A DNA stretch of 64,000 bases, taken from assembly GCA_016432405.1 (NCBI GenBank), contig CP066687.1, positions 219,040 through 283,039 of the forward strand. Direction: 5' to 3'. Every line of letters starts with the position of its first letter. Position 1 is the stretch's first letter. Made by a program: the position numbers and the translations under genes. This document shows, piece by piece, positions 1 to 64,000 of the stretch. The notes beneath the pieces were generated by a model. The model saw only the letters and a program-made list of their open reading frames with translations. It had not been told where the DNA came from and did no database searches. This DNA comes from Candidatus Giovannonibacteria bacterium (lineage in GTDB: Bacteria > Patescibacteriota > Minisyncoccia > UBA11713 > 2-01-FULL-45-33).

Positions 1-334
1 TTTCAATGTGTTCCAAAACGTCCAGCAGGGTTACGATGTTATATTGTTCGTGCAGGTGGATTTTGGGGAATTCGCCTTTAATTAACGTAAAGTCCGGGTT
101 TAGCTTTTTTGCGAGATCGGCGGCGACATCGGAAAAATCAAGCCCAAAAATGTTTTTTGAGAAATTGCCAAGGAGGGCGGCGTTAAAACCCGTGCCGCAG
201 CCGATGTCCAGTGCCCTCTCAACTTTTTGGGCGCAGAACAATCGCAGGCATTCGGAGATAATCTTGCGGCGGCCGCGAAACCACCAATGGTCCTTTTCCG
301 TGTTATAAAGTTCTATGTATTGGGCTCTTTCCAT
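1..334 (-). CDS. Class I SAM-dependent methyltransferase. The N-terminus is present; the gene runs off the 5' window edge.
   Basis: Minus-strand translation reads MERAQYIELYNTEKDHWWFRGRRKII...LDIGCGTGFN...; motif I is GCGTG. The minus-strand ATG sits at 334-332. The ORF track missed this gene because it has no stop within the window. Confidence 0.7.
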   Translation of the reverse strand, partial: MERAQYIELYNTEKDHWWFRGRRKIISECLRLFCAQKVERALDIGCGTGFNAALLGNFSKNIFGLDFSDVAADLAKKLNPDFTLIKGEFPKIHLHEQYNIVTLLDVLEHIE

Positions 335-360
335 GCTATAATTTTATTTTGTAAATTGTT

Positions 361-1083
361 ATGCAAAAAATTGATTTTTCCATAATAGTGCCGGTGTATA
401 ACGAAGAGAAGCGCATACCAAGAAGTATAAACCAGATTTTTAGTTTTTTTAATAGTTGCGGCGATGCGGTGGAGGTGATTTTTGTCAGCGACGGGTCTAC
501 CGACGACACGGAAAAGGTTCTGGAAAGTTATCAGGCGAAGCAGGGTTTTAAAATCATAAAATACGGCAAGAACCGCGGGAAGGGTTATGCTGTCCGACAA
601 GGCGTTTTGGCGGCCAGCGGGCGCTGGATAATTTTCTTTGACATTGACTTGGCAGTTCCCCTAAGCGAGTTCTCGCATTTTAAATCTTTCGTTGCGGACG
701 GCGATCAGGTAATTATCGGCAGCCGCCGGCTGATGGATTCGCGAATAAACAAGCGCGAGCATTGGCTGCGTGAATTTCTCGGCGCCGGATTCAGCGCGCT
801 GTCCCGCGTTTTTGTTCGCGAGGTCGCCGATTTTACATGCGGCTTTAAATGTTTTTCCAAACAGGCCGCTGAACAAATTTTCCCCATTGCGCGGATAAAC
901 AGATGGGCGTTTGACACGGAGCTTCTGTATATCGCCAAATTAAAACGCATGCCAATCCGCCAGATGCCGGTAGAATGGTCGCATGATGATGATTCCAGAG
1001 TAAGGGTTTGGAAAGATGCGCTGGTTTCCTTAAAAGAACTCGCGCAAATAAAAATTAACCAGTTAAAGGGACTCTACGCATGA
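361..1083 (+). CDS. GT2 family glycosyltransferase, polyprenol-phosphate hexose synthase-like (DPM1/GtrB/CsbB-like)
   Basis: N-terminus IIVPVYNEE, DGSTDDT, FFDIDL (a DxD motif); 240 aa; typical lipid-phosphate sugar synthase architecture. Confidence 0.75.
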   Translation: MQKIDFSIIVPVYNEEKRIPRSINQIFSFFNSCGDAVEVIFVSDGSTDDTEKVLESYQAKQGFKIIKYGKNRGKGYAVRQGVLAASGRWIIFFDIDLAVPLSEFSHFKSFVADGDQVIIGSRRLMDSRINKREHWLREFLGAGFSALSRVFVREVADFTCGFKCFSKQAAEQIFPIARINRWAFDTELLYIAKLKRMPIRQMPVEWSHDDDSRVRVWKDALVSLKELAQIKINQLKGLYA

Positions 1084-1745
1084 AAGCGATAATTTTAGCC
1101 GCGGGCAGAGGGAAAAGGATGAGACATTTAACGGACGATTTGCCGAAACCGCTTTTAAAGCTTGCCGGAAAAACGTTTTTAGACTACATATTTGATTCTT
1201 TCACGGAAGAAATAAACGAGGCCATCTTGGTAATCGGCTATATGGGCGAGAAAATAAAAGAATATTTGGGAGAAAATTATAAAGGGCGGAAAATTTATTA
1301 TGTTGTGCAGAGAGAGCTCTCCGGCACGGGCAATGCGGTGCTTCTTACAAAGCATTTATTCAAGGAAAAAGAGCGTTTTTTGATATTTTACGCGGACGAA
1401 CTGGTTTCAAAAGACGACGTGGAAAAATGTTTGGAAAATGAATTCGGATGGCTGTGCTGGGAAGTAGAAAACCCGAGAGCGTCCGGCATCGTTACGATCT
1501 CTCCGGGAGGATTTATCACGGAGATAATAGAAAAACCCCAAAACCCGAAGTCAAACTTGGGCGGCGGAGGGTTAATGCTTGTGAACGCCGATTTGTTTGG
1601 ATGCGCTCCCGACAAGCACGAGACCGGAGAATATTATTTAACGTCCATGATGAATAAATTTGTAAAAGATCATAAGGTAAAAGCAGTCGTGTCAAAAAAC
1701 CGGCCGTCTTTCACCTCCCCGGAAGACATTAATAGAGTTATATAG
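1080..1745 (+). CDS. Sugar-1-phosphate nucleotidyltransferase (HddC/RmlA-like short form)
   Basis: MKAIILAAGRGKRMRHLT...PKPLLK is the G-rich NTP_transferase signature; 221 aa; ATGA overlap with the upstream gene. Confidence 0.7.
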   Translation: MKAIILAAGRGKRMRHLTDDLPKPLLKLAGKTFLDYIFDSFTEEINEAILVIGYMGEKIKEYLGENYKGRKIYYVVQRELSGTGNAVLLTKHLFKEKERFLIFYADELVSKDDVEKCLENEFGWLCWEVENPRASGIVTISPGGFITEIIEKPQNPKSNLGGGGLMLVNADLFGCAPDKHETGEYYLTSMMNKFVKDHKVKAVVSKNRPSFTSPEDINRVI

Positions 1746-1748
1746 CTT

Positions 1749-2432
1749 ATGAAAATGATTTCGGTAGTAGTCCCGGTTTATAACGAAGAGCATACAATAA
1801 GCGAGCTTCACGAACGTCTTGTGAAAACGCTGGCGGCCTGTTGTGATTCTTACGAGATTGTTTTTGTCAATGACGGCTCAACCGATAACACGGAAAAAAC
1901 AGCGCTGACTTTGAAGCCGCTTGAATTGATTTCTTTTGCAAAAAATCAAGGGCAGACCCCGGCGCTGAATGCCGGAATACGCAAAGCGAAAGGCGACATC
2001 ATTGTGTTTTTGGACGCTGATTTGCAGAACAACCCCGAGGACATCCCGAAACTTTTGGAAAAAATTTCGCAGGGTTGCGGCGCGGTGGTGGGTCGGCGCG
2101 AGCATCGGCAGGACCCTGCCGCTCGCACCATATTTTCCAAAGTGGCAAATTTTATCGCCCGTTTGCTTTTGGGCGTAAAAGTCCATGATTTCGGCTGCGG
2201 GCTTAAAGCATATCGCGCGGAATTTATCAAAAACTTTGAGCTTTGGGGGCAGGTGCAGGTTTTTTTGCCGGCAATTGCCAAGGCGCGCGGGGCGAAGGTC
2301 TGTGAAGTCGGCGTTGCGCATAACGACAGAAAAGCCGGGGTCTCCAAAATAAAAATTTCCAATATGGTAAAAGGCGGCCTGGGCCTTTTAAAAATCGCTT
2401 TTATTGCTAGATTTTTAAATCCTTACAGGTAA
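1749..2432 (+). CDS. GT2 family glycosyltransferase (second polyprenol-phosphate sugar synthase-like)
   Basis: VVVPVYNEE, NDGSTDNT, LDADLQN motifs; 227 aa. Confidence 0.7.
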   Translation: MKMISVVVPVYNEEHTISELHERLVKTLAACCDSYEIVFVNDGSTDNTEKTALTLKPLELISFAKNQGQTPALNAGIRKAKGDIIVFLDADLQNNPEDIPKLLEKISQGCGAVVGRREHRQDPAARTIFSKVANFIARLLLGVKVHDFGCGLKAYRAEFIKNFELWGQVQVFLPAIAKARGAKVCEVGVAHNDRKAGVSKIKISNMVKGGLGLLKIAFIARFLNPYR

Positions 2433-2439
2433 TCCGCTT

Positions 2440-4383
2440 ATGAAACAGCGTCCAAAAATTTTATTAATCGGCGCGGGGAGATTCGGCAAAAATCATTTAA
2501 GAGTACTGCGATTATTAGAAAAGCGCGGCAAATTGGCTTTGGCCGGAGTTGCCGTAAAGAGCAAGGCGTCGGAAAAATTCGTCAAAAGAGAATACGGCGT
2601 GCCGGTTTTTAAAAAAATAACCCCGGCGCTTCTTAGTTCCGTGGATGCCGTTGATATCGTAACGCCGCCCCATACGCATTTCGCTCTGGCCAAGCAATGT
2701 CTGCGTTATACGAATGTGTTTATTGAAAAGCCGTTGGCTGAAAAAACAAGCGACGCGGAGCGTCTCAATAATCTCGCGCGGAGCAAGGGGCGGGTTTTGA
2801 TGGTTGGGCATATTTATCGCTACCACCCGCTTGCGCAAAAACTGAAATCAATGTTGCCGAAATTGAAAAATCTGGAAAAAATAGGCGGCGCGTTTATCAG
2901 CCCCATCGCGACTTACAGGGGCCAAGACCCGCTTCTGGAAGAGCTTCATTGGTTTGATGTTCTGGACTATTTATTCGGCAAAAAGCCGGACGCGGTTTGG
3001 AGCGGGGGCACAAAATATTTGCGGGACGTTTATTTGCGCTATCCGGGCGGCGCTGATGCACATTTGAAAATTGGCTGGGAGAACGGCCAAAAAATCAGGG
3101 CGCTGAATTTCGTTACGAAAGGAGGCAAAAAAATAGTTTGCGATTTTGAGCGCCCGGCGGCCGCAGAACCGCTGAAAAAAGAGCTTGAGGCGTTTATCGG
3201 CGCTCTTTGCGGACAAAAAAACGCTTACCCGAATGGCGAGGTTGGGGCCAGGATTGTTGAGATAGCCGAGCGGGCGAAGAGGCATTCCCCGCCAAAAACG
3301 CCGCGCGTCGCGGTCATAGGCGGAGGGATTTTCGGCGCGACCGCCGCGCTTGTTTTGGGCAGACATTTCCCGGTAGTTTTATTTGAAAAAAATCCGGATA
3401 TTTTCGGTGAAGCAACGCTGGCCAATCAATACAGGCATCACTATGGGTATCATTATCCGCGGAGCCCCGAAACCATAAAAGAGGTTCAGGAAGCGAGGCG
3501 CGATTTTGAATCGGTTTATCGCGAGGCGGTATCCTCCGGATTCCCAAGTTATTATTGCGTTTCCCGAAAAGGGTCGCTGGTTTCCGCGAAACAATTTTTG
3601 GAAGTTTGCAAAAAAAATAACCTGCCTGTCAAAATCGCGTATCCGCCGGACATATTTTTAAACCGCAATACGGTGAGCGTTTCCATCCGGACGCCGGAGG
3701 CAGTGTATGATTATAAGAAATTAAAGGGCTTGGTCTGGCGGACACTTCGCCAAAATCCGAATATTAAAGTCAAGCTCAACTCGGAGATTGTATCCGCACG
3801 GCTGAACAATGCCGGGAAGAAAATCTTGGTTATCAAAGCCAAAAGCGGCGCAAAAGGCCCGGAAGAATTTGACTATGTGATTAACGCCACTTACGCCCGA
3901 TACAATAATTTTTGCGGCTGGCTCGGCTTCCCTCTGAAAAATTTGAATTTCCGGCTGAAGGAACTGGCCGTTGTGCGCCTCAAAACGCAGGAGAAGTGCG
4001 CTGTCACCATTATGGACGGGCCTTTCGCTACAATTGTGCCGATGGATGGCCGCAGCGATTTATACACTTTGGGGGACGTGCCGCTCTCCGTCCACAAAAA
4101 TTACAATAATTTAAAAGGCCTTTCTTTGGATAAAATCCGCAAACTTCCGGCATCGCGCTGGGAGAAAATGAAGAAAAGATGCTCCGAATGGTTCCCGGCG
4201 CTAAAAAACAGCGAGTACATTAAATCAATGTTCGTTATTTTGCCGACAGAGCCCGCTTCCGCCGGAACAGACGCGCGCCCGACCGTCGTCGCTTCCCACG
4301 GGTTCGGCTGCTTCTCAATCTTCAGCGGCAAAATTATAACCGCTGTTTCCGCCGCCAAACAAATCCTGCGGGAGTTGCAATGA
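2440..4383 (+). CDS. Two-domain oxidoreductase: N-terminal Gfo/Idh/MocA NAD(P)-binding domain fused to a C-terminal FAD-dependent oxidoreductase domain
   Basis: N-terminus ILLIGAGRFGKNHL...FIEKPLA (the Gfo/Idh/MocA EKP motif). A second Rossmann motif RVAVIGGGIFGATAALVLG lies at about residue 290 and is DAO/FAD-like. 647 aa. Confidence 0.55.
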   Translation: MKQRPKILLIGAGRFGKNHLRVLRLLEKRGKLALAGVAVKSKASEKFVKREYGVPVFKKITPALLSSVDAVDIVTPPHTHFALAKQCLRYTNVFIEKPLAEKTSDAERLNNLARSKGRVLMVGHIYRYHPLAQKLKSMLPKLKNLEKIGGAFISPIATYRGQDPLLEELHWFDVLDYLFGKKPDAVWSGGTKYLRDVYLRYPGGADAHLKIGWENGQKIRALNFVTKGGKKIVCDFERPAAAEPLKKELEAFIGALCGQKNAYPNGEVGARIVEIAERAKRHSPPKTPRVAVIGGGIFGATAALVLGRHFPVVLFEKNPDIFGEATLANQYRHHYGYHYPRSPETIKEVQEARRDFESVYREAVSSGFPSYYCVSRKGSLVSAKQFLEVCKKNNLPVKIAYPPDIFLNRNTVSVSIRTPEAVYDYKKLKGLVWRTLRQNPNIKVKLNSEIVSARLNNAGKKILVIKAKSGAKGPEEFDYVINATYARYNNFCGWLGFPLKNLNFRLKELAVVRLKTQEKCAVTIMDGPFATIVPMDGRSDLYTLGDVPLSVHKNYNNLKGLSLDKIRKLPASRWEKMKKRCSEWFPALKNSEYIKSMFVILPTEPASAGTDARPTVVASHGFGCFSIFSGKIITAVSAAKQILRELQ

Positions 4384-4411
4384 CGGAAATTTTATAGTTG
4401 TATATATTAAT

Positions 4412-5398
4412 ATGCAATCGTCAATAATATTGAGCAGAGTGCCGTTTCGGCTGCCATTGGGCGGAGGGTCTACGGATATGCCCTCGTATTATAAAAAATA
4501 CGGGGGGTTTATATTTACCGCCGCAATCAATATGTATATGGACGTCTTGATTAAAGCGACCCGTTCGGACGATCTTATCCACGTGCATTACAAATCTTTT
4601 GAAGCCGTGCCTTCGGTTGGAGAAATCCGCCATGAGCTGGCCAGAGAGGCGCTGAAGATGACCGGCCACGAAAAAGGCATAGCCATTTCTTTTAAGGCGG
4701 ATACGCCCGCCGGCACCGGCCTTGGCTCCTCCGGCGCGTGCTCCGTGGCTTTGCTTAAAGGGCTGTCGGCTTACAACGGAAACGAGATGCCGAGCGAAGA
4801 AGCCGCCGAAAAATCATTTGAGATAACCCAGTCCCTTGGGCTTCACGACGGCAAACAGGACCCATACGCCTGCGCCCTTGGCGGCTTTTCCGTTTTGGAT
4901 ATTGATACCGACGGCAAAGTAAATGTTACAAAACCGGTTTTCGCCAAGGAGACAGTAGATAAATTTTTAAATAATACCCTGCTTTTTTACACCGGCGTCA
5001 GCCGGGAGAGCGACCCGATATTGGCCGCGCAGGATAAAGAAAAAGTTCTGGAGTTGAAACACAAAACCAAAGCGATTGGCCTCGAGGTTTATAAAGCGTT
5101 TCAGAACGGAGATTTAGACCGCTTTGGCTCTTTGATGGACGAGCATTGGCGGGTCAAAAAATCAATGTCTTCGCAAATGGCCAACCGGCGGTTTGACGAA
5201 ATTTACGAAGCGGCGAAAAACGCCGGCGCTTTGGGCGGCAAAATTCTGGGAGCCGGCGGCGGCGGATACTTTTTATTTTACTGCCCGTCGCAAAAATCCA
5301 AAGAGTCCGTGCGCGCCGCGCTAAGCGGCTACGGGCTGCGGGAGATGGATTTTAGCATTGACTATAAAGGCGCTCGCGTCCGGAGAGTTAATTTTTAA
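4412..5398 (+). CDS. hddA: GHMP family sugar kinase, D-glycero-alpha-D-manno-heptose-7-phosphate kinase-like
   Basis: PAGTGLGSSGACSVALL is the GHMP motif II; 328 aa; the genomic context contains gmhA, gmhB and a transaldolase. Confidence 0.6.
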   Translation: MQSSIILSRVPFRLPLGGGSTDMPSYYKKYGGFIFTAAINMYMDVLIKATRSDDLIHVHYKSFEAVPSVGEIRHELAREALKMTGHEKGIAISFKADTPAGTGLGSSGACSVALLKGLSAYNGNEMPSEEAAEKSFEITQSLGLHDGKQDPYACALGGFSVLDIDTDGKVNVTKPVFAKETVDKFLNNTLLFYTGVSRESDPILAAQDKEKVLELKHKTKAIGLEVYKAFQNGDLDRFGSLMDEHWRVKKSMSSQMANRRFDEIYEAAKNAGALGGKILGAGGGGYFLFYCPSQKSKESVRAALSGYGLREMDFSIDYKGARVRRVNF

Positions 5399-5399
5399 A

Positions 5400-7139
5400 A
5401 TGTCCGGATTTTTAAAAGAGCACAGGTTTATACTGATTTCCGCGATTTTTTTGGCGCTTGCGGTTATCTCGCCTACACTGCTGTTCCCGCTCCTCGCCGG
5501 CGATTCGTATAAGGGCATCAATCTTGGCGAATGGGACGACGACGCGGCATATATTGCCAAAGGCAGGGAAATTCTTGAAAGCCATTCTTTGGGCAATATT
5601 TTTCTTAAAATCGGCAAAAACGATTCGTCTGACCCTCACCAGGTTTACATAGAATATCTTCTTCTCGCGCCGGTTAGAATGCTGGGGCTTTCCAGCGTAG
5701 CGAAAAGTCATATCGTGGCGCTTTACGGCTTTTATGCTTTTTTGGGCGTTGCTTTGTTGATTTTATTCATTTATTTTTTTGTTCTTAACTTATCCGGCAA
5801 TAAATTGCTTTCAGCCGCAGCCGCATTGTTCGCAGTCGGCGGCCACGAGTTAGTAAAGCTGTACCACCTTCCGGTTACCGCCGTCGCCTACAATTTCAAC
5901 ATATTTTCCCGGCCGATTATGCCCGTTTACGGGCTTCTTGCGCTTTTTATTTACATAAATTTACTGGCAAAAAGTTTGCGTGAATCGGGATGGAGGTGCG
6001 TTTTTTGGGCAGGAATTTCTTTCGGCGCGTTGTTTTACGTTTACCCCTACACATGGACTTTCGCCCTGGCGCTGACAGGGAGCTTGTTTCTGATTTATCT
6101 TTTTTTGAGGGATTGGGGGCAGGCCAAAAAAGTTTTTTACATTTCGGCGATCGGTTTTGCTGTTGGATCTTACGCGCTCGTTTTATTTTTATCGTTTATT
6201 TCTTCGGAAATTGGCAAACAAATCGCCGGCTTTACAACGTTTATTTCCCACGCCCCCGCGCCTTTCAGCAAGCTCTCTTTTTTGATTTTGATTATGGCAA
6301 TTATTTACGCCTATAAAAATCGCGATAAAAAAGACTACCCGATTCTTTTGGCGATTATTCTAGCCAGCTGGATAACCCTAAATCAGCAGGTAATTACCGG
6401 GCGCGATCCGCAAGGAGTTGATCATTACTTTTGGTACTTTACCATTCCTACTTCCATTGTGGCGGGGTCTTATGTTTCGTGGGCGCTTGTGTGGGGCTGG
6501 GAGCGCGGGAAATTAATATTGCAAAAATACGGAAGCGCTTTGCTTGGCATTGTAATCATCGTTGCTTTTTTAAATACCGCGGGACAGCAATACGCAAGGA
6601 CGATTGTGATGATGGGCACCAAAGAATACGCCCAGAGTTACCGTCCGATTATTGACACGCTGAATCGCGATCCGAAACCGGGAGTTATTTTAAGTTCAGA
6701 GCTTTTCTACGGAGAGTTTTTCCCAGTATACACCGACCACGATTTATTTTGGGCCATGCACGCATTCAATTTCGCTACCCCGATAGAAAGAATGAAAGAC
6801 GCGCTTTATTTGTACGCGTATTTAGATAAAGAGGCCAGAGGCGATTTTGCCGGCGCGCTTTATAAGATAGACGCCGGCGGAGTTAAAAAAGCGTATGGGC
6901 GCCATTACTCATCAATCTATACTGCTTTAAGCAGAGAGAAAACCATAGATTTGCTTTCCGGCGAATACAAAAAAATAGTTGATAATCCCGAAGGAATCAT
7001 TAACATTTTAAAGAAAGCCGAAGTCAATTATATCGTCTGGGACAAGAATACAAACCCGGAGTGGGACCTTTCCCCGCTTGCTAATAATCTTCAAGAAATT
7101 GCCGCGTCAAACAATATTTATTTATATGCGTTGAAATAA
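5400..7139 (+). CDS. Large polytopic membrane protein, putative GT-C-type glycosyltransferase (paralogue 1 of 3)
   Basis: About 11 predicted TM helices, an acidic first-loop motif GEWDDDAAY, and a C-terminal soluble domain of about 200 aa. It is paralogous to 7144..8967 and 19786..21522. I moved the start to the ATG at 5400, just after the upstream stop. Confidence 0.5.
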   Translation: MSGFLKEHRFILISAIFLALAVISPTLLFPLLAGDSYKGINLGEWDDDAAYIAKGREILESHSLGNIFLKIGKNDSSDPHQVYIEYLLLAPVRMLGLSSVAKSHIVALYGFYAFLGVALLILFIYFFVLNLSGNKLLSAAAALFAVGGHELVKLYHLPVTAVAYNFNIFSRPIMPVYGLLALFIYINLLAKSLRESGWRCVFWAGISFGALFYVYPYTWTFALALTGSLFLIYLFLRDWGQAKKVFYISAIGFAVGSYALVLFLSFISSEIGKQIAGFTTFISHAPAPFSKLSFLILIMAIIYAYKNRDKKDYPILLAIILASWITLNQQVITGRDPQGVDHYFWYFTIPTSIVAGSYVSWALVWGWERGKLILQKYGSALLGIVIIVAFLNTAGQQYARTIVMMGTKEYAQSYRPIIDTLNRDPKPGVILSSELFYGEFFPVYTDHDLFWAMHAFNFATPIERMKDALYLYAYLDKEARGDFAGALYKIDAGGVKKAYGRHYSSIYTALSREKTIDLLSGEYKKIVDNPEGIINILKKAEVNYIVWDKNTNPEWDLSPLANNLQEIAASNNIYLYALK

Positions 7140-7143
7140 ATAC

Positions 7144-8967
7144 ATGTCTAATTTTTTTACCGAACATAAATTTATATTGATTTCCGCAGTCGGTTTGGCG
7201 CTTTTGGTGATATCGCCGGCCCTGCTTTTCCCGTTTATGGCCGGCGATGCGTATAAGGGCATAAATGTTGGTGAGTGGTCGGACGACTTCCATTATATCG
7301 CCAAAGGCAGAGAGATTCTGGAAGGCCATTCTTTGGGCAATATTGTTCTTAAAATCGGCAAAAACGATTCGTCCGACCCGCACCAGGTTTATATAGAATA
7401 TCTTCTTCTCGCGCCGGTTAGAATGCTGGGGCTTTCCCGCGCGGCGGCAGATTATATTGTTCCTATATACACTCTTTACGCTTTTTTGGGAGTTTTCCTT
7501 TTAATCCTCTCCATTTATTTTTTCATCCTGCGCCTCTCCGCGCATAAATTATTGTCCGCGGCGATAGCGCTATTTACAATAGGCGGCTACAGTTTGGTGA
7601 AGCTTTACCATGTGCCGATTACTGCAACCAATCCGGACCCCAACATATTCAGCCGGCCGATTATGCCCGTTTACGGGCTTCTGGCGCTTTTTATTTACAT
7701 CAATTTGCTTGCGAGAAGTTTAAAATCATCGGAGAAAAAACATATTCTTTGGTCCGGCATTGCCTTCGGAGCGCTGTTTTACGTTTACCCCTACACATGG
7801 ACTTTTGCCCTGGCGCTGACAGGGAGCTTGTTTCTGATTTATATTTTTTTGAGGGATTGGGAATCAGCGAAAAAAGTTTTTTGGGTTTTTACAATCGGGC
7901 TTGCCGTTGGCGCTTACACTCTTTTTAAAACGTTTTCATTTCAGTATTCGGAAATCGGCAAACAAATTTTATATTACGGGATTACTTTAAACCATAGTCC
8001 GGCGCCTTTCAGCAAGATTTTATTTTTGGCGTTAATTTTGGCAGTTATCTTTGCGTGCCGAAATAAATGGAGCAGGAACGCCCCCTTGCTTTTGTCTATT
8101 GTTCTCGCAAATTGGATAGCTTTGAACCAGCAGGTAATTACCGGGCGAGTCCCGCAAATAATGCACTATTTTTGGTATTTTACGATACCGACTTCTATCG
8201 TCGTTGGGGCTTACCTTGGATGGGCGCTTGTGTGGGGCTGGGAGCGCGGGAAATTAATATTGCAAAAATACGGAACCATTTTTTTGGCGGCGCTAATTAT
8301 CACCGCTTATTTTAATGCGGCTTCGCGGCAGTATCAGGTGACGCTGATTACGCGGGAGGCCAAAGAATACAGGCAGAACTACCGCCCTATTATTGACGCG
8401 TTGAAGTCGGATGCCGAACCGGGAGTTATCCTCGCGTCATCCCTGCCTTACGCAATGTTATTTCCGGTGTACACGCATCATGATTTATTTTGGGGGCATG
8501 CTACTGCTTTGGTTTACAATACGCCGATGGAAAGAATTAAAGATGCGCTGTACGTGTATATGTATTTGGATAAGAGCGCCAGAGACAATTTTTTGGGCCG
8601 GCTTCGCGATGTAGATGCCGGATACGGAGTTGGAGGCGAATGGGGAACCAGTTTTTACCCGCTTATTTATTTTTTTGTGGCCGGTTTTAATTCCGGTTTT
8701 GATTACGAGGAATATGGTTTTCGTTTGGCCAAGGGCGACCCGGCGACGGTTAAAAGCAGAGACGAAACGTCGGCCTTACTTTTCCGCGGATATCAAAAAG
8801 TAGCCAGTCCGGAAGGCATTGCAGGCATTCTGAAAAAAGGCGAGGTCAATTACGTCGTTTGGGATAAAAACAAAAATCCGGAGTGGAATTTGTCGCCCCT
8901 TTCCGGAAATTTAAGAGAGGTTGCCGCGTCTAACAATATTTATTTGTACAAATTTGGCGGTGACTGA
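7144..8967 (+). CDS. Large polytopic membrane protein, putative GT-C-type glycosyltransferase (paralogue 2, tandem to paralogue 1)
   Basis: Same architecture as paralogue 1. It shares several 55-80 nt stretches of nucleotide identity with it, for example 6479-6533 matches 8221-8275. Confidence 0.5.
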   Translation: MSNFFTEHKFILISAVGLALLVISPALLFPFMAGDAYKGINVGEWSDDFHYIAKGREILEGHSLGNIVLKIGKNDSSDPHQVYIEYLLLAPVRMLGLSRAAADYIVPIYTLYAFLGVFLLILSIYFFILRLSAHKLLSAAIALFTIGGYSLVKLYHVPITATNPDPNIFSRPIMPVYGLLALFIYINLLARSLKSSEKKHILWSGIAFGALFYVYPYTWTFALALTGSLFLIYIFLRDWESAKKVFWVFTIGLAVGAYTLFKTFSFQYSEIGKQILYYGITLNHSPAPFSKILFLALILAVIFACRNKWSRNAPLLLSIVLANWIALNQQVITGRVPQIMHYFWYFTIPTSIVVGAYLGWALVWGWERGKLILQKYGTIFLAALIITAYFNAASRQYQVTLITREAKEYRQNYRPIIDALKSDAEPGVILASSLPYAMLFPVYTHHDLFWGHATALVYNTPMERIKDALYVYMYLDKSARDNFLGRLRDVDAGYGVGGEWGTSFYPLIYFFVAGFNSGFDYEEYGFRLAKGDPATVKSRDETSALLFRGYQKVASPEGIAGILKKGEVNYVVWDKNKNPEWNLSPLSGNLREVAASNNIYLYKFGGD

Positions 8968-8997
8968 TAAGCGCGGCGGAGGTTGTATAATAAAGCC

Positions 8998-9618
8998 ATG
9001 CAGCAGAGCGACCATATAGAAACGTATTTAAACGAAGTTGTAGAGATTACAAAACGCATAGACCGTGGCTCTATACGCAAAATCGTCGGGATCTTGCGGG
9101 ATTTAAGAAATAAAAAAGGGCGCCTGTTTATTATCGGCGTCGGCGGTTCGGCGGCAAACGCCTCGCATGCTGTTAATGATTTCCGAAAAATTGCCCATAT
9201 TCAATCTTACGCTCCAACGGATAACGTCGCCGAGCTTACCGCTAGAGTAAACGATGACGGCTGGGATTCTGTTTTCGCGCGCTGGCTAGAGCATAATCAC
9301 ATAACGCCCAATGACGCAGTTTTGGTTTTGTCAGTTGGCGGAGGCAACGCTGAAAAAAACATAAGCGCAAATATTGTACATGCGCTGAATCACGCCAAAG
9401 AGCGCGGCGCAAAAATATTGGGCATTGTGAGCCGCGACGGCGGGTATACAGCTAAAGTCGCCGATGCCTGTGTTTTGGTGCCGGTTGTGAATCCGGACAA
9501 CGTGACGGCGCACGCGGAAGCATGGCAGGCGGTGCTGTGGCACGCGATTGTTTTTCATCCTGAATTAAAAATGACTGAAGGAAAATGGGAAAGCATAGAA
9601 AAACCGATGTTGTCTTAG
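8998..9618 (+). CDS. gmhA: SIS-domain sedoheptulose-7-phosphate isomerase
   Basis: LFIIGVGGSAANASHAVNDF...LVLSVGGGN...GAKILGIV is the phosphoheptose isomerase signature. GGAGG lies upstream. The ORF track starts at a TTG at 8983; I prefer the ATG at 8998. Confidence 0.75.
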   Translation: MQQSDHIETYLNEVVEITKRIDRGSIRKIVGILRDLRNKKGRLFIIGVGGSAANASHAVNDFRKIAHIQSYAPTDNVAELTARVNDDGWDSVFARWLEHNHITPNDAVLVLSVGGGNAEKNISANIVHALNHAKERGAKILGIVSRDGGYTAKVADACVLVPVVNPDNVTAHAEAWQAVLWHAIVFHPELKMTEGKWESIEKPMLS

Positions 9619-9633
9619 AGACAACAATTTTTC

Positions 9634-9662
9634 TTGACTAATATTAAAGGATTTGCTAGCAT
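9634..9662 (+). promoter_or_regulatory. Candidate sigma70-like promoter upstream of the P-loop kinase / gmhB / tal genes
   Basis: TTGACT, a 17-nt spacer, then TGcTAGCAT (extended -10-like) in a 76-bp intergenic gap. Confidence 0.3.
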
Positions 9663-9694
9663 AGCGGCTAGAAAATAAAACCCGGAGGTGACTC

Positions 9695-10330
9695 GTGATA
9701 GCAAATTTCCGTTTTGCGTTGGACAAACCAACGCTCATTTTGGGCGCGGGCATAGCAAGCAGCGGGAAAAGCACGGTTTTCAGGCCGATTGCGGCCGCGT
9801 TGTTTGATTCGGTGTATGTAGAAAAGGACCTGATTAACGATGCTTTTTTATGGATGCCCAAAAGCGGGGAAAGGCGGGACATGTCCCGTTATCTGGTTTC
9901 CGAGCGCATTTCAAATCAGAGTCCCATTTACAGGGATCACATATGGCTGCAAAGCTACCACTGCATGCTGATGTTGGCGCGGCAGGCGCTGGAGTTGGGG
10001 AAGCACCCGATCTTGGAAGGAAATTACGTTAAGGAAATTCGGTGGGGATATATTGAAAAGGTTTTGTTGCCCCAGCTCGCCGGTATCAACTATAAGCTTA
10101 AAATTCTTCTTGCGCATGCTCCGGCTGATTTGATTCGCGAAAGGATAATAAAACGCGACGAAGGCCGCGACAAAAAAGTAATAAGTTCCGACGAAGAATG
10201 GCAGCGCTTGCTTGCCGAACAGCCGCCCATCCCGCCAGAGATTGAGAAGTACCCGCATATGAAAATTGACACCTCCGAAGCGTTGTCTCTCCAAGCGCTT
10301 TTTGAGATCATGAGGTTTTTGGCTGATTAG
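9695..10330 (+). CDS. P-loop NTPase / predicted kinase (AAA_33 / zeta-toxin-like fold)
   Basis: Walker A GAGIASSGKST near the N-terminus. GTG start with GGAGGTG 5 nt upstream. 211 aa. Confidence 0.5.
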   Translation: MIANFRFALDKPTLILGAGIASSGKSTVFRPIAAALFDSVYVEKDLINDAFLWMPKSGERRDMSRYLVSERISNQSPIYRDHIWLQSYHCMLMLARQALELGKHPILEGNYVKEIRWGYIEKVLLPQLAGINYKLKILLAHAPADLIRERIIKRDEGRDKKVISSDEEWQRLLAEQPPIPPEIEKYPHMKIDTSEALSLQALFEIMRFLAD

Positions 10331-10394
10331 TTTTTGAGAGCCTCGGCTCGCCGCGTTACTGGCGGGCCTTTTATTTTGTTATTATTTTAGACAT

Positions 10395-10940
10395 ATGGCG
10401 CATGTCGGCAACAAAGCTGTTTTTTTTGACAGGGATGGCGTGATTCTCAAAGCGGTAGTAGATGCCGGCGTGCCGCGGCCGCCGTACAGCGTTGCTGAAT
10501 ATAAAGAGAAAAGCGGAATTATGCCTGGGGCAAAAGAAGCGGTTGAAGCGGTGCGCAGAAACGGCTTTCTTGCTATTTTGGCAACGAACCAGCCGGATAT
10601 TCGGTATGGGAGGATCACAAAGGAAGACTGGCAGTGGATACAGAACCAGATTGTGGATATTCCGTTTGACGATATTTTTATATGCTTTCACGGACGAGAT
10701 GACGGGTGCGAGTGCAAAAAACCGAAGCCGGGAATGCTGATTGCGGCCGCAAAAAAATGGGGGATTGATTTAAAAAAAACTTTTATGGTCGGGGATTCTG
10801 AAAGCGACGTGAAAGCCGGCCAAGCCGCAGGATGCAAAATAATTTTAATAGACCATGAACAAAATAAAAATTTGGAGCCCGATTTCAGGGTGACAAATTT
10901 ATCGGAAGTGGTAAAATTGATAAATGAAAATATTTATTGA
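10395..10940 (+). CDS. gmhB: D-glycero-D-manno-heptose-1,7-bisphosphate phosphatase (HAD superfamily)
   Basis: FFDRDGVI is the HAD motif I. CFHGRDDGCECKKPKPGM is the GmhB zinc-loop CxCxKP motif. MVGDSESD is motif III. Confidence 0.8.
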   Translation: MAHVGNKAVFFDRDGVILKAVVDAGVPRPPYSVAEYKEKSGIMPGAKEAVEAVRRNGFLAILATNQPDIRYGRITKEDWQWIQNQIVDIPFDDIFICFHGRDDGCECKKPKPGMLIAAAKKWGIDLKKTFMVGDSESDVKAGQAAGCKIILIDHEQNKNLEPDFRVTNLSEVVKLINENIY

Positions 10941-11658
10941 TAGCGCGAATTTAAACGATATTGAGGAGGCCTTAAAACGCGGATTCGCGGAGGGGATTAC
11001 GACAAATCCGTCTCTTCTGGCAAAAGAGCCGAAATCCTCTTTTGAGGCGCACATCGGAAAAATTGTGGAGCTGATTAAAAAACATCAGCCGGGTATTCAT
11101 TTGAGCGTGGAAGTTTTTTCGCGCGACCAAAAAATTATTTTGGAGCAGGCACAGAAATTTATGAAGCAGTTTGCTTATCCGCAAATGAGCATTAAGGTGC
11201 AAGTTGGGTGGGATGAACTTGAAACCATTAAAAAATTGAGCGCGGCTGGCATTTCGGTAAACTGCACTGCCTGTATGAATGTGACGCAAGCCGTGATGGC
11301 CGCGCGTGCTGGCGCAAAATACGTCAGTTTGTTTTGGGGCAGAATCCGCGACGGCGGGACAGATGCGGCAATGTCTAAAGAGCGAGATGAAGCCGTAAAT
11401 AAAAGAGCTTTAGACAGCGACGATTTCAATCCTTTTAAGGTTGTTCAGGCGACGCGGCAGATTTTTGACCAGGACAAAATTCCATCAGAAATTATCGCGG
11501 GCAGCATGCGCAGTGCCGTTGACGTCAGAAACGCGCGTTTAGCCGGCGCTCATATTGTGACCGTGCCCCCCAAATTTTTTCCAGATATGATTTCCCACTT
11601 CAAAACCGACCAAGTCGTCAACCAATTTTTGACTGATTTTGAAAAATGGATGAGCTAA
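10924..11658 (+). CDS. tal: Transaldolase / fructose-6-phosphate aldolase family (short type)
   Basis: FIDSANLNDIE...GITTNPSL signature; 244 aa; the product sedoheptulose-7-phosphate is the GmhA substrate. Confidence 0.7.
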   Translation: MKIFIDSANLNDIEEALKRGFAEGITTNPSLLAKEPKSSFEAHIGKIVELIKKHQPGIHLSVEVFSRDQKIILEQAQKFMKQFAYPQMSIKVQVGWDELETIKKLSAAGISVNCTACMNVTQAVMAARAGAKYVSLFWGRIRDGGTDAAMSKERDEAVNKRALDSDDFNPFKVVQATRQIFDQDKIPSEIIAGSMRSAVDVRNARLAGAHIVTVPPKFFPDMISHFKTDQVVNQFLTDFEKWMS

Positions 11659-12521
11659 AAAAAACTATAAAAAATTTAATAATCTCAATGCGGCCAAGGC
11701 AGTGGATAAAAAACCTCTTTCTTTTTGCCGCCATAATTTTCGTAAAGCAGTTTTCGGATATTGAGAAGCTGGCGGCTGTTTTTGAGGCCTTTATCATTTT
11801 CTGCTTCGCCTCAAGCGCGATTTATCTGCTAAATGACGCAGTGGACGCGCCGTATGACCGCAGACACCCGCAAAAACGCCTAAGGCCGATCGCCGCTGGA
11901 GAGCTCCCAGTATTCGGAGCTGTTTTCGCAGCCGCGGTTTTCGGAGCGCTCTCCGTTTTTTGGAGTTTTTACATAAATAATTTTTTCGCGCTTGCCGTTA
12001 TCGGATTTTTGGCGCTTAATGTTTTATATTCGTTTTATCTCAAGCGTTTCGTGATAATTGACGTGATAACAATCGCTTTGGGTTTTGTCATCCGCGTCAT
12101 CGCCGGCGCAGTCGCCATAGACGTCCGGTTTTCGGAATGGCTGATTCTTTCAACTTTTTTCCTGACGCTTTTTTTGGCTATTTCCAAGAGGAAAAACGAG
12201 CTTATGCATGCAGAGGAAACCGAAGCGCGCGAGGGGCTTGGCAGATATTCTCTCGCTCTCTTGGACCAGATGAATGCGATTGTTTTGCCTTCCACCATTA
12301 TCACCTACGCTTTTTATACGTTCAGCTCCGAGCACAGCAAGCTTCTCATGATTACAATACCCATCGTGCTTTACGGGCTTTTTCGGTATTTATTTTTGAT
12401 AAACATAAAAACGCGGAGCGACGATGGTCCCACGGACGATTTGCTTTTAGACAAACATTTGCTCGCCACTGTTTTTATCTGGCTCGCGGTTTCCGTAGCA
12501 ATGATTCTTTATGCCGGATAG
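11646..12521 (+). CDS. UbiA-family prenyltransferase, polyprenyl-phosphate phosphoribosyltransferase (DPPR synthase, Rv3806c)-like
   Basis: LLNDAVDAPYDRRHPQKRLRPIAAGEL carries the NDxxDxxxD motif; about 8 TM helices; 291 aa. Confidence 0.6.
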   Translation: MDELKKTIKNLIISMRPRQWIKNLFLFAAIIFVKQFSDIEKLAAVFEAFIIFCFASSAIYLLNDAVDAPYDRRHPQKRLRPIAAGELPVFGAVFAAAVFGALSVFWSFYINNFFALAVIGFLALNVLYSFYLKRFVIIDVITIALGFVIRVIAGAVAIDVRFSEWLILSTFFLTLFLAISKRKNELMHAEETEAREGLGRYSLALLDQMNAIVLPSTIITYAFYTFSSEHSKLLMITIPIVLYGLFRYLFLINIKTRSDDGPTDDLLLDKHLLATVFIWLAVSVAMILYAG

Positions 12522-12540
12522 ATTTTTTGAGGAGCTGGAT

Positions 12541-12918
12541 ATGCCGCGGCAGGGGGCTGTGATTTTTTTGGACATTGACGGCACTTTGCGGCCGGACGGA
12601 GATCAAGGAATGAGTCAGGAGGTTTTAAATAAGCTGGCGGAGCTTAAGGCCAAAAACGAAGTTCATTTAATCAGCAATAAAGGCAACGGCGCAAAAAAGC
12701 CGAGCCGAGAAGCGGCAGAGGGCGTTGATATGGCCGGGAAAAAAGTTGTGGTGATAGGCGATAAATTTTTGACGGACGGGCTGTTCGCGAAAAATATCGG
12801 AGCCGAATTCGTTAAAGTCAGAAGAAAAATTTCAGGCCGGGAGAATTTTTTTGTTAAAGTCGCGTATTTTATTGACGATTTTATTTCTGCTATATTATGG
12901 AAACAAAAAAATATTTAA
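12541..12918 (+). CDS. HAD superfamily phosphatase (small, IIIA-like)
   Basis: [11 protein letters not shown] is the HAD motif I; GDKFLTDG is motif III. GAGGAG lies 7 nt upstream of the ATG at 12541. Confidence 0.55.
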
Positions 12919-13940
12919 TAACAGGCGGCGCCGGGTTTTTGGGAATTAACCTCGCGCGTTTTCTGCTCAAAAAAGGGCAGAAAGTAAGAATTCTGGATTT
13001 GGCCCAGTTTGATTACCCGGAGAGAAACAAGGTTGAGGCGCTGCTCGGGGACACAAGAGATAAATCAGGCGTTGATAAAGCGATGGACAGAATTGACATT
13101 GTTGTCCATGCGGCGGCCGCGTTGCCGCTTTATTCGCAAAAAGACATATACTCCACGGAAGTGGACGGAACAAAAAACGTTTTAGAAAGCGCCGGGCGGC
13201 GCAACGTTGACAGATTTATACATATTTCCAGCACGGCGGTTTACGGCATTCCCGACCACCACCCGATTTACGAAAATGATAAGCTTCAGGGAGTTGGGCC
13301 TTACGGCGAGGCGAAAATTCTGGCGGAGAAATTTTGCGAGGAAGCAAGAAAAAATGGAATGTGCGTTACAATTCTCCGGCCGAAATCTTTTGTGGGACCC
13401 GAGCGGTTGGGGGTTTTCGCGCTTTTTTACGATTGGGCGGGCACCGGGCACAATTTCCCCATGATCGGCAACGGAAAAAACAGCTACCAGCTTTTAGACG
13501 TTGAAGATTTATGCGAGGCGATTTTTCTTTCGGCTACCTTGCCGAAAGAAAAGGCCAACGACACTTTCAATGTCGGCGCAAAGGATTTTGCGACGATGCG
13601 CCGGGACTGGCAGGCGGTTTTGGACCGCGCGGGATTCGGCAAAAAAATTATCGGTTTGCCCGCTGCCCCCATGATTTTTGTTTTGAGATTCTTGGAGATT
13701 TTGCGCCTTTCACCTCTTTACAAATGGGTTTATGAAACCGCAGGCAAGGACTCTTTTGTGTCAGTGGAAAAAGCTGAACGGATTTTGGGATTCCGTCCAA
13801 AATATTCCAACAAAGAAGCGCTCGTCCGCAACTATGAATGGTATTTGGCTAATCTGGATAAATTTAAAAACCAGACCGGGGTATCCCACCGCGTCCCGTG
13901 GAAACAGGGGATTTTAAAAATCGCTAAGCTTTTTTTTTGA
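12897..13940 (+). CDS. NAD-dependent epimerase/dehydratase (extended SDR)
   Basis: ITGGAGFLG glycine-rich motif; YGEAK is the catalytic YxxxK; 347 aa. Confidence 0.7.
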
Positions 13941-13943
13941 GTT

Positions 13944-14537
13944 ATGCGGTTTGACCTTTTGCGGGCCGCAATTGTGGGGGAAGCCATCGCGCTTTTGACT
14001 TTGCCGACGTTAAAAAATATAAATTTTTTTGAGCCGACATTTGTCGCCGTCTGGCTGGTCTTCGTGCCCGCGGCGGCGCTCGCCGGTTTTTATTTGATTT
14101 ATTTGACGTCGGCGAGGCGGCCCGTCTTGCTGGAGTTGGGAAAATACGGCCTCGTCGGATGCTTCAATTTTTTTCTGGACGCGGGCATTTTCAACTTTTT
14201 TATTTTAATTACTGGCATTGCCAGGGGTTGGCCGGTGGACGTTTTTATAATAATTGCTTTTGCGATAACGATAACGCAAAGTTTTTTGTGGAATAAATTC
14301 TGGATTTTTAAGGCGAACGATTTGGCCAATGCGCGCGCGCAGTACGCAAAATTTTTCAGCATGACTGTTGTCACTTCCCTTTTAGGGCTTTTGTTTATGC
14401 ATCTTATGATAAATACCATCGGTGCTCCCTCCGGTTTTGATTTGAAAGTTTGGGCGAATCTCGCGCTTTTAGTTTTGATACCGACGTCTGCCCTGGGCAA
14501 TTTCCTTGGCTATAAGTTTTTTGTTTTTAAAAAATGA
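13944..14537 (+). CDS. GtrA-family protein (lipid-linked sugar translocase / flippase family)
   Basis: LGKYGLVGCFNFFLDAGIFNFF...SFLWNKFWIFK is the GtrA signature; 4-5 TM helices. Confidence 0.65.
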   Translation: MRFDLLRAAIVGEAIALLTLPTLKNINFFEPTFVAVWLVFVPAAALAGFYLIYLTSARRPVLLELGKYGLVGCFNFFLDAGIFNFFILITGIARGWPVDVFIIIAFAITITQSFLWNKFWIFKANDLANARAQYAKFFSMTVVTSLLGLLFMHLMINTIGAPSGFDLKVWANLALLVLIPTSALGNFLGYKFFVFKK

Positions 14538-15202
14538 CTCACGCCGAATATTGCAGCAAGTTTATTCCCGCCGGCGGCAGGGTCTTGGATGTGGGCTCCG
14601 GCAGGGGCGATTTTCTGCGCGAGATGGCCGGCTTGGGATTTGACGCGTGCGGAGTTGAGCCGAACACCGAGCGGATTTTTTCCGCAATAGGCGGACCAGC
14701 CTTTGGCCGGGAAAAGGTTGTGAAGGTAAGCGCCGAAAACTTGCCGTTCCCCGATAATCATTTTGATTTTGTAAATTGCGCCGAGGTCAGCGAGCACGTT
14801 GACGATCCTTCTAAGATGCTCCAAGAAATTTTTCGGGTTCTAAAGCCCGGAGGGAAATGCTACACAAGTTTTCACAATCGCTTGGGGGTTTACGACTATC
14901 ATTATCGGCTTTATTTTATAAACTGGATGCCGAGGGTTTGGACAGAGCCGATTTTAAAATTTTTAGGAAAACAAAAAGAGGACGGCCCGGCCGGACGCCA
15001 GAAACTGACCACGATGCATTATTATACTTACGGACAAGTTTTGAAAATGCTTCACAATGCCAGTTTTTCCGCAGAAGACATCCGAAAAGAGAAAATTAGA
15101 CAATTCTTCGGCATCACGCGCTTGCCGTTTTTTATTTTATATTTCACATTGCTTCGTCCGTTATATTTCAACACCTTCCATTTTTTGCTTGCCAAACCTT
15201 AA
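14534..15202 (+). CDS. Class I SAM-dependent methyltransferase
   Basis: VLDVGSGRGDF is motif I; LKPGGKCY is the post-II motif. Confidence 0.7.
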   Translation: MTHAEYCSKFIPAGGRVLDVGSGRGDFLREMAGLGFDACGVEPNTERIFSAIGGPAFGREKVVKVSAENLPFPDNHFDFVNCAEVSEHVDDPSKMLQEIFRVLKPGGKCYTSFHNRLGVYDYHYRLYFINWMPRVWTEPILKFLGKQKEDGPAGRQKLTTMHYYTYGQVLKMLHNASFSAEDIRKEKIRQFFGITRLPFFILYFTLLRPLYFNTFHFLLAKP

Positions 15203-15227
15203 TCCGACCTGATAAGTTATAAGAGAT

Positions 15228-16985
15228 ATGAGATTTCTTGTAACCGGAGGGTGCGGATTTATGGGGTCAAATTTTATCCATTATGTTTTGGATAATTTCC
15301 CCGAGAGCGCTGTCATAAATCTTGACCTCTTGACGTACGCCGGAAACGAGGAAAATCTTCGCGGCGTCCCGCCATCCAGATACCGGTTTGTGAAAGGTGA
15401 CATTTGCGACACGGAGCTCGTAAAAAAGCTGATGCGGGAATCCGACTTCGTCGTAAACTTCGCCGCCGAGAGTCATGTGGACAGGTCAATCCATTCCGAC
15501 GCCGACGATTTTGTCCATACCAATGTCGTAGGAGTCCACTCGCTTTTGAAAGCGTTGAGGGGCTCGCCTAACGTTAAAAAGATGGTTCATATCTCGACGG
15601 ACGAAGTCTGGGGCGATTTGCATTTTAAGTCGCAGGAGAAGTTTACCGAAGAGTCGCCGCTTAGGCCGAGTTCTCCGTACGCCGCTTCCAAGGCCGCCGG
15701 CGAAATGCTTGTGCGTGCTTATCATAAAACCTATGGCCTGCCGGTGGTCATTTCGCGTTCGGTCAACAATTTCGGGCCGAGGCAGCATCCGGAAAAAGTG
15801 ATTCCGTTTTTCGCCATGCTGGCAATGGACAACAAGCCCCTGCCGATTCACGGCAGCGGTTTAAATGTGCGGTCGTGGATTCACGTAGACGACCACACCC
15901 GCGCCGTCCTCGCTCTTTTGGAAAAAGCTCCCTCGGGGGAGATATACGGCGTTTCCGCAGATGAAGAGTGCTCAAACATGGATATTGCCGGAAAAATATT
16001 GAGAATTTTAAACAAGCGGGAAAACCTGGTTACTTTCGTTGAAGACCGTCCGGCAAATGACAGGAGGTATGCGGTTAATCCGTCAAAGCTGCTCGCTTTA
16101 GGATGGCGCCCCCAGCGTTCGCTGGACAGCCACATCCCGGTGACCATTGATTGGTATAAAGAAAATCAGACATGGCTTAGTAGTGTTGCCAGGAAGTATG
16201 AAAGCACGAGCGAAGAGATGCGGCGTTCGTCCGCAGATATCAGAAAAAGGGCGCTTGCTGGTTCGCCCGCCAGATCTCTTTCAATTTTTTTCCCGTGCCT
16301 TAACGAGAAAGGGACAATCGCCACAATGGTTTTGGAAGGCAGAAAAACCGCCGTGTCGCTCACGGACGATTTTGAAATTATTGTCGTAGACGATGGCTCC
16401 ACCGACGGCAGCCGCGAGCTTCTTTTGGAGCTTCAAAAGAGCGTTCCGGAATTAAAATTAGTTTTTCGCGAAAAGAGGGGTTACGGCGCGGCGCTTAGAA
16501 ATGGATTTAAGGCGGCAACAAAAGAGCTTGTTTTTTATACCGATGGCGACGGGCAATATGACGTGAGTGAATTACCGATGCTGTGGAATAAATTAACCAA
16601 CGAAGTAGATATTGTAAATGGCTACAAAATTAAACGAGCCGACCCGTTGTACCGCATTATCATTGGTTTTATTTATCAGCATGTTACAAGATGGGCGTTT
16701 TGGTTGCCAATTAGAGACCCTGATTGCGACTTCCGCTTAATTCGCAGAAAAGTGTTTGACACGGTTGAGCTTAAAAGCGATACCGGCACCATAACTATTG
16801 AGATTGTAAAAAGAATTCAGCAAGCCGGCTTCCGTTTTGTTGAAGTTGGAGTTTCGCATTACAACCGCACATATGGAAGTTCTCAATTTTTTAACTTCCG
16901 TAGGATCGTTGTCACATTATGGCGTTTGGCTTTTTTGTGGGTGGAGCTGATTATATTTTCGGGCAGACGAAAAAATCATGGATGA
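15228..16985 (+). CDS. rfbB: Bifunctional fusion: dTDP-glucose 4,6-dehydratase (RmlB-like) N-terminal domain plus a GT2 glycosyltransferase C-terminal domain
   Basis: N-terminus VTGGCGFMGSNFIHYVL...NLDLLTYAGNEENL with YAASKAAGE, typical of RmlB. C-terminus from about residue 345: VVDDGSTDGS...YTDGDGQYD, a GT2 DxD core. 585 aa. Confidence 0.65.
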   Translation: MRFLVTGGCGFMGSNFIHYVLDNFPESAVINLDLLTYAGNEENLRGVPPSRYRFVKGDICDTELVKKLMRESDFVVNFAAESHVDRSIHSDADDFVHTNVVGVHSLLKALRGSPNVKKMVHISTDEVWGDLHFKSQEKFTEESPLRPSSPYAASKAAGEMLVRAYHKTYGLPVVISRSVNNFGPRQHPEKVIPFFAMLAMDNKPLPIHGSGLNVRSWIHVDDHTRAVLALLEKAPSGEIYGVSADEECSNMDIAGKILRILNKRENLVTFVEDRPANDRRYAVNPSKLLALGWRPQRSLDSHIPVTIDWYKENQTWLSSVARKYESTSEEMRRSSADIRKRALAGSPARSLSIFFPCLNEKGTIATMVLEGRKTAVSLTDDFEIIVVDDGSTDGSRELLLELQKSVPELKLVFREKRGYGAALRNGFKAATKELVFYTDGDGQYDVSELPMLWNKLTNEVDIVNGYKIKRADPLYRIIIGFIYQHVTRWAFWLPIRDPDCDFRLIRRKVFDTVELKSDTGTITIEIVKRIQQAGFRFVEVGVSHYNRTYGSSQFFNFRRIVVTLWRLAFLWVELIIFSGRRKNHG

Positions 16986-17373
16986 AATCATATTAAAATC
17001 GGTTAAGGGGCCGGTTGGCGAGCTACACGCAGGCAAGATCTACGAGCAAATACCGTTTGCCATAAAAGAGTTTTACGTTATACAGAATGTCCCCAATCGG
17101 CAGATTGCGCGCGGGATGCACGCGCATAAAAAACGGGAGCAGGTAATTTTTTGCCTGCAGGGCTCATTCACGCTCCATATGGATGACGGAAACAAAAAAT
17201 GGAGCGTTGTAATGAATGACCCGGCGCGCGGCATGCGGCTTAAAAAAAGAGTGTGGCATTCAATGACGGATTTTTCCAAGGACTGCATTATGCTTGTCGT
17301 GGCAGACGATTTTGAAGACGCAAGCGATTACATCAGGGATTACGACGAGTTTTTGAAGTTTGTAAAAACATGA
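16978..17373 (+). CDS. fdtA: dTDP-4-dehydro-6-deoxyglucose 3,4-ketoisomerase (FdtA/QdtA, WxcM-like cupin)
   Basis: ARGMHAHKKREQVIFCLQGSFTLHMDDG matches the FdtA RGxHAHKxxxQ...GSF core; 131 aa. Confidence 0.65.
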   Translation: MDEIILKSVKGPVGELHAGKIYEQIPFAIKEFYVIQNVPNRQIARGMHAHKKREQVIFCLQGSFTLHMDDGNKKWSVVMNDPARGMRLKKRVWHSMTDFSKDCIMLVVADDFEDASDYIRDYDEFLKFVKT

Positions 17374-18206
17374 ATCAAGCCAGATGCACAATATGCGGCA
17401 ACGCTGCCAATAATCTGACTAAAGATGCCGAGCTTTTTATTTACGAGTGCTCTTTGTGTAGCCATGTGTTTGCTGTTATACCTGCGGACCAGCAAAAAAA
17501 ATATAATCATGATTATTTTACCAAAGAACACGAGAACTGGTTTAAAAATCCGAACACGAAACTTTTTCGCTTTATAGCCGGTCAAATCAATGCGCATTTT
17601 GGTCAGAAAAATATTGCGCTTTTGGATGTTGGCTGCGGCAACGGAGATTTTCTAAAATTTTTTTACCGGCACCGCGGCAATTCAACGTTATGCGGCATAG
17701 ACGTTGCTCGGCTTTTTGAAGACGCAAACATTTCTTTTTTACATGGCGATTTTAATACGATGGAGCTCAAGCAAAATTTTGACGTTGTTACCAGTCTGAT
17801 GGCTATTGAGCATATAGAGAATCCTGTTTTATTTACTAAAAAGATTTTCAGCGCTTTGGAGCGCGATGGCATGGCTGTTGTGGCGACTATCAACAGCAAC
17901 GGCCTAATTTATCGTTTAGCCGGCTTATTGAAGGCGCTGGGCATTCGAGGCCCGTACGAAAGGCTTTATGACCACGCGCATCTGCAGCATTATACAAACG
18001 CGTCTTTGAAAAAACTTTTGGAAAACTGCGGATTTGAAGTTCTTTTGCAAAGAAATCATAATTTCCCGCTAGCCGCCTTAGATGTGCCCAAAAGCAATGT
18101 AGTTTTAGAAACCGTTTATCGCGCCGGAGTAGCCGCTATTTTTACGCTTACCTCGGTTTTCGGCGGAGGCATGGACCAGACCATAATTTGTAGAAAGGCC
18201 CCATGA
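17370..18206 (+). CDS. SAM-dependent methyltransferase with an N-terminal Cys4 zinc ribbon
   Basis: CTICGN...CSLCSH zinc ribbon; LLDVGCGNGDF is motif I. Confidence 0.6.
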   Translation: MNQARCTICGNAANNLTKDAELFIYECSLCSHVFAVIPADQQKKYNHDYFTKEHENWFKNPNTKLFRFIAGQINAHFGQKNIALLDVGCGNGDFLKFFYRHRGNSTLCGIDVARLFEDANISFLHGDFNTMELKQNFDVVTSLMAIEHIENPVLFTKKIFSALERDGMAVVATINSNGLIYRLAGLLKALGIRGPYERLYDHAHLQHYTNASLKKLLENCGFEVLLQRNHNFPLAALDVPKSNVVLETVYRAGVAAIFTLTSVFGGGMDQTIICRKAP

Positions 18207-18721
18207 TTCAATTTTTTGACTTTCACAAAAATTATTACACGGGAATAAAAGGCGTATATTTTCGTAGAATTTTAAAAAAAATAATAAAAATAGGTGATTT
18301 GAGCAGTAAACGGGTGCTTGATTTCGGCTGCGGGAGGGGCGAACTAAAAAAACTTTTGCCGAGCGTTGTGGGCTACGACATTTTGCCTGATTTGAGCGAC
18401 GTAGCGGACTGGAGAAGCGTTAAATTTGACACGGTGGTGGCGAACGAAGTATTCTATCTTTTTTCCAAAAAAGAGCTTGAGATTTTTTTAGACGAACTTT
18501 ATAAATGCAATCCCAAAGCAGAATTGATTGTCGGTATCAGCAGGCAGAGTATTTTAAACAACATCGCCAAATATCTCGGCGACGTAAAAGACGCTTATGC
18601 TGGGACTAAGCTTTCGCCGAGCGAGGAATTGGCTGTCTTGAAAGACAGAATGAATGTGATTGACAAAAAAACTGTATGGTTTATGTGTAATATATACTTA
18701 CTTCGTTTTAAACATTTGTAG
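18203..18721 (+). CDS. Small class I SAM-dependent methyltransferase
   Basis: VLDFGCGRGEL is motif I; 172 aa. Confidence 0.55.
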   Translation: MIQFFDFHKNYYTGIKGVYFRRILKKIIKIGDLSSKRVLDFGCGRGELKKLLPSVVGYDILPDLSDVADWRSVKFDTVVANEVFYLFSKKELEIFLDELYKCNPKAELIVGISRQSILNNIAKYLGDVKDAYAGTKLSPSEELAVLKDRMNVIDKKTVWFMCNIYLLRFKHL

Positions 18722-18722
18722 C

Positions 18723-19793
18723 ATGATTAAATTCGTAGATTTTACAAGAGAATACATATCTATAAAGAGCGAAATAGACGCCGCTATCAAGAAAGTCTTG
18801 CGGCGCGGAGTTTTCATTTTGGGTCCGGAGGTGGAAAATTTTGAAAAAAAATTCGCGAAATATTGCGGCGTCCGATACGCCGTGGGAGTCGCGTCCGGCA
18901 CGGACGCGCTCTATTTGAGCTTGCTGGCTTTGGGTATTGGGCGAGGAGATGAGGTGATTGTGCCGGTAAATACCGCTTTGGCGACTGCTATGGCCGTTAA
19001 GATGAGCGGAGCCAAGCCGGTTTTTTGCGACTCTGATGAAAATTTTTTGATAGACATAGACAAAATCCCGGCGCTTATAAATAAAAAAACAAAAGCGCTT
19101 ATCCCAGTGCATCTTTACGGCAGGGCGTGCAATATGGATAAATTAAGAGTCGTCGCAAAAAAACACAAACTATTTTTAATAGAAGATTGCGCGCAGGCGG
19201 CTGGGGCAAAATGGCGCGGCAAAAAAGCCGGCGGCTGGGGGGATTTTAGCTGCTTTAGTTTTTATCCGACAAAGAATTTGGGCGCTTACGGGGATGGGGG
19301 AGCCGTAACAACAAATAGCGAAGACCATTATAAAAAATTACGGGCATTGCGCTTTTACGGGGCGCACGACCGGATAACCAGCGCGATGTTCGGCATAAAC
19401 AGCCGTTTGGACGAAAAGCAGGCCGCGATTTTGAGCGTTAAGTTGAAATATCTGGATAACTGGAACAAAAAAAGAGCGTCCCTGGCCGATCTTTATAGAA
19501 AACTGATTACTAATAAAAATATTACTTTGCCTGCGGCAAATTCTGGCGAACACGTCTATCATTTATTCGTCGCGCGCGCGAAAAACCGCGACGCTCTGAT
19601 GAACGTGCTGAAAAAGAAAAGCGTTCAAACTATGATTCACTATCCGCTTCTTCTTCATGAGCAGCCGGTTTTTAATTACAAAGGCAAATTTGCCAACGCC
19701 GAAAAATATTCCAAAGAAATTTTTTCTTTGCCTATTCATCCGTTTTTGAAAAAAGAAGAAGTAGCGCGGATAGCCAAAATTTTAAATGCGTGA
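18723..19793 (+). CDS. DegT/DnrJ/EryC1/StrS family sugar aminotransferase (FdtB/QdtB-like)
   Basis: ILGPEVENFEKKFAKYCG...AVGVASGTDAL; FSFYPTKNLGA contains the PLP-lysine region. I chose the ATG at 18723, directly after the upstream stop. Confidence 0.75.
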   Translation: MIKFVDFTREYISIKSEIDAAIKKVLRRGVFILGPEVENFEKKFAKYCGVRYAVGVASGTDALYLSLLALGIGRGDEVIVPVNTALATAMAVKMSGAKPVFCDSDENFLIDIDKIPALINKKTKALIPVHLYGRACNMDKLRVVAKKHKLFLIEDCAQAAGAKWRGKKAGGWGDFSCFSFYPTKNLGAYGDGGAVTTNSEDHYKKLRALRFYGAHDRITSAMFGINSRLDEKQAAILSVKLKYLDNWNKKRASLADLYRKLITNKNITLPAANSGEHVYHLFVARAKNRDALMNVLKKKSVQTMIHYPLLLHEQPVFNYKGKFANAEKYSKEIFSLPIHPFLKKEEVARIAKILNA

Positions 19794-21522
19794 ACACGGC
19801 TTGATTATTATTTTGGGGCTCCTTCTGACTCTTTTGATTGAGGCGCCGCTTTTGGTGTTTCCTTTTGTTTCAAAAAATTATCAGGGCATCAACATTCCGC
19901 ATTTCGGCACCGATTCGCATTTTTATTTAAGCCGCGCCAAAGAAGCTTTGGAAGGGCGCGGCATGGGCAATCCGTGGCTGCGCGAAGGCAAGGAGCGGCA
20001 AGACATTATGTTTATGTATAACGAGCGCGCGCTTACTGCGCCGATAAGATTTCTGGGGCTTGCTGATAGAATCAATGTTGTAACTCTGTATAACATCTAT
20101 AATTTTATCGGGATTTTTATTTTGATTTTACTTGCTTATTTTTTTGTTTGGCAACTTTCGGGAAGCAAACTTTTATCCGCCGTCGCGGCGGTGTTTGCGA
20201 TCGGCGGCTACCATATTGTCTACAGGCAATTTCTTTACAATGATTTCAACATCTACGGCCGGCCGATGTTTCCTTACATGAGTTCTTTGGCTTTTTTTGC
20301 GTATTTAAATCTTTTAGTGTTATGGCTTAGGACGAAAAAATTTATTTACGGGCTTTTCTCCGCCGTCGCGCTTGGTTCGCTTTTTTACATATACTTTTTT
20401 GCCTGGACTTTCGCTTTGGCTTTAAACGGAGCGCTGTTTTTGCTGTATTTTCTAAAGCGCGAATGGGCGCCCGCAAAATCGCTGACTCTTATTTCCGCGG
20501 CCGGCGTACTTATCGGGTTTTATAATCTTTTTCAGATGTGGGCGCTCTTTCAATCCGACATCGGCGCGCAGATTGCGTATTTCCATTGGTCAAGCCGCAC
20601 GCATCTGCCGATTTTCAGTAAAATCGGCGCCGCCATGCTTTTGCTCCTCGCGTTTTTTTGGTACCGGAAACGAAATAATGAAAGGATTATTTTAATTTCG
20701 GCTTTGATTTTGGCCGGCTGGATTTCTTTAAACCAACAAATAATCACCGGCAAGGCGGTTGAGATCGGGCATTACTACTGGTATTTCATTGTCCCGCTTT
20801 CCATTCTCGCCGGCTTGTACATGTTATGGGAACTGCTGGATAATTTCGCGTGGCGGAAGCAGTTGTTTGCGTCTATGCTGGTTGTCGTATTTTTGCACGG
20901 CGCACTGGGGCAGTATCGTTCTTTTTTCATTACCTTGCCGGGGAAGGAATATGAGCAATCATACCGGCCGATAATTGCGGAATTAAAAAAAGACGCTGCC
21001 CCCGGAGTTGTATTGGCCGCGGACGACTATTTGGCTTATCTGATTGCAATTTATACCGACCGTGATTTATTTTGGGCGGGAGCGGCTTCGCAGACGATAA
21101 TGCCTTTTTCGCGTTTTTCCGACATGCTTTATGTTTACGCATATTTAAATAAAGAGGCGCGAGGGGATTTTGCCGGCTACTTGCGCAGCTTGATGAGCGA
21201 TGCAACCGACGACTCTTTTTATAAAGGCCTTTACGGATTTATAGAGGGGTTTTCCTCCGGCATGGATTATTATGATTATGTTTATAAAGCGAAAACAGAC
21301 AAAAATGTTATAGGTCCGCACAGGGAGCGGCTGATTGCCGATCTCGCTCGCGAATATTCTCAATTGACGGGCGGCGGCGGGATGGCCGGCTTGTTGAAAA
21401 AATACGGCGTCAAATACATTGTTTGGGACAAAAACAGACATCCCGAATGGGACTTGTCTTTTCTGAAATTTAAACTGCTTCTTGAGCATAACAATATAGA
21501 CCTTTACGAGGTTATATATTGA
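19786..21522 (+). CDS. Large polytopic membrane protein, putative GT-C-type glycosyltransferase (paralogue 3)
   Basis: Same architecture as 5400..7139 and 7144..8967. Shared motifs include INQQIITGK, YYWYF and a C-terminal YIVWDKN..PEWDLS. Confidence 0.5.
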   Translation: MREHGLIIILGLLLTLLIEAPLLVFPFVSKNYQGINIPHFGTDSHFYLSRAKEALEGRGMGNPWLREGKERQDIMFMYNERALTAPIRFLGLADRINVVTLYNIYNFIGIFILILLAYFFVWQLSGSKLLSAVAAVFAIGGYHIVYRQFLYNDFNIYGRPMFPYMSSLAFFAYLNLLVLWLRTKKFIYGLFSAVALGSLFYIYFFAWTFALALNGALFLLYFLKREWAPAKSLTLISAAGVLIGFYNLFQMWALFQSDIGAQIAYFHWSSRTHLPIFSKIGAAMLLLLAFFWYRKRNNERIILISALILAGWISLNQQIITGKAVEIGHYYWYFIVPLSILAGLYMLWELLDNFAWRKQLFASMLVVVFLHGALGQYRSFFITLPGKEYEQSYRPIIAELKKDAAPGVVLAADDYLAYLIAIYTDRDLFWAGAASQTIMPFSRFSDMLYVYAYLNKEARGDFAGYLRSLMSDATDDSFYKGLYGFIEGFSSGMDYYDYVYKAKTDKNVIGPHRERLIADLAREYSQLTGGGGMAGLLKKYGVKYIVWDKNRHPEWDLSFLKFKLLLEHNNIDLYEVIY

Positions 21523-21523
21523 T

Positions 21524-23173
21524 ATGCAGAGCGGCAGGGAAACTATCGTAATCGTTGGCTATGGCTGGGTGGGGCAGGCAAACGCCTTGGCGCTTACTCG
21601 GATGGGACACGAGGTTTTTTACTATGACATCGCGCCGCCTGTTTTGAGATATGCGGATAAGCACGCCGAGCTTTATGAAAGAATAAAACCGCTCGGAGAA
21701 GTTTTAGAAAAAGACGGCGAAAACACTTGGTATATTGTCGCCGTGGGAGACAGGGTGCTGGAAGACGGCTCGCAGGATATAACGCTTATAAAAAAAACCT
21801 TGGACGCGTTGAAACCGGCGCGCGGCAGAATAATTTTGCGCTCAACCGTTTTGTCGCAAAATTTGGAGAAGCTCAATTTTGATTTTTATGTTCCGGAATT
21901 TTTGCACGAACGCCACGCGGTTGAAGAATGCTTGAACCCGTATTATTTTGTTTTGGGCAAGCGAGGCAATATAGATGAACCAAATTTTTTGATGGACTGG
22001 CGGCTCCGGGCTAAAAAAGTTTTTAAAGGCACCCCCAAGCAGGCGTCCTACATCAAATATCTCTCCAATCTTTGGAACGCGGCCAGAGTCGCTTTTATAA
22101 ATGAATTCGGTGACTTGGCGCGGGACGAGGCGGTTATTGATTTTGTTTTTGAGAAAAAAAATTATTTGAGATATGGACAGGCGTTCGGCGGGCATTGCCT
22201 GCCCAAGGACCTTTTGGCGTTCTGGAGCGCGCACGCGGCGGATAAGAATGTAGAGCTCCTTCGCGCGGCTTATTTAAGCAATGAGCTCCACAAAAAAAGC
22301 GAGGCGGAGCAGGGCCCTTTGCCGGAATGGTTTTCGTCTTGGGAGGAGGAGCGGCGGGCGCTCGGCGAGATGCGCACGGGGGCTTTTTTGTGGAATAAAT
22401 TTAATTTAGCGCCGCCGGTTCAGGCGGCGCGGAGGAGATTAAGGTTTTTGGTGAATATCGCCTCGCGCCTTACTCCGAAGAGGTCGTTGGGAAACGTTAA
22501 AGAGATTTGGAATGATTTGGCGCGCAAAAACGCCAGATATTTCACGAACACCAAAACGCCGAGCGGCCGGGACGTAAATGAATTTGAGCTTCGGGAAACT
22601 GGTTTGGCGGATTATGAAAAATATGTCGCCGAGGATACTTTGCTCGCGCCGGTTTTGCGCAATCCGCCAGCTGGCCCCGACGGCACCGTCGGGGCTGGCG
22701 GACAAAATCAGTCAAGCGTTCTGGAGGTCGGCTGCGGGCTTGGGAGAATGACGGAATTTTTTCCGCGGCATTTTGCCAAAACTTCGGCTATTGATATCTC
22801 GGATATTATGGTGGAAAGCGCCAAAAAAAGGGTGGCGGACGCGAAAAACATAGATTTTAAAATTTCTGACGGCAAAACCATTGCCTTTCCGGACAATCAT
22901 TTTAATTTGGTTTTTTCATACCAGACGCTTCAGCATATCCCCGCGCGCGAAATTTTGGCTGAAAAATTTACAGAAATTTATCGGACATTGAAGCCCGGCG
23001 GGATGGCGAAACTGCATCTTCGCACTGGGCGTGGCCCCTACAAATGGCACTGGGCGTACGGCGTTTCGGTAACGCCCGTTGAAACAAAAGGGCTTGCCGA
23101 AACCGCCGGTTTTAAATTTATCAAGCACGAAATAGAAAACCCAAAAAGCTTATGGGTTTGGCTTGCTAAATAA
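21524..23173 (+). CDS. Chimeric protein: nucleotide-sugar dehydrogenase-like N-terminal region fused to a class I SAM methyltransferase C-terminal domain
   Basis: IVIVGYGWVGQANA Rossmann motif. GGHCLPKD matches the catalytic-Cys motif of UDP-glucose/GDP-mannose dehydrogenases. C-terminus VLEVGCGLGRM...LKPGG is an MTase. Confidence 0.5.
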   Translation: MQSGRETIVIVGYGWVGQANALALTRMGHEVFYYDIAPPVLRYADKHAELYERIKPLGEVLEKDGENTWYIVAVGDRVLEDGSQDITLIKKTLDALKPARGRIILRSTVLSQNLEKLNFDFYVPEFLHERHAVEECLNPYYFVLGKRGNIDEPNFLMDWRLRAKKVFKGTPKQASYIKYLSNLWNAARVAFINEFGDLARDEAVIDFVFEKKNYLRYGQAFGGHCLPKDLLAFWSAHAADKNVELLRAAYLSNELHKKSEAEQGPLPEWFSSWEEERRALGEMRTGAFLWNKFNLAPPVQAARRRLRFLVNIASRLTPKRSLGNVKEIWNDLARKNARYFTNTKTPSGRDVNEFELRETGLADYEKYVAEDTLLAPVLRNPPAGPDGTVGAGGQNQSSVLEVGCGLGRMTEFFPRHFAKTSAIDISDIMVESAKKRVADAKNIDFKISDGKTIAFPDNHFNLVFSYQTLQHIPAREILAEKFTEIYRTLKPGGMAKLHLRTGRGPYKWHWAYGVSVTPVETKGLAETAGFKFIKHEIENPKSLWVWLAK

Positions 23174-23209
23174 AAACACCCTTGTTATAATCCGTAAGGA
23201 GGTAAAAAT

Positions 23210-24214
23210 ATGAAAAAAATACTGATAACCGGAGGGGCGGGGTTTATTGGATGCCATTTATCCAGGCACCTATTGGACACGCATAAAGAGGATTTAGAGC
23301 TGGTTTTAGTTGACAATCTCCAGCGTGGGACAATGGATGAGGATTTTAAGAAGGTTTTGGAAGACAAACGGGTAACGTTTCTGAATCTTGACCTTACCGA
23401 TCTTGCCTCTTACGCCAAGCTGGGCGCGGGATATGACCACGTCTATCATCTGGCGGCGATTAACGGAACAAAGCTTTTTTACGAAATCCCGCAGGAGGTT
23501 TTGCGCATAAACGCGCTCTCGCTTATCTATATGCTGGAATGGTTCAAAAAGCATAGTGCTCAAGGCAAGTTTTGTTTTACTTCGTCAAACGAAGCATACG
23601 CAAGCGCCCTCTCCGCTTTCGGGAAGCTTCCGATTCCTACGCCGGAGAAAGTTCCTTTGGTGATTGACGATCCCTACAACGCGCGCTGGTCGTACGCTTC
23701 CACCAAGCTAGTGGGTGAATTGTTTGTGATTCACTACGCCAAGGCGTACAACTTCCGGGCGCTTATCGTGCGGCCGCATAACTTTTATGGTCCGCGCGCT
23801 GGGTATCATGGCCACGTCATACCTGATTTTTCAGAAAGAATCGCGGCTAAAGTTGACCCATTTCCGATTTTCGGCGCGGATGAGACGAGGACATTTTGCT
23901 ATATCTCTGACGCCGTGCGGGCTATGCGGATGCTGATGGATTCTCCAAAAACCGACGGCCAGCCGATAGAGACCGTGCATATCGGAGATTTCCATGAAAT
24001 CACAATGAAGGGACTCGCGGAAAAGTTGTTTGAAATCACCGGCTGGAAGCCGGAAAAATTGGATATCAAAACCGCGCCTCCCGGAAGCGTCCGGCGCCGC
24101 CTGGCGGACGTTTCCAAACTTCAAGCCCTTACCGGCTGGAAGCCGGAAGTTTCGCTGGAAGACGGCCTCAAACACACCTACGACTGGTATTTAGCGAATC
24201 CGAAAAAAGGATAA
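23210..24214 (+). CDS. NAD-dependent epimerase/dehydratase (extended SDR)
   Basis: [14 protein letters not shown]; YASTK is the YxxxK motif; 334 aa. Confidence 0.7.
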   Translation: MKKILITGGAGFIGCHLSRHLLDTHKEDLELVLVDNLQRGTMDEDFKKVLEDKRVTFLNLDLTDLASYAKLGAGYDHVYHLAAINGTKLFYEIPQEVLRINALSLIYMLEWFKKHSAQGKFCFTSSNEAYASALSAFGKLPIPTPEKVPLVIDDPYNARWSYASTKLVGELFVIHYAKAYNFRALIVRPHNFYGPRAGYHGHVIPDFSERIAAKVDPFPIFGADETRTFCYISDAVRAMRMLMDSPKTDGQPIETVHIGDFHEITMKGLAEKLFEITGWKPEKLDIKTAPPGSVRRRLADVSKLQALTGWKPEVSLEDGLKHTYDWYLANPKKG

Positions 24215-24243
24215 AAAAAGAGCCCCAATGGGGGCTTTTTTGT
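24213..24243. terminator. Bidirectional rho-independent terminator between convergent genes
   Basis: GAGCCCC-AAT-GGGGGCT hairpin flanked by an A-tract upstream and a T-tract downstream. Confidence 0.6.
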
Positions 24244-24248
24244 CTGGT

Positions 24249-24710
24249 CTATTTGTTATTGCACCGGACGCAGACCCAGTCTTCTCCTTTTATTTTGACT
24301 ATGTCCCGAAGCGGGATTTCCCCATCCGGATCGTAGAGCCGTGTTTTTATCATCGCCTCGCCGCATCTGGGGCAGGAACTTTCCGTTGTCTTGCCGAGAA
24401 ATGCAGGGTAGTGAATATCACCAGCCCGCCAGTCGGCGATATTTTTCAAGATGTTGGTAAGCTCAACGTGTTTAGGGTGTTTTCTATAAGCTTGGAATGC
24501 CTCGTTGCTCTCAAAAATACCGATTTCAACGAGATGAAAATTCTTTCGCAGGTCGAGGTTCCAGTCCACTTTCCAGAAGAGGATTCCTGCTTCTTTGCCG
24601 CCGCAATCTTGATCTAATGTCTGGTAGCGATCATAGACCTCTTGTCTCTTCACCGCCGTAGAGTACTCTTTAAATGAAATCAAAACTACGTGCCATAGAG
24701 CTCTTTGCAT
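24249..24710 (-). CDS. Dabb-type stress-responsive alpha/beta-barrel domain protein with a C-terminal Cys4 zinc ribbon
   Basis: HVVLISFKE...YRKHPKHVE is Dabb-like; CPRCG...CVRCN is the ribbon; 153 aa. Confidence 0.45.
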   Translation of the reverse strand: MQRALWHVVLISFKEYSTAVKRQEVYDRYQTLDQDCGGKEAGILFWKVDWNLDLRKNFHLVEIGIFESNEAFQAYRKHPKHVELTNILKNIADWRAGDIHYPAFLGKTTESSCPRCGEAMIKTRLYDPDGEIPLRDIVKIKGEDWVCVRCNNK

Positions 24711-24750
24711 ATTCGGCCCTCCTTTGTATTTTCAGTCTAGAACTAGAAAT

Positions 24751-24780
24751 ATACTAGCAGATCGCGGTTTATATTGTCAA
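24751..24780 (-). promoter_or_regulatory. Sigma70-like promoter for the Dabb gene
   Basis: Read on the minus strand: TTGACA, an 18-nt spacer, then TAGTAT, followed by AAGGAGGG 6 nt before the ATG. Confidence 0.4.
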
Positions 24781-24787
24781 GCGGATG

Positions 24788-25894
24788 TTATTTCGCAAAA
24801 AACTTTTTTATCTCGTCGCAAACTCTTAAGATATCCTCGTCCGTCAGCGTGAAGGCCGAGGGAAGCCAGAGGGATTTCGGCAAAAGCTCGGTGCTCACCG
24901 GAAAATTGTCATCAGGGAGCTTGTAGGGAGTTTGTCTGTGGATAGGATGCCAGTATTTTCTGCAATCAATATTTTTTTCGCGAAGATATTTTTCAAGTTC
25001 GTCTCGTTTGTCCGTCATAATATCCGTCCATTGCGGCATTTCTTCACTCGTGGACGGAAAAATTTTTATTTCTTTAACATCTTTTAAGTTTTCCGCGTAA
25101 AGCTCGTAATTTCTCTTCATCCTTGCGAATCTTTCCGAAAGATGCGCGAACTGCCCAAGTCCTACGGCAGCCTGCAAATCAGTCATGCGGAAATTGTAGC
25201 CGATTGTATCATGCAGGTCGTCCCCTCCCGTGCCGCGGACCGGGCGGCCTTGATCTTTCAGCGGGCGCAATTTTTTTAAAATTTCATCGCTGTTCGTCAC
25301 AATCATCCCGCCCTGCCCGGTGGCTAAGGTTTTGTTGGCGGCGAAAGAAAAACATCCGGCATCTCCGAACGTGCCCAAATATTTCCCTCCGCCGGAGGCG
25401 GAATGTTTTGAGCCGAGCGCTTCGGCAGCGTCTTCCACCACGAAAATATTATTTTTTTTGGCGATGTCCAAAATGGCTTCCATGTCGGCGACTCTTCCGG
25501 TAACATGCACCGGGATTATCGCTTTGGTTTTGGGCGTTATGGCTTTTTTTACGGCCTCAACGCTCACCGTAAGCGTTTTTGGGTCAATGTCAACTAATAC
25601 CGGTTTCGCGCCTGTGAGCTCCACGGCGTTTGCGGTTGCGATAAAAGTCGCGTCAGGCACGATGACTTCGTCCTCATGCCCGACGCCGACGGCTTTTAAA
25701 GACAAAAAAATGGCCGCTGTGCCGCTGGTCGTCGCTACGGCGTGTTTCGCGCCAACGAAATAAGCGATTTTCTTTTCAAATTCCTCCGTAAGCGGGCCTT
25801 CGTTTATAAAATTGGTGTCCAGCGCTCGCTTGATGAATTCGTAGTCCTCTTTTTCAACCCGCGGCTGCCACCAGGGGATTTTTTTATTTTCCAT
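24788..25894 (-). CDS. DegT/DnrJ/EryC1/StrS family sugar aminotransferase
   Basis: WWQPRVEKEDYEFIKRAL...AVATTSGTAAI...FSFAANKTL; 368 aa. Confidence 0.75.
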   Translation of the reverse strand: MENKKIPWWQPRVEKEDYEFIKRALDTNFINEGPLTEEFEKKIAYFVGAKHAVATTSGTAAIFLSLKAVGVGHEDEVIVPDATFIATANAVELTGAKPVLVDIDPKTLTVSVEAVKKAITPKTKAIIPVHVTGRVADMEAILDIAKKNNIFVVEDAAEALGSKHSASGGGKYLGTFGDAGCFSFAANKTLATGQGGMIVTNSDEILKKLRPLKDQGRPVRGTGGDDLHDTIGYNFRMTDLQAAVGLGQFAHLSERFARMKRNYELYAENLKDVKEIKIFPSTSEEMPQWTDIMTDKRDELEKYLREKNIDCRKYWHPIHRQTPYKLPDDNFPVSTELLPKSLWLPSAFTLTDEDILRVCDEIKKFFAK

Positions 25895-25895
25895 A

Positions 25896-27112
25896 TTACT
25901 TTATTATTTTTGGCGTTGGCAACGGCATTATAAATTTGCCCTTATATCCGTTTTTGCGGAGTATCTTCATAAGCTCTTCTCCGATGTGCCAGGAAAGCAC
26001 TAAAGCGTAGTCCGGCTGGTCTTTGAATAATTTGTTTTCCTCGAGCACGGGAATATGCGTTCCGGGGGTGAAGAGGCCGATTTTGGGCGAGCCGGCTTTT
26101 TCAACGGAATAATCAAGAATCCGGCTGTCTATTTTCGTAAAGCCCAAAAGGGTGTTGGAGCGGGCGGAACTGGTTATCCCCGCTATTTTTGCCCTTTTTT
26201 GTTTTAAATCAATCAGCAGTTTCAGCAGATTATTTTTCGCGCTTATTGCCTGCGTTCTGAATCGCGCCCAGTTTTTTGGGTCGTAAAGTCCGGCGCGCTC
26301 TTCATCGCGGATAAGTTTTTTGGCGCGTTCGGACATTTTCTTTTTTCCGGCCGCCGCGTAAACCCTTATTGACCCGCCGGCGGCGGAGATGCGCTCGGCG
26401 TCAATCAAGCTCATCCCGGCGAGAGCAAAAAGCTTGATTAAGGGCTTGAGAGAATAAAACCGCAGGTGCTCATGGTATATAGTGTCAAATTCAAATTTTT
26501 CCACGATATCCATAAGATATTGCGATTCGGAAACAAACACTCCGTCCGGCGCAAGCACGTTTTTGATATTTTTTGTAAGCTCAACTGGGTTTGGGATATG
26601 CGCAAAAGTGTTTGTTGCGGTGACGATTTTCGCTTTTCCGTATTTTTTTAATATTTTCTTCGCGGTGCTTTGTGTGAAATATTCCTGTATTGTCGGGATG
26701 CCGCGTTTATTCGCGTCTTTCGCGGCGTCAGTCGGCTCTATCCCCAAAACGCGCACGCCTTTTTCTTTAAAACCCTGAAGGAGTGTTCCGTCGTTTGAGC
26801 CGATATCTATGATTAAGTCATTTTTGGAAAGATTATATTTTTTTTCCACGGAGCCGGCGAGCTCGCGGAAATTCCTGATAAGCATATTCGTAAGCCCGGT
26901 GCGGTACGGATAGTTTTTCGGGAAAACGAGCTCGGGAGCAATGATTGAATCCAGTTGCAAAAGCCCGCATTTCGCGCAGCGGCATAAATTGAGCGGATAA
27001 GTCATTTCCGGTTTGCCCAGTTGTTGTTTTGTTAGATACGCCTGCACAATCGGCTGATGCCCCAAATTCAGCACCGACTCCAGTTTTTTATTTCCGCAGA
27101 TTTGACATTTCA
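25896..27112 (-). CDS. NDP-hexose C-methyltransferase family (TylCIII/EryBIII-like: zinc-binding domain, MTase, C-MTase C-terminal domain)
   Basis: The start MKCQICGN...CRCAKCG is the zinc-ribbon N-domain. LIIDIGSNDGTLL is motif I. I chose the minus-strand ATG at 27112; the longer ORF-track extension to 27554 is probably spurious. Confidence 0.6.
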
Positions 27113-27120
27113 TGACTATA

Positions 27121-27149
27121 TTATAACCTATTGCATTTAAATTGGTTTT
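27121..27149 (+). promoter_or_regulatory. Candidate sigma70-like promoter for the 27198 gene, in a divergent intergenic region
   Basis: TTGCAT, a 17-nt spacer, then TATACT. GGAGGG RBS lies 7 nt before the ATG at 27198. Confidence 0.35.
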
Positions 27150-27197
27150 AGTATATACTCTACGTTCAGATGCCCAAAACACAGAGGAGGGCTGAAG

Positions 27198-27920
27198 ATG
27201 AAGACATGGGAGAGATACCCAAATTTGGCTAGAGCGGTTAAAAGGACGCATGAGGAGGTGGAAAGGGAATTCAACGTTCAGGCGTTCCATTGCCATGATT
27301 TTTTCCACGCTTTCCGCGTCAGCAACTGGGCGGAGAGAATCGCACCTGATCCCGAAACCGCCCGGAAAGCTGGAGTCGCAGGGCTTCTGCACAACGATGA
27401 CAGAATTATGCAAATAAAGCTCGGCCTTGGGTTTGCGGACAAAGTTCCCACTGATTTGCGGGTGGAGATGATGATCAGCTGGCTTGATGCCGAGCCCACC
27501 GGGACATTTTTGCCGAAAGAAGAGAAAGAAATCATTAATGCGGTGCTCAAGCATTCCAATCGTAATGGGCCGGATGACAGCTTGGTGCTGATTACATTGA
27601 TGGACGCGGACAGATTAGTGAATCTGGAAGCGGATTGCATTATTCGCAACGGGCAGTATTTCGGAAACGCGCTGCAGGTCGTTGACCCGGTCTATCTCTT
27701 GGATGACCCGAAAGCCAACTTTCGAGATCCACGCTCGATTTTGTGGACGATGCCCACGCGGTTTGATTGGGAGCAAGAAGGCGGATTTGTTGGGTTGCGG
27801 CTGCCAAAGGCCCGCGAATTCGCAAAGAGGCGCTTCGCCTTTTGGCGGCTCTTTATCCAAGAAACGATTGAACAAATTAAAGAATCCGGAGCCGTCCCAT
27901 TCCCGGATTTTGAAAGCTAG
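27198..27920 (+). CDS. HD-domain metal-dependent phosphohydrolase-like protein
   Basis: FHCHDFFHAF contains the H..HD motif; LLHNDDR and DADRL are downstream motifs; 240 aa. Confidence 0.4.
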   Translation: MKTWERYPNLARAVKRTHEEVEREFNVQAFHCHDFFHAFRVSNWAERIAPDPETARKAGVAGLLHNDDRIMQIKLGLGFADKVPTDLRVEMMISWLDAEPTGTFLPKEEKEIINAVLKHSNRNGPDDSLVLITLMDADRLVNLEADCIIRNGQYFGNALQVVDPVYLLDDPKANFRDPRSILWTMPTRFDWEQEGGFVGLRLPKAREFAKRRFAFWRLFIQETIEQIKESGAVPFPDFES

Positions 27921-27933
27921 AAATCTAGCGAGC

Positions 27934-27964
27934 AACCGCCAGCCGAGCTGGCGGGTTTTTTATT
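27934..27964 (+). terminator. Rho-independent terminator
   Basis: AACCGCCAGC-CGAG-CTGGCGGGTT hairpin followed by TTTTTTAT. Confidence 0.6.
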
Positions 27965-27989
27965 ATTATGTTAATTTATATCGTATCGC

Positions 27990-28589
27990 ATGGATAAAAA
28001 TCCTAATCAATTAAATTCTCCGCAATACGATAAATCTCTGCTCAAATCGGCGGGCGAGAATGTTTTTATCAGCGCGAATGTGGAAATCAGAAGGCCGCAT
28101 TTAGTTTCTATTGGAAGTAACGTAGATATTGATTCTGGGTGTTATCTTACACCCGGATTGGAAATAGGCGATTATGTGCATATTGCGGCCTATGTTACTG
28201 TTATTGGTTGGCCAAACGGGTTTCTCAAAATGGGAAATTTTACCAATATCGCCGTGGGCGGAAGAATCATTTGCGTTTCGGATACTTTTTCGGGCGACGG
28301 GCTTATCGGCGCGCAGGGGATACCGGATGAATTCCGGAAGCTCAAAATCGCGCCCGTTGTTTTTGAAAATTTCGCCAATGTCGGCGCGGGGGCGATTATT
28401 TTGCCTGGGGTGACATTGCGCGAAGGGTCGGTTGTCGGCGCGGGGGCGGTTGTCACCAAAGACACGGAGCCGTGGACGATTTACGCAGGAAATCCGGCCA
28501 GGCCGATTAAAAAAAGGCCCAAAGAAAAAATGCTGGAATACGCCGCCAAGCTGGGGTATCCGAACGGCCATAAAACATTTAACACTTAA
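27990..28589 (+). CDS. Left-handed beta-helix (hexapeptide-repeat) acyl/acetyltransferase, sugar N-acetyltransferase-like (FdtC/QdtC or PglD-like)
   Basis: Hexapeptide repeats IGSNVDIDSGCYL, IGDYVHIAAYV and VGAGAIILPGVTL; 199 aa. Confidence 0.6.
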   Translation: MDKNPNQLNSPQYDKSLLKSAGENVFISANVEIRRPHLVSIGSNVDIDSGCYLTPGLEIGDYVHIAAYVTVIGWPNGFLKMGNFTNIAVGGRIICVSDTFSGDGLIGAQGIPDEFRKLKIAPVVFENFANVGAGAIILPGVTLREGSVVGAGAVVTKDTEPWTIYAGNPARPIKKRPKEKMLEYAAKLGYPNGHKTFNT

Positions 28590-28597
28590 CATGTGAC

Positions 28598-29788
28598 ATG
28601 AGGATTGTTTTTGTCACTTCCAAACTGAATTTCAAAACCGCGGGCGGCTCAATTGAGGAACTTGATTTACTTATGCAGACTTTGCAAAATTTAGGGAACT
28701 CCGTTAAAACAGTTACCGCTTTTTCCGCCAACAACGTTATTCCGGAAAAACGCCCCTACGAAGTCATAGAGGAGCAAATTACTTCCAAGCGTCTTTTGGG
28801 CATCGCCTGGCAGCTTTATAAAATTTTAAAAAAATATGAGCAGATGGCCGACATTTTCCACATTGACGGCCATATTTTTTTATACGGCGCTGGGCTCTAT
28901 AAGCTTTTGGGCGGGCGGGATGCACGCCCCGTGGCGGCGTATTTTAACTATTACCTGATGTGTTGGGAGGACACGGCTATCAGTTTGACGTCGCCGCCTG
29001 AAGAAAATATTTTGATTCGCGCAAAAAAGAAAATCCGCTGGCTGATAGAAAAATGTATCGGCATGCCGCTTGCTAACCGCATTGATATTTTTGCGTTTGT
29101 CAGCCCGAATTTGAAAGCGGTATACGAAGATTTCGGCCTGCGAAAAGACCCAAACACTTTTGTAATAGGCGACTTGATTGATTTTCAGAAAATTATGCGT
29201 GAGAACGGAATTTCGGAAGATACTTACCTGAACCGGAACAAGCGCACGGGGCCGTTTCTCCTTTTTTACTCCAGTCGGATGATCCGCGGGAAAGGCTTTG
29301 ATTTGCTGCTTCACGGATTTTCACGTCTCCGGAACAAAGAGAATTTTAAATTGATTTTGACCGGCATCGGGCCGGAGGCGGAGACGCTCAAAAAAATGGC
29401 GAAGGACCTGGGAATTGAAAAATACGTTGAGATGCCCGGATGGGTCACGTGGGAACGCCTGCTCCAATACAACAAGGAGGCGGATATTTACATACAGGTG
29501 GGCTGGAAGCCGGAGGGTACCTCTATTTCCCAGCTCTACGCGATGGCTTTCGGCGTGCCATCTATCTTGCCCGGAGGCGGAGGGCTTGAGTGGCAGGCAA
29601 AAAACACCGCGATTTACGTCCGAAACGGCGCTCACGACGATTTGGCGCGCGCCATAGAAAAACTGGCGGGCGATTTTGAGCTCCGCGCCGAGCTTTCCAG
29701 AAATTGCTACAAGCGCATCAAAGAAAATTCAATGGATTACAGAAAACAGATTCCAATCTGGAACGAGAAACTTAAATCTTTGGTTTGA
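28598..29788 (+). CDS. GT4 family glycosyltransferase (GT-B fold, Glycos_transf_1)
   Basis: C-terminal half GIGPEAETLKKMAKDLGI...GWKPEGTSISQLYAMAFGVPSI matches the GT4 EX7E region; 396 aa. Confidence 0.65.
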   Translation: MRIVFVTSKLNFKTAGGSIEELDLLMQTLQNLGNSVKTVTAFSANNVIPEKRPYEVIEEQITSKRLLGIAWQLYKILKKYEQMADIFHIDGHIFLYGAGLYKLLGGRDARPVAAYFNYYLMCWEDTAISLTSPPEENILIRAKKKIRWLIEKCIGMPLANRIDIFAFVSPNLKAVYEDFGLRKDPNTFVIGDLIDFQKIMRENGISEDTYLNRNKRTGPFLLFYSSRMIRGKGFDLLLHGFSRLRNKENFKLILTGIGPEAETLKKMAKDLGIEKYVEMPGWVTWERLLQYNKEADIYIQVGWKPEGTSISQLYAMAFGVPSILPGGGGLEWQAKNTAIYVRNGAHDDLARAIEKLAGDFELRAELSRNCYKRIKENSMDYRKQIPIWNEKLKSLV

Positions 29789-30608
29789 CGCAATATAAAT
29801 TCACGAATTCGCCGAAATTTGTGCCATCGGCGGATTTGGGTATGAATCTTGCGTAGTCGGCGTCACTTGTCGCCGGACTTAATTTTGACAAGCCCTGTTT
29901 TGTGATGGCGAAAATTTGGAAGCCGAAGGACTCAATGAAATTTAAAAAATTTAACGGCGTGTTTCCGGCCGCTCGAACCCACGCGGGGGCGAATTCAATG
30001 ATTAAGGCCAGATTTTTGTTTTCTGAAAGTATTTTTTTCATACCTTGAAGAGCCGCGTACTCGCCACCTTCTATGTCCATTTTTATAATATCCACCTTAT
30101 TTACGTCGTTTTTTTGCAGGAATGAATCTAGGTTGGCTGCCCGGACGCTTATTTTTGTTTTTTTAAAATCCAGCGGTACGTTGGGCAACACACTGCCCAC
30201 GCCGCTTTTTTCATCGTAGTGGTAAAAATCAATCTGACCGGTTTTGTCGGATATGGCAAGCCGGTATGATTTTATGTTTTTCAGCCGCCCGATATTTTTT
30301 TGCAGCAGGATAAAATTTTCCGGGTCTGCCTCAAAAGCGTAAACTGTTCCGCTGCCCCCAACTAATTCCGAAGCAATCCGGGCGTAATAGCCGATATGCG
30401 CTCCGACGTCAATTATTGTCATTCCGGGCTTTACGATTTTTTTAAAAAGAGAAATTGTTTCCGGCTCGTAGAGGTCAAAAAGCATGTCCAGTTTCCAGCG
30501 CCTGATATAATTTTTCGGAAAGTGGTAGCCCACGGAAAAAGCATAAACATCAACCAAGGCGTCAAACAGCTTATGCAAAAACAGCGCTCTATATATCTTT
30601 CTTAGCAT
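29772..30608 (-). CDS. FkbM family methyltransferase
   Basis: IIDVGAHIGYY and IKMDIEGGE are FkbM hallmarks; 278 aa. Confidence 0.65.
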   Translation of the reverse strand: MLRKIYRALFLHKLFDALVDVYAFSVGYHFPKNYIRRWKLDMLFDLYEPETISLFKKIVKPGMTIIDVGAHIGYYARIASELVGGSGTVYAFEADPENFILLQKNIGRLKNIKSYRLAISDKTGQIDFYHYDEKSGVGSVLPNVPLDFKKTKISVRAANLDSFLQKNDVNKVDIIKMDIEGGEYAALQGMKKILSENKNLALIIEFAPAWVRAAGNTPLNFLNFIESFGFQIFAITKQGLSKLSPATSDADYARFIPKSADGTNFGEFVNLYCVKPKI

Positions 30609-32100
30609 ACGATTTAATTTTTTTTGCCAAGAGATCGGCCAAGGGCTCCAGGACGGCCCGCTTTTTTCCCAAATCGGCTTCGTGCTCCCAGATATATGAC
30701 AGGTCCAGCGGAGCGGCGTCTTCCAACATTCCTTGAATGTACGCTAAAAGCTCTTTCTCATCAAAATTAAACCGCCGGAGCTGGTCTTCTACGATATATG
30801 GCAGCATATCTATCTGCTCGCATTTTTTTACCATGGATATGGCGTTGTAAAACTGGTCGCCGAATGTGATGACCGGTTTTCCCAGAAAAAGCGCTTCCCA
30901 GCCCGCCGTGCTTGTGATGGTTAGCACAAGTTTTGCTTTCGGCAATATCTCAAAGCTTGTTATTGACGGGTCCAGCAGTTTGACGTTCGGTATTTTTTTG
31001 AGCTCCTTATAATATGAGCGCGGCCGGAAAGGCACCATTTGCGGATGTTCTTTGATGTAGAGTTTAAAATGAACCGGCAAAGAGCGCGCGATTTGCCGGA
31101 CCAGCGTCAGCTGGTTGGCGTGGAACGGCGCGTGGAGGAGCGTGGAAATTTCCGGCTCCATCTGCAGGGTGTAATAAGCAAAATCCACATCCGGGTTAAA
31201 AGCATCATATAGGTCTTCCACGCCGATGAGGTTTCTTATTTTGCGTTTGGCGCGGTCATAAAGAGAATACAGGGGATTAATGTAGGTATAATCGCTTCTA
31301 TCAATTTTAGCGGCATAGTCGTAAACCTCTTTAGAATAAACGCGCACGAATCTTACAAAATTTTTTGGTTTTAAAAAATTAAAGTGGCTTGCTCTCTTTA
31401 CGGCCAGCTTTTTAATGTCCACCCCTTCATAGTAAGGATGCGGCGCGCTTCTGAAATCGCGCAGAAAATTGGAAGCTTTCTCCAGCCGCTTGAAATCGGT
31501 GCCCCCGGCCATAATCTCTTTTGCTATTTCCTCCACCTCCGTAAATCGGTCGTATCTCTTACTGATTATGGTTTTGTTTTTTGTGTATCCCGGCAGAATC
31601 GCTATCGGCTGAATTCCTTTTTTCACGGCTATCTCGTGCAAAAGATATCCTCCCATGCCGCCGAGCACGGAGAAGACAAGCGCGTCCGGTTTTTCTTTGT
31701 CCAAAAATTCAATAATCGCTTTGGCCCTTACTTGAAGGATGCGCATCATCTCTTCGTGAGTATAGGGCGGAGCGGCGTACGGATACTCGCGCACCAGCTG
31801 GTTAAACATTACGACCCTGTCAACGGCTATGTACGGCCATAGATTTGGAATCCCGTAGGCGCGCTCCAGCCAATTTAAATACGCCAAATCAAGCGGCTCC
31901 GTTTTGTACCGCTTATGAATCTCCTCGTCAAAAATTAAAGAGCTGTATTTAATCTCTTTTTGGTTCGCCAAAAAATCATGGCTCGTCCTAAGCGAAGTAT
32001 AGCCGCAAAATTCGGTTATGCCGTATTTTTCCTTTAGCGTGATTGCAAGGCAATGCGCGATATAAGCGAAGCGGCGCTGGGCCAAAAAGCAAATTTTCAT
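30589..32100 (-). CDS. Capsule polysaccharide biosynthesis protein family (KpsS/KpsC/LpsZ-like, Capsule_synth)
   Basis: 503 aa soluble protein. YTLQMEPEIS resembles the family's conserved LQvxxDs region. LFLGKPVITFG resembles the GT-B donor site. Confidence 0.45.
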   Translation of the reverse strand: MKICFLAQRRFAYIAHCLAITLKEKYGITEFCGYTSLRTSHDFLANQKEIKYSSLIFDEEIHKRYKTEPLDLAYLNWLERAYGIPNLWPYIAVDRVVMFNQLVREYPYAAPPYTHEEMMRILQVRAKAIIEFLDKEKPDALVFSVLGGMGGYLLHEIAVKKGIQPIAILPGYTKNKTIISKRYDRFTEVEEIAKEIMAGGTDFKRLEKASNFLRDFRSAPHPYYEGVDIKKLAVKRASHFNFLKPKNFVRFVRVYSKEVYDYAAKIDRSDYTYINPLYSLYDRAKRKIRNLIGVEDLYDAFNPDVDFAYYTLQMEPEISTLLHAPFHANQLTLVRQIARSLPVHFKLYIKEHPQMVPFRPRSYYKELKKIPNVKLLDPSITSFEILPKAKLVLTITSTAGWEALFLGKPVITFGDQFYNAISMVKKCEQIDMLPYIVEDQLRRFNFDEKELLAYIQGMLEDAAPLDLSYIWEHEADLGKKRAVLEPLADLLAKKIKSYAKKDI

Positions 32101-32155
32101 GGTTATAATTATGTAACAACCGGGGTTTAAATGTGGTTATTATATATGACATACC

Positions 32156-32707
32156 ATGGCGATTCAAGAAATTTTTGAGCGGATAAAATTCTGGCGGACG
32201 GCTGACAGGATCGGGCCTGATATTCCATGGACTCATTGGAAACTGCATTTTAATTCCACGATGCGCGCGTTTTGTAAGAAGAAGTTCAGGCATTTTGACG
32301 CGACCGCGGAATTGCGCCCCGGCTCTTATTTTATCTGCCCTTCCAAAATCAGTATTGGCAAAGGCGTTATTGTCCGGCCAGGCAGTTTTTTGGCCGCCAA
32401 TCCAAAAGACGGAGAGCATGGGATTACTATAGAAGACGAAGTGCTTTTGGGGCCCGGGGTTCACATGTATACAACCGACCACGAATTTAAAAATCCGGAC
32501 GTCCCTATTTGTTATCAGGACTATAAGCCATCCAAGCCGATAGTTGTAAAGCGAGGGGCGTGGATTGGCGCCAACGTCGTCATTTTGGCTGGGGTTACCA
32601 TAGGAGAAAACAGCGTAATTGGCGCGGGCAGCGTGGTGAGTAAAGATATCCAGCCGCGCGTCGTCGCCGCCGGAAGCCCGGCAAGAGTCGTGCGCTCGCT
32701 TTCATGA
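32156..32707 (+). CDS. Hexapeptide-repeat O-/N-acetyltransferase (maltose/galactoside acetyltransferase-like)
   Basis: IGANVVILAGVTIGENSVIGAGSVV hexapeptides; 183 aa. Confidence 0.6.
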   Translation: MAIQEIFERIKFWRTADRIGPDIPWTHWKLHFNSTMRAFCKKKFRHFDATAELRPGSYFICPSKISIGKGVIVRPGSFLAANPKDGEHGITIEDEVLLGPGVHMYTTDHEFKNPDVPICYQDYKPSKPIVVKRGAWIGANVVILAGVTIGENSVIGAGSVVSKDIQPRVVAAGSPARVVRSLS

Positions 32708-32710
32708 ATT

Positions 32711-33469
32711 ATGAAAAATATCCGCATCATACCGCGGCTGGACATAAAAGGGCCGAATGTTGTAAAGCCGGTGCATACGGAAGCGCTGCGCGTTGTGGGC
32801 GACCCGAAAGAATCGGCTATACGTTATCACAAAGAGGGCGCGGACGAGCTGATTTACTTGGACATCGTTGCAAGTTTATATCAGAGGAATCTTGATTTTG
32901 ATTTATTAAAATCCGTAACCGAAAATATTTTCATACCGGTAACCGTCGGCGGCGGCATCCGGACGATTCATGACATAAATAACGCTCTGCGTTCGGGAGC
33001 GGATAAAGTCGCGATTAACACTTACGCTGTCCGCCACCCGGAATTTTTAAGCGAGGCGGCAAAAGAATTCGGCTCTCAATGTATTGTGCTTTACATTGAA
33101 GCAAAAAAACAGCCCAACGGCGCTTATGAGGCGTACACAGATGGCGGAAGGGAGCATTCTGGGCTTGATGCCGTAGAATGGGCAAGACGCGGTATTGAGC
33201 TTGGCGTCGGCGAGATTTTGGTGACATCGGTTGACCGCGACGGAACCAGACGGGGGTATGATTTGGATTTAATCCGACGAATCAGCGCCTTCTCGCCGGT
33301 TCCGGTTATCGCGCACGGCGGCGCTGGGGATTTGGAATCTTTGGACAAAGTTATTATGGATGGGAAAGCAGATGCCATTTCTGCATCCTCAATTTTTCAT
33401 TACGGAGATTTTAAGATAGGAGATGTTAAAAATTATCTAAAAGCAAAAAATATAAATGTCCGAACCTAA
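32711..33469 (+). CDS. HisF-like cyclase subunit of the glycan amidotransferase complex (WbuZ-like imidazole glycerol phosphate synthase paralogue)
   Basis: IIPRLDIKG...VVK and VTVGGGIRT...VDRDGT are HisF motifs. It sits beside a HisH-like gene and a PP-loop amidotransferase. Confidence 0.7.
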   Translation: MKNIRIIPRLDIKGPNVVKPVHTEALRVVGDPKESAIRYHKEGADELIYLDIVASLYQRNLDFDLLKSVTENIFIPVTVGGGIRTIHDINNALRSGADKVAINTYAVRHPEFLSEAAKEFGSQCIVLYIEAKKQPNGAYEAYTDGGREHSGLDAVEWARRGIELGVGEILVTSVDRDGTRRGYDLDLIRRISAFSPVPVIAHGGAGDLESLDKVIMDGKADAISASSIFHYGDFKIGDVKNYLKAKNINVRT

Positions 33470-34064
33470 AATAACAATTATTGATTACGGTGTTGGAAAT
33501 CTGCATAGTCTGCGGCGGGCATTTAAGTTTTTTGAAATTGATGCGGCGATTTCTGAAGACGCGGATGAAATTTTAAACTCGGATGCCGTAGTTTTGCCCG
33601 GGGTCGGTTCTTTTGAGGCGGGAATGAGAGGCCTTAAGGTTCGCGGGCTCGTTGATGCCGTGAAAGAATTTGCTGTCAGCAACAAGCCGATGCTTGGCAT
33701 ATGTTTGGGCGCGCAGATTTTGCTTTCAGAAGGGCATGAGTTCGGGGTTTTTGAAGGGCTGGACATAATTCCTGGCAAAGTTACGCGTTTCCCGGAGCTT
33801 GCCGGCGGGGAGAAAATACCGCATATCGGATGGAATAGAGTCAGCTCGCCCGGCGGAGACGCGTGGAACAAAGATTTTTATTTCGTACATTCTTATATTT
33901 TGCGGCCGGAAAAAAGGGAGCACATTTTCGGGCTTACAACTTACGGCGGGCAGGAATTTTGCTCGGTTGTGAAAAAAGGCAACATTTACGGGACGCAGTT
34001 CCATCCGGAGCGCAGCGGCGATGCCGGGCTTGAGATAATTAAAAATTTCATTAAGATCGCATGA
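33456..34064 (+). CDS. HisH-like glutamine amidotransferase subunit (WbuY-like)
   Basis: IIDYGVGNLHS...LPGVGSF...GICLGAQIL...HSY...QFHPE; the class I GATase triad is present. Confidence 0.7.
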   Translation: MSEPKITIIDYGVGNLHSLRRAFKFFEIDAAISEDADEILNSDAVVLPGVGSFEAGMRGLKVRGLVDAVKEFAVSNKPMLGICLGAQILLSEGHEFGVFEGLDIIPGKVTRFPELAGGEKIPHIGWNRVSSPGGDAWNKDFYFVHSYILRPEKREHIFGLTTYGGQEFCSVVKKGNIYGTQFHPERSGDAGLEIIKNFIKIA

Positions 34065-35335
34065 TTTCAAAAGTTAAGAACACGCAAGTCAAATACGGTT
34101 TGCCGCAAGAGGTTAAGTTTTGTAAAAAGTGCGTAATTTCCAACCAGCGGCCGAATTCAGCAATTGAATTCGCGCACACAAGCGACACTCGCAAAGCCAC
34201 GATTAACTTTGATGCTGAAGGAGTTTGTGATGCGTGCCGCTTTGCCAAAATAAAAAAAACTCAAATTGACTGGGCCGAACGTGAACGGCAGTTGGCGGCA
34301 TTGTGCGGTAGATACCGCAAAAATAACGGAGAATACGACTGCATCGTTCCGGGGTCCGGGGGCAAAGATAGTTTTTACGCCGCCCATATTTTGAAATATA
34401 AATACGGCATGCACCCGTTGACGGTGACTTGGGCGCCGCATCTTTATACCGATTGGGGGTGGAAAAATTTTCAGGCGTGGATTCACGCCGGGTTTGACAA
34501 TTACTTGCATACGCCGAACGGCAATGTGCATCGCTTATTAACCCGCCTTGCTCTTGAAAAACTTTTTCATCCCTTCCAGCCGTTTATTTTGGGGCAAAAA
34601 TCCCTCCCGCCAAAATTAGCCGTATCTTTTAATATCCCCTTGGTTTTTTACGGAGAAAATGAAGCAGAATACGGCAACCCAATTGCGGATATGTCCACTG
34701 CCAAACGCGACCGGTCTTATTTCACGGCGAAAGATCAATCCAAAATTTATTTAGGCGGCGTATCCGTAGCGGATCTTAAACAGCGCTACGATATTTCAGA
34801 TAACGATCTTCAGCAGTATTTCCCCGCCGATCCGGCAAGAATGGAAAAAATCGCTTTGGAGGTACATTATCTGGGATATTATTTAAAGTGGCATCCGCAA
34901 TCCTGTTATTATTACGCGGTGGAACACGGTGGCTTTCAGGCCGCCCCGGAACGCAGCCCGGGGACATACGGAAAATATACCAGCATTGATGATAAAATGG
35001 ATGACTTGAATTTTTACACAATGTTCATAAAATTCGGCATTGGGCGCGCGACTTGGGATGCGGCGCAGGAAATAAGATCGGGCGATATAACGCGCGATGA
35101 AGGGGTATCGCTTGTGAGAAGATTTGACGGAGAATACCCCGCAAGATTTGAGGACGAACTTTTTCAGTATTTAAGCATTACGAAAAAGGACTTTTCGCCA
35201 AAGATTGTTAAAATGTTTGATTATCCTGCGATGAACAAAAAATATTTTATGAAATTAGCCGACGAATTTAGGTCGCCGCATTTATGGGAGCGTCTGCCGA
35301 ACGAAGAGTGGCGATTGAAACGCCAAGTCAGTTAA
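34061..35335 (+). CDS. N-acetyl sugar amidotransferase (WbuX/PseA-like PP-loop ATP pyrophosphatase)
   Basis: N-terminal zinc ribbon CKKC...CDAC; PP-loop CIVPGSGGKDS; 424 aa. Confidence 0.65.
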   Translation: MISKVKNTQVKYGLPQEVKFCKKCVISNQRPNSAIEFAHTSDTRKATINFDAEGVCDACRFAKIKKTQIDWAERERQLAALCGRYRKNNGEYDCIVPGSGGKDSFYAAHILKYKYGMHPLTVTWAPHLYTDWGWKNFQAWIHAGFDNYLHTPNGNVHRLLTRLALEKLFHPFQPFILGQKSLPPKLAVSFNIPLVFYGENEAEYGNPIADMSTAKRDRSYFTAKDQSKIYLGGVSVADLKQRYDISDNDLQQYFPADPARMEKIALEVHYLGYYLKWHPQSCYYYAVEHGGFQAAPERSPGTYGKYTSIDDKMDDLNFYTMFIKFGIGRATWDAAQEIRSGDITRDEGVSLVRRFDGEYPARFEDELFQYLSITKKDFSPKIVKMFDYPAMNKKYFMKLADEFRSPHLWERLPNEEWRLKRQVS

Positions 35336-35350
35336 AAAAGTTTTAAAAGC

Positions 35351-36076
35351 ATGAAAGAAAAACTTTTGGCCATTATTCCCGCAAGAGGGGGGTCTAAACG
35401 CATTCCCAATAAAAACATCAGGAATTTTTTTGGCAAACCTTTGATTGCGCATACGATTTTGCAGGCAAAAGAAAATTCTTTTATTGACAGGGTGGTTGTG
35501 GACACGGATTCCCAAAAAATTGCGGCGATTGCGCGAAGATGCGGAGCGGAGGTGCCGTTTTTGCGCCCCAAGCGCTTGGCTGCAGACAAAGCCAGCGTCA
35601 ATGATTCGGCCGTTTATTTTCTAAAGAGATTAAAAAAAGAAGAAGGATACGAACCGGAATATGTAATGTTTTTGCACACAACCTCGCCGCTTCGCGAACA
35701 AAAGGACATTCATGAATGCTGGGAATTTATGAAAAAAAGCGGCGCCACAACCGTTCTTACCGTGTGCCCCACGCATCCGCGCCTTTATTATCTGGGCGCG
35801 AAAAATAAAATCATTTTGGCTAACAGCCCCGGAGACAAGCTGCCGTCTAATGTCCAGCAATGGCGCAAGGCGTACATTTTAAACGGCTGTTTCGTGTATA
35901 TTGTAAAAACATCCGCGTTGCTTAAAGAAAAAGACATTTTTACCAGCGATACAAGAGCCGTGGTTTGTGACAGGTGGCGGTCGGTTGATTTAGATAATCC
36001 CGAAGATTGGGTTTTGGCGGAATTGCTCTACAAAAATCGGAAAAAACTGGGTAAGCAAATTAAAAATTTTAAATAA
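35351..36076 (+). CDS. Acylneuraminate/nonulosonate cytidylyltransferase (NeuA/PseF/LegF family)
   Basis: LAIIPARGGSKRIPNKN is the CTP_transf_3 signature; 241 aa. Confidence 0.7.
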   Translation: MKEKLLAIIPARGGSKRIPNKNIRNFFGKPLIAHTILQAKENSFIDRVVVDTDSQKIAAIARRCGAEVPFLRPKRLAADKASVNDSAVYFLKRLKKEEGYEPEYVMFLHTTSPLREQKDIHECWEFMKKSGATTVLTVCPTHPRLYYLGAKNKIILANSPGDKLPSNVQQWRKAYILNGCFVYIVKTSALLKEKDIFTSDTRAVVCDRWRSVDLDNPEDWVLAELLYKNRKKLGKQIKNFK

Positions 36077-36083
36077 ATTTTCT

Positions 36084-36989
36084 ATGAAAATCGGCTTAAT
36101 CGGATTCGGTTCAATAGGACAGCGGCATTATAACAATTTAGTTAAGCGTACAAAAAATGTCATTGTGTTTTCTAGAAGGGACGATGTCAATTTGCCGCGT
36201 CAGGTTAAAAATTGGCGCGAATTTAAAAAGTGCGGTCCGTATGACGGCATTATTATCGCGAACGAAACTTCTAAACATGTTGTGACAATAAAAAAATGCA
36301 TTGCTCTATCCGCCGGCTGGCGGACCAAAGCGCTTTTTATAGAGAAACCGCTATCGCATAATTTAAAAAATCTGAATTCGCTCGGTCGGCTTTTGCTGAA
36401 GAATCGGATAAGCGCTTTTGTTGGATACTGCTTTCACTTTTTCGGGCCATTTATTAAAATTAAAAAAATTATCAAGAGCGGCAAACTGGGCCGAATTTAT
36501 TACTTGCGCGCGTCGGTGGGGCAGGACCTGAAAGAGTGGCGGCCGGGGCGCGATTATCGCAAAATTTATTCTGCGAGAAAAAATCTTGGCGGAGGGGTTT
36601 TGCTGGATTTAGTGCACGATATTAATTATCCCGCATGGCTTTTGGACGATGTTTTAATCCCGCAACGTTCTTTGGTCAAAAAGATATCTGATTTAAAAAT
36701 AAATACGGAGGATTTGGCGGAAAGCGTTTTTGTCGGCAAAAAGACTGGGGTAATCGTGTCCGTGCACCAGGATTATTTAAGAATTCCCGGCAGACGGTCC
36801 CTGGAAATAGCGGGCTCCAAGGGTAGTTTAATATGGAATTCGTCGGACGCCGAAGACCGCGGTAAGATGTATCAAAGAGAAATTAATTTTTTTATCGGTT
36901 TGATAAAAGGCGGCAAGTATTTTTCCAATTGGGATGAAGCCGTTTGGGATGTTAAAAACATAGAATATTTGAAAAAACATGGCGGATAA
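36084..36989 (+). CDS. Gfo/Idh/MocA family oxidoreductase
   Basis: KIGLIGFGSIGQRH...FIEKPLS. Confidence 0.6.
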   Translation: MKIGLIGFGSIGQRHYNNLVKRTKNVIVFSRRDDVNLPRQVKNWREFKKCGPYDGIIIANETSKHVVTIKKCIALSAGWRTKALFIEKPLSHNLKNLNSLGRLLLKNRISAFVGYCFHFFGPFIKIKKIIKSGKLGRIYYLRASVGQDLKEWRPGRDYRKIYSARKNLGGGVLLDLVHDINYPAWLLDDVLIPQRSLVKKISDLKINTEDLAESVFVGKKTGVIVSVHQDYLRIPGRRSLEIAGSKGSLIWNSSDAEDRGKMYQREINFFIGLIKGGKYFSNWDEAVWDVKNIEYLKKHGG

Positions 36990-37971
36990 GCTTACATTTT
37001 TGCAAATTGGGCTTGGGTCAATGGGTAAGCGGCGGGTGCGCAATCTTTTTGCCAACGGCGAGCAGAATGTTGTCGGCCTTGATTTTTCGGCGGAAAGGAG
37101 AAAAGAAGCGGAAGAAAAATACGGCATTAAAACATTTGATAATTTAAATAAAATTCAGGTTGAAAACATTGATGCGGTGAGCATCTCCACGCCCCCAGAC
37201 AAGCACGGGGATTACATCCGCTGGGCGCTTGCCAATAAAAAACATTTTTTTGTTGAGCTCGCGACGACAGACGACGGTTATGAAGAAATCCGCCGGCTGG
37301 CGGATAAAAATTCGGGCATTGTTATGGCGCCCTCCTGCTCATTTCGTTTTTTTCTCCCGATTAAAATGGTGAAAAAGTTTGTTGACAGCGGGCGCATCGG
37401 GAAAGTTTTGGCTTTTCACCATCATGCGGGCCAATATTTGCCGGAATGGCATCCGTGGGAAGATTACCGCCAAATTTATTTTGCCAAAAAAGAAACCGGC
37501 GCTTTCCGCACGATGTTTTTATTTGAACTTAGCTGGCTGAATTGGCTTTTCGGGCATCAGGCCAACGTCGTCTTCGGTTTTACGGATAAAATTTCGGACC
37601 TGGAGTTGGAAATGGGCGCCAAAGATATTACTTGGGCTTACTTAAAATATCAAAATAAAATTTTAGGCAGTCTGTTGATTGATGTCATTTCGCGCAAGCC
37701 ATTCCGGACGCTGCGTGTTTTGGGAAGCGATGGGGTGCTGGAATGGGAGTGGCTTGAGAATGTTATTAAAATTTACGATGCTAAAACAAAATTAACCGAT
37801 AATATTGATGTTCCGAAAGGCAACTCTGCAACCGGCTATTTGACCGCCGAGGATATGTATAACGACGAAATGAAAGCATTTGTTGACGCTATCTACGGCC
37901 GCGCGCCTTATCCTTATACTTTTGAAGAAGACTTGCGAAATTTACGGACTCTATATAAACTTGAGGAATAA
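36979..37971 (+). CDS. Gfo/Idh/MocA family oxidoreductase (second copy)
   Basis: FLQIGLGSMGKRR...FVELATT; 330 aa. Confidence 0.55.
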   Translation: MADKLTFLQIGLGSMGKRRVRNLFANGEQNVVGLDFSAERRKEAEEKYGIKTFDNLNKIQVENIDAVSISTPPDKHGDYIRWALANKKHFFVELATTDDGYEEIRRLADKNSGIVMAPSCSFRFFLPIKMVKKFVDSGRIGKVLAFHHHAGQYLPEWHPWEDYRQIYFAKKETGAFRTMFLFELSWLNWLFGHQANVVFGFTDKISDLELEMGAKDITWAYLKYQNKILGSLLIDVISRKPFRTLRVLGSDGVLEWEWLENVIKIYDAKTKLTDNIDVPKGNSATGYLTAEDMYNDEMKAFVDAIYGRAPYPYTFEEDLRNLRTLYKLEE

Positions 37972-37973
37972 AT

Positions 37974-38720
37974 ATGAGTACGCAAAACCCGTTTAATAAA
38001 AAAATTGTTCGAGAGCACGATAAGTTATATTTAAGCGAGAATCGCAAACTTAAAGTTAAAGAGAAGTTTAAGTCAATAATACGGATTGCGGATCGTCATT
38101 TGCGGAAACTTACGCGCCCTGAAATATTGGATGTCGGCTGCGCGACCGGCGACTTTCTCCACTATCTGCGCGCGCGCTATCCCAATGCTTCGCTTACCGG
38201 ATTGGATATTATGCCCGCGCTTTTGAAACTGGCAAAACGCGAGGTGCCGCAGGCAAGTTATGTGCGCGGCGATATTTATACGGGAAGAGGACTGCCCAAG
38301 AGTAAATTTGACGCGGTATTTCTTCTGGCCGTGCATAGCATATTTGATGATGTTGGTTCTTGGTTAGATAATTTACTTCGATTGGTAAAACCCAATGGCC
38401 ATATATTTGTCGATGGGCTTTTCAACCCCGAGGATGTTGATGTGGTTATGCGCGTGCGTTATGCAAAGCCGGGTTCGCGCTATCAGCGCGGATGGAATAT
38501 GTTTTCGCAGAAAACAGTGCTTGAACATTTGCGCAAACGAGGCGCGAAGGGCGCCTTTCATCGCTTCGTTATAGGAATCGATATCCCGCGGCATAAGGAC
38601 GACCCCCTGCGATCATGGACTTTTAAGCTTGAAAACGGCGAACGCGCTATCATCAACGGAACGCAAATACTCCACCAGTTCTACTTTTTAGAAATTACTC
38701 TCGGCAAAAATGATTCTTAA
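37974..38720 (+). CDS. Class I SAM-dependent methyltransferase
   Basis: ILDVGCATGDF is motif I; VKPNGHIFV is a later motif. Confidence 0.65.
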   Translation: MSTQNPFNKKIVREHDKLYLSENRKLKVKEKFKSIIRIADRHLRKLTRPEILDVGCATGDFLHYLRARYPNASLTGLDIMPALLKLAKREVPQASYVRGDIYTGRGLPKSKFDAVFLLAVHSIFDDVGSWLDNLLRLVKPNGHIFVDGLFNPEDVDVVMRVRYAKPGSRYQRGWNMFSQKTVLEHLRKRGAKGAFHRFVIGIDIPRHKDDPLRSWTFKLENGERAIINGTQILHQFYFLEITLGKNDS

Positions 38721-39942
38721 TAAAGGCAGGATTAAGAAAACAGAAAGTGAGACCCTCAAAACTTTTCGGGAAGAAATTCCTTCGCAATACTTTTCCCATA
38801 AAAACGAAGCCGCGTACAGGGATTATGTAAAGAACGCCGAATTTGTTTATAGAGAGCTGTTCAAATTCCCTCCGCAAATGTTTCGCGGCGCGGAACTTAT
38901 AGACTTCGGGGCGGGAACGGGGGAAAACACCGTGTATCTTGCAAGCTGGGGCGCCAAGTGCACGCTTGTTGAAATGAATTCCAAAGCGCAGAGCATCTCA
39001 AAAGAGGTGTTTAAACAATACGCGCGGAATTTTGACGACCATACTTTTATTTGTTCATCGATTTTTGATTATAGCCCGGAGAGCGGCAAGCTGTATGACA
39101 TTGTTCATTGCAGGGCCGTGCTCTCGCACACCGCAGCAAAGGAAATTGCTTTCCAAAAAATCGCGAGGATGGTCAAACCGGGCGGATTTCTGATTTTCGG
39201 AGACCCAAATAAGGCCGGGGGATTCCAGAATATGCTGCAGCGCTTCGCTGTCTATCATTTTGCTTCAACGCCCGACGAAATGGTAGAGGTTTGCGAATTT
39301 CTTTTTAAAGAAGACATTGACCGCAGTGAGAAGTTTATTCCTCGCACGCGCCGCGCCATCATTTTTGACAGATGGGTAATTCAATCCCAGGACGACCCTT
39401 CTGTTGCGGAAGTTACTGGCTGGATAAAGAAGAGCGGCATGCGTTTATATTCGTCATACCCCTCGTTCACGATGCCCCTTTTGGGGGACTCGCTGCATCA
39501 CCAGCCAAAGTTTGATGCTGCATCTGTATCTAATCTTGCTAGTCTTGGCGCGCTTACCGAACTGGTTTGGATGCTGCAGACAGAATCGGATAGCAAGGTC
39601 TTTCCCAAATTCATGAGCGGGCTGAATCCGCTTGCGGCGGCGCTTGCGAATCTTACATCATATGTGGCGAACTTCAATAAAAATACAAAGCTCGATGTTG
39701 GCCGTTTTCAAGAATTATCGCGCGCGCTGGCAAATTCTTCCGACGCGCTGAATTTTCTCCAGCCCCTTCGCGAGAAGCTTCTGCGAGCTCTTGGGGAAGC
39801 CGACGAGTTTGTTAGTTTGGTTCATACATCCGACTTAAATAAACTGCGCAAGTTTATAGAAAAAACAGAGGTTCTTTTTAAGGGCGCTTGCGGCTTGCGC
39901 CATGCGGATTTCATCGCTTACAAACCAATAGAGAATCGTTAA
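38710..39942 (+). CDS. SAM-dependent methyltransferase domain protein with a C-terminal extension
   Basis: LIDFGAGTGEN is motif I; VKPGGFLIF is a later motif; 410 aa. Confidence 0.55.
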   Translation: MILNKGRIKKTESETLKTFREEIPSQYFSHKNEAAYRDYVKNAEFVYRELFKFPPQMFRGAELIDFGAGTGENTVYLASWGAKCTLVEMNSKAQSISKEVFKQYARNFDDHTFICSSIFDYSPESGKLYDIVHCRAVLSHTAAKEIAFQKIARMVKPGGFLIFGDPNKAGGFQNMLQRFAVYHFASTPDEMVEVCEFLFKEDIDRSEKFIPRTRRAIIFDRWVIQSQDDPSVAEVTGWIKKSGMRLYSSYPSFTMPLLGDSLHHQPKFDAASVSNLASLGALTELVWMLQTESDSKVFPKFMSGLNPLAAALANLTSYVANFNKNTKLDVGRFQELSRALANSSDALNFLQPLREKLLRALGEADEFVSLVHTSDLNKLRKFIEKTEVLFKGACGLRHADFIAYKPIENR

Positions 39943-39950
39943 AAAACAAT

Positions 39951-41084
39951 ATGAAAATCAACAGTCATAACGAATGGGACAAACTTCGGGAGATTATTGT
40001 TGGCCGCGGCGAAGGCCAGGCGCCACTTTTGTTTACAGAGCCCGGCCCGATTTCGGAGACTCTTTTGGAAAAAGCCAATCGTTTGGCGCGCGAAGCCTCG
40101 CCCAAATGGCTAATTGACGAAATAAATGAAGATTTAGAGGGATTAAGCGACGCGCTTAAATCCTTCGGCGTTAAGGTACATCGGCCGGAGACGTCGCATA
40201 TAAATAATTTCTTTGCAACGCCTTACTTCCGGGCGGCCGGAGATTATTGCTACAACATGAGAGACCTTCATCTTGTTGTTGGAAATACTGTTATTGAATC
40301 TCCATCTCAAGAAAAACATAGATATTTTGAGGCATCTGGTCTCTATGATATTTGGTATGAATATTTCAAAGAAGGATTTCGCTGGATTGCCGGGCCGAAG
40401 CCGAAACTTGCCGGCAATCCCATGATTACTTATTATGATGGCGAAAAAGATGAGTACGAAGACGGGCAGAAATTTATAAAATTAACCGAAAATGAAATTC
40501 TTTTTGAGGCAGCCAATACCGTGAGAATGGGCAAAGACTTGCTTTATCTGGTATCCAGATCAGGCAATAATCTTGGCGCAAAATGGTTGCAGAGCGTATT
40601 GGGTGATGAATATCGCGTGCACACTACTGAAAAAATTTACCGCTCCAGCCATATTGACTCAACTGTTTTGGCTTTGCGTCCTGGTCTTGTTTTGCTTAAT
40701 GCGACAAGGGTGTCGCCGGAGACTTGCCCTCCGATTTTAGATTCGTGGGAGAAAATTTATTTTACTGATATTGTTCCGGCGCCGGAGTCAACTGTAAAAT
40801 TTCACAAAGAGGTTCGTAAAAAGGTTCATGCCGAGCTTGCGTCTTTGGGCGTTCAATCAAGCCTTGATTCTATAGCATCGGATTGGATTGGCATGAATAT
40901 TCTTTCGGTGGATCCAAGCACCGTAATCGTTGACGAGCGGCAGGTTTCTTTAATCAATCTTTTAAAAAAACACAAAATTACTCCGGTCCCAATCCGCTTC
41001 AGACATTCTTATTACATGGGCGGCATCCATTGCAGCACACTGGACACGGTCAGAGAAAGCAAGCTGGAGAGCTATTTCAGTTAA
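39951..41084 (+). CDS. Amidinotransferase superfamily enzyme (guanidino-group modifying enzyme fold; glycine/inosamine amidinotransferase-like)
   Basis: C-terminal GGIHCSTLD is the catalytic Cys motif of the amidinotransferase/ADI/DDAH fold; about 378 aa. I chose the ATG at 39951, after the upstream stop at 39942. Confidence 0.5.
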   Translation: MKINSHNEWDKLREIIVGRGEGQAPLLFTEPGPISETLLEKANRLAREASPKWLIDEINEDLEGLSDALKSFGVKVHRPETSHINNFFATPYFRAAGDYCYNMRDLHLVVGNTVIESPSQEKHRYFEASGLYDIWYEYFKEGFRWIAGPKPKLAGNPMITYYDGEKDEYEDGQKFIKLTENEILFEAANTVRMGKDLLYLVSRSGNNLGAKWLQSVLGDEYRVHTTEKIYRSSHIDSTVLALRPGLVLLNATRVSPETCPPILDSWEKIYFTDIVPAPESTVKFHKEVRKKVHAELASLGVQSSLDSIASDWIGMNILSVDPSTVIVDERQVSLINLLKKHKITPVPIRFRHSYYMGGIHCSTLDTVRESKLESYFS

Positions 41085-41089
41085 AATCT

Positions 41090-42034
41090 ATGGCATATCC
41101 AAAAAAAATTCCGCACGGGATTATGTTTCATCACTTTTATAATGAAGCGCATCCCCGGGGGCAGGGCGCCATTTCCGCCGACGATTTAGACAACATATTA
41201 CGCTATGTTGGCATTGAAAGAATTTTGCCGCCGCTTGAGTGGTTAAAACGATTGAAAGAAAGCAAATTAAAAGACGGGGATGTTTGCCTGACTTTTGATG
41301 ACGCCCTTTTATGCCAGACGGAAATCGCCTTGCCTGTTTTAGAGAAATACGGTCTTAGGGCTTTTTGGTTTGTTTACTCCGGCGTTTTTGAAGGAAGACT
41401 GGAGAATCTGGAGCTCTACAGATTTTTCCGGGTAAAACATTTTGATAACATAGATGATTTTTATCAATTATTTTTAAAAAAAGTTTCTGATTTGGGAATG
41501 ACTGTACAAGTAAATTCGGAGTTTGAAAAAAAGATGCTGGCGGACTTCCCGTTTTACTCCGTAAATGACGTCCGATTTCGTTTTTTGCGCGACAAAGTGT
41601 TGGGAAAAGAGGATTACGAAAAAATAATGAATACTATGTTAAAAGATTATGGCTTGGACAAAAAAGAAATGTCGAAAAGTTTATGGATGTCGAACAGAAA
41701 TTTAAAATATCTTAGCGATAACGGACATATTGTTGGATTGCATTCTTATTCTCATCCCACATCATTTGCGGATTTGCCTTTTAAAGCGCAACTTGACGAG
41801 TATAAAAAAAATTACTCGCACATAAAACGAGTCACCGGCCAAAACCCGGTTGCCGTAGCGCATCCGGTGAATTCCTACAACGCGGACACGCTGAAGATTT
41901 TGGAAGAGCTAGGCATTATTTGCGGTTTTCGTTCAAATATGTTTCCAAAAACAAAAATGGGGGCGCTTAACGCCAACGCTTTTGAAATGGCCAGAGAAGA
42001 CCACGCCAATATTGCAAGGATGATGGAAACGTGA
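41090..42034 (+). CDS. Polysaccharide deacetylase (NodB homology, CE4-like)
   Basis: VCLTFDDAL is the NodB motif 1; HSYSHP is a His motif. I moved the start to the ATG at 41090. Confidence 0.55.
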   Translation: MAYPKKIPHGIMFHHFYNEAHPRGQGAISADDLDNILRYVGIERILPPLEWLKRLKESKLKDGDVCLTFDDALLCQTEIALPVLEKYGLRAFWFVYSGVFEGRLENLELYRFFRVKHFDNIDDFYQLFLKKVSDLGMTVQVNSEFEKKMLADFPFYSVNDVRFRFLRDKVLGKEDYEKIMNTMLKDYGLDKKEMSKSLWMSNRNLKYLSDNGHIVGLHSYSHPTSFADLPFKAQLDEYKKNYSHIKRVTGQNPVAVAHPVNSYNADTLKILEELGIICGFRSNMFPKTKMGALNANAFEMAREDHANIARMMET

Positions 42035-42071
42035 TAAGGTTCCGAAAGATTACATAAGAGGAGGTGAGGCG

Positions 42072-43256
42072 ATGTCTGAAGCCAAGATATGGATTTTGGA
42101 GAGGGGAGCAAAAAATGTTCTCTTGGCGTGTGGAAATCCGGGCGCTTATTCTGTCGTCGGTCCGTTGGTCGCCGCGCTAAAAGAAGACGCGCTCTGCGAG
42201 ACAATTATTGTTCTGACCTCGGGTTTTTCCAACAATGCGTTTGCCGAACAATTCGGAAAAGATTTTGTTCTGGTCGCCGGGCATAAGCTGGTTTTGGCGG
42301 ATTTGCTTGATCTTGCGGGACGAAAATGCATTGATATTGTTTTCGGAACGCTTAATGCCTTTAATAGTCCGGACGGCGTTGTGCTTTTTGGAGGAAAAAG
42401 TGTTCTTGGGGCTAAAAAGATATTTCTAGTTCTTGAGAGCTGGGGACAGCGGTTTAATCCGATTTTCGCGCCAAACAAGAAAAGAATGGACGAGATAAAC
42501 GGTATTTTTGTAAATGATGAGCTGGCTAAGGCGATTTTCGTTGAGAGCTGCGGTTTCCCGGAAGAAAAAATTTTTGCTACAGGCACGCCGAATTTAGATT
42601 CATTGGATGTGGCGAAAGCTGATAGTCACCGCAAAATGGCGCGAAACGAATGGGGCGTTAGCGAGGGCGATATTGTTATTTTGTACATCGGCGGCATCTC
42701 CAGCGAACTCCGCGATTGGTATGGTGCTAGGGAATATCTTGACGAAATTTCTTTTCGGATTTTGACGGACGAAGTTCAAAGCATTGCCCTGCATTTTCCC
42801 GAGAAGAATTTTGTTCTGGTCTTGCGGCCGCATCCCAGAGATTTGCAAAGAGAAGCCAAGCGCGCTTTGATTAGAAGCGCCGGCGTTTCAAAGAATTTAA
42901 TTTTCAAATCCGGCGGGCCTCCTTTTACCATAAACGACGCCGCTTACGGGGCTGACGTGATCTGCGGCATTATAAGTACGGAGAATTTTCTAGCGCCGCT
43001 TCGCGGCAGAAAAGCGATTTTCCTCGGCCTTAAAGGCAAAAACATGGGTTGGGAGACGTTGGAAGAAGTTTATGGAAAGCCGGGGATTGAGGCGATTGCC
43101 AAAATTTCGCCGGATGTCAAAATAGCCGATTCGCCGGAAAGTTTGGAGGATATTTTGGCCGATTTTGTGACGCGGCCGCGGACCAAGCCGCGCCTTGCTC
43201 CGGATTTTAAATCGGCAAAAAAGATTTTAGATATGGCTTTAGCGCAGGCGCAGTAA
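42072..43256 (+). CDS. Hypothetical protein, possibly GT-B-fold (epimerase/UDP-sugar hydrolase/glycosyltransferase-like)
   Basis: Alternating Rossmann-like beta-alpha pattern; it resembles nothing specific beyond the fold; 394 aa. Confidence 0.3.
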   Translation: MSEAKIWILERGAKNVLLACGNPGAYSVVGPLVAALKEDALCETIIVLTSGFSNNAFAEQFGKDFVLVAGHKLVLADLLDLAGRKCIDIVFGTLNAFNSPDGVVLFGGKSVLGAKKIFLVLESWGQRFNPIFAPNKKRMDEINGIFVNDELAKAIFVESCGFPEEKIFATGTPNLDSLDVAKADSHRKMARNEWGVSEGDIVILYIGGISSELRDWYGAREYLDEISFRILTDEVQSIALHFPEKNFVLVLRPHPRDLQREAKRALIRSAGVSKNLIFKSGGPPFTINDAAYGADVICGIISTENFLAPLRGRKAIFLGLKGKNMGWETLEEVYGKPGIEAIAKISPDVKIADSPESLEDILADFVTRPRTKPRLAPDFKSAKKILDMALAQAQ

Positions 43257-43276
43257 CTCATTACTGCGCTCTTTTT
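43248..43276. terminator. Bidirectional rho-independent terminator between convergent genes
   Basis: GCGCAGTAA-CTCA-TTACTGCGC perfect 9-bp stem followed by TCTTTTTAT. Confidence 0.6.
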
Positions 43277-44069
43277 ATCCAATATACGGATTTAGAAATT
43301 TTGAGAAGTCGCGATTTTTTAATTTTCCCAAAACCGTTTCCGGCGCGGGCAAATTATCCAGATAATCTCGCGCCACCTCATCGGTGAAATCCGCGCCTCT
43401 AGTGTATTTTATCTGCAAAGATTTATCCTGCGGCACCGGCGTCATTTTATCAATCTTGCCGTTTTTGATGTTTTCAATTAAACCTTTGTGGGCGGCTTTT
43501 ACCGCTCTCATGCCTAGCAGGAGTGGGTCGCCGATCGGCTCGGGGAACGCGTGAAAAAGCATATCGCCGGAATCCAAACCGCGGCTTAAAAGATGAATTG
43601 TTGCGCCAACATAATCAAAGTTTCCATGATAGGCCGCCCAAAAATTGCAGGAATTCCCGCGGTAATAAGGCGAGGTTCCAATATGGATGTTGTACGTTCT
43701 ATTCTTGACCAAAAACTCAACCAGCGGGCCTTTTATATAGCTTGAGCCAAAGACAATGTATTTATCCGATTTTAAGGCATCCGACAAAGTCTCCATGTTC
43801 AGCATGCTTAAATCGCCGGCTTTTATTGACAGCACCCGCACATTTTTAGGCAGAAATCTTGGCGCGCCGAAAATTTGCCTCTCCGGTTCAATAACCGCGC
43901 TCTTAAAATATTTCTGCATTATTTCCGTTTTGTTGTAAAAATCAGCCACCTCGCCGGTGAAAACGGTAAAGGATTCTATTACCGCGTAAACCTCCTCGGC
44001 AATTTTGGACAAATCTTCTATTAAAGAGATGTGGCGCGCCTGATTGCTTGTGAATATGGTTATTTTCAT
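43275..44069 (-). CDS. Formyltransferase-domain protein (Formyl_trans_N; sugar N-formyltransferase candidate)
   Basis: YNIHIGTSPYYRGNSCNFWAAYHG matches the hxSLLPxxRG formyltransferase motif; 264 aa. Confidence 0.5.
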   Translation of the reverse strand: MKITIFTSNQARHISLIEDLSKIAEEVYAVIESFTVFTGEVADFYNKTEIMQKYFKSAVIEPERQIFGAPRFLPKNVRVLSIKAGDLSMLNMETLSDALKSDKYIVFGSSYIKGPLVEFLVKNRTYNIHIGTSPYYRGNSCNFWAAYHGNFDYVGATIHLLSRGLDSGDMLFHAFPEPIGDPLLLGMRAVKAAHKGLIENIKNGKIDKMTPVPQDKSLQIKYTRGADFTDEVARDYLDNLPAPETVLGKLKNRDFSKFLNPYIG

Positions 44070-44128
44070 TTCTCAATTATTATAAATGCGCAGAAAACTT
44101 AATGCAAGCGCCGTTTGTTTAAATATTA

Positions 44129-45271
44129 ATGAGGGAAATCGCTTATGTTTCGGGAACGCGGGCGGATTTTGGGCTGATGGCGCCGGTTTTGCGCGCTGTG
44201 CAAAAAAGCAAAAAACTGAAACTCCAGCTTTATATAACCGGCATGCATCTTATGCCTCGGTTCGGCAAAACCATAAATGAGGTGAGGAAATTTTTTCCAG
44301 CCGCCAAACACATTGACGCCGTTTTTGAAACGGATGATAGATTTGGCATGGCGCGGTTTGCCGGAGAATTTTTAAAAAAAGTCGCGGCGGTTTTTGAAAA
44401 ACAGAGGCCGGATACAGTTTTAATTTTGGGAGACCGGATTGAGATGCTGCTTACGGCCGCCGCCGCGCTTTATCTCGGCGTTCCCGTCGCACACATCCAC
44501 GGAGGCGAAAAAACTTTTACTTTGGACGAAGTCGCGCGGCACGCGATTACGAAAATGGCGCACATCCATTTCGCGGCCACAAAAGAATCTGCTGAAAGAA
44601 TTAGAAAGATGGGGGAGGAGGCGCGGAGAATCCATGTTGTCGGCGCGCCGGCGCTTGATGTAATTTTAAATGAAAAATTGCCGACTCGGGCGGAACTTTT
44701 TCAAAAACTGGGGATTAATCCTGAAGAGAAAGTTATTTTGCTAACCCAGCACCCTGTTAGCGAGGAGTTTAATGACGCCGGCAGGCAGATAAAAGAAACT
44801 CTGGCCGCGGTGAAATCTTTCGGGTTGCCCGTTGTGGCTATTTACCCGAATGCCGACCCCGGCGGAAGAGAAATTATTAAAGCCATTGAGAAAGAAAGGA
44901 AAAACCCGCTATTCAGGATATTCAAAAGCTTGGGGCATAAAGATTTTTTGGCGCTGGAGCGGGAAGCCGCGGTCTGGGTTGGGAATTCCAGCGCCGCGAT
45001 GATTGAATCCTCGTCTTTTAAGACGCCGTGCGTGAACGTAGGCGCGCGCCAATTGGGCCGCCGGCGCGGGGGAAACGTGATAGACGTCGGCTACAGCCGC
45101 TCTGAAATTAAAAAAGCAATAAAAAAGTCCTTGTACGATAAAAAATATCTGGTCCGGCTGAAAAAAATAAAAAATCCGTGGGGCGACGGCAAAACCGGCC
45201 CTCGTATTGCCAAGATTTTGGAGGATTTGGAAATCAACCGGAAATTATTGACTAAGCAAATCACTTATTAA
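44129..45271 (+). CDS. neuC: UDP-N-acetylglucosamine 2-epimerase (hydrolysing), NeuC/LegG family
   Basis: YVSGTRADFGLMAPVL...DTVLILGDRIEMLL...HIHGGE; 380 aa. Confidence 0.65.
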   Translation: MREIAYVSGTRADFGLMAPVLRAVQKSKKLKLQLYITGMHLMPRFGKTINEVRKFFPAAKHIDAVFETDDRFGMARFAGEFLKKVAAVFEKQRPDTVLILGDRIEMLLTAAAALYLGVPVAHIHGGEKTFTLDEVARHAITKMAHIHFAATKESAERIRKMGEEARRIHVVGAPALDVILNEKLPTRAELFQKLGINPEEKVILLTQHPVSEEFNDAGRQIKETLAAVKSFGLPVVAIYPNADPGGREIIKAIEKERKNPLFRIFKSLGHKDFLALEREAAVWVGNSSAAMIESSSFKTPCVNVGARQLGRRRGGNVIDVGYSRSEIKKAIKKSLYDKKYLVRLKKIKNPWGDGKTGPRIAKILEDLEINRKLLTKQITY

Positions 45272-45273
45272 AA

Positions 45274-46335
45274 ATGAACGGCTTGATTATCAGCGGCTAC
45301 GAAGTAAATTACGGCAATCCGCCGTTTATTATTGCTGAAGCGGGGGTTAATCATAACGGCGATTTTGATTTGGCGCTGAAACTAATTGACGCCGCGTCAA
45401 ACGCGGGAGCTGACGCGGTGAAATTCCAGACATTCCGTGCCGAGCAGGTTGTGACCGGAGCGGGCAAGATGGCCGATTATCAGAAAAAGAACATTGGCGC
45501 CGAAGAAAGCCAGCTGGAGATGTTAAGGAAATTGGAATTAAAAGAAGACTGGTATCCCGCATTGATCAAGCGCGCCAAAGAAAAAGGAATAATTTTTCTT
45601 TCTACGCCGCACGGCGGCTTCCAATCGGTTGATTTGTTGGAGTCCTACGATGTGCCGGCTTTTAAGTTCGGCTCGGGAGACCTTGCGAACACTCCGCTTT
45701 TGGAATACGCGGCGCGCCTCGGCAAGCCGATGCTTATATCAACGGGCATGTCTAATCTGGAAGATGTAAAAGAAGCAGTTGATGCGATAAAAAAAGCCGG
45801 CAACGACCAGATTTTGGTTTTTCATTGCACAACTGATTATCCCTTATCGTCAGAAGATGTTAATCTGCGCGCAATGCAGACATTGATGAAAGAGCTCGGC
45901 GGGCTTGTGGGGTATTCCGACCACACCGTGGGGCCGCAAGCAGCCATCGCGGCAGTTGCTCTTGGCGCCTGTATGATAGAAAAGCATTTTACTTTGGATA
46001 GAAAAATGAAAGGGCCGGATCACATTGCTTCCACCGAACCAAAAGAATTTCAAGAAATGGTTGCAATGTTAAAACAGGTGCCGCTAATGATGGGCAGTGG
46101 CGTAAAAGAGCTTCTTCCTGCCGAGCGCCAATACGTGACCGTGGCGAGAAAAAGCATTGTTGCCGCCTGCGACATTAAAAAAGGCGAAAAATTCACTCGC
46201 GAAAATCTGGATATCCGCCGCCCCGGCACCGGAATGCCGCCAAAATACTTAAATCAAATCATCGGCAAGACGGCCAAGTCAGGCATTCCAGCCGAAACCT
46301 TGATTAGCGAGGAAATGTTTTCTAATCAGGGTTAG
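45274..46335 (+). CDS. neuB: Nonulosonic acid synthase (NeuB/LegI/PseI family) with a C-terminal SAF domain
   Basis: FIIAEAGVNHNGD...KFQTF; 353 aa. Confidence 0.75.
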   Translation: MNGLIISGYEVNYGNPPFIIAEAGVNHNGDFDLALKLIDAASNAGADAVKFQTFRAEQVVTGAGKMADYQKKNIGAEESQLEMLRKLELKEDWYPALIKRAKEKGIIFLSTPHGGFQSVDLLESYDVPAFKFGSGDLANTPLLEYAARLGKPMLISTGMSNLEDVKEAVDAIKKAGNDQILVFHCTTDYPLSSEDVNLRAMQTLMKELGGLVGYSDHTVGPQAAIAAVALGACMIEKHFTLDRKMKGPDHIASTEPKEFQEMVAMLKQVPLMMGSGVKELLPAERQYVTVARKSIVAACDIKKGEKFTRENLDIRRPGTGMPPKYLNQIIGKTAKSGIPAETLISEEMFSNQG

Positions 46336-46349
46336 TTAAGGAGGACGAT

Positions 46350-46772
46350 ATGTCTAGAACTAAAGCAAGATTCAAAAATTGGAGAGTGCCGAGAATTCGG
46401 CACGGTAAGCCGACAAAATATAATTGGGTGGTCTTGCGGCCGGAAGGATTAAAACTCGGCAAAAATACGGACATCGGCGCTTATACTTTGATTGCGGCCC
46501 ACTATGGCGTGGAAATAGAGGACGACGTGCAGGTTGGCTCGCACTGCTCGCTTTACTCGTATTCCACGATTGACAATAAAAAGGGGAAAGTGGTGCTCAA
46601 GACAAATTGCCGCATCGGCACGCATAGCTCCGTGATGCCCGGAATTACAATTGGCGAAAACACCATCGTCGGCGCGCATAGTTTTGTAAATAAGAGTTTG
46701 CCGCCCAATGTAATTGCCGTCGGTGTTCCCGCAAGGGTTTTGAGAAAATTGTCCAAGAAACCCCGAGCGTAG
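46350..46772 (+). CDS. Hexapeptide-repeat acetyltransferase (NeuD/PseH/LegH-like)
   Basis: LbH repeats IGTHSSVMPGITIGENTIVGAHSFV; 140 aa. Confidence 0.55.
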   Translation: MSRTKARFKNWRVPRIRHGKPTKYNWVVLRPEGLKLGKNTDIGAYTLIAAHYGVEIEDDVQVGSHCSLYSYSTIDNKKGKVVLKTNCRIGTHSSVMPGITIGENTIVGAHSFVNKSLPPNVIAVGVPARVLRKLSKKPRA

Positions 46773-46788
46773 TCTGGGGGTTTTATAT

Positions 46789-47934
46789 TTGATCATGAAA
46801 AAATATCCTAGCGCAAAGCCGCATATCACCGCTAAAGAAAAAAAATACGTAATAGAAGTTTTAAACTCCGGTATTTTAAGTATCGGCCAAAAACAGGAAC
46901 AATTTGAAAAAAAATTCTCGGAGTTCGTGGGCACCAAGTATGCCATTGCTGTCTCTTCCGGCACGGCGGGGCTGCATCTCGCTATGATTGCGGCCGGCAT
47001 TGGGCCGGGCGATGAAGTAATTACAACGCCTTTTTCGTTTGTCGCGTCCGCCAACGCGATTTTGTACGTCGGCGCCAAGCCGGTTTTTGCGGATATTGAC
47101 CCTTTGACTTACAACATTGACCCGAATAAAATTGAACAAGCTATAACAAAAAAAACCAAAGCGATTTTGGTCGTGCACATCTTCGGCCAGCCGGCGGAAA
47201 TGGCTCCTATTTTGAAAATCGCCAAAAAGCATAATTTAAAAATTATTGAAGACGCCTGCGAATCTCTGGGCGCGAAATACAAAGGCAGGATGGCCGGGAC
47301 ATTCGGCGAATCGGCCGTTTTCGCTTTTTACGCGAACAAGCAAATGACTACCGGCGAAGGCGGAGTCATTGTAACCGGCGATAAAAGGATTTACGAGCTT
47401 TGCAGAAGTTTGCGCAACCAAGGCAGGGCCGAGAATATGCAGTGGCTGGACCACAACCGGCTCGGTTATAATTACCGGATGGACGAGATGAGCGCGGCCG
47501 TCGGCCTTGCGCAGATTGAGAATATTGATTTTCTTTTGAGCGAGCGCCGCATCGCCGATTGGTATCATGAATTTTTGGCGCCGCACGGCGGCTTGATTCA
47601 AGCTCCTCAAACGCATCCGCACAACACCCACACATGGATGGTTTACGTTGTCCGCATCAAAAACCTGCCCGACGGCAAGGCGGGTAAAAATATTAATCGC
47701 GACAGAGTCATACTTGACCTTCAAAAACAGGGAATTAGCACAAAGCCGTATTTGCCTTCAATCCATCTTTTCAGTTTTTACAGAAGCAGGTTTGGATTTA
47801 AACCGGGCGATTACCCGATCTCCGAAGCCGTGAGCGCAAGCGCGCTGGCTTTGCCGTTTTATATAGGCCTGAAAAAACAAGACATTAAATATATATCCAA
47901 TAAAGTCGCTGATGCCGTCAAAAAATACAACTAA
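46789..47934 (+). CDS. DegT family aminotransferase (PseC/LegC-like nucleotide-sugar 4-aminotransferase)
   Basis: ILSIGQKQEQFEKKFSEFVG...AVSSGTAGL...FAFYANKQMT; 381 aa. Confidence 0.7.
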   Translation: MIMKKYPSAKPHITAKEKKYVIEVLNSGILSIGQKQEQFEKKFSEFVGTKYAIAVSSGTAGLHLAMIAAGIGPGDEVITTPFSFVASANAILYVGAKPVFADIDPLTYNIDPNKIEQAITKKTKAILVVHIFGQPAEMAPILKIAKKHNLKIIEDACESLGAKYKGRMAGTFGESAVFAFYANKQMTTGEGGVIVTGDKRIYELCRSLRNQGRAENMQWLDHNRLGYNYRMDEMSAAVGLAQIENIDFLLSERRIADWYHEFLAPHGGLIQAPQTHPHNTHTWMVYVVRIKNLPDGKAGKNINRDRVILDLQKQGISTKPYLPSIHLFSFYRSRFGFKPGDYPISEAVSASALALPFYIGLKKQDIKYISNKVADAVKKYN

Positions 47935-48868
47935 AGTATTGATTTGCGGGGGCGCCGGCTATGTCGGCGGACATCTCGCCGATTTGCTTATGGAAAAAAG
48001 ATACAACGTTGCCGTTTATGATAATCTTATCTACGAAGATCGCTATTTGAAAAATATAAATTTTATTTACGGAGATATCCGCGATAAAGAAAAATTGGGC
48101 CGGATTATAAACAATTTTGACATTGTTATTTGGCTGGCGGCTATAGTTGGGGATGAGGCGTGCGCGATTAATCCTACTGTTACCAGAGAAATTAATCTCT
48201 CCGCCGTTCAGTGGCTTACTAGAAATTATAAAGGCAAAATAGTTTATACTTCCACCTGCTCTGTTTACGGGAAAAACGACGGCTTGCTGGATGAATCGTC
48301 GGAGGTCAAGCCATTGTCGCATTACGCTGCAACCAAATTGAACGCAGAAAAAGAAATTATGGCGCGTTCAAACGACTATCTTATATTCAGGCTCGGCACT
48401 CTTTTTGGCGCAGGAGACAGGCACGCGCGGTTGAGATTTGATCTCGCCGTTAATTTGCTGACCCAAAGAGCCGCCGCGAATGAGCTCTTGACGGTTTTCG
48501 GCGGCGAGCAATGGAGACCGCTAATGCACGTCAAAGACGCCGCGGAGGGAATAGTGTTCGGAATAGAAAATAACCTGAACGGCCTGTTTAATTTAAGCGC
48601 CAAGAACTACAAGGTTTCTGAAATCGCGGATACGATAAAAAAGATAATTCCCGACGCAAAAGTTGAACACGATAATGTCACGTTTGAAGACTTGAGAAAT
48701 TATAAAGTTTCTTCTGCAAAGTTCATGTCATACGGATGGAAGCCGCGGTATAGTTTGGAAGACGGCGTGCGGGAAATTTACCAGCTTATCACGGCCGGCA
48801 GGATTCGCGACCCAAAAAACGCCATTTATTCTAATGGCCAATATTTAAAAAATGCAGAGCGAATTTAA
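47912..48868 (+). CDS. NAD-dependent epimerase/dehydratase (extended SDR)
   Basis: VLICGGAGYVGGHL; YAATK is the YxxxK motif; overlaps the upstream gene by 23 nt. Confidence 0.65.
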   Translation: MPSKNTTKVLICGGAGYVGGHLADLLMEKRYNVAVYDNLIYEDRYLKNINFIYGDIRDKEKLGRIINNFDIVIWLAAIVGDEACAINPTVTREINLSAVQWLTRNYKGKIVYTSTCSVYGKNDGLLDESSEVKPLSHYAATKLNAEKEIMARSNDYLIFRLGTLFGAGDRHARLRFDLAVNLLTQRAAANELLTVFGGEQWRPLMHVKDAAEGIVFGIENNLNGLFNLSAKNYKVSEIADTIKKIIPDAKVEHDNVTFEDLRNYKVSSAKFMSYGWKPRYSLEDGVREIYQLITAGRIRDPKNAIYSNGQYLKNAERI

Positions 48869-49889
48869 AAATAAGAATATTTTAGTCACTGGCGGCACAG
48901 GCTCAATCGGTTCTGAAATCGTCCGCCAGCTTTTGAAATTTAAGCCGAGAGTTGTCCGTATTTTTGCCAGGCACGAAGATCGGCACTACCAGCTGATGCA
49001 TGAATTCGGATTGGAAAACAACAAACTGCGTTTTGTTATCGGGGATATTCGCGACAAAGACCGCCTGCGAATGGCAATGGAAGGGGTTGACGTGGTTTTT
49101 CATGCCGCGGCTTTAAAACAAGTGGCAATGTGCGAATATAACCCTTTTGAAGCCGTGAAAACCAATATTATAGGCACGCAAAATATCATAGAAGTTGCGC
49201 GGGACCTTAACATACCTAAAGTTATCGGCATATCCACCGACAAGGTTGCCGAGCCAGAGGGGATTTTGGGCGTGTCAAAACTTATGGCTGAAAAATTATT
49301 TTTGGCTTCGTACTATTACAAAGGCGACAAGAAAACCAAATTCGCTTGCGTCAGATTCGGCAATGTTTTGGGCAGCCGCGGGAGCATTCTTCCTTTGCTA
49401 AAAAAGCAAATTTTAAGCAATGGCGCCGTGACCATCACCGATCCGCAGATGACGAGATTTGTTATGACAATTCCTCAAGCGGCCAATTTGGTGTTGGAGG
49501 CTGCCGGATTGATGCGGAGGCAGGAAATTTTTGTGCTTAAGATGCCGGCGGTCAAAGTTTTAGATTTGGTTAAAACCGCCGTCAGGCATTATGCGCCGCT
49601 TTTTGGCAAAAAAGAGCGGGATATAAAGGTCAATATTATCGGCAGGCGCGCCGGCGAGAAAATACATGAAAAATTGCTGGCCGACCATGAACTGCCGCGG
49701 GCGTTTGAGACCAAGGATATGTATATTTTGACTCCGCATGAAAAGGTTGTAGGGAAAGAATACAAAGAAAAGTATCCGGCAAAGTTGATAGCCGCAGAGA
49801 ATAAAAGTTTTTCTTCGGAATTTGCGCCAAAGCTTTCCGAAGACCGCCTTTCGGCGCTGGTCAAAGAGGCGGATTCACGCCAAATTTGA
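48852..49889 (+). CDS. UDP-N-acetylglucosamine 4,6-dehydratase, PseB/LegB/CapD family (Polysacc_synt_2)
   Basis: ILVTGGTGSIGSE...ISTDKVAEPEGILGVSKLMAEKLF matches the PseB ISTDKAxxPxNxYGxTK core; 345 aa. Confidence 0.7.
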   Translation: MQSEFKNKNILVTGGTGSIGSEIVRQLLKFKPRVVRIFARHEDRHYQLMHEFGLENNKLRFVIGDIRDKDRLRMAMEGVDVVFHAAALKQVAMCEYNPFEAVKTNIIGTQNIIEVARDLNIPKVIGISTDKVAEPEGILGVSKLMAEKLFLASYYYKGDKKTKFACVRFGNVLGSRGSILPLLKKQILSNGAVTITDPQMTRFVMTIPQAANLVLEAAGLMRRQEIFVLKMPAVKVLDLVKTAVRHYAPLFGKKERDIKVNIIGRRAGEKIHEKLLADHELPRAFETKDMYILTPHEKVVGKEYKEKYPAKLIAAENKSFSSEFAPKLSEDRLSALVKEADSRQI

Positions 49890-51688
49890 TGGTTGTAATG
49901 CAAAGCGCCGGCAAAAAGATTTTCGGTTTATTTAGATTATTCGGCGAAGCCTTCGGCGATTTTAAATGGGCGGTTGCGGCTTTCGCGCTTTTGAGTTTTT
50001 TAAGCAGTGTTTTGGAGGGCATCGGCATAAATGCTGTTATTCCTCTTTTTTCTTTTCTTAACAACGGCGCCGGCGGCACCGATATTATTTCGCGGATGAT
50101 TGGGAAGTTTTTTAATTTTTTTTATTTGCCGTTTACTTTGCAGTATTTGGTTTTGTTTATTGTCGTCGTTTTTGTTATAAAAGCCATCGTTTTTTTTGCG
50201 GCCAGTTTTATCGCGGCAAAAACAACCTCGGAGTTTGCCCGCAGGAAGCGCAGCTTGCTTTTTAGCCAAACCCTTTTCGCGGATTGGCCATATCTTACCA
50301 AACACAAACTTGGTTATTTGGATCAGATTTTAACAACTTACATCAATAACAGCTCCGCCCTGTTTTCCTACGTCAGCAGTTTGATTATTGTTGCCGCTAA
50401 TCTTTTAATTTACATTGTTTTGGCAGTCAATATATCGGCAACCGTCGCTTTCGCGGCATTTTTTCTGGCGTTGGCGTCCTTTTATGTTTTTAGGCCTCTT
50501 TTTAGAAAAAACGCAGCCGCGTCTTCGGAGATGAGCGCGATTTTTAAGGATGTGGCACATTTTATAAACGAGAGCATTTTGGGCATCAAAACAATTAAAT
50601 CCATCGAGGCCAAAGATAAAATTGCAGAGCGCGCTGACAATTATTTTGATCGGCTGAAGGAGCTTGATATAAGAATTACTCTGGCGTCCATATTAACCAG
50701 CGCGCTCATTCAGCCGCTAGCCCTTTTTTTTATAATGGCGGCGCTCCTTTATTTTTATATGTCGGATCAGGGTCTTAATATGGCATCTTTTGCGGTAATT
50801 GTCTATGCCATTAATAAAATTTTTACTCAAGCGCAACAGGGGCAATCTTTTTTCCACTCAGTCATTTCTTACGAGCCTTACTTGCGCGGATTAATGCATT
50901 ATGAGAACGAAATCCGCGGGCGCAAGGAAAAGGATTTAGGCGAGCGCGATTTTAATTTCCGGGATCGTTTGGAATTTAACAACGTCCATTTTACTTACGG
51001 CGCTTCTTACGGGCCGGTGCTTAATGGAATCAATTTTTTTATCAAAAAGGGGGAGATGGCCGGGCTTATTGGGCCTTCCGGCGTTGGCAAAACCACCATT
51101 GTTGACCTCATACTGCGCCTTTTGGAGCCGCAAAGAGGCGCAATTACTTTAGACGGTGTTGATATTTATAACCTTAAGCTCAAGGAGTGGCGAACCAGGG
51201 TCGGCTATGTTTCCCAGGATATTTTTTTGATGAATGACACCGTGGAAAATAATATAAAATTTTACGGAGAGAACGTAACTGATGATGATATGATTGAAGC
51301 GGCCAGAATGGCCAACATTTTTGATTTCATTGAATCTTTGCCCGAAAAATTTAAAACATTCGTTGGCGAGCGGGGCATTCAGCTTTCGGTTGGCCAGCGT
51401 CAGCGCATAGCCCTGGCGAGAGTTTTAGCCAGACATCCAGAAATTTTACTTTTGGACGAGGCCACCAGTTCTTTGGATAACGAATCCGAAATTTTAATTC
51501 AAAAATCAATTGAGGGTTTGAGGGGCAAAATAACCGTGCTGGCCATTGCTCACCGCTTGTCCACGGTTAAAGCTTCTGATAAGCTTATAGCATTGGATGC
51601 CGGGAAAATTATTGAAGAAGGGTCTCCGGCAATGCTTCTCAAAAATGAGGATTCTTATTTCTTCAAAACTTATAATTTAAGAGCATAA
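49889..51688 (+). CDS. ABC exporter, fused permease and ATPase (MsbA/PglK-like type I exporter)
   Basis: Six N-terminal TM helices. Walker A GPSGVGKTT, signature LSVGQRQR and Walker B LLLDEATSSLD. I chose the ATG at 49889, which overlaps the upstream stop. Confidence 0.75.
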   Translation: MVVMQSAGKKIFGLFRLFGEAFGDFKWAVAAFALLSFLSSVLEGIGINAVIPLFSFLNNGAGGTDIISRMIGKFFNFFYLPFTLQYLVLFIVVVFVIKAIVFFAASFIAAKTTSEFARRKRSLLFSQTLFADWPYLTKHKLGYLDQILTTYINNSSALFSYVSSLIIVAANLLIYIVLAVNISATVAFAAFFLALASFYVFRPLFRKNAAASSEMSAIFKDVAHFINESILGIKTIKSIEAKDKIAERADNYFDRLKELDIRITLASILTSALIQPLALFFIMAALLYFYMSDQGLNMASFAVIVYAINKIFTQAQQGQSFFHSVISYEPYLRGLMHYENEIRGRKEKDLGERDFNFRDRLEFNNVHFTYGASYGPVLNGINFFIKKGEMAGLIGPSGVGKTTIVDLILRLLEPQRGAITLDGVDIYNLKLKEWRTRVGYVSQDIFLMNDTVENNIKFYGENVTDDDMIEAARMANIFDFIESLPEKFKTFVGERGIQLSVGQRQRIALARVLARHPEILLLDEATSSLDNESEILIQKSIEGLRGKITVLAIAHRLSTVKASDKLIALDAGKIIEEGSPAMLLKNEDSYFFKTYNLRA

Positions 51689-51689
51689 C

Positions 51690-53204
51690 ATGAGACGATT
51701 ATTTAACTTGCCTATCCACCAATTTTTATTCGCGATATTCCCGGTCCTTTCCCTTTTTTTTCACAATAGAGACGAGGTTTCATACTACGAAGCCGTGCTC
51801 CCTTTTTTCGCCTCCGCCGCCGGCGCGCTGTTATTCTTTCTATTTTTAAGTTTTGTTATTAAGAATTACAAAAAAGCCGGAATCATAACGTCATTATTTA
51901 TTTTGTTCTTCTTTTCTTTCGGGGCCGCTTACGGATATTTTTTCCTCGGCTTTGCGCGGACAAGATATATTCTTGCTTTGTGGCTCCTATTATTCTTTTT
52001 GAGCGCTTACTTTATCTGGAAAACAAAGAAGGATTTGGATGACGTGACGCGCGCCCTGAATATCGCGAGCATTGTCCTTATGGCGATGCCGCTCGGCGCG
52101 CTCCTTTGGTACGAGTCAAGGATTGCGTTTTCGGCCGTGTCCGGAGATCCTAAGGCGCGCCAAAATGAAAGTCGGGCCGCGTATCCGGAATACAATAGCG
52201 GGCGAGGCGCGCCCGATATTTATTACATCGTCTTGGACGCGTACGCGAACGAAAAAACCCTTAAAGAACTCTATGGCTACGACAACAAAGAATTTATAGA
52301 TTATCTTACTGGTATGGGATTTCACGTTGTGCGCGAGAGCAGAAGCAATTACCCGCACACTTCATTGTCACTGGCGTCCACATTGAATATGAAATATGTT
52401 AATTATCTTGTTGAGGAATATAATGGAGACTATCCAAAAATTGCCAACGCGCTAAAACAATTAATAGAAGATAGCGAGGTCGCGCGTATATTAAAACACT
52501 ACGGCTATTCCGTTGTGCATTTAAGCTCCGGCTGGGGAGAAACAAATTACAACCGGCGCGCCGATTTGAGTTTCCGGGTTGACAATTCAATGGACCCGTT
52601 TTCAATCTTGGTTCTGAAAACAACTGTTTTGGGTCCTGTATACCAAAGGTATTTCACATATATTCAGCGAGAAAGGGTTCTGTATACTTTTAAAACGTTG
52701 CGCGAAATGCCTCGCCTGCCGGGCCCTAAATTCATTTTTGCCCACATATTGTCGCCGCACCCGCCGTTTGTGTTTAAGCAGAATGGTGAAGAAGTGCCGA
52801 ATGGCAAATATATGCTGGAGGGAGATATTTGGAAGCAAAAAGAGCAATATCTTGACCAATTAATCTTTATAAATCAAGTAGTAAAAGAAACGCTTCGGGA
52901 AATAATATCGGCGGACAGCGATGCCATTATTTTAATACAGTCGGATCATGGCACCTCAACGCTTGACAAACAGGACGCCTCCGCCGCGGCTTTTTTTCAA
53001 GAGAGGATGAGAAATTTTAACGCGTACCGTCTCCCGGGAATCAGCGGCGTTGAAGAGCGCGCGACCAATGTAAATACGTTCAGGATAATTCTTAACGAGC
53101 AATTCGGCTTCGATTTTGATTTCTTGGAAGACCGGAGTTACTATTCTGATAGCGCGACTGCTTATGACTTGATTGACGTGACTGACAAAGCCGATTACCA
53201 TTAA
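51690..53204 (+). CDS. Membrane-anchored sulfatase/alkaline-phosphatase superfamily protein (LtaS/phospho-alcohol transferase-like)
   Basis: Five N-terminal TM helices followed by a soluble domain carrying YYIVLDAY and LIQSDHG motifs; 504 aa. Confidence 0.5.
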   Translation: MRRLFNLPIHQFLFAIFPVLSLFFHNRDEVSYYEAVLPFFASAAGALLFFLFLSFVIKNYKKAGIITSLFILFFFSFGAAYGYFFLGFARTRYILALWLLLFFLSAYFIWKTKKDLDDVTRALNIASIVLMAMPLGALLWYESRIAFSAVSGDPKARQNESRAAYPEYNSGRGAPDIYYIVLDAYANEKTLKELYGYDNKEFIDYLTGMGFHVVRESRSNYPHTSLSLASTLNMKYVNYLVEEYNGDYPKIANALKQLIEDSEVARILKHYGYSVVHLSSGWGETNYNRRADLSFRVDNSMDPFSILVLKTTVLGPVYQRYFTYIQRERVLYTFKTLREMPRLPGPKFIFAHILSPHPPFVFKQNGEEVPNGKYMLEGDIWKQKEQYLDQLIFINQVVKETLREIISADSDAIILIQSDHGTSTLDKQDASAAAFFQERMRNFNAYRLPGISGVEERATNVNTFRIILNEQFGFDFDFLEDRSYYSDSATAYDLIDVTDKADYH

Positions 53205-53223
53205 AGTATCTCGCTAAGGTATT

Positions 53224-53469
53224 ATGAAATATTATAAAACAGCGTTGTCCGGCATTTTGCTTTTAGGCCTTGTTTTTCCGGTTGTTGCTTACGCCTATTT
53301 GGATCCGGGCACCGGAAGCTACATTCTTGGAATAATTATCGCCCTTTTTGCGGGCGTTGCCGTCGCCTTCAGGGTTGTTTTGCGCAAAATTATAATTTTT
53401 CTCGGCAGTATTTTTTCAAAAGCAGCGCAAACGAAAAAAAAGGACGACGGGATAAACGGAAATGCTTGA
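53224..53469 (+). CDS. Small hypothetical membrane protein
   Basis: Two hydrophobic helices; 81 aa; no recognisable motif. Confidence 0.3.
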   Translation: MKYYKTALSGILLLGLVFPVVAYAYLDPGTGSYILGIIIALFAGVAVAFRVVLRKIIIFLGSIFSKAAQTKKKDDGINGNA

Positions 53470-54625
53470 GTTAGTAAGAGAAATAAAAGATTTCTGCCGT
53501 TTTTTTTGGAGAACCCCCGGAGTAAAAAGGGGAATAGTTTTTTACGCCGAAGACGGCGGTTTTTATCCCTACTTTGAAGGATTGATTAATGAGCTTATAA
53601 GCAACTACAAACAGGATATTTATTATATTACTTCCGGACGTGGCGACCCCGTGTTAAAAAGTCATCCTTTTAAACTAAAGCCGTTTTATTTAAATAAACT
53701 TCTGCCCATTTTTATGCCCCTTGTTAAATGCGGGGTTTTTGCGGCAACGCTGAATGACCTGCACCGGCTGCACATTAAAAGGTCTATCTACGACGTCCAT
53801 TATGTCTATGTTCCGCACACGCTCGTGAGTACGCATATGGTTTTTAGATTCGGCGCTCTTGATTATTATGATTCAATATTGTGCGCCGGGCCGCGCCACA
53901 TGGAAGAAATTATAAAAAGCGAGCAACTGTACGGCTTAAAACCGAAAGAGCTGGTTAACGCCGGATATTACCGCTTGGAGCGGATTTTTAAAAAATATCA
54001 TGCGCGCGGCGCATCCGCCGACGTCCGCGCCGGCGGCAAAAAAACCGTTCTTGTCGCGCCGTCTTACGGAAAAAATAACGTGATTGAAAGCTGCGGAGAA
54101 AAACTTGCCGGCATGCTTTTAAAAAGCGGATATAAAGTTGTAGTCAGGCCGCATCCCGAGACCACCAAACGATTCCCCGCGTTGATAAACCGTCTGCGCG
54201 AGCGGTTTTTTGCGAACCCCGATTTCTTGATAGATGAATCCATTGAGTCAGATGAGCAAACGATCAGAGCCGATGTTTTGGTGTCGGATTATTCCGGCAT
54301 TTCTCTGGAATACGCTTTTGGAACGGAGAGGCCGGTATTGTTTATTGACGTGCCGCTTAGAGTCAACAATCCAAGATATAAAGAGTTGGGTTTGGAGCCG
54401 ATAGAAATTTCATTGCGCGGTGAAATCGGGCTGGTTTTATCGCCGGAGAAAATAGATTTGGCTCCGGATTTTGTTTTAAAACTGATAGCCGAAAAAGAAA
54501 AATACAGGGAAAAAATAATTGGTTTAAGGCAAAAATATATTTATTCTTTCGGCCGCTCCTCTGAAATAGGGGCCGAGCACATAATGTCTCATTTATTCGC
54601 GCGGCGCGAAAACGACACCTTGTAG
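53462..54625 (+). CDS. CDP-glycerol glycerophosphotransferase family protein (TagB/TagF-like)
   Basis: GVFAATLND...YVYVPHT...VSDYSGISLEYAF matches the C-terminal TagF catalytic region; 387 aa; tagD lies nearby. Confidence 0.5.
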   Translation: MLELVREIKDFCRFFWRTPGVKRGIVFYAEDGGFYPYFEGLINELISNYKQDIYYITSGRGDPVLKSHPFKLKPFYLNKLLPIFMPLVKCGVFAATLNDLHRLHIKRSIYDVHYVYVPHTLVSTHMVFRFGALDYYDSILCAGPRHMEEIIKSEQLYGLKPKELVNAGYYRLERIFKKYHARGASADVRAGGKKTVLVAPSYGKNNVIESCGEKLAGMLLKSGYKVVVRPHPETTKRFPALINRLRERFFANPDFLIDESIESDEQTIRADVLVSDYSGISLEYAFGTERPVLFIDVPLRVNNPRYKELGLEPIEISLRGEIGLVLSPEKIDLAPDFVLKLIAEKEKYREKIIGLRQKYIYSFGRSSEIGAEHIMSHLFARRENDTL

Positions 54626-55132
54626 TTCCAGGATCTTTACTCCTTTTTCTCTGCAGGTTTTCCTTGCCCTTTCAACAAGTTCTTCAAAGAGCTTATTATC
54701 AGCGAGGACATTAACATAAAGGTCGTCTTTATCAAACATAATATGCGTTGCGAGAATGCTGTCTATAATCTCGGCGAGTTTTTCAACGCCCGCTTTCGTT
54801 TCAATTTTCGGCACCAGATTTATGTTCCCGGGAAGGCGGTTTTTGATTGCCGCAATTGCCAAGGGCGTTTCAACGTTTGACACGGCGAAATGTTTAATTT
54901 GCTTGTAGCGCGGAACAAGCTCCAAGACATCGTCCAAAGAAATTGTCGGGAGAGGCGGTTTTGACCGTCCAGAAGGATAATCAAGATAAATATCGCCCGC
55001 GGTTTTATTGAGTAAATCCTCAAGCTCGCTTTTTTCCCGCAGCCACGCGACGTTAACGCGCGTCACCGCGCTTTCTCCGCGGAGAGATTCTACCGCGCCG
55101 TTTTTGAACAGGTGGTGAGAAACAATAAACAT
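54593..55132 (-). CDS. Hypothetical protein with an HpcH/HpaI-aldolase or pyruvate-kinase-like barrel motif
   Basis: LVPKIETKAGVEKLAEI...MFDKDDL resembles the metal-binding motif of the HpcH/PK TIM-barrel family; at 179 aa it is shorter than typical members. Confidence 0.25.
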   Translation of the reverse strand: MFIVSHHLFKNGAVESLRGESAVTRVNVAWLREKSELEDLLNKTAGDIYLDYPSGRSKPPLPTISLDDVLELVPRYKQIKHFAVSNVETPLAIAAIKNRLPGNINLVPKIETKAGVEKLAEIIDSILATHIMFDKDDLYVNVLADNKLFEELVERARKTCREKGVKILELQGVVFAPRE

Positions 55133-55133
55133 A

Positions 55134-55562
55134 TTAACTTTTCTTTATGCGTTTTATAAGGTCGCTTGTTGAGATGCCGTCATGATAGTCAAGGCGCACG
55201 ACGGAGCCGCCAATGGAAAGCATCGTTTCTTCTCCCGGCATAATTTTATTGCTTTTGTCCCATCCGGCGCCCGGCCCTTTGGCTAAAATGTGGGGTTTGT
55301 GAAGAAGTATGTTTTTGTCTGGCTTTAATTCGTCTTGCACAACCACTTCGTCAACATAAACGCAGTGCTTGAGGACTTCAATGCGGTGCTTGAGCGTTAT
55401 TGCTGGTTTTCGCTTAAAACTTTCCGCGACGTCGTCTGTAAAAAGCCCGACTATAAGATGGTCGCCAAGCGCCTTCGCTTCTCTTAAAAGCTTCACATGG
55501 CCGCTGTGAAATAAATCAAAGACGCCGTAAGTATAAACTCGTTTTTTACGTTTTTTCGCCAT
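55134..55562 (-). CDS. tagD: Glycerol-3-phosphate cytidylyltransferase
   Basis: YTYGVFDLFHSGHVKLLREAKALGD is the cytidylyltransferase HxGH signature; 142 aa. Confidence 0.8.
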   Translation of the reverse strand: MAKKRKKRVYTYGVFDLFHSGHVKLLREAKALGDHLIVGLFTDDVAESFKRKPAITLKHRIEVLKHCVYVDEVVVQDELKPDKNILLHKPHILAKGPGAGWDKSNKIMPGEETMLSIGGSVVRLDYHDGISTSDLIKRIKKS

Positions 55563-55630
55563 TATGTAGAATAATATACCTTATTAGTCGCGGCGTTGCA
55601 AGATGCCGGCGGCAAAGATACAATAATTCA

Positions 55631-57085
55631 ATGAGGATATTTTTAATGTCATGGTCGGGCAAGGAAGTCGGGATGATAGAAATCGTAAAGCGGCTCAAAG
55701 AAGGTGGCCACGAAATTGTTTATTGGGTTTGTGATTTTGGCAAAGAGGCGGATTATAAAACTTTTCCAGGCACGATTTTTCACGACCACTACGAAGCAAT
55801 AGCGGGCAAGCCGGCCCCGGGCGTTAACGCCGAAGAGTTCCCTTCGGTCGGACGGGACGCAATCCAGCAATTTTACGCCACCGAGTCGGTTGTTTTAACC
55901 ATGATGAACAAGAGGTTGGGACACTTAGCAATCAACGAGAGGAAGCATTTGTATTATCATATTTTGCAGTACTGGCGCGGAGTATTTGATAAATATAACC
56001 CGGATGCGATTCTTTTTCTTTCCGCGCCGCATGCGCTTTATGATTACATTGTTTACGCGCTGGCTAAAAGCAGAAATGTTAAAACGCTGGTGGTTGAGGT
56101 TTCGGTAGTGAACGATCGGCTGCTGCTTTATGAAGATTTTAAAGACGGGCATCCGTCGCTTAAACCGCAGGTTTGGAAAAATCAATCGGGTAAATTTAGC
56201 GTCGCGAATTTAAGCGAGGATTTGCGGGATTACTATTCTAAACACAGAAAGTTGTCTCAAAGCCCCGAGGACATTTCGGATTTTAGAGATGCGACATATA
56301 AGGAAATTAATGTTTTTTTAAAAGGAAGATTTGGCGCAGCGCATGCCTTTAAAGAACGGCTGCGGCTGATTGTGAATAGCGCCAAAGACCTTTCTTTGCC
56401 TAAAAAATCCATAAGGTTTTTTATCAACAGGCTTGGCCCCAATATGAAAAAAGAATATTTATCAGTTCAATCTCCTCCGGATTTCAGCAGAAATTTTGTT
56501 TATGTTCCGCTTCACACGCAACCAGAGCAAAACACCGTCACCCAGGGAGATGTTTTTGTAGATCAGCTTTTAATGCTGGAAATTTTAGCGGCGTCTTTGC
56601 CGAAGGGTTGGCTAATTTATGTCAAGGAACACCCTTTTCAGTGGTTGCCTCGCGGCCCGGCATTTTTTAACGATCGCCCGCGGGGTTATTATAAATCTAT
56701 TGCTGCCCTGAAAAACGCGAGAATAATGCCGATTGGAACGAACACGTTTGAGCTGATTCATTATGCTAAAGCGGCGGCCGCGGTTACCGGAACCGCCGCG
56801 TGGGAAGCAGTAATGAGGTCAAAACCCGCTTTGCTTTTTGGGCATGTTTGGTTTCAAAATAGCCCCGGGGTTTTTCGGGTGGATAGCGTTGAATCCTGCC
56901 GCCGGGCTTTTGCTGAAATTGAAACTTGGCGCGGATTTGATGAAGCCGAACTAATCAAGTTTTTAACGGCCTTTGATAAAGCCAGTTTTCGCGGCTACAC
57001 CGACCAGGAATACGCAGCATGCAGTGATTTGAGCAGGGAAGAAAATATAAACAATTTTTTACGCGCCATATATGAACAGCTATGA
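55631..57085 (+). CDS. Capsule polysaccharide biosynthesis protein family (KpsS/KpsC-like), second copy
   Basis: VYVPLHTQPEQNT resembles the Capsule_synth conserved core; similar in size to 30589..32100; 484 aa. Confidence 0.4.
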   Translation: MRIFLMSWSGKEVGMIEIVKRLKEGGHEIVYWVCDFGKEADYKTFPGTIFHDHYEAIAGKPAPGVNAEEFPSVGRDAIQQFYATESVVLTMMNKRLGHLAINERKHLYYHILQYWRGVFDKYNPDAILFLSAPHALYDYIVYALAKSRNVKTLVVEVSVVNDRLLLYEDFKDGHPSLKPQVWKNQSGKFSVANLSEDLRDYYSKHRKLSQSPEDISDFRDATYKEINVFLKGRFGAAHAFKERLRLIVNSAKDLSLPKKSIRFFINRLGPNMKKEYLSVQSPPDFSRNFVYVPLHTQPEQNTVTQGDVFVDQLLMLEILAASLPKGWLIYVKEHPFQWLPRGPAFFNDRPRGYYKSIAALKNARIMPIGTNTFELIHYAKAAAAVTGTAAWEAVMRSKPALLFGHVWFQNSPGVFRVDSVESCRRAFAEIETWRGFDEAELIKFLTAFDKASFRGYTDQEYAACSDLSREENINNFLRAIYEQL

Positions 57086-58667
57086 TATGAACCGGCTTAC
57101 AAGGGCCATCTCCTTATTTCTAATACTGGCTTCGCTTGCGTATCCGATTTTTGTTTTTACTATTTTCCCGAACTGGGTTATTGATGACGCTTTTATCACT
57201 TTTAGATACGCGGAAAATTTGGCGAAGTCCGGTGAATTTACTTGGAACGTCGGCGAGCCGCCGATTGAGGGATATACCGGCGTATTTTTGCCCGCGGCGC
57301 TCGCCGTTTTTATAAAATTTGGTTTTGACCCGATTAACGTAAGCCGCGCCATCGGCGTTTTTTCTTTCTTTTTGGGGTGGCTTATGCTTTTTTTATCGCT
57401 ACGGCTGCTGAAGTCCGATAAATTTGTCCTCGGCATTATATTGCTGCTTTACAGCACGACGCCGATTTTATTTACTCACGCCTCTTCCGGGCTGGAAACA
57501 ATGCTTTTTATCGCTTCTATTTTAGCGTCGTCATATTTCTTACTGCGGTTTTTATTGCGCGGGGAGAGCGCGCCCTTGTTTTTGTCTCTGCTTCTTACAA
57601 GTTTGGTGCGGCCGGAGGGCGTTGCGCTTGCCGGGTTTTTTGCGGCTGCCGCGGCGCTTTATGAATTTAGACAACGGCGCGGAAGTTTAAAAATTTTTAT
57701 AATCGGCTTCGCGATTTTTTACTTTGTGCCCGCGCTTCTTTATTTCCTGTGGCGATTAAATTATTATCATGCCCTCTTGCCGAATACTTATTACGCAAAA
57801 AGCGACGTCGGGTTTAGCGTGGACATTTTAATTGACATTTTCAGGTTTCTGCGCGGAAACTTTGCGCTCCCAATTTTGGCGGGCATAGCGCTCTTACTGC
57901 CGGAAATTGACTGGTTTTGGGCGCGGATAAAAAGTCGCGCGGGAGGGTTTTGGGAATCCAATATTTTATACGTTTTTCTGCCGACCGCGGCTTTCGCGGC
58001 TTTACTTATGCTGTTTTATGCGCGCTCTCACCTTACTACGAATTTCTCCGAGCGTTTTTATACTTCGTTGATGCCGGCAATGTGGCTGGGATTGGCTTTC
58101 GCATTTAATTTTGGTTTTGCGGTTCTTAATTATATTAAAGGCAACAAAAAACTTGGTTATAAGTTGGCAATATTTTTGTTCTTTGCTTTAAGTTCATATC
58201 AAATTTTATTCCATGCGGCGAAACTGAAAAACGAAATAACTTTTGCCAATGATGAAAAAACCGAAAAAGAGAGTCAGCATTATTTAGCTGGCGGGTTTCT
58301 TCAAAAAAATCTGTCGCCGACAGATTGGGTGGTAATTTATTTGGATGCTGGCGCGGTGCCGTATTTTTCTAAAATGAAAGCCGTTGATTTCGGCGCGCTA
58401 AACGACCCTGTTTTGGCGCGCGGCAAGCTGTCGCCCAAAGAGCGCATAGATTATTTTTATTCTAAAAATCCGGCGGCGATTTTTATTACCAGTTCTTCTT
58501 TAGAGAGAGTGGAGTCCGACAAGGAGGCCATGGCGATTGCCGGCGACCCGCGCTTTCAAGGATATGCGCTTGCGCAAAAATACCCATCGCCGTTTGCTTA
58601 CCGTTATCCGGTAATAAACCATCAACTGCTTTTTTTACGAAACGACATATATTCTAAATTAAAATGA
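57072..58667 (+). CDS. GT-C fold membrane glycosyltransferase (ArnT/PMT/arabinofuranosyltransferase-like)
   Basis: DDAFITFRYAENLAKSGEF is the first-loop acidic motif typical of GT-C enzymes that use polyprenyl-phosphate sugars. About 11 TM helices plus a C-terminal soluble domain; 531 aa. Confidence 0.6.
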   Translation: MNSYDMNRLTRAISLFLILASLAYPIFVFTIFPNWVIDDAFITFRYAENLAKSGEFTWNVGEPPIEGYTGVFLPAALAVFIKFGFDPINVSRAIGVFSFFLGWLMLFLSLRLLKSDKFVLGIILLLYSTTPILFTHASSGLETMLFIASILASSYFLLRFLLRGESAPLFLSLLLTSLVRPEGVALAGFFAAAAALYEFRQRRGSLKIFIIGFAIFYFVPALLYFLWRLNYYHALLPNTYYAKSDVGFSVDILIDIFRFLRGNFALPILAGIALLLPEIDWFWARIKSRAGGFWESNILYVFLPTAAFAALLMLFYARSHLTTNFSERFYTSLMPAMWLGLAFAFNFGFAVLNYIKGNKKLGYKLAIFLFFALSSYQILFHAAKLKNEITFANDEKTEKESQHYLAGGFLQKNLSPTDWVVIYLDAGAVPYFSKMKAVDFGALNDPVLARGKLSPKERIDYFYSKNPAAIFITSSSLERVESDKEAMAIAGDPRFQGYALAQKYPSPFAYRYPVINHQLLFLRNDIYSKLK

Positions 58668-60016
58668 TTTTAGATGTCATTAAATCGCGGCGCACCCAGC
58701 GGCATTTTTCCGATAAGCCCGTGCCGGAGGAATATGTTGAAAAAATTCTTGAGGCGGCCAGCTGGGCGCCGAGCTCCTGCAATATGCAGCTTCTGGGGCT
58801 GATTCGCGTAACCGACCCGGCGCTCCGCCAAAAACTTGTTTATGAAGCGAAGTCCGCCGGCGAGGCCGCGAGAGCCCCGGTGCTTTTTGTGGCTACTTAC
58901 GATAAAAGATTCAGCCAGGAATACCATTCAAACATCCAATCCGGCGCGGCGGCGATTCAAAATATGGTCCTTACCGCGGAAAGTCTTGGTTTGGGAGCTT
59001 ATTGGGCGGCGAGCGTTGGGAAAGAAGAAATTGTGCGGAGCATTTTTAAAATACCTGAAAGGCGCGAGATTCTTGCTTTGGTTATGTTCGGCTGGCCGGA
59101 CAAAAAGCCGATTCCTCCGCGGCGAAGGCCGCCGGCGGAGTTTGTGCATAATAATTTCTACGACGGCAGCCGCGACCTGCCGCTTTCCGGGGACCCGGAC
59201 GACTGGCCAATTGAGCAGTTGAAAGCATTTCAGGAATTCAGGGTCTGGAGCGGCGCGAAATACCGCCCCTATCTTAGGGAGGAGTTCTCGGCGGTTCTTG
59301 ATTCAATCAAAGCGCACGCGCCCGCTGACGCGAAGGAATGGATTGATTTTTTGCCGTCAACCGGCGCGTATTTGGAGGGCTTGGTCAGGATTTTTCCGCG
59401 CGCGAGATTTAAAATTCTGGAGATTGCCGACCAACTGGCGCGTTTTTCAATAGAAAGAATCGGCGGCGCGGGCAAGCCGGAGAACCCTGTTGATTACGCC
59501 AATTACAATTTTGCGGGCGCGGAAAGCAGAGCCGACGCGGTTTCCTGCCTTTTTCGTTTGGAAGCGTATCCGACCGATTTGCATGAAAAAATACTGGAAG
59601 ATCTGTCGTCTTTGGTAAAGCCGGGCGGTATGCTGATTTTAGGCGTCTGCAACAAATTTTCTTATTTTTTGCCCCTGCACCGCCTCAAGGCGCGCCGCAA
59701 AAAAGAAATTCGTTTTCCGGTGATGACTCCGCAGATGGTGGCGCCATTCAAGCCGGTTGATCCGGACTGGACTTGTGGGATATTAAGGAGAGCTGGGTTC
59801 AGTTTGGAAGCGCGGGAATGTTTGTTTCTTTTTCCGACAATTGAAGAGCTGACTCCTTATTACAGCAAGTCCCCGCCATTGCCGTTTTCATTATTTGTCA
59901 AAGCCGCGAGGATGTTTTCTAAAATGATGCCGCGGCAGGTTTGGAGAAAATACGCGAAGATACAATTATTTTTTTTGAGGAAGGAGAACGATGGACGCCC
60001 CTCTGGGATTTCTTAA
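58664..60016 (+). CDS. Fusion of a nitroreductase-family flavoprotein domain and a methyltransferase-like domain
   Basis: N-terminus RRTQRHFSDKPVPEEYVEKILEAASWAPSSCNMQ is nitroreductase-like. C-terminus VKPGGMLILGV is MTase-like. 450 aa. Confidence 0.45.
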   Translation: MILDVIKSRRTQRHFSDKPVPEEYVEKILEAASWAPSSCNMQLLGLIRVTDPALRQKLVYEAKSAGEAARAPVLFVATYDKRFSQEYHSNIQSGAAAIQNMVLTAESLGLGAYWAASVGKEEIVRSIFKIPERREILALVMFGWPDKKPIPPRRRPPAEFVHNNFYDGSRDLPLSGDPDDWPIEQLKAFQEFRVWSGAKYRPYLREEFSAVLDSIKAHAPADAKEWIDFLPSTGAYLEGLVRIFPRARFKILEIADQLARFSIERIGGAGKPENPVDYANYNFAGAESRADAVSCLFRLEAYPTDLHEKILEDLSSLVKPGGMLILGVCNKFSYFLPLHRLKARRKKEIRFPVMTPQMVAPFKPVDPDWTCGILRRAGFSLEARECLFLFPTIEELTPYYSKSPPLPFSLFVKAARMFSKMMPRQVWRKYAKIQLFFLRKENDGRPSGIS

Positions 60017-61736
60017 AAAAGCGTCCGGCGCACTTTGGGGCGCCTCGGAGAGGAACGGAAATATTTTTTGCGCGAAACACGGAGTTGAACACACCGGAAA
60101 AATCGCTTACGCGGCGATATTGAATTTGGAGCTTTTTGACGCGACAGGCGAAGCGGAATATTTAAAGCGCGCGAGGATTTACGCGGAGTTCGTGTATTCT
60201 AAAATAAAACCCGAGCCCTCGGAAAAATATTGGATAGTCTGGCCCGGGAATTATTCAAGATATAATATGTCCAATTCAAGTTTGGACGCCGGGGCCGGGA
60301 TTGACGCGCTTTCATCTCTTCTGCTTCATCCAAAGAGCGGCCTTTCGGGTGAAACGATAGAAAAATATCGTGACGCCGTGCGGAAAGTCGCCTCCAGCTA
60401 TCTCACGGAAGCGGCTTCAGAAAAGCCGATTACCAACCAGAGATTATGGGCGGGGACGGGGCTCGCCGCCGCTTACGCTTTATTCCGCGAAGACAAGTGG
60501 AAAGACGCCGTTTTAAAAGGCATTGAGCGCGCTCTTCGGGAGCAGTGGGCGGACGGTTTTTTTTCTTACCATCCTTCTCCGGAGAAATCCGGCATGCCGG
60601 ACTCCGCGCGCGACCTCACTTCCTTTTACCATTCCCGGCACATCGGTTTTATATTGTATTCTCTGGCCCGGCTGGGGGTTGATTGGCGCGCGTACGAAGC
60701 AAATTTAAGCAAGGGGATTCGGGCGCTGGTCGCGCTAATCGGCAGAGACGGGCTAAAAAACGTCCGGGCCGAAGCCAAACGCTGGTATTGGCACTCCTTT
60801 TACGAGGTGGCGAGTTATTCTTTTGACCTCTACGCGCTTTTGGTATGGGGCGAACGCGCCGGAGACGAATTGGCAACAGAGTACGCGCGGCTTATGTGGG
60901 AGCGCTTGGAGAGCGAGCAGGCAAAAGACGGCTGGATTTTGGCTTCCAATGCGGGAGAAAATTTTCAATGTAAAATTTTCTGGACTTGCCAAACCGCCTG
61001 GCTTGCGCGCGTGCGGAATTTTGTTCCGCAAAAAACAAATATGCCGCAAGACGAATATACTTACTTCCCTGACGCCGACATTTTGCGCGTCGGGAAGCCG
61101 TCGTATCTTGTAACTCTGCGCGGAAAGACGTTTGCTCCAACAATGAGCTGGGGTTCCGGCTACGGCGGAGGCAATGCGCTTTATTTTGGTAATGCTTCCG
61201 AAGGATTTGCTAATAAATACCCGGCGCGCCATGGAGAGGTGGAGAGCGGCACGGGCTATGGCAGTTGGGTGGCTGCGCCGTCGTCTTTTTCGCTTCGCGC
61301 GCGCATTCAGCGCGCGTTAAAGCTTCTTAAAAACGAGCGGCACGAATTGAAAAGCCACATGTTTTATATGTTTGTTGAGCTCCGCGCCGGAAATATCCGG
61401 GCTTTTGGACACCTCTTCGCTGGACATTTTTTAAAACGCATCTTGTCCGCATTTTCGCCTTTGATTTCCACGGAGTGGAGCAGGGATGTTGCTGCCGACG
61501 TTTCTCCGCGCGCGGCATTTTATAAAGTGGCTCCGGCGGCGCGCGACGGAGAAGTGCGCGACGATTTTATTTTGGAAAGAAAATACATATTCGGGGAAAA
61601 TACGGTCTCCGTCCGCGACCAAGTGACCGTTAAACGGCCGCTTCGTTATCTTGCGCTGGTTGAGGGCGTGGGCGGAGAAACCCGCGTTTTTCATCCGAAG
61701 CAAAACGACACAATTGTCATAGAATATGAACTATGA
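59991..61736 (+). CDS. Hypothetical soluble protein, possibly an alpha/alpha-toroid polysaccharide lyase/epimerase-like fold
   Basis: 581 aa with no diagnostic motif; Trp/Tyr-rich repeats such as WYWHSFYEV. Confidence 0.25.
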   Translation: MDAPLGFLKKASGALWGASERNGNIFCAKHGVEHTGKIAYAAILNLELFDATGEAEYLKRARIYAEFVYSKIKPEPSEKYWIVWPGNYSRYNMSNSSLDAGAGIDALSSLLLHPKSGLSGETIEKYRDAVRKVASSYLTEAASEKPITNQRLWAGTGLAAAYALFREDKWKDAVLKGIERALREQWADGFFSYHPSPEKSGMPDSARDLTSFYHSRHIGFILYSLARLGVDWRAYEANLSKGIRALVALIGRDGLKNVRAEAKRWYWHSFYEVASYSFDLYALLVWGERAGDELATEYARLMWERLESEQAKDGWILASNAGENFQCKIFWTCQTAWLARVRNFVPQKTNMPQDEYTYFPDADILRVGKPSYLVTLRGKTFAPTMSWGSGYGGGNALYFGNASEGFANKYPARHGEVESGTGYGSWVAAPSSFSLRARIQRALKLLKNERHELKSHMFYMFVELRAGNIRAFGHLFAGHFLKRILSAFSPLISTEWSRDVAADVSPRAAFYKVAPAARDGEVRDDFILERKYIFGENTVSVRDQVTVKRPLRYLALVEGVGGETRVFHPKQNDTIVIEYEL

Positions 61737-61740
61737 CGCA

Positions 61741-61761
61741 CTTGGAAGTCCGGCTTCCAAG
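61741..61761. repeat. REP-like 21-bp perfect palindrome (8-bp stems, 5-nt loop), copy 1
   Basis: CTTGGAAG-TCCGG-CTTCCAAG; identical to the copy at 62422-62442; it sits exactly between two convergent stop codons. Confidence 0.7.
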
Positions 61762-61931
61762 TTAATCAAACAATAACGTTTCCAGCTCTTTGTAAAGCTG
61801 TTTACGCGCCAATATGTCTTTGAGCGATTCTTTTGCGAAAGTTTTATACTCCGCAATGTTTCTAAATTGATCTAGGATTATTTTTTTCTCACAAGTCCCT
61901 TTTTGTTTTTCTACATATTCTTCCCAACTCG

Positions 61932-61952
61932 ACTTGGAAGCTCGGCTTCCAA
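61932..61952. repeat. Intragenic REP-like palindrome, copy 2, in frame and encoding LGSRASK
   Basis: CTTGGAAG-CTCGG-CTTCCAAG inside the RAYT coding sequence. Confidence 0.6.
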
Positions 61953-62208
61953 GTCGGTGGATGCGGTCGTTTAAATTTACATAAGCGCTTATATGCAGAA
62001 GATACTCATTGGAGTCAATATGGCGAGATTTAAATTTACCTTGGAACAATACTCCACTGCGGTGATATTTATTATTAAAATAGTTTGTAAAACCAGTGCC
62101 GAGTCTTTGCATAAATTTTTCTACGCCCCTTTCTTCGGTTTGCTGAAGAATAAAATGATAGTGATTTGGATTAAGGCAGTAAGCTACGCAATTTACTAAT
62201 TTGCGTTG

Positions 62209-62229
62209 CTTGGAAGCCGAACTCCCAAG
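62209..62229. repeat. Intragenic REP-like palindrome, copy 3, one stem mismatch, in frame and encoding LGSSASK
   Basis: CTTGGAAG-CCGAA-CTCCCAAG inside the RAYT coding sequence. Confidence 0.5.
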
Positions 62230-62421
62230 TTGATTTTTTACGAAAGAATTCTCATAAATACTGCCTATTGGTTTTAACGTGTTAAATTCCTGCATGCTTT
62301 GCAGAAATCTCTCAAAATCGTATTTATCCAAAAAAATTTTTCGCTTATCGGTTCCGCGATTATAGATGTGATAAAATTCCCCAACGGAGAATACCTCTTT
62401 TCTCATATTGTTATATTAGCA

Positions 62422-62442
62422 CTTGGAAGTCCGGCTTCCAAG
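62422..62442. repeat. REP-like 21-bp perfect palindrome, copy 4, upstream of the RAYT start
   Basis: CTTGGAAG-TCCGG-CTTCCAAG; 16 nt upstream of the RAYT ATG on the minus strand. Confidence 0.7.
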
Positions 62443-62521
62443 TATTGCCGGATAGAGTTTTGCCATAATCACTTGACAAAAATCATTGAAAAAGCTAGGG
62501 TTACAGAAAGGAGGGGAAATT

Positions 62522-62698
62522 ATGCTTGGTCACATGGAAAAACCGGCAGAAGTTGCTAGGTCCGCGAAAGATGTAGTTTTGGAAGTATTGGATGAGTGGG
62601 ACAAAAAGATCAAGAAGATGGAAGAAGAAAACAATCTCCCCAACCCGACTACTTTGCTGGACTACGTCCGCAAAGACATCGAGAAAGCACTGGCTTAG
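62522..62698 (+). CDS. Small hypothetical protein (58 aa, charged/helical)
   Basis: AGGAGG 7 nt upstream of the ATG at 62522; followed by a terminator. Confidence 0.35.
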   Translation: MLGHMEKPAEVARSAKDVVLEVLDEWDKKIKKMEEENNLPNPTTLLDYVRKDIEKALA

Positions 62699-62707
62699 CC
62701 GCGCGAA

Positions 62708-62735
62708 TGGGCCCAATCTTGGGCCTTTTTCTTTT
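62708..62735 (+). terminator. Rho-independent terminator
   Basis: GGGCCC-AATCTT-GGGCC hairpin followed by TTTTTCTTTT. Confidence 0.55.
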
Positions 62736-62774
62736 GCCTTGCCGCAGGGTTTGGTTTTAGGTATCATTTAAACC

Positions 62775-64000
62775 ATGTCGCAAAAAACAATAGACATCAT
62801 TGTTAAAATAATCAAAGTCGGGCTTTGCGTTTTGCCGGCCGCCACGCTTATCGTGGGCGGAAATTTTTTCGCCAATATTTTTCTCCCCGGGGTGGGGGAT
62901 TTATTTTTTCCGTTCATTACCGGAAAAAACTTTTTCTTCAGGATAGTTGTTGAAATTTTGTTCGCCCTCTGGGCGCTGGCGGCGATTTTTGACAAGCGCT
63001 TCCGCCCGACATTGTCGCCCGTTTTTTGGGCGGTTTCGGCCACGCTCGTAATTCTGGTTTTATCCACTATTTTCGGGGAGAATCCTTACCGCAGTTTTTG
63101 GTCCAATTATGAACGAATGGAGGGGCTCGTGGGGCATCTTCATCTTTTTGCGTATTTCGTAATGCTCATCGGCGTTTTTAAATCGCAAACCGACTGGCGG
63201 AGATTTTTTTACTCAAGCATCGCAGTAAGTTTCATAATCACGACTTATTCGTATCTGCAGTTTATGGGGAGGTTGGAAATCCATCAGTCAAGCGATCGGC
63301 TTGACGCGACTTTAGGAAACGCGACGTATCTTGCGATTTACATTATTTTTCACCTCGCGCTTCTGGCTTATTATTTATTTCAACCTGCCCGCCAATTGGC
63401 AGGCGGGGAAAAACGAGTTTGGATAAAAGGTCTTTTTGCGGCGCTCATTGTTTTGGAGACCCCGATTGTGTTTCTTACCGCAACCAGAGGCGCGATTTTG
63501 GGGCTCATGGGGGGCGCGGTGCTTTTTGCTTTGCTTTTGGCGCTGTTGGATTGGGGTGCGAAGAGCAGGCTTTATAAACTTGTTGCCGCCGGGCTTGTTG
63601 CGGCTGTTTTTTTAATGGTCGGCGCGTTTTTTGCGTTAAAGAATACTAATTTTGTCCAAAAAAATTATGTGCTTAGCCGCTTTGCCCAGCTTTCGCCGCA
63701 GGAGCAGACAACCAAATCGCGCTTTACTATCTGGAGCATGGCGCTGGAGGGGTTTCAGGAACATCCTGTTTTGGGAGTAGGACTTGAAAATTTTAATCTT
63801 GTCTTCAATAAGCACTATAAAGCCATGTTGTGGCCGCAGGAGCCGTGGTTTGACAGGGCGCACAACGTATTTTTTGACTGGCTGGCGCAGGGCGGGGCGC
63901 TGGGGCTGATTGCTTACCTCGGAATCTTCATTGCGGCTATCTTCACGCTTTGGAAAAATCAATCGGATAAGTTCGCCACTGCCGCTTTCACGTCGCTTTT
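62775..64000 (+). CDS. O-antigen ligase / Wzy_C-domain polytopic membrane protein; the 3' end runs off the window
   Basis: At least 10 TM helices. LTATRGAILGL matches the Wzy_C motif xxRGAxLxL. The ORF track missed it because it has no stop within the window. Confidence 0.55.
   Translation, partial: MSQKTIDIIVKIIKVGLCVLPAATLIVGGNFFANIFLPGVGDLFFPFITGKNFFFRIVVEILFALWALAAIFDKRFRPTLSPVFWAVSATLVILVLSTIFGENPYRSFWSNYERMEGLVGHLHLFAYFVMLIGVFKSQTDWRRFFYSSIAVSFIITTYSYLQFMGRLEIHQSSDRLDATLGNATYLAIYIIFHLALLAYYLFQPARQLAGGEKRVWIKGLFAALIVLETPIVFLTATRGAILGLMGGAVLFALLLALLDWGAKSRLYKLVAAGLVAAVFLMVGAFFALKNTNFVQKNYVLSRFAQLSPQEQTTKSRFTIWSMALEGFQEHPVLGVGLENFNLVFNKHYKAMLWPQEPWFDRAHNVFFDWLAQGGALGLIAYLGIFIAAIFTLWKNQSDKFATAAFTSL

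What the first reader, a model, noticed from the sequence alone, without database searches (positions are those of the whole stretch)
5400..8967. Tandem paralogous GT-C-like membrane proteins with mosaic tracts of near-identical nucleotide sequence (gene conversion)
Two adjacent genes of about 590 aa, with a third copy at 19786..21522, share architecture: roughly 11 TM helices, an acidic first-loop motif (EWDDDAAY, EWSDDFHY or HFGTDSHFY), and a conserved C-terminal soluble domain (YIVWDKN.NPEW.LS). Overall the proteins are diverged, but I can read at least four 55-80 nt stretches that are identical or differ at 1-2 positions. Examples are 6479-6533 versus 8221-8275, 6037-6118 versus 7783-7864, and 5641-5703 versus 7384-7446. 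That pattern points to recent gene conversion between diversifying paralogues, as in phase-variable or serotype-converting glycosyltransferases. The family does not match a well-known GT-C family at motif level, so it may be a novel GT-C clade paired with the two GT2 polyprenol-P-sugar synthases (361 and 1749) and the GtrA flippase, by analogy with GtrABC or CsbB/GtcA/YfhO three-component systems.
Basis: seen in the sequence. Interest (0 to 1): 0.65.

Follow-up and report, generated by a model that had tools for sequence, protein, structure and literature searches.

The report
Gene-converting tandem GT-C glycosyltransferase paralogues
Two neighbouring genes in an uncultured groundwater bacterium (Candidatus Giovannonibacteria) encode membrane sugar-transferring enzymes of a large, unannotated family, and they repeatedly copy short stretches of DNA into one another; the copying is an ordinary process, but the enzyme family is uncharacterised.

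Summary
Genes A (5400-7139) and B (7144-8967) are 70% identical in DNA. They share tracts of 55 nt (exact), 87 nt (2 mismatches) and 63, 55 and 54 nt (2 mismatches each). Comparison with the same tandem pair in two other Giovannonibacteria lineages shows interlocus gene conversion. In the tracts the paralogues are closer than the orthologues, including at synonymous sites, and the converted tracts differ between lineages (permutation p<2e-4). Both genes are under purifying selection (dN/dS 0.12-0.15). There are no slippage-prone repeats, so phase variation is unsupported.

The AlphaFold2 model (pLDDT 84) matches only GT-C glycosyltransferases (STT3/PglB/AglB, AftA, DPY19, ArnT). No Pfam, NCBIfam or PDB sequence model detects the family. 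An exhaustive HMM search finds 1,815 cluster representatives, and a separate genome scan places the family almost entirely in CPR/Patescibacteria MAGs. Some members are fused to GT2 or GtrA domains. The adjacent GT2 resembles ArnC, DPMS and GtrB.

My reading is that these are extracytoplasmic transferases of GtrABC-like three-component systems: a new sequence family of a known kind, evolving by a known process. Donor sugar and acceptor are inferred, not shown.

The parts
5400..7139 (+). Gene A (579 aa): GT-C-fold membrane protein. Mostly the recipient of the conversion tracts. Its C-terminal domain is about 29 aa shorter than in every other family member.
   Evidence: (100% match to HYW15_01505)
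7144..8967 (+). Gene B (607 aa): tandem paralogue of A, starting 4 nt after the A stop codon. The main donor in the conversion tracts.
19786..21522 (+). Gene C (578 aa): third family member, 41% aa identity to A. Not involved in conversion. Follows an SDR+GT2 / FdtA / methyltransferase / DegT cassette.
5552..5700 (+). Conversion tract 1 in A (partner in B: 7296-7444). 92% identity. A1 matches B1/B2 rather than A2 at 20 of 23 informative sites. Encodes the distal part of the first external loop and the following helix.
   Evidence: (p<2e-4)
7296..7444 (+). Conversion tract 1, B copy (the donor side).
5905..5960 (+). High-identity tract 2 in A (partner in B: 7649-7704). 91% identity with a 30-nt exact run. 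Encodes the invariant R171/P175 segment. It is also similar in lineage 2, so it is either older or constrained.
7649..7704 (+). High-identity tract 2, B copy.
6025..6120 (+). Conversion tract 3 in A (partner in B: 7769-7864). 87 nt with 2 mismatches. pS is 0.18 for A1-B1 and 0.55 for A1-A2. The adjacent 6067-6161 segment is independently converted in lineage 2 (A2=B2 at 20 of 20 sites).
7769..7864 (+). Conversion tract 3, B copy.
6470..6540 (+). Conversion tract 4 in A (partner in B: 8211-8281). Contains the 55-nt exact run. Shows 'concerted' site patterns (A1=B1, A2=B2, with the two lineages differing). Encodes a clade-specific cytoplasmic loop insertion that is not conserved across the family.
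8211..8281 (+). Conversion tract 4, B copy.
361..1083 (+). GT2 (240 aa). Best PDB sequence matches are GtrB, ArnC and DPMS (about 1e-12). Its counterpart sits directly upstream of A2 in lineage 2.
1749..2432 (+). GT2 (227 aa), polyprenyl-phosphate sugar-synthase type: ArnC 2e-33, DPMS 3e-23, GtrB 5e-19. The match covers the catalytic part only, and at 227 aa there is no room for the C-terminal TM helices of ArnC/GtrB.
13944..14537 (+). GtrA/DPMS_TM family small membrane protein: candidate flippase for the lipid-linked sugar.
1080..1745 (+). Sugar-1-phosphate nucleotidyltransferase. Best match is the N-terminal part of archaeal GlmU; HddC is a weaker match. All below equivalog cutoffs.
4412..5398 (+). 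GHMP kinase. Best match is HddA, heptose 7-phosphate kinase (8e-40, below the cutoff).
8983..9618 (+). SIS-domain protein. Best match is GmhA, sedoheptulose 7-P isomerase (below the cutoff).
10395..10940 (+). HAD-IIIA phosphatase. Best named match is GmhB, heptose 1,7-bisphosphate phosphatase (below the cutoff).
11646..12521 (+). UbiA-family decaprenyl/polyprenyl-phosphate phosphoribosyltransferase. Passes the NCBIfam equivalog cutoff. First gene of a UbiA-HAD-SDR-GtrA block that could supply a polyprenyl-P-pentofuranose donor.
   Evidence: PMC11127046
12511..13940 (+). Small HAD-type phosphatase (12511-12918) and SDR epimerase-like protein (12897-13940) of the UbiA block.

Best explanation
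A, B and C are integral-membrane glycosyltransferases with the GT-C fold. They have 11 TM helices, a helical first external loop carrying an invariant Asp, and a C-terminal extracytoplasmic domain of about 160-190 aa. They belong to a large, unannotated family that is mostly found in CPR/Patescibacteria.

Inferred mechanism. A cytoplasmic ArnC/DPMS/GtrB-like GT2 loads a sugar onto polyprenyl phosphate. For A and B the sugar may be a heptose derivative, judging by the flanking GmhA/HddA/GmhB-like genes. A GtrA-type protein flips the lipid-linked sugar across the membrane. The GT-C then transfers it on the outer face to a cell-surface acceptor, which could be a glycopolymer or a protein.

Evolution. 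A and B arose by tandem duplication within Giovannonibacteria. Since then they have exchanged short tracts of about 50-150 nt by interlocus gene conversion, independently in different lineages and mostly from B into A. This keeps parts of the N-terminal catalytic core nearly identical while the rest of the membrane domain and the C-terminal domain stay diverged.

Shown: the paralogy, the mosaic, the conversion, the purifying selection, the GT-C fold, and the GT2/GtrA fusions and adjacency. Inferred: enzymatic activity, donor, acceptor and topology.
For: Conversion.
- Four-taxon windows show paralogue identity above orthologue identity at 5613-5700 and 6033-6063 in the window lineage, and at 6063-6150 in lineage 2.
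- Polymorphic-site permutation: A1-B1 share a run of 12 concordant sites and A2-B2 a run of 20, both p<1e-4.
- Triplet tests give p<2e-4. The third lineage's Y3 is roughly a 50:50 A/B mosaic.
- Concerted site patterns outnumber the control pattern 17 to 6.
- pS is 0.13-0.22 in the tracts and 0.68 outside them.
- The lineage-2 sequence is identical across four independent assemblies.

Both genes functional. dN/dS is 0.153 for A and 0.122 for B.

Fold. pLDDT 84, pTM 0.87. The only significant Foldseek hits are GT-C enzymes: STT3, PglB, AglB, AftA, DPY19 and ArnT.

Active-site-like conservation. D47, Y51, R171, Y213/Y215 and N328-Q-Q-x-x-T-G all fall in loops predicted to be extracytoplasmic.

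Three-component link.
- The GT2 at 1749-2432 matches ArnC, DPMS and GtrB.
- A GtrA gene is in the locus.
- Fusion proteins exist: GT2-family (five proteins) and GtrA-family (one protein).
- A related GT2 lies within 6 kb in 35 of 61 loci and is adjacent in 13.
- Family members sit at the end of sugar-nucleotide cassettes in other genomes.

Precedent. GT136, YfhO and GtrC three-component systems (PMC11127046, PMC8035078).
Against: - There are no biochemical data, and every member comes from an uncultured MAG.
- The GT-C relationship is visible only at the fold level (TM-score about 0.5, 9-14% identity). No sequence profile links the family to a characterised GT-C.
- I could not superpose the models to confirm that D47 occupies the catalytic position.
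- The window GT2s lack the TM helices of GtrB and ArnC.
- The heptose-pathway enzymes score below NCBIfam equivalog cutoffs, and in lineages 2 and 3 the pair is not flanked by them.
- I computed no background rate for GT2 adjacency.
- The window lineage is known from a single assembly.
- A synonymous-codon-only runs test on the A1/B1 pair alone was marginal (p about 0.06).
Confidence: 0.72

Rival explanations
1. The identity tracts reflect only strong purifying selection on conserved protein segments, perhaps with codon bias, and no DNA exchange occurred between A and B.
For: Tracts 1-3 coincide with segments conserved across the family. A synonymous-codon runs test on A1/B1 alone was only marginal (p about 0.06).
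Against: Synonymous divergence is 3-5 times lower in the tracts (pS 0.13-0.22 vs 0.68) and is lower between paralogues than between orthologues. Different tracts are homogenised in different lineages. Tract 4 encodes a loop that is not conserved in the family.
Confidence: 0.03
2. The mosaic is an artefact of metagenome assembly, with chimeric joining of the two paralogues or of co-existing strains.
For: The window lineage is represented by one assembly only (1 contig).
Against: Exact shared runs are at most 55 nt, and each patch would need two precise switches. Lineage 2 has its own tracts, and its sequence is identical in four assemblies from different samples and assemblers. Lineage 3 is also mosaic. 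Both reading frames are intact and under purifying selection.
Confidence: 0.04
3. The proteins are oligosaccharyltransferase-like enzymes, distant relatives of STT3/AglB/PglB, that glycosylate proteins such as S-layer proteins or pilins rather than decorating a glycopolymer.
For: The top full-length fold hits are OST catalytic subunits at E about 1e-7, better than ArnT at 3e-4. The four best, though non-significant, hits of the isolated C-terminal domain are AglB C-terminal globular domains (E 0.09-0.26). Invariant polar residues (T445, D448, F450, W451) lie at the start of that domain.
Against: There is no WWDYG motif (sequences) and no Pfam STT3 hit. The C-terminal matches are not significant. 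The association with polyprenyl-monophosphate sugar synthases and GtrA points to single-sugar donors. Even so, DPY19 and the PMTs are protein glycosyltransferases that use such donors, so a protein acceptor remains possible.
Confidence: 0.15
4. A and/or B use a polyprenyl-phosphate pentofuranose donor made by the downstream UbiA-HAD-SDR block, as GT136 and the Aft/Emb enzymes do, rather than a GT2-made hexose or heptose donor.
For: The UbiA gene passes the equivalog cutoff for decaprenyl-P phosphoribosyltransferase. The UbiA-HAD-SDR block follows the A/B position in every lineage examined. AftA is among the fold hits. The architecture (11 TM, helical loop after TM1, C-terminal domain) resembles GT136 (PMC11127046).
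Against: A GT2 lies immediately upstream of the pair in lineages 2 and 3. GT2-family fusions exist, and no UbiA fusion appeared among the seven extended members I scanned. A UbiA homologue lies within 6 kb in only 3 of 61 loci. A complete UbiA system in a phage fragment uses a different GT-C family, DUF6044.
Confidence: 0.2
5. The proteins are not glycosyltransferases but another class of polytopic membrane protein, such as a Wzy-type polymerase, an O-antigen ligase or a transporter.
For: No sequence family assignment exists.
Against: Every significant structural match is a GT-C glycosyltransferase. Transporters appear only at E>0.1 with TM-scores of about 0.1.
Confidence: 0.04

Closest known systems
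GtrABC / CsbB-GtcA-YfhO type three-component extracytoplasmic glycosylation systems
   Same: The locus holds a polyprenyl-phosphate sugar-synthase-type GT2, a GtrA-family small membrane protein and a polytopic GT-C-fold transferase. Fusions of the GT-C to GT2 or GtrA occur in the family.
   Different: There is no sequence similarity to YfhO or any other Pfam GT-C model. The GT2s lack TM anchors. Several GT-C paralogues, each next to a different sugar-nucleotide cassette, share one locus. The host is a CPR bacterium with an unknown envelope glycan.
GT136 pentofuranosyltransferase system (C. youngae ORF12 with PPPRS ORF15; Kelly et al. 2024, PMC11127046)
   Same: Both have 11 TM helices, a small helical domain after TM1 with a conserved Asp followed a few residues later by Tyr, and an extra C-terminal extracytoplasmic domain. 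A UbiA-type phosphoribosyltransferase plus HAD phosphatase plus epimerase-like SDR is present in the same locus.
   Different: GT136 is described as EpsG-like in CDD with a beta-rich CBM at the C-terminus. This family gives no EpsG hit, and its C-terminal domain is alpha/beta. I could not compare the sequences directly. The flippase here is GtrA-type, not MATE.
Oligosaccharyltransferase catalytic subunits STT3/AglB/PglB (GT66)
   Same: These are the best structural matches for the full-length model (E about 1e-7, TM about 0.5). The C-terminal domain weakly resembles AglB-S globular domains.
   Different: No WWDYG motif and no Pfam STT3 hit; 9-14% identity; 11 rather than 13 TM helices. The genomic context implies monophosphate-linked single sugars.
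ArnT / PMT_2 (GT83/GT39-like) enzymes
   Same: GT-C(A)-type fold match (5f15, E 3e-4). The neighbouring GT2 is most similar to ArnC, the partner of ArnT. Distant family members give sub-threshold PMT_2 hits (E 3e-3).
   Different: A, B and C and their 13 closest relatives give no PMT_2 hit even at E<=5.
Interlocus gene conversion in bacterial tandem paralogue clusters (e.g. S. aureus tandem lipoprotein genes, PMC2568036)
   Same: Short patches are exchanged between adjacent paralogues, producing mosaic divergence and lineage-specific homogenisation.
   Different: Here it affects polytopic glycosyltransferases in a CPR genome. Nothing indicates a programmed or phase-variable mechanism.

Membership tests
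GT-C fold glycosyltransferase superfamily | Polytopic membrane domain (7-13 TM) with the GT-C core arrangement | tested here: met
   AF2 model pLDDT 84, pTM 0.87. All 22 Foldseek PDB hits at E<=1e-3 are GT-C enzymes.
GT-C fold glycosyltransferase superfamily | Extracytoplasmic helical loop after TM1 carrying a conserved acidic catalytic residue | tested here: inconclusive
   D47 is invariant in 16 sequences, and the 97-sequence consensus reads D-x-E-x-x-Y, but D47 is not among the >=90% conserved columns there. Helices 48-59 and 79-94 follow TM1. Spatial equivalence to the catalytic Asp of PglB or ArnT could not be checked because no superposition tool was available.
GT-C fold glycosyltransferase superfamily | Uses a polyprenyl-phosphate-linked sugar donor | not testable with these tools
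   Context only: an ArnC/DPMS/GtrB-like GT2, a GtrA gene and fusion proteins.
Three-component (GtrABC-like) glycosylation system | Polyprenyl-P sugar-synthase GT2 encoded with the GT-C | tested here: met
   GT2 at 1749-2432 matches ArnC at 2e-33. A GT2 lies directly upstream of A2 and X3. Five GT2-family fusions. Adjacent in 13 of 61 loci and within 6 kb in 35 of 61.
Three-component (GtrABC-like) glycosylation system | GtrA-family flippase candidate encoded with the GT-C | tested here: met
   PF04138 at 13944-14537. The same gene is in L003. GtrA-family fusion P0130. It lies about 5 kb from B, not adjacent.
GT66 oligosaccharyltransferase (STT3/AglB/PglB) | WWDYG motif in the C-terminal domain; match to the STT3 sequence model | tested here: not met
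   No WWD motif in A, B or C (sequences). No Pfam STT3 hit at E<=5. No PDB sequence hit.
GT83/GT39 (ArnT / PMT_2 / PMT) | Match to Pfam PMT or PMT_2 above the gathering score | tested here: not met
   No hit for the 16 close members. Distant members P0076 and P0130 score 18 bits against a cutoff of 26.1.
YfhO family | Match to Pfam YfhO (PF09586) | tested here: not met
   No hit at E<=5 for 16 members.
GT136 | Sequence similarity to C. youngae ORF12 (reported as EpsG-like in CDD) | tested here: inconclusive
   No EpsG hit. The architecture is similar (PMC11127046).
DUF6044 (the GT-C found with the UbiA-HAD-SDR-MATE system in phage fragment MT837543.1) | Profile similarity to PF19510 | tested here: not met
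   The L008 ORF matches DUF6044 at 3e-103. hhalign against the family profile gives probability 2%. The family HMM finds nothing in L008.
Interlocus gene conversion | Tracts where paralogues in one genome are closer than orthologues between genomes, including at synonymous sites, and clustered beyond chance | tested here: met
   p<2e-4; pS 0.18 vs 0.55 at 6025-6120.
Phase-variable glycosyltransferase | Slippage-prone simple repeat or invertible element in or upstream of the gene | tested here: not met
   No SSR and only 7-nt homopolymers in 5300-9000. The promoter/terminator scan was not enriched. Inverted repeats were not searched.

The most novel reading that the evidence does not exclude
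The family is a CPR-centred lineage of OST-like GT-C enzymes, with an STT3/AglB-like core and an AglB-like C-terminal domain, that glycosylate surface proteins or polymers one sugar at a time from polyprenyl-monophosphate donors. Arrays of paralogues, each tied to its own sugar cassette, build a combinatorial surface glycan. Recurrent interlocus gene conversion keeps the donor-lipid/catalytic core interchangeable while the acceptor- and sugar-specific parts diverge. If so, this would be a major unrecognised determinant of the cell surface of episymbiotic ultra-small bacteria and of their interactions with hosts and phages.
Probability: 0.15. Interest if true: 0.7.

Novelty: new variant of a known kind. 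Interest (0 to 1): 0.45.

Why it matters
CPR/Patescibacteria are a large share of bacterial diversity, live attached to other cells and have almost no characterised envelope biochemistry. This work defines a large family (at least 1,800 clusters at 50% identity) of GT-C-fold enzymes. The family is invisible to Pfam and NCBIfam, it sits in multi-copy arrays inside hypervariable sugar loci, and it has Rosetta-stone fusions to the other two parts of three-component glycosylation systems. That gives an annotation handle and concrete targets for experiments, namely D47, R171 and the NQQxxTG loop. The gene conversion is a clear example of mosaic paralogue evolution, documented in three lineages, but it is mechanistically ordinary.

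Tried and rejected
- A synonymous-codon runs test on the A1/B1 pair alone was only marginal (p about 0.06). I replaced it with multi-lineage tests.
- Pfam, NCBIfam and PDB sequence searches with single sequences, a 16-sequence profile and a 97-sequence profile gave nothing.
- The strain variants L001, L002 and L004 add no information, because they are identical to L003 in A2/B2.
- Cluster look-ups gave no taxon names.
- The 97-sequence alignment was too diverse for the genome scan, so I used the 16-sequence one.
- I could not obtain a GT136 sequence. BK026208.1 is absent, and tblastn of A against the phage collection found nothing.
- No donor was found for the extra A1/A2 divergence at 6546-6720, apart from a 52-nt A2-B2 patch.
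- The ORFs at 57072-58667 and 59991-61736 are not family members.
- The promoter/terminator scan was uninformative.
- Literature searches found no description of GT-C enzymes in CPR/Patescibacteria.

Full report
**1. What is there.**
The window is from a Candidatus Giovannonibacteria (CPR/Parcubacteria) MAG. The protein of 5400-7139 is 100% identical to HYW15_01505, on a 651-kb contig. Almost all genes from 361 to about 24,200 lie on the + strand with tiny gaps or overlaps. Gene A (5400-7139, 579 aa) and gene B (7144-8967, 607 aa) are separated by 4 nt. Gene C (19786-21522, 578 aa) is a third paralogue, 41% identical to A over its full length. A family HMM finds exactly these three in the window.

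**2. The observation.**
In the correct register the claim holds. A and B are 70% identical over 1731 aligned nt (67% at the protein level). They contain:
- a 55-nt exact run (6480-6534 = 8221-8275)
- 87 nt with 2 mismatches (6031-6117 / 7775-7861)
- 63 nt with 2 mismatches (5631-5693 / 7375-7437)
- 55 nt with 2 mismatches (5581-5635 / 7325-7379)
- 54 nt with 2 mismatches (5909-5962 / 7653-7706)

Identity is 0.89-0.93 in four tract regions and 0.64 elsewhere. A 55-nt run exceeds all 2000 i.i.d. simulations (mean 18.7, maximum 40) and all 2000 codon-shuffle simulations (mean 22.6, maximum 52).

**3. Conversion, not just conservation.**
On the A1/B1 pair alone, a synonymous-codon runs test was only marginal (p about 0.06), so I brought in orthologues.
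- *Lineage 2.* GCA_001780675.1 carries the same tandem pair, A2/B2. Its sequence is identical in four independent assemblies.
- *Overall identities.* A1-A2 0.865, B1-B2 0.908, A-B about 0.70.
- *Window lineage.* At 5613-5700 and 6033-6063, A1 is 0.93-0.98 identical to B1 and 0.90-0.95 to B2, but only 0.73-0.82 to A2.
- *Lineage 2 tract.* At 6063-6150 the reverse holds: A2-B2 is 0.88-0.98 and A1-A2 is 0.73-0.77.
- *Site patterns.* Sites where A2 is the odd one out cluster at 5594-5700 and 6041-6068. Sites where A1 is the odd one out cluster at 6118-6161. The concerted pattern (A1=B1, A2=B2, lineages differing) occurs 17 times against 6 for the control pattern, and it clusters in tracts 3 and 4.
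- *Permutation over 672 polymorphic sites.* A1-B1 share a run of 12 concordant sites and A2-B2 a run of 20, both p<1e-4.
- *Triplet tests.* 20 of 23 sites at 5552-5682 are B-like in A1. 20 of 20 at 6067-6161 are B-like in A2. Both give p<2e-4.
- *Lineage 3.* In L007, Y3 is roughly a 50:50 mosaic of A-like and B-like segments and X3 carries B-like patches.
- *Synonymous divergence.* A1-B1 pS is 0.13-0.22 in the tracts and 0.68 outside. At 6025-6120 it is 0.18 for A1-B1 and 0.55 for A1-A2.
- *Tract 4.* It encodes a clade-specific loop that is not conserved in the family, so protein constraint cannot explain its 55-nt identity.
- *Direction.* B1 and B2 stay alike in the tracts, so B is mostly the donor and A the recipient.
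- *Selection.* Both genes are under purifying selection, with dN/dS 0.153 for A and 0.122 for B.
- *Phase variation.* There are no SSRs and only 7-nt homopolymers, so phase variation is unsupported.
- *Copy C.* It shares only short weak matches with A and B.
- *Timing.* A more distant Giovannonibacteria MAG (L005) has a single A/B-type gene in the same position, which places the duplication after that split.

**4. What the proteins are.**
No Pfam or NCBIfam model hits A, B or C, nor any of 16 relatives at E<=5. Profiles of 16 and 97 sequences find no PDB sequence.

An AlphaFold2 model of A is confident (pLDDT 84, pTM 0.87). All 22 of its Foldseek hits at E<=1e-3 in the PDB are GT-C glycosyltransferases: STT3/PglB/AglB (E about 1e-7, TM about 0.5), AftA, DPY19 and ArnT. 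EmbB, ALG3, PimE and GPI-MT-I follow more weakly. Transporters appear only at E>0.1 with TM about 0.1.

The helix pattern, the sequence and the positive-inside rule together give 11 TM helices with the N-terminus inside and the C-terminus outside. This topology is an inference. On it, the invariant polar residues all fall in external loops or in the C-terminal domain:
- D47 and Y51 in the first loop
- R171 and P175
- Y213 and Y215
- N328-Q-Q-x-x-T-G
- T445, D448, F450 and W451

The isolated C-terminal domain models well (pLDDT 88.5) but has no significant structural neighbour. Its four best hits are C-terminal globular domains of A. fulgidus AglB (E 0.09-0.26). I treat that as a weak lead only. 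A lacks about 29 aa of this domain that all other members have.

**5. Size and spread of the family.**
The word-indexed search found only 17 relatives. The exhaustive HMM search found 1,815 representatives at E<=1e-3 and 418 at E<=1e-30. In GTDB species representatives, the 61 loci found are nearly all Patescibacteria MAGs: Giovannoni-, Magasanik-, Falkow-, Kaiser-, Peregrini-, Portnoy-, Nealson- and Uhrbacteria, among others. Distant members (22-25% identity) occur in Acidobacteriota, Omnitrophota and Desulfobacterales MAGs. Two or more members lie within 6 kb in 12 of 61 loci.

**6. How it probably works.**
*GT2 partners.* The GT2 at 1749-2432 matches ArnC (2e-33), DPMS (3e-23) and GtrB (5e-19). 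The GT2 at 361-1083 matches the same set at about 1e-12. Both are too short (240 and 227 aa) to include the TM anchors of ArnC and GtrB.

*Flippase and fusions.* A GtrA-family gene lies at 13944-14537. Elsewhere, family members are fused to an N-terminal GT2 (P0019, P0038, P0047, P0099, P0121), to GtrA (P0130) or to a methyltransferase (P0057).

*Adjacency.* A GT2 lies directly upstream of the pair in lineages 2 and 3. A related GT2 is adjacent in 13 of 61 loci and within 6 kb in 35 of 61. I did not compute a background rate.

*Sugar cassettes.* Family members typically close a sugar-nucleotide cassette.
- C follows SDR+GT2, FdtA, methyltransferases and DegT.
- L006 has two members, each after a DegT gene.
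- A and B are flanked by a nucleotidyltransferase, the ArnC-like GT2, a GFO+DAO fusion, an HddA-like kinase, a GmhA-like isomerase, a GmhB-like phosphatase and a transaldolase. The named matches are best hits but fall below equivalog cutoffs. A heptose-type donor is therefore plausible, not shown.

*Pentofuranose route.* Downstream, the UbiA gene passes the equivalog cutoff for decaprenyl-phosphate phosphoribosyltransferase (238.6 bits against 234). It is followed by a small HAD phosphatase, an SDR and GtrA. This resembles the polyprenyl-P-pentofuranose donor route of mycobacteria and of the GT136 systems (PMC11127046), so a pentofuranose donor for one of the paralogues is a live alternative.

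*Model.* The best-supported model is a GtrABC-, CsbB/GtcA/YfhO- or GT136-like three-component glycosylation. The lipid-linked monosaccharide is made in the cytoplasm, flipped across the membrane, and transferred outside by the GT-C. The acceptor is unknown. The window also encodes TagF-like, LtaS/sulfatase-like, capsule-synthesis-like and ABC-exporter genes.

**7. Comparison with known families.**
- *Membership.* The family belongs to the GT-C fold class. It fails the sequence tests for GT66 (no WWDYG motif, no STT3 hit), PMT/PMT_2, YfhO and EpsG.
- *DUF6044.* A gut phage fragment carries a complete UbiA-HAD-SDR-GT-C-MATE system whose GT-C is DUF6044. That family is unrelated to this one (hhalign probability 2%).
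- *GT136.* Its architecture is similar (11 TM, helical loop, extra C-terminal domain), but I could not compare sequences.
- *Literature.* Full-text searches found no description of GT-C enzymes in CPR.
- *The process.* Interlocus gene conversion in bacterial tandem paralogues is well known (e.g. PMC2568036).

**8. Verdict.**
The process (gene conversion) and the kind of enzyme (a GT-C in a three-component system) are both known. The sequence family is uncharacterised, unannotated and large, and it is centred on CPR. Novelty: new variant of a known kind. Interest: moderate.

Noticed in passing
window 11646-14537: The UbiA gene passes the NCBIfam equivalog cutoff for decaprenyl-phosphate phosphoribosyltransferase. 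It is followed by a small HAD phosphatase, an SDR and GtrA. This looks like a polyprenyl-P-pentofuranose (DPR/DPA- or GT136-type) donor pathway in a CPR genome. The UbiA-HAD-SDR core is conserved in L003, L005 and L007; the GtrA gene follows it in L003 but is replaced by a GT2 in L005 and a methyltransferase in L007.
   Followed up: partly
window 2440-4383: A 647-aa fusion of a GFO/IDH/MocA NAD-oxidoreductase with an FAD-dependent DAO oxidoreductase sits directly after the ArnC-like GT2. It is also present in L005 (666 aa). It might modify a sugar or lipid-linked sugar by an oxidation/reduction pair, but this is untested.
   Followed up: no
window 21524-23173: A fusion of an NDP-sugar dehydrogenase with a SAM methyltransferase lies immediately after gene C. 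The same fusion follows family members in L005 and L006.
   Followed up: no
window 6546-6720 (gene A): A1 and A2 are unusually diverged here (pS 0.62 against 0.33 gene-wide) while B1-B2 are nearly identical. Apart from a 52-nt A2-B2 patch, no donor was found among the fetched loci. An unsampled allele or paralogue is possible.
   Followed up: partly
window about 6895-6900 (gene A, C-terminal domain): A and its orthologue A2 lack about 29 aa of the C-terminal extracytoplasmic domain that B, C and all other aligned members have. This suggests altered acceptor recognition in the A copy.
   Followed up: no
window 57072-58667 and 59991-61736: Two large ORFs (531 and 581 aa) lie in T-rich DNA. They have no Pfam hit and are not members of the A/B/C family.
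   Followed up: partly
L008 (MT837543.1, human-gut phage fragment) 844-6645: A complete UbiA - HAD - SDR - DUF6044 (579 aa) - MATE/Polysacc_synt cassette. This is a pentofuranose-type three-component system on a putative phage fragment, and its GT-C belongs to Pfam DUF6044.
   Followed up: partly
L007 8210-8285: The called start of Y3 (P0004) is an internal Met. TM1 is encoded in frame upstream and overlaps the end of X3, so the true start is probably a non-ATG codon, or else the gene is 5'-truncated.
   Followed up: no
window 30589-32100 and 49886-57085: Envelope-polymer genes: two Capsule_synth-like proteins, an ABC exporter, an LtaS/sulfatase-like protein and a TagF-like glycerophosphotransferase. 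These are candidate sources of the acceptor polymer.
   Followed up: no
window 1-11658 compared with L003 and L005: The locus is modular. The window combines the heptose-like cassette seen around the single A/B-type gene of L005 with the tandem pair seen in L003 and L007. In L003 and L007 the pair is instead followed by a 314-319-aa GT2 and an asparagine-synthase-like gene.
   Followed up: partly

Follow-up and report, generated by a model that had tools for sequence, protein, structure and literature searches.

The GDP-D-glycero-alpha-D-manno-heptose pathway of S-layer and capsule producers uses the enzymes GmhA, HddA, GmhB, and HddC. To our knowledge, known heptose clusters do not include a dedicated transaldolase, and the lincomycin octose route is the only characterized sugar-nucleotide pathway that has one. 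In that route, the transaldolase LmbR accepts either fructose-6-phosphate or sedoheptulose-7-phosphate as the donor, has ribose-5-phosphate as its acceptor, and feeds a GmhA-like isomerase (PMC4351081; PMC5854111; PMC12945683). The GtrA/GtrB/Gtr and ArnC/ArnT systems represent three-component machinery for lipid-linked glycosylation, with a GT2 enzyme, a GtrA-family protein, and a GT-C-fold transferase, and mycobacteria have a decaprenyl-phospho-arabinose pathway (Rv3806c, Rv3807c, DprE1/DprE2, and Rv3789). Within Paceibacteria, an ADP-heptose module has been reported (PMC9166423).

The window analysed here, a 64-kb stretch of DNA from a Candidatus Giovannonibacteria genome (CPR/Patescibacteria, a group of tiny bacteria not yet in culture), contains a tightly packed, same-strand operon. 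Judging from its genes, we propose, with about even confidence, that a conserved CPR cassette in this operon makes a nucleotide-activated higher-carbon sugar for lipid-linked surface glycosylation, a heptose being the leading guess. Such a cassette would represent a copy of a central-metabolism enzyme built into an operon for a seven- or eight-carbon surface sugar, in an arrangement that recurs across CPR.

Predicted sugar-nucleotide enzymes of the operon

The six genes named in an initial annotation of the locus are intact ORFs on the + strand, as are all genes described below, and the gene calls of that annotation hold at the family level. The SIS isomerase (8998–9618, 206 aa; alternative TTG start at 8983) matches Pfam SIS_2 (3.2e-11), and sequence comparison with the PDB finds only phosphoheptose isomerases (best match 1tk9, 7e-11). 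It differs from GmhA in having Asp in place of the catalytic Glu, a phosphate loop that is 7–9 residues longer, and Glu in place of Gln in the C-terminal helix. All three differences are common to the 20 cassette isomerases that were aligned, and the score against the NCBIfam GmhA equivalog is far below the cutoff (60.8/209 bits). By sequence, the protein is classed as a divergent, cassette-specific aldose-ketose isomerase of GmhA-like type.

The GHMP kinase (4412–5398) groups with the heptose kinases 3k85, 4usk, and 4n3o (1e-41 to 1e-34) and not with fucokinase (8e-19) or galactokinase (6e-9), and its best NCBIfam model is HddA (137 bits versus a cutoff of 600), in keeping with its earlier designation as HddA-like. 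It is predicted to be an anomeric (C1) kinase for an aldose phosphate. The HAD-IIIA phosphatase (10395–10940, 181 aa) contains the motifs DRDGV and CECKKPKP, the latter being the Cys-rich motif reported earlier. Its best PDB matches are GmhB enzymes (about 1e-15), and it passes TIGR01656 (98.7 > 84.2) and TIGR01662 (68.8 > 44.6) while remaining below the GmhB equivalog cutoff (77/250 bits). Its predicted role is removal of the phosphate at the end of the chain, at C7 or C8.

The 221-aa nucleotidyltransferase (1080–1745; Pfam NTP_transferase, 1.4e-21) is the only candidate for the activating enzyme of this operon. It had been called HddC-like; its best NCBIfam matches are instead the archaeal GlmU N-terminal and AglF models, its best PDB match is ST0452/GlmU, and HddC follows at 1.6e-11 (78.7 bits versus a cutoff of 300 for the HddC equivalog). 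Thus, the enzyme families of the proposed GDP-glycero-manno-heptose route are present, but all four equivalog matches (GmhA, HddA, GmhB, and HddC) are far below cutoff, and, because the nucleotidyltransferase is more similar to GlmU/AglF-type enzymes than to HddC, neither "GDP" nor "glycero-manno-heptose" is established.

A transaldolase subfamily linked to the isomerase

The transaldolase (10924–11658, 244 aa; Pfam TAL_FSA, 3.9e-41) belongs to the same fold family as the short-type enzymes of the pentose-phosphate pathway, including those of B. subtilis (3r8r, its best PDB match, 9e-34) and T. acidophilum (3s0c). It retains the catalytic and phosphate-binding residues D6, N28, E63, K91, N113, T115, S135, F137, R140, S194, and R196, sharing with 3r8r and 3s0c the catalytic Asp, Glu, and Lys and the phosphate-binding Arg, Ser, and Arg. 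F137, the Phe, also shared with both, that separates transaldolases from FSA aldolases, marks the protein as a transaldolase and not an FSA. In contrast to these enzymes, to which it is only about 35–40% identical, it lies among glycan genes and not with pgi or tkt, and it scores below its NCBIfam cutoff (145/246). Specifically, it has a 22-residue insertion (147–168) just after phosphate-binding Arg140, a D-to-R switch at position 142, further insertions relative to ordinary short types at 53–57 and 83–84, and fixed subfamily switches at positions 93, 98, 114, 118, 142, 193, 200, and 227. More than 120 clusters of relatives were found at ≥62% identity (range 62–95%), and those with names are nearly all from CPR. 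On sequence comparison, the protein belongs to a subfamily of CPR transaldolases in which the catalytic residues are intact and 22 residues are inserted.

We compared 17 loci of this subfamily with 56 loci of ordinary short transaldolases, using one genome per species. A SIS gene is directly upstream of the transaldolase at 17/17 subfamily loci and at 0/56 ordinary loci (Fisher p = 6e-17), an association far beyond chance. Within 10 kb, the HAD-IIIA phosphatase is present at 13/17 loci, the GHMP kinase at 13/17, and the nucleotidyltransferase at 11/17, whereas the isomerase and these three enzymes are absent near the transaldolase at all 56 ordinary loci. The 17 cassettes show two gene orders and represent several CPR lineages; Giovannonibacteria L005 and Magasanikbacteria L007, for example, have the same layout. 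One transaldolase with 63% identity (L009) is located in a glycan cluster where no isomerase gene occurs within 10 kb. These data support a functional tie of the transaldolase to the GmhA-type isomerase, as first suggested for this window, and not a chance neighbourhood. The accompanying statement that a transaldolase beside heptose genes is uncommon is valid outside CPR; for this subfamily, the linkage is the rule.

It is very unlikely that the transaldolase is instead a housekeeping pentose-phosphate enzyme placed beside heptose genes by accident. The intact catalytic residues would suit such a role, as would the finding of no other tal, tkt, rpi, or rpe gene in the 64-kb window and the frequent reports of transaldolase missing in CPR (PMC7143001). 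However, the gene overlaps both neighbours (the phosphatase gene by 17 nt and the UbiA gene by 13 nt), and the isomerase linkage persists across lineages and gene orders. Moreover, Peribacteria L069 has an ordinary 215-aa transaldolase in a Tal-Pgi-transketolase operon, indicating that the pentose-phosphate pathway of CPR employs the ordinary type. The accidental reading is thus strongly disfavoured, although a subfamily transaldolase could serve both roles where it is the sole copy in a genome.

The 13-nt overlap also bears on the module that follows the cassette. The UbiA-family protein (11646–12521) passes the NCBIfam model for decaprenyl-phosphate phosphoribosyltransferase (NF008977; 238.6, cutoff 234) and matches PDB 8j8j over its full length (4.8e-38). 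A small HAD-like protein (12511–12918; Pfam Hydrolase_like, 1.6e-6; PGP_phosphatase, 6e-6) is a candidate polyprenyl-phosphoribose-5-phosphate phosphatase, and an extended SDR epimerase/reductase (12897–13940; Pfam Epimerase, 3.3e-41) would belong to the same module; both genes are kept, in this order after the UbiA gene, in L011/L015. On these matches, we regard the three genes as a neighbouring, mycobacterial-type phosphoribosyltransferase module. Together with the gene overlap, the matches of the UbiA protein could indicate that the transaldolase provides ribose-5-phosphate towards PRPP, which the Rv3806c-like enzyme uses as donor. We give this possibility very little weight, since the module adjoins the transaldolase nowhere but in the window and L011/L015, and at the remaining 16 species loci the transaldolase is partnered by the isomerase and lacks a UbiA gene within 10 kb.

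The initial annotation suggested that the transaldolase provides dedicated sedoheptulose-7-phosphate, but this is not the sole reading. Transketolase by itself can produce sedoheptulose-7-phosphate, so that a heptose would not obviously require a dedicated transaldolase. A tentative alternative, to which we assign a lower probability than to the proposal above, is an LmbR-like octose pathway, in which a ribose-5-phosphate acceptor would yield octulose-8-phosphate and then an NDP-octose for a cell-surface glycan. LmbR, LmbN, LmbP, LmbK, and LmbO represent exactly the five enzyme classes of the cassette, and the strict linkage occurs while the CPR pentose-phosphate operon has an ordinary transaldolase. 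The transaldolase and the isomerase are also the divergent members of the set, with the insertion after the phosphate-binding Arg and the longer phosphate loop, respectively, and their sequence changes, taken together, may point to a substrate other than sedoheptulose-7-phosphate. In addition, transaldolases with ~45% identity occur in sugar-nucleotide cassettes of Acidobacteria, which are expected on general grounds to have a full pentose-phosphate pathway, so that supply of sedoheptulose-7-phosphate should not be limiting there. Against an octose, the sequence changes carry no demonstrated tie to acceptor size, and the cassette-linked transaldolases of L099 and L012 do not have the insertion. 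Furthermore, we know of no cell-surface glycans with octoses made via this route, whereas heptoses are common.

The P-loop kinase and the predicted lipid-linked end of the operon

The 211-aa P-loop small-molecule kinase (9695–10330) starts with GTG, 5 nt after GGAGGT, has the Walker A motif GIASSGKS, and matches Pfam AAA_33 at 28.4 bits (cutoff 27), one of the families against which the initial annotation had proposed to search it. An identical kinase protein is encoded on a 651,549-bp Candidatus Giovannonibacteria contig. A search by sequence and fold found no characterised relative. In the window, the gene is preceded by a promoter-like site and followed, just 3′ of it, by a terminator-like hairpin (10345–10368, + strand; 9 pairs, 7 of them G-C, then TTTTATTTT), which is a pattern match only but is the first site listed in a consensus terminator scan of 1–16000 and has the most G-C pairs. 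The hairpin is consistent with insertion of the kinase gene as a unit. These features, and the absence of the kinase from most cassettes, would be compatible with both earlier suggestions for it, namely an alternative heptose kinase replacing the GHMP kinase or a passenger unrelated to the pathway. We consider either improbable. The kinase and the GHMP kinase coexist at five loci (the window, L011/L015, L096, L098, and L099), which argues against replacement. The genes of this small family are inside or beside cassette genes at 8/8 informative loci, in at least six different positions or gene orders, a distribution not expected of a passenger. The closest multidomain relatives are kinase-NUDIX fusions, and these fusions and the gene neighbours point to a NUDIX hydrolase as the putative partner in relatives. 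We therefore read the P-loop kinase, from its genomic distribution, as an optional accessory enzyme of the cassette.

The remaining genes suggest that the sugar is lipid-linked. The GT2 (1749–2432), for which no transmembrane segments are predicted, resembles soluble polyprenyl-phosphate sugar synthases, with best PDB matches to ArnC (2.4e-33), dolichol-P-mannose synthase (2.7e-23), and GtrB (5e-19). It forms a pair with the following gene at 7/17 related loci; in the window, that gene encodes a 647-aa fusion of NAD(P) and FAD oxidoreductases (2440–4383; Pfam GFO_IDH_MocA, 6.9e-24, and DAO, 1.8e-14). In Magasanikbacteria L007, each half is encoded by its own gene. The fusion probably tailors the sugar. 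The GtrA-family protein (13944–14537; Pfam GtrA_DPMS_TM, 2.7e-13; five predicted hydrophobic segments) is a candidate flippase for polyprenyl-phosphate sugars.

Three paralogous membrane proteins match no Pfam family. Paralogue 1 (5400–7139; likely start ATG 5400 in an ORF that opens at 5358) has eight predicted hydrophobic segments, matches no Pfam model even with the E-value limit relaxed to 10, and is 64% identical over its full length to paralogue 2 (7144–8967, 607 aa). The AlphaFold model of paralogue 2 (pLDDT 90.8, pTM 0.92) gives Foldseek PDB hits of which the top 22 are all GT-C enzymes (STT3/PglB/AglB, AftA, DPY19, and ArnT; E down to 6e-7), establishing, at the level of the model, a GT-C fold for proteins of this type. 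Among 89 homologues of paralogue 2, none has a functional annotation other than one evidently automatic JGI label ("ABC-type multidrug transport"), and those with organism names are nearly all from CPR; it represents a CPR family lacking a Pfam model. Five homologues are fused to a GT2 domain, supporting a hand-over from GT2 to GT-C. The combination of an ArnC/DPMS-like GT2, a GtrA-family protein, and three GT-C-fold proteins indicates a lipid-linked surface sugar.

Proposed pathway and comparison with described systems

From the family-level gene identities, the strict transaldolase-isomerase linkage, the intact catalytic residues, and the GT-C fold, we infer an order of steps, an acceptor, a nucleotide, and use of the NDP-sugar by the GT2. 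The specialised transaldolase would transfer a C3 unit from fructose-6-phosphate to an aldose phosphate, giving a ketose phosphate, which the GmhA-like isomerase would convert to an aldose phosphate. The HddA-like kinase would phosphorylate C1, the GmhB-like phosphatase would remove the terminal phosphate, and the nucleotidyltransferase would form the NDP-sugar. The GT2 would then attach the sugar to polyprenyl phosphate, with the GFO-DAO fusion acting as tailoring enzyme, the GtrA-family protein would flip the lipid-linked sugar across the membrane, and the GT-C-fold proteins would transfer it outside the membrane. The leading guess for the sugar is D-glycero-D-manno-heptose, in which case erythrose-4-phosphate would be the acceptor and sedoheptulose-7-phosphate the ketose phosphate formed; an octose built on ribose-5-phosphate comes close behind.

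Relative to the GDP-heptose pathway, the window has the same four folds in one cluster, with a GHMP kinase nearest HddA/WcbL and a phosphatase nearest GmhB, including its Cys-rich loop. Differences include scores below the equivalog cutoffs for all four enzymes, the catalytic Asp and longer phosphate loop of the isomerase, the archaeal GlmU/AglF-like nucleotidyltransferase, the obligatory transaldolase neighbour in the CPR cassette, and a product that seems bound for a polyprenyl-phosphate carrier and GT-C enzymes. The GtrA/GtrB/Gtr and ArnC/ArnT systems share the set of GT2, GtrA-family, and GT-C-fold proteins, but the window GT2 is without membrane helices, and the window GT-C proteins are three paralogues that match no Pfam family.

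As in the mycobacterial pathway, a full-length Rv3806c homologue is followed by a phosphatase, an oxidoreductase, and a GtrA-family protein, and the arabinosyltransferase AftA is among the fold hits of paralogue 2. The window phosphatase, however, is HAD-like and not PAP2, one extended SDR replaces the DprE1/DprE2 pair, and the host is a CPR bacterium; the likeness is at the level of genes.

The closest precedent by enzyme class, which the initial annotation had missed, is the lincomycin GDP-octose pathway, with the same five classes and a GmhA-like isomerase that is likewise supplied by a dedicated transaldolase (PMC4351081; PMC5854111; PMC12945683). That pathway serves antibiotic synthesis in Streptomyces, whereas the window holds a CPR surface-glycan operon with GT2, GtrA, and GT-C proteins and without NRPS or mycothiol genes. 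The resemblance extends to relatives, whose type-A cassettes carry GFO_IDH_MocA and SDR epimerase genes, corresponding to the LmbL/LmbZ and LmbM classes.

A predicted glycan operon with a divergent transaldolase

The initial annotation had placed an isomerase, a P-loop protein, a phosphatase, and a transaldolase side by side, and all four are present there as intact, same-strand genes. In particular, a SIS-domain, GmhA-like isomerase (8998-9618, + strand) is followed by a 211-aa P-loop protein (9695-10330, + strand; Walker A motif GIASSGKS; GGAGGT ribosome site 5 nt 5′ of the GTG start), a HAD-IIIA phosphatase (10395-10940, + strand; DRDGV and CECKKPKP motifs), and a 244-aa transaldolase with a TAL_FSA domain (10924-11658, + strand). 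A GHMP kinase (4412-5398, + strand) and a 221-aa nucleotidyltransferase (NTase; 1080-1745, + strand) lie upstream of the isomerase. All genes from 361 to 24214 are on the + strand, spaced −62 to +76 nt apart; the phosphatase gene overlaps the transaldolase gene by 17 nt, and the transaldolase gene overlaps the next gene by 13 nt. A promoter scan was at background level (25 found versus 20.9 expected). A Pfam scan of 58 of the 63 ORFs of at least 100 aa (361-61736) revealed cell-surface glycan genes and a few others only, including aminotransferases, methyltransferases, NeuB, cytidylyltransferases, GT1/GT2 enzymes, and an ABC exporter; the same scan revealed no transketolase, no ribose-phosphate isomerase/epimerase, and no second transaldolase. 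The segment 32156-49889 contains a nonulosonic-acid-type set (HisF/HisH-like pair, CMP-sugar cytidylyltransferase, UDP-GlcNAc 2-epimerase-like protein, and NeuB) together with hexapeptide acetyltransferases, DegT aminotransferases, and a PseB/Polysacc_synt_2 dehydratase, and from this gene content the same glycan island would probably make a sialic-acid-like sugar as well.

The transaldolase matches Pfam TAL_FSA at 141.7 bits (cutoff 27), scores 145.1 against its best NCBIfam model, TIGR00875 (below the cutoff of 245.95), and is ~35-40% identical to ordinary short transaldolases. It keeps D6, N28, E63, K91, N113, T115, S135, F137, R140, S194, and R196 of those enzymes; on the basis of published TalB, TacTal, and FSA work, we take K91 to be the Schiff-base lysine, E63 and D6 to be catalytic, and F137 to indicate a transaldolase and not a fructose-6-phosphate aldolase (Phe versus Tyr). 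Relative to the ordinary type, it has fixed switches (P→Q at position 93, G→E at 98, V→C at 114, F→M at 118, D→R at 142, A→G at 193, H→D at 200, and L→K at 227) and insertions at 53-57, 83-84, and 147-168, the last of which barrel topology would place in the loop after strand 6, just past the phosphate-binding Arg, on the catalytic face. Relatives at 62-95% identity, where named, are almost all from Candidatus Giovannonibacteria, Magasanikbacteria, Peregrinibacteria, Minisyncoccia, and Patescibacteria. The transaldolase protein itself is present on metagenome contigs, and a 651,549-bp contig of Candidatus Giovannonibacteria encodes a protein identical to the P-loop kinase, so the window is of CPR origin. 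A tblastn search of plasmids (PLSDB) with the transaldolase returned ordinary fsa/tal genes only, at no more than 36.5% identity.

Linkage to a GmhA-like isomerase and to heptose-type enzymes

To compare gene neighborhoods, we ran an alignment of the subfamily against GTDB genomes, one for each species, and took the 80 best-scoring transaldolase loci out of 580 or more. The six-frame ORFs of these 80 loci were then searched with the window proteins, a score of ~270 bits or more identifying the subfamily type. Among these best 80 loci, the isomerase gene is directly upstream, on the same strand, in 17/17 subfamily-type loci, versus 0/56 ordinary loci with any cassette neighbor (Fisher p = 6e-17). 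Within 10 kb of the 17 subfamily-type loci, the HAD-IIIA phosphatase and the GHMP kinase are each present in 13 and the NTase in 11. Two gene orders recur: isomerase-phosphatase-transaldolase, also obtained by independent look-up in Giovannonibacteria (L005) and Magasanikbacteria (L007), and NTase ... GT2, GFO/DAO, phosphatase, GHMP kinase, isomerase, transaldolase. One locus with a transaldolase relative (L009) is a glycan cluster without the isomerase. In a Peribacteria locus (L069, 10001-13748), genes for phosphoglucose isomerase and transketolase come after that of an ordinary transaldolase of 215 aa, forming a housekeeping pentose-phosphate operon; CPR (Patescibacteriota) therefore do employ ordinary transaldolases in that pathway. 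We thus reject the possibility that the window gene is a housekeeping transaldolase placed by chance, since among the loci compared the isomerase linkage is confined to the subfamily type and the ordinary type occupies the pentose-phosphate operon of L069. The transaldolase is probably a dedicated paralogue, and from its linkage to the isomerase it is predicted to make the ketose phosphate that the isomerase uses.

In the Magasanikbacteria cassette, an adenine phosphoribosyltransferase gene that passes NCBIfam cutoffs (L007, 7956-8477) immediately precedes that of the isomerase. A 72%-identical cassette transaldolase, with isomerase and phosphatase, is also encoded on a contig that bears the name 'uncultured Gammaproteobacteria' (CAYUCD010000007.1, L017); the contig probably belongs to CPR and was mislabelled or mis-binned.

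More distant transaldolases, 43-47% identical to that of the window, occur in Acidobacteria and a Stellaceae genome (L031, also L032-L035). In L031 (7218-11031), a fusion of RpiB with a cytidylyltransferase-like part is accompanied by a PfkB kinase, a cupin, this transaldolase, and an ORF of 120 aa, making up an HldE-like sugar-nucleotide set that includes a transaldolase of its own. In a Parcubacteria locus (L030, 9199-11488; TylF methyltransferase downstream) and a Woesearchaeota locus (L036, 8499-10711; also with a cupin), a class II aldolase/epimerase gene is directly upstream of a related transaldolase, an arrangement that hints at a wider clade of putative biosynthetic transaldolases.

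The initial annotation had read the cassette as a GDP-heptose gene set. The family-level likeness to GmhA, HddA, and GmhB holds, but all four proteins miss their equivalog cutoffs widely; by the curated (NCBIfam equivalog) standard, and as judged from their sequences, they are distant cousins of the heptose enzymes and not orthologues. The isomerase scores 60.8 bits against the GmhA equivalog TIGR00441 (below the cutoff of 209.45), and is still GmhA-like because its sole PDB relatives by sequence are phosphoheptose isomerases (GmhA; best 7e-11). Relative to GmhA, it keeps the His, has Asp for the catalytic Glu and Glu for a conserved Gln, and has a Ser/Thr-rich phosphate loop longer by 7-9 residues, differences that are constant throughout an alignment of 20 cassette isomerases and two GmhA structures. 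For the GHMP kinase, the HddA model NF049969 is the best model (137.4; cutoff of 600 not reached), and the best PDB matches are the heptose kinases 3k85, 4usk, and 4n3o (1e-41 to 1e-34), with fucokinase (8e-19) and galactokinase (6e-9) far behind; given the much stronger heptose-kinase matches, we reject a galacto- or fucokinase, in agreement with the proposal that the kinase is HddA-like. The phosphatase is below the cutoffs of the GmhB models (NF050049, 76.9/250; PRK08942, 99.5/178; TIGR00213, 82/149.6), passes HAD-IIIA superfamily models, and has GmhB as its best PDB matches. For the NTase, which had been proposed to be HddC-like, the HddC model NF049965 (78.7/300) ranks sixth, behind archaeal GlmU/AglF-type models, to which the protein is closer, and in the PDB, HddC structures (1.6e-11) are behind ST0452 and GlmU.

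Predicted lipid-linked glycosylation genes and a putative accessory kinase

The closest matches of the GT2 protein (1749-2432) are all polyprenyl-phosphate sugar synthases (ArnC, dolichol-phosphate-mannose synthase, and GtrB), and a GtrA-family protein (Pfam) is encoded at 13944-14537 (+ strand). Three paralogues of ~580-607 aa (5400-7139, 7144-8967, and 19786-21522; identities 64% and 40%) are encoded, the first two in the interval from the GHMP kinase to the isomerase, and a Pfam search relaxed to E = 10 returned nothing for them. A model of the 7144-8967 protein (pLDDT 90.8) has GT-C glycosyltransferases as all of its top 22 PDB fold matches. We assign this protein and its paralogues to the GT-C fold, in which a polytopic N-terminal membrane domain is joined to a soluble C-terminal domain; hydrophobic segments are predicted. 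Their 89 homologues are without functional annotation and nearly all from CPR; five are fused to a GT2 domain. The same hairpin and tail (CCCTGGCGCTGACAGGG then AGCTTGTTTC) is present at 6064 and at 7808 because of a recent duplication of the GT-C paralogues. Taken together, the GT2, GtrA, and GT-C-type proteins indicate that the operon encodes a lipid-linked, outside-the-membrane glycosylation system. A GFO_IDH_MocA and DAO (FAD oxidase) fusion (2440-4383) always follows an NTase-GT2 pair, its halves being two separate genes in Magasanikbacteria (L007, 14888-16956). NAD-type and flavin-type oxidoreductases beside a polyprenyl-phosphate sugar synthase would be reminiscent, by analogy, of DprE1/DprE2 logic.

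The gene after the transaldolase (UbiA gene, 11646-12521) encodes a protein homologous over its full length to Rv3806c, the decaprenyl-phosphate phosphoribosyltransferase of mycobacteria; it passes NF008977 (238.6; cutoff 234) and aligns full length to 8j8j (4.8e-38, residues 9-287). With a small HAD-like phosphatase, an extended SDR, and the GtrA-family protein, it forms a mycobacterial-type polyprenyl-phospho-pentose set (11646-14537) that suggests a putative lipid-linked ribo- or arabinofuranose donor. Among the loci compared, no transaldolase has this module beside it except in the window and two related loci (L011 and L015), and the module is therefore a neighbor, not the partner of the transaldolase; on the same grounds, we reject a role of the transaldolase in serving the UbiA/PRPP module.

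The P-loop kinase has a borderline match to AAA_33 (28.4 bits; cutoff 27), no match to gluconokinase/SKI or Zeta_toxin at E ≤ 0.01, no NCBIfam match, and no useful match in a PDB sequence search. Its fold model (pLDDT 89) has generic NMP-kinase-like matches (TM 0.5-0.6), the best ones being uncharacterised. The family is small (12 clusters in a word-indexed search; 39 representative clusters at E ≤ 1e-30), and most cassettes are without it. At every locus long enough to judge, the kinase is in or beside cassette genes, each time in a new position: isomerase, kinase, phosphatase, transaldolase in the window; GHMP kinase, isomerase, transaldolase, kinase in L096; kinase, phosphatase, isomerase, transaldolase in L097; kinase, phosphatase, GHMP kinase, isomerase in L098; GHMP kinase, isomerase, phosphatase, kinase, transaldolase in L099; NTase, phosphatase ... 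kinase in L101; IMPase-family gene, kinase, NUDIX, GHMP kinase ... in L011; and transaldolase, kinase, NUDIX, IMPase-family gene in L012. The earlier suggestion that it is an alternative heptose kinase or an unrelated passenger is upheld in neither part: co-occurrence with the GHMP kinase in five loci indicates that it is not a replacement for that enzyme, and association with the cassette in every informative locus, at varied positions, argues against a passenger. We conclude from these neighborhoods that it is a putative accessory enzyme of the cassette pathway.

The two closest multidomain relatives of the P-loop kinase are kinase-NUDIX fusions, in agreement with the kinase-NUDIX adjacency in L011 and L012, and we would guess that the kinase and NUDIX hydrolase act together in salvage or in controlling a side branch. 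In L011 (9097-11245) and L012 (3819-5975), the kinase has an IMPase-family phosphatase on one side and a NUDIX hydrolase on the other; the ORFs scanned in the 64-kb window yielded neither gene. Just 3′ of the window's kinase gene, a strong terminator-like hairpin (10345-10368) is consistent with late insertion.

Possible heptose or octose product

The genes are likely to constitute a dedicated, transaldolase-initiated NDP-sugar cassette, the later steps of which we model on the known heptose and octose routes. If erythrose-4-phosphate is the acceptor, the transaldolase would make sedoheptulose-7-phosphate and the pathway would lead to a heptose; with ribose-5-phosphate as the acceptor, it would make octulose-8-phosphate and the pathway would lead to an octose. 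Heptoses are common in bacterial glycans, and we put the chance of a heptose product at about even. Also favoring a heptose, transaldolase is patchy in CPR (PMC7143001), and Paceibacteria are reported to carry a heptose module (PMC9166423).

An octose is possible as the product, at a lower probability, and several observations favor an octose or another unusual product: CPR have an ordinary transaldolase in a pentose-phosphate operon; the transaldolase and isomerase, the two earliest-acting enzymes of the pathway, are the two most diverged; and transaldolases at ~45% identity are present in other sugar-nucleotide cassettes of Acidobacteria, which are expected not to be short of sedoheptulose-7-phosphate. 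Transketolase alone can supply sedoheptulose-7-phosphate, which also counts toward this side. Other readings are less likely still. The octulose-8-phosphate/octose route has been shown in lincomycin biosynthesis for LmbR and LmbN, then LmbP, LmbK, and LmbO (PMC4351081; PMC5854111; PMC12945683), the enzyme set being defined in PMC4351081 and PMC12945683. Conceivably, and we propose this tentatively, CPR build an eight-carbon sugar nucleotide for the cell envelope using an LmbR-type transaldolase and a matching isomerase. If so, the octose-8-phosphate route, so far known from no other source than lincosamide antibiotics, would enter primary surface-glycan synthesis of a large uncultured radiation, and the wider clade of 'biosynthetic' transaldolases in sugar clusters of Acidobacteria, Parcubacteria, and Woesearchaeota would make non-standard ketose phosphates.

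CPR live attached to other microbes, and to our knowledge almost nothing is known of their cell-surface chemistry. The cassette is conserved and easy to recognise, and predicts a lipid-linked surface glycan with a heptose or octose. Published metabolic reconstructions of CPR give the pentose-phosphate shunt a central place, and 'transaldolase' in a CPR genome may mean glycan synthesis and not that shunt. Also unstudied and of interest are the kinase-NUDIX pair and the GT-C family that no Pfam model covers. As far as the literature searched shows, three features appear new: a transaldolase subfamily that spans CPR and is tied to a divergent isomerase, a cassette coupled to polyprenyl-phosphate and GT-C components, and an accessory kinase with a NUDIX partner; the enzyme classes themselves and the two paradigms, heptose and octose, are already known. 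Likened by class to the lincosamide NDP-octose pathway, the window operon has all five classes: dedicated transaldolase, GmhA-like isomerase, GHMP kinase, HAD phosphatase, and NTase.

Follow-up and report, generated by a model that had tools for sequence, protein, structure and literature searches.

The window analysed here is a stretch of 64,000 nucleotides on contig CP066687.1 of a Candidatus Giovannonibacteria bacterium, for which the nearest homologues come from Giovannonibacteria (92% identity) and Parcubacteria (89%), the host being a bacterium of the candidate phyla radiation (CPR). Four adjacent open reading frames on the forward strand, all of them present in our ORF check, form the module under study: a UbiA-superfamily, Rv3806c-like PPPRS (11646-12521; Pfam UbiA, NCBIfam NF008977 and NF008978), a minimal capless HAD phosphatase (12541-12918), a GalE-like extended short-chain dehydrogenase/reductase (SDR; 12897-13940) and a GtrA-family membrane protein (13944-14537). 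The direct succession of the SDR and GtrA genes after the UbiA and phosphatase genes, as proposed in an earlier note on this DNA, is confirmed by matches to PF01370 and GtrA_DPMS_TM (PF04138). The module is part of a forward-strand array at 8983-24617 with intergenic gaps of at most 76 nt, and the successive gaps around the module frames are -13, -11 (+19 if the HAD gene starts at 12541), -22, +3 and -4 nt. Glycan genes take up at least 60 kb of the window, and the surrounding island is rich in NDP-sugar enzymes.

The protein encoded at 11646-12521 reaches 238.6 bits with model NF008977 (cut-off 234) and 207.4 bits with NF008978 (cut-off 207), and its residues 9-287 align end-to-end with the Rv3806c structure 8j8j (E 4.8e-38). 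The NDxxDxxxD motif pointed out earlier is indeed there, as N63-D64-x-x-D67-x-x-x-D71. In Rv3806c, N73 and D77 contact Mg2+, K28, Y70 and Y157 the 5-phosphate, Q135 the ribose, and R22, K87, R90, Y138 and K143 the pyrophosphate (PMC10994848). Identity at the Mg/PRPP site extends to 11 of 14 residues (R22, K28, Y70, N73, D74, D77, D81, K87, R90, Y138 and K143 of Rv3806c), and the substitutions are Q135 to N (N125), Y157 to F (F147) and K208 to E; a Phe at the Y157 position is also found in some mycobacteria. These features strongly support a predicted activity as a polyprenyl-phosphate 5-phosphoribosyltransferase of the DPPR-synthase type. That the enzyme is an aromatic or quinone-type prenyltransferase without a glycan role is hardly tenable: models for heme o synthase and for UbiA/MenA-type enzymes do match it weakly, but no prenyltransferase model of the quinone, heme or chlorophyll kind exceeds 36 bits, against cut-offs of 180-390 and as compared with 207-239 bits for the DPPR models, and the Rv3806c-specific 5-phosphate and ribose contact residues are retained, with the substitutions given above. 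The model scores, the 8j8j alignment and the site residues effectively refute that identity, and the class assignment suggested beforehand, DPPR synthase rather than MenA, UbiA or chlorophyll enzyme, stands.

As for the second gene, the claim that a small phosphatase of the HAD rather than the PAP2 type directly follows the UbiA gene is borne out by matches of the ORF (12511-12918 at its longest) to HAD superfamily models, namely Hydrolase_like and PGP_phosphatase in Pfam and HAD-IIIA and YqeG-like in NCBIfam, all of them weak. The catalytic motifs are intact (motif I DIDGT, motif IV GDKFLTD). The true start is probably 12541, with GAGGAG 8 nt upstream of it, and the gene callers on identical contigs pick this start too. 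No PDB relative was found at E < 0.03, and BLASTP gave no alignment to the rhizobial or Lactococcus PRP-type HADs; the window protein falls in a capless IIIA/YqeG-like subfamily (PF13242/PF09419), whereas the characterised PRP domain is PF12710/HAD-IB. Orthologues lie after the UbiA gene in loci L004 and L005 and in the Magasanikbacteria locus L086. Elsewhere the neighbour of the PPPRS gene is a HAD-IB phosphatase (L113, L117, L127 and Lactococcus), a PHP-domain protein (Haloterrigena and Elusimicrobiota) or an EEP-family protein (Streptomyces), and in rhizobial modules the HAD domain is fused; a phosphatase of one kind or another recurs beside PPPRS. From its position, its intact motifs and this recurrence, we infer that the window HAD is a candidate polyprenyl-P-ribose-5-phosphate 5-phosphatase.

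The SDR has 347 amino acids, is of the extended type, and carries TGGAGFLG, D34, SSTAVYG and YGEAK without a dehydratase-type D/E pair; an acidic residue such as D34 is typical of NAD+ binding. Its AF2 model (pLDDT 85.5) finds its best fold matches among UDP-hexose 4-epimerases with a TM score of about 0.76. DprE2, which the earlier note had taken as its likeness, is a classical short SDR, and with an extended, GalE-like protein that comparison is not supported. The window SDR belongs to a clade with its own conserved hydrophobic segment (residues 251-269) and a conserved, clade-specific amphipathic C-terminal tail, HRVPWxQGxLxxAKxFF. Within this clade, identity to the window SDR ranges from 72% down to 33%. 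Members adjoin PPPRS in CPR bacteria, WOR-1, Elusimicrobiota, Streptomyces, rhizobia, haloarchaea and nine metagenome loci, and the clade is the constant partner of PPPRS. The window SDR retrieved 80 metagenome loci, and a PPPRS-like gene adjoins the SDR in 9 of the 47 clade loci and in none of the 33 loci with other SDRs (Fisher p = 0.006), so the arrangement is not due to chance; an adjacent PPPRS is absent in about four fifths of the clade loci. One rhizobial system in the list of Kelly et al. has an SDR that shares 32-33% identity with the window protein. We regard the protein as a candidate polyprenyl-P-ribofuranose epimerase acting at C3 or C2.

The GtrA protein, which starts 3 nt after the SDR gene, matches PF04138 over residues 67-195 (E 2.7e-13) and has five predicted hydrophobic segments; GtrA is also found within the PPPRS modules of L113 and of a Lactococcus plasmid. 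It may act as a flippase for a polyprenyl-P-sugar. The class I SAM methyltransferase at 14534-15202 on the same strand (Pfam Methyltransf_11/23/25) overlaps the GtrA stop codon and is directly downstream in L004 and L005 too, its membership of the module being uncertain. Next on this strand is a dTDP-glucose 4,6-dehydratase fused to a GtrB/ArnC-like GT2 (15228-16985; TIGR01181, 406 bits over residues 3-318), and the best-named matches of the GT2 domain (352-512) include ArnC, PgfS, Dol-P-hexose transferase and AglJ. This protein would belong to a second pathway next door that also yields a lipid-linked sugar and that may share GtrA and the GT-C enzymes. A second GtrB/ArnC-like GT2 lies at 1749-2432, and these two GT2 enzymes could be the partners of GtrA and the GT-C enzymes, in place of the pentose module or alongside it. 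With one of the two encoded just downstream, an exclusive role of GtrA in the pentose module cannot be assumed.

Three forward-strand genes of the window encode paralogues of one GT-C family. The one at 7144-8967, for which the GT-C fold was established by modelling with AftA as joint top structural match, represents a CPR-restricted family without a Pfam model and is a candidate consumer of lipid-linked donors. Its paralogue at 5358-7139 is 66% identical to it (alignment A2), with eight hydrophobic segments and a long first loop, and that at 19786-21522 is 41% identical, with seven hydrophobic segments; neither has a Pfam match. The earlier note had counted four GT-C enzymes; the fourth candidate, at 57072-58667, has nine predicted TM segments, is unrelated to the three by hhalign, and has as its sole match a putative membrane glycosyltransferase family, at a weak 31 bits where the cut-off is 200. 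In other genomes, too, a GT-C enzyme follows the PPPRS-SDR pair, as in WOR-1 (TMEM260-like), L113 (GT87) and Haloterrigena (Mannosyl_trans4, GT39).

With a DPPR-type UbiA enzyme followed by a phosphatase, an SDR and GtrA, and with GT-C enzymes in the window, the locus is therefore best read as supplying a polyprenyl-P-pentose donor for glycosylation beyond the cytoplasm, in agreement with the central proposal of the earlier note. Judged from sequence, we put at roughly 0.7 the probability that the module turns PRPP into a pentofuranose donor linked to polyprenyl phosphate, for use in extracytoplasmic glycosylation. The UbiA-type enzyme (11646) would move 5-phosphoribose from PRPP onto polyprenyl phosphate, the small HAD (12541) would take off the 5-phosphate, and the GalE-like SDR (12897), with bound NAD+, would epimerise the ribofuranose on its lipid carrier by way of a keto form; GtrA (13944) may then flip the donor across the membrane, where at least one of the GT-C paralogues (5358, 7144, 19786) would add the pentose to a glycan or a protein at the surface. 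By analogy with one characterised precedent, epimerisation at C3 to xylofuranose is most likely, and epimerisation at C2 to arabinofuranose is still conceivable.

That precedent is Citrobacter youngae O2, in which the single SDR epimerase ORF13 turns undecaprenyl-P-ribofuranose into undecaprenyl-P-xylofuranose (Kelly et al., PNAS 2024, PMC11127046). The combination of PPPRS, HAD phosphatase, SDR epimerase, flippase and GT-C was experimentally characterised in that work, the parts in C. youngae O1/O2 being ORF12 (GT-C/GT136), ORF13, ORF14 (MATE flippase) and ORF15 (PRP-PPPRS), and the general three-component pentofuranose system comprises a HAD-family phosphoribose phosphatase (PRP) with PPPRS, a small MATE or SMR-like transporter and a GT-C, with the SDR as an auxiliary (PMC11127046). 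The window locus likewise has a UbiA-type PPPRS, predicted to depend on PRPP, followed by a HAD-superfamily phosphatase with a predicted 5-phosphatase role, just one GalE-like SDR, which carries TGxxGxxG and YxxxK, the candidate flippase GtrA as small membrane transporter, and a protein of GT-C fold expected to act outside the cytoplasm. It differs in that its phosphatase is a separate capless HAD of 125 amino acids (IIIA/YqeG-like) instead of a fused capped PRP domain, its transporter belongs to the GtrA family instead of MATE, it has three paralogous GT-C enzymes from a family restricted to CPR and lacking a Pfam model, and its host is a member of Patescibacteria. We consider this O2-type system (Xylf) a closer precedent than mycobacterial DPA synthesis (Araf), and the module is most likely the Candidatus Giovannonibacteria version of the system of Kelly et al.; since the pathway type was described in 2024, the window module is a new example and not a new mechanism. 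On Lactococcus plasmid pLLF27D, known from annotation only, a 533-aa hypothetical protein, a 'decaprenyl-phosphate phosphoribosyltransferase', a HAD-IB phosphatase and GtrA are encoded within a polysaccharide locus, the separate PPPRS, HAD and GtrA genes standing in a row as in the window, but there is no SDR and the HAD is of the IB type. The GtrA/GtrB/GtrC O-antigen glucosylation of Shigella and Salmonella phages shares GtrA, a GT-C and a nearby GtrB/ArnC-like GT2 with the window, whereas its donor comes from a UDP-sugar via GT2 and that of the module would come from PRPP via the UbiA-type enzyme.

The mycobacterial logic adopted in the earlier note would have the SDR act as a DprE2-like ketoreductase and the flavoprotein at 2440-4383 stand in for DprE1, yielding polyprenyl-P-arabinofuranose, which we find quite improbable. 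The PPPRS, homologous to Rv3806c from end to end and with the active site conserved, the GtrA protein and the GT-C enzymes parallel Rv3806c, Rv3789 and Aft/Emb, AftA included among the best structural matches. Rhizobial-type modules pair the SDR with an FAD-dependent GMC oxidoreductase, and therefore oxidase/reductase pairs do occur in such systems. The large FAD-dependent oxidoreductase invoked for the DprE1-like step indeed contains an FAD domain (DAO), and both of the closest Giovannonibacteria islands retain this protein; yet the FAD domain is fused to an N-terminal GFO/IDH/MocA domain resembling UDP-GlcNAc 3-dehydrogenase, the gene lies 7 kb upstream of the module beside an ArnC-like GT2 and among nucleotide-sugar genes, and only in close relatives is it found together with the module, being absent beside other PPPRS-SDR pairs. 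A link with the module is not upheld. Among the ORFs scanned across the window, moreover, there is neither a DprE1-type (FAD_binding_4/VAO) protein nor a classical-SDR DprE2 candidate, and one extended, GalE-like SDR with the acidic D34 would have to epimerise alone; the phosphatase is of the HAD superfamily, whereas the mycobacterial one (Rv3807c) is PAP2. By contrast, the Araf systems in Kelly et al. carry DprE1/E2 homologues, as does the D-Araf pilin system of Pseudomonas aeruginosa PA7/Pa5196 (PPPRS PsPA7_6246, TfpW), which otherwise resembles the window in a PPPRS-based lipid-linked pentofuranose donor outside Actinobacteria and surface glycosylation by GT-C (PMC11127046).

Two other readings turn on the SDR. 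It might be a nucleotide-sugar enzyme serving the surrounding island, with the module delivering unmodified polyprenyl-P-ribofuranose as in C. youngae O1 (PMC11127046); the density of NDP-sugar enzymes around it, the UDP-hexose 4-epimerases as its closest folds, and Chloroflexota orthologues of 70-72% identity located away from any PPPRS all fit this idea. We nevertheless judge it unlikely, because PPPRS and SDR genes stand side by side in bacterial phyla far apart from one another and also in haloarchaea, and because the first 22 nt of the window SDR gene lie within the HAD gene. The conserved hydrophobic segment and amphipathic tail are peculiar to the clade, and generic SDR neighbours are only 20-30% identical to the window SDR. 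Rather unlikely, too, is the idea that the PPPRS-linked SDR clade is not a C3 (xylo) epimerase but acts on its own as a polyprenyl-P-ribose 2'-epimerase, or produces some other pentofuranose, for instance a lyxo- or a keto/deoxy form; if true, it would mean a widespread non-orthologous replacement of DprE1/DprE2, reaching Archaea.

Read as a pentofuranose donor module, the locus carries the 2024 pathway into Patescibacteria and probably, by way of the conserved PPPRS-SDR pair, into haloarchaea as well. The SDR clade is well defined and offers a bioinformatic marker of systems of this kind. Labels such as 'decaprenyl-phosphate phosphoribosyltransferase' outside Actinobacteria should not be taken to mean arabinan synthesis. 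CPR bacteria, whose genomes are very small, presumably lead a life attached to other cells, and to our knowledge their surface chemistry is almost unknown. For this organism, the module predicts a surface pentofuranose, Xylf or Araf, whose extracytoplasmic transfer would fall to a GT-C family that is specific to CPR and for which Pfam has no model.

The whole window is a single long glycan island, mostly on the plus strand and with about 46% G+C, and since proteins identical or near-identical to its own occur in genomes of Candidatus Giovannonibacteria (92% identity) and Parcubacteria (89%), its source is a candidate-phyla-radiation (CPR, Patescibacteria) bacterium. All genes between 8983 and 24617 run in one direction, no gap exceeds 76 nt, and many neighbours overlap. 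Within this run a UbiA-type transferase (11646-12521), a HAD-superfamily protein (12541-12918), an SDR (12897-13940) and a GtrA-family protein (13944-14537, by Pfam) follow one another on the plus strand, all four ORFs being found where the earlier note had placed them. The joins are -13 nt between transaldolase and transferase, -11 nt between transferase and HAD, where the longest ORF runs from 12511, -22 nt between HAD and SDR, +3 nt between SDR and GtrA, and -4 nt between GtrA and a methyltransferase. The HAD start is most likely 12541, because GAGGAG stands 8 nt upstream and the same start was picked by gene callers on identical contigs, while the SDR must start at 12897, as the TGGAGFLG motif would otherwise be lost.

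Other gene sets share the island. A GDP-heptose-like set lies in two parts, 361-5398 with an NTP-transferase (1080) and an HddA-like GHMP kinase (4412), and 8983-11658 with a GmhA-like SIS protein (8983), an AAA_33 kinase (9695), a GmhB-like HAD (10395) and a transaldolase/FSA (10924) whose stop overlaps the transferase start; two small GT2 genes, one of them ArnC-like (1749-2432), are also in these regions. A nonulosonic-acid (legionaminic/pseudaminic-like) set at 32711-36076 and 44129-49889 comprises a UDP-GlcNAc 2-epimerase, NeuB, a hexapeptide acyltransferase, DegT, an SDR and a PseB-like dehydratase, with a CMP-sugar cytidylyltransferase and a HisF/HisH-like pair further upstream. Teichoic-acid-like genes lie at 42072-43256 and 49886-55562. 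Two encode TagF-like glycerophosphotransferases and one, on the minus strand, a TagD-like cytidylyltransferase; the others are for a membrane protein with an LtaS-like sulfatase domain and for an ABC exporter. An IS200-like (Y1 transposase) gene (61762-62406, minus strand) lies toward the 3' end of the window, beyond the last large plus-strand ORF.

On each of two NCBIfam 'decaprenyl-phosphate phosphoribosyltransferase' models the transferase scores above the curated cut-off (238.6 vs 234 and 207.4 vs 207 bits), and it reaches at most 36 bits on heme o synthase and UbiA/MenA-type models, with the chlorophyll synthase model lower still, so that the HMM comparison bears out the proposed subfamily, polyprenyl-phosphate 5-phosphoribosyltransferase (PPPRS). 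Its residues 9-287 align with the cryo-EM structure of Mycobacterium tuberculosis Rv3806c (8j8j, E 4.8e-38), in which Mg2+ is contacted by N73 and D77, pyrophosphate by R22, K87, R90, Y138 and K143, and the 5-phosphate by K28 and Y70 (PMC10994848). Every one of these residues, mapped by alignment, is identical in the window protein; Q135 (ribose O3) is replaced by Asn, and Y157 by Phe, which is also Phe in some mycobacteria. Because the contact residues are kept, the donor is very probably PRPP, and the predicted first product should still bear the 5-phosphate, which would then need to be removed. Chloroflexota, Acidobacteriota, Clostridium, Paenibacillus and other groups have UbiA proteins that share about 43% identity with the transferase (loci L008-L083); their neighbours are mostly DUF362 (18 loci), GT4 (16), GHMP kinase (15), FtsJ/TlyA (11) and amino-acid-kinase-family (AA_kinase; 10) proteins. 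These cousins, in 80 genomes, were considered as carriers of the module; most stand in another, conserved context (DUF362, GHMP kinase, AA_kinase, GT4), and no support was drawn from them. A phmmer search for the small HAD and GtrA beside distant UbiA relatives detected them in no loci but the two closest of CPR origin; selected neighbours were then typed by Pfam. A literature search for this transferase in Patescibacteria, or for follow-ups on GT136/pentofuranose systems, returned nothing beyond a 2024 paper (PMC11127046) and its commentary.

The candidate phosphatase is a HAD-superfamily protein of 125 aa, too short for a cap domain, with the nucleophile motif DIDGT and motif IV GDKFLTD. Its matches to Pfam and NCBIfam models (Hydrolase_like, PGP_phosphatase, HAD-IIIA/YqeG) are all weak, and a PDB sequence search gave no significant relative. 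Orthologues follow the transferase in the two closest Giovannonibacteria islands (L004, L005) and in a Magasanikbacteria contig. BLASTP gave no alignment with either the Lactococcus HAD-IB or the HAD at the N-terminus of the rhizobial fusions, and the protein is not of the type of the characterised Citrobacter enzyme, which has a PRP (HAD-IB-like) domain. The corresponding position is taken by HAD-IB (PF12710) in loci L113, L117 and L127 and in Lactococcus, by a PHP-domain protein in Haloterrigena and an Elusimicrobiota genome, by an endonuclease/exonuclease/phosphatase-family protein in Streptomyces, and by a fused HAD domain in rhizobia. We take the variety of phosphatases beside PPPRS to mean that one step has undergone non-orthologous displacement.

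The third gene encodes an SDR of the extended type. Its motifs are TGGAGFLG, SSTAVYG and YGEAK, and past the second strand it has an acidic residue, D34. Such an acidic residue is typical of NAD+ binders; the Asp/Glu pair that marks 4,6-dehydratases is absent. Its structural model (pLDDT 85.5) is nearest to UDP-hexose 4-epimerases (TM about 0.76, 20-26% identity), no curated NCBIfam family claims it (top match HpnA, 112 vs a cut-off of 368 bits), and a PDB sequence search gave generic matches only. Judged by sequence identity, it is a member of a distinct clade, with relatives in Magasanikbacteria (72%), Elusimicrobiota (69%), WOR-1 (50%), Haloterrigena (49%), Streptomyces (42%), and Rhizobium and NGR234 (33%), other SDRs, whether neighbours of UbiA genes or from other parts of the window, being only 20-30% identical. 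The clade shares a conserved hydrophobic segment (251-269) and a C-terminal tail, HRVPWxQGxLxxAKxFF, with an amphipathic helix at the end, features that would fit activity at the membrane surface.

As for transport and transfer, GtrA lies within the PPPRS module of locus L113 (UbiA-GtrA-SMR-HAD-SDR-GT87), and the PPPRS module of a Lactococcus plasmid also includes one. Four GT-C enzymes had been counted in the window. Three stand, as paralogous membrane proteins without a Pfam match (5358-7139, 7144-8967 and 19786-21522); the fourth, 57072-58667, is unrelated to them (hhalign probability 0.2%) and has as sole match a weak one to a putative Leptospira membrane glycosyltransferase family, so that the count is three. 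The paralogue family is small (89 clusters), its source-named clusters are almost all from CPR lineages, and every named one is labelled hypothetical. In the CPR homologues P0263, P0265, P0307, P0314 and P0327 (727-853 aa) a GT2 domain is fused to it, which would place a polyprenyl-phosphate-sugar synthase and its consuming GT-C on one polypeptide. Elsewhere the PPPRS-SDR pair is followed by other GT-C types: a TMEM260-like/PMT_2 protein with TPR repeats in WOR-1, GT87 in L113, and Mannosyl_trans4 and GT39 in Haloterrigena.

Right after GtrA and the methyltransferase comes a dTDP-glucose 4,6-dehydratase-GT2 fusion, whose GT2 domain has polyprenyl-phosphate sugar synthases (ArnC, PgfS, Dol-P-hexose transferase, AglJ) among its top named matches, and then FdtA, two methyltransferases, a DegT aminotransferase and the third GT-C (19786-21522). 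The stretch 15228-21522, from this RmlB-GT2 (GtrB/ArnC-like) fusion through the GT-C paralogue, is a second candidate lipid-linked sugar route, and its genes would fit a methylated 3-amino-3,6-dideoxyhexose on polyprenyl phosphate; another ArnC-like GT2 (138.8 bits) is that at 1749-2432. The island thus appears to have several routes to lipid-linked monosaccharide donors but one GtrA; neither GtrA nor the GT-C paralogues can be assigned solely to the pentose donor.

The combination of parts in the module matches a pathway reported in 2024 by Kelly, Whitfield and colleagues (PNAS), in which PPPRS and a HAD phosphatase turn PRPP into undecaprenyl-P-ribofuranose, the donor is exported by a small transporter, and the sugar is then added outside the cytoplasm by a GT-C enzyme (PMC11127046). 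Relative to that system the window has variant parts: the HAD is minimal and stands alone, the transporter is of the GtrA type, and the GT-C enzymes are of a family without a Pfam model and so far almost only from CPR.

Which pentose is made would depend on the SDR. In Citrobacter youngae O2 a single cytoplasmic GalE-like SDR (ORF13) sets xylofuranose (Xylf), the C3 epimer, instead of ribofuranose, whereas arabinofuranose (Araf) systems carry DprE1/DprE2 homologues (PMC11127046). The earlier note had favoured the latter, a decaprenyl-phospho-arabinose-like module with the SDR as a candidate DprE2-like keto-reductase or 2'-epimerase and with the flavoprotein at 2440-4383 as a possible supplier of the DprE1-like step. 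Pfam scans of the window ORFs taken as genes gave neither a FAD_binding_4 protein nor a classical-SDR DprE2 candidate, and the SDR itself is of the extended, epimerase-like kind. The flavoprotein is an unusual GFO/IDH/MocA-DAO fusion, with a UDP-GlcNAc 3-dehydrogenase-like N-terminal half (NAD domain) and a DAO-type FAD domain; its neighbours are a nucleotidyltransferase and an ArnC-like GT2, it is found with the module in L004 and L005 alone, and it was rejected as a DprE1 analogue. With no DprE1 or DprE2 among the scanned window ORFs and a flavoprotein of another type, the mycobacterial detail fails while the lipid-linked pentose idea holds: the earlier reading had the type of system right but its mycobacterial particulars wrong. 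By analogy, the better counterpart would be the Xylf branch of the 2024 system, and we give Xylf as the SDR product a probability of about 0.4.

Precedent does not fix the regiochemistry, since the locus of Rhizobium sp. CCGE531, an example given by Kelly et al., has, besides a window-clade SDR (32-33% identity), a GMC flavoprotein and another SDR that is unrelated. Araf is an unlikely though not negligible product. Still less probable is that the pentose is left unchanged because the SDR is unrelated to the module. A PPPRS-type gene adjoins or is near the clade SDR in the Magasanikbacteria, Elusimicrobiota, WOR-1, Haloterrigena, Streptomyces, Rhizobium and NGR234 loci, and an independent sample of metagenome loci, collected by means of the SDR and with many short contigs, had an adjacent PPPRS at 9 of 47 SDR-clade loci and at none of 33 other-SDR loci (Fisher p = 0.006). 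Most clade loci of that sample, again with many short contigs, are without an adjacent PPPRS, and Chloroflexota orthologues of 70-72% identity have none next door; both count against a strict SDR-PPPRS link. Some product other than these takes the remainder of the probability.

Two variants of the module deserve mention. In a rhizobial type on symbiosis plasmids (L089, Rhizobium sp. CCGE531; L092, S. fredii NGR234 pNGR234a, near nodS/nodU; L132 and L134) a HAD-UbiA fusion and a window-clade SDR (33%) are accompanied by another, unrelated SDR, a GMC flavoprotein, two SMR-like proteins and a hypothetical membrane protein of 658 aa. On haloarchaeal megaplasmids (L090, Haloterrigena sp. KLK7 plasmid, 6135-13053; also Natronococcus and Halostagnicola matches H32-H34) a PPPRS and a window-type SDR of 49-52% identity are adjacent to genes for a PHP-domain protein, for an LPG_synthase_TM protein and for two GT-C enzymes (Mannosyl_trans4, GT39); these clusters suggest a pentofuranose glycosylation system in Archaea. 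The module of the window, for its part, appears to be a Patescibacteria example of a pathway type already described.
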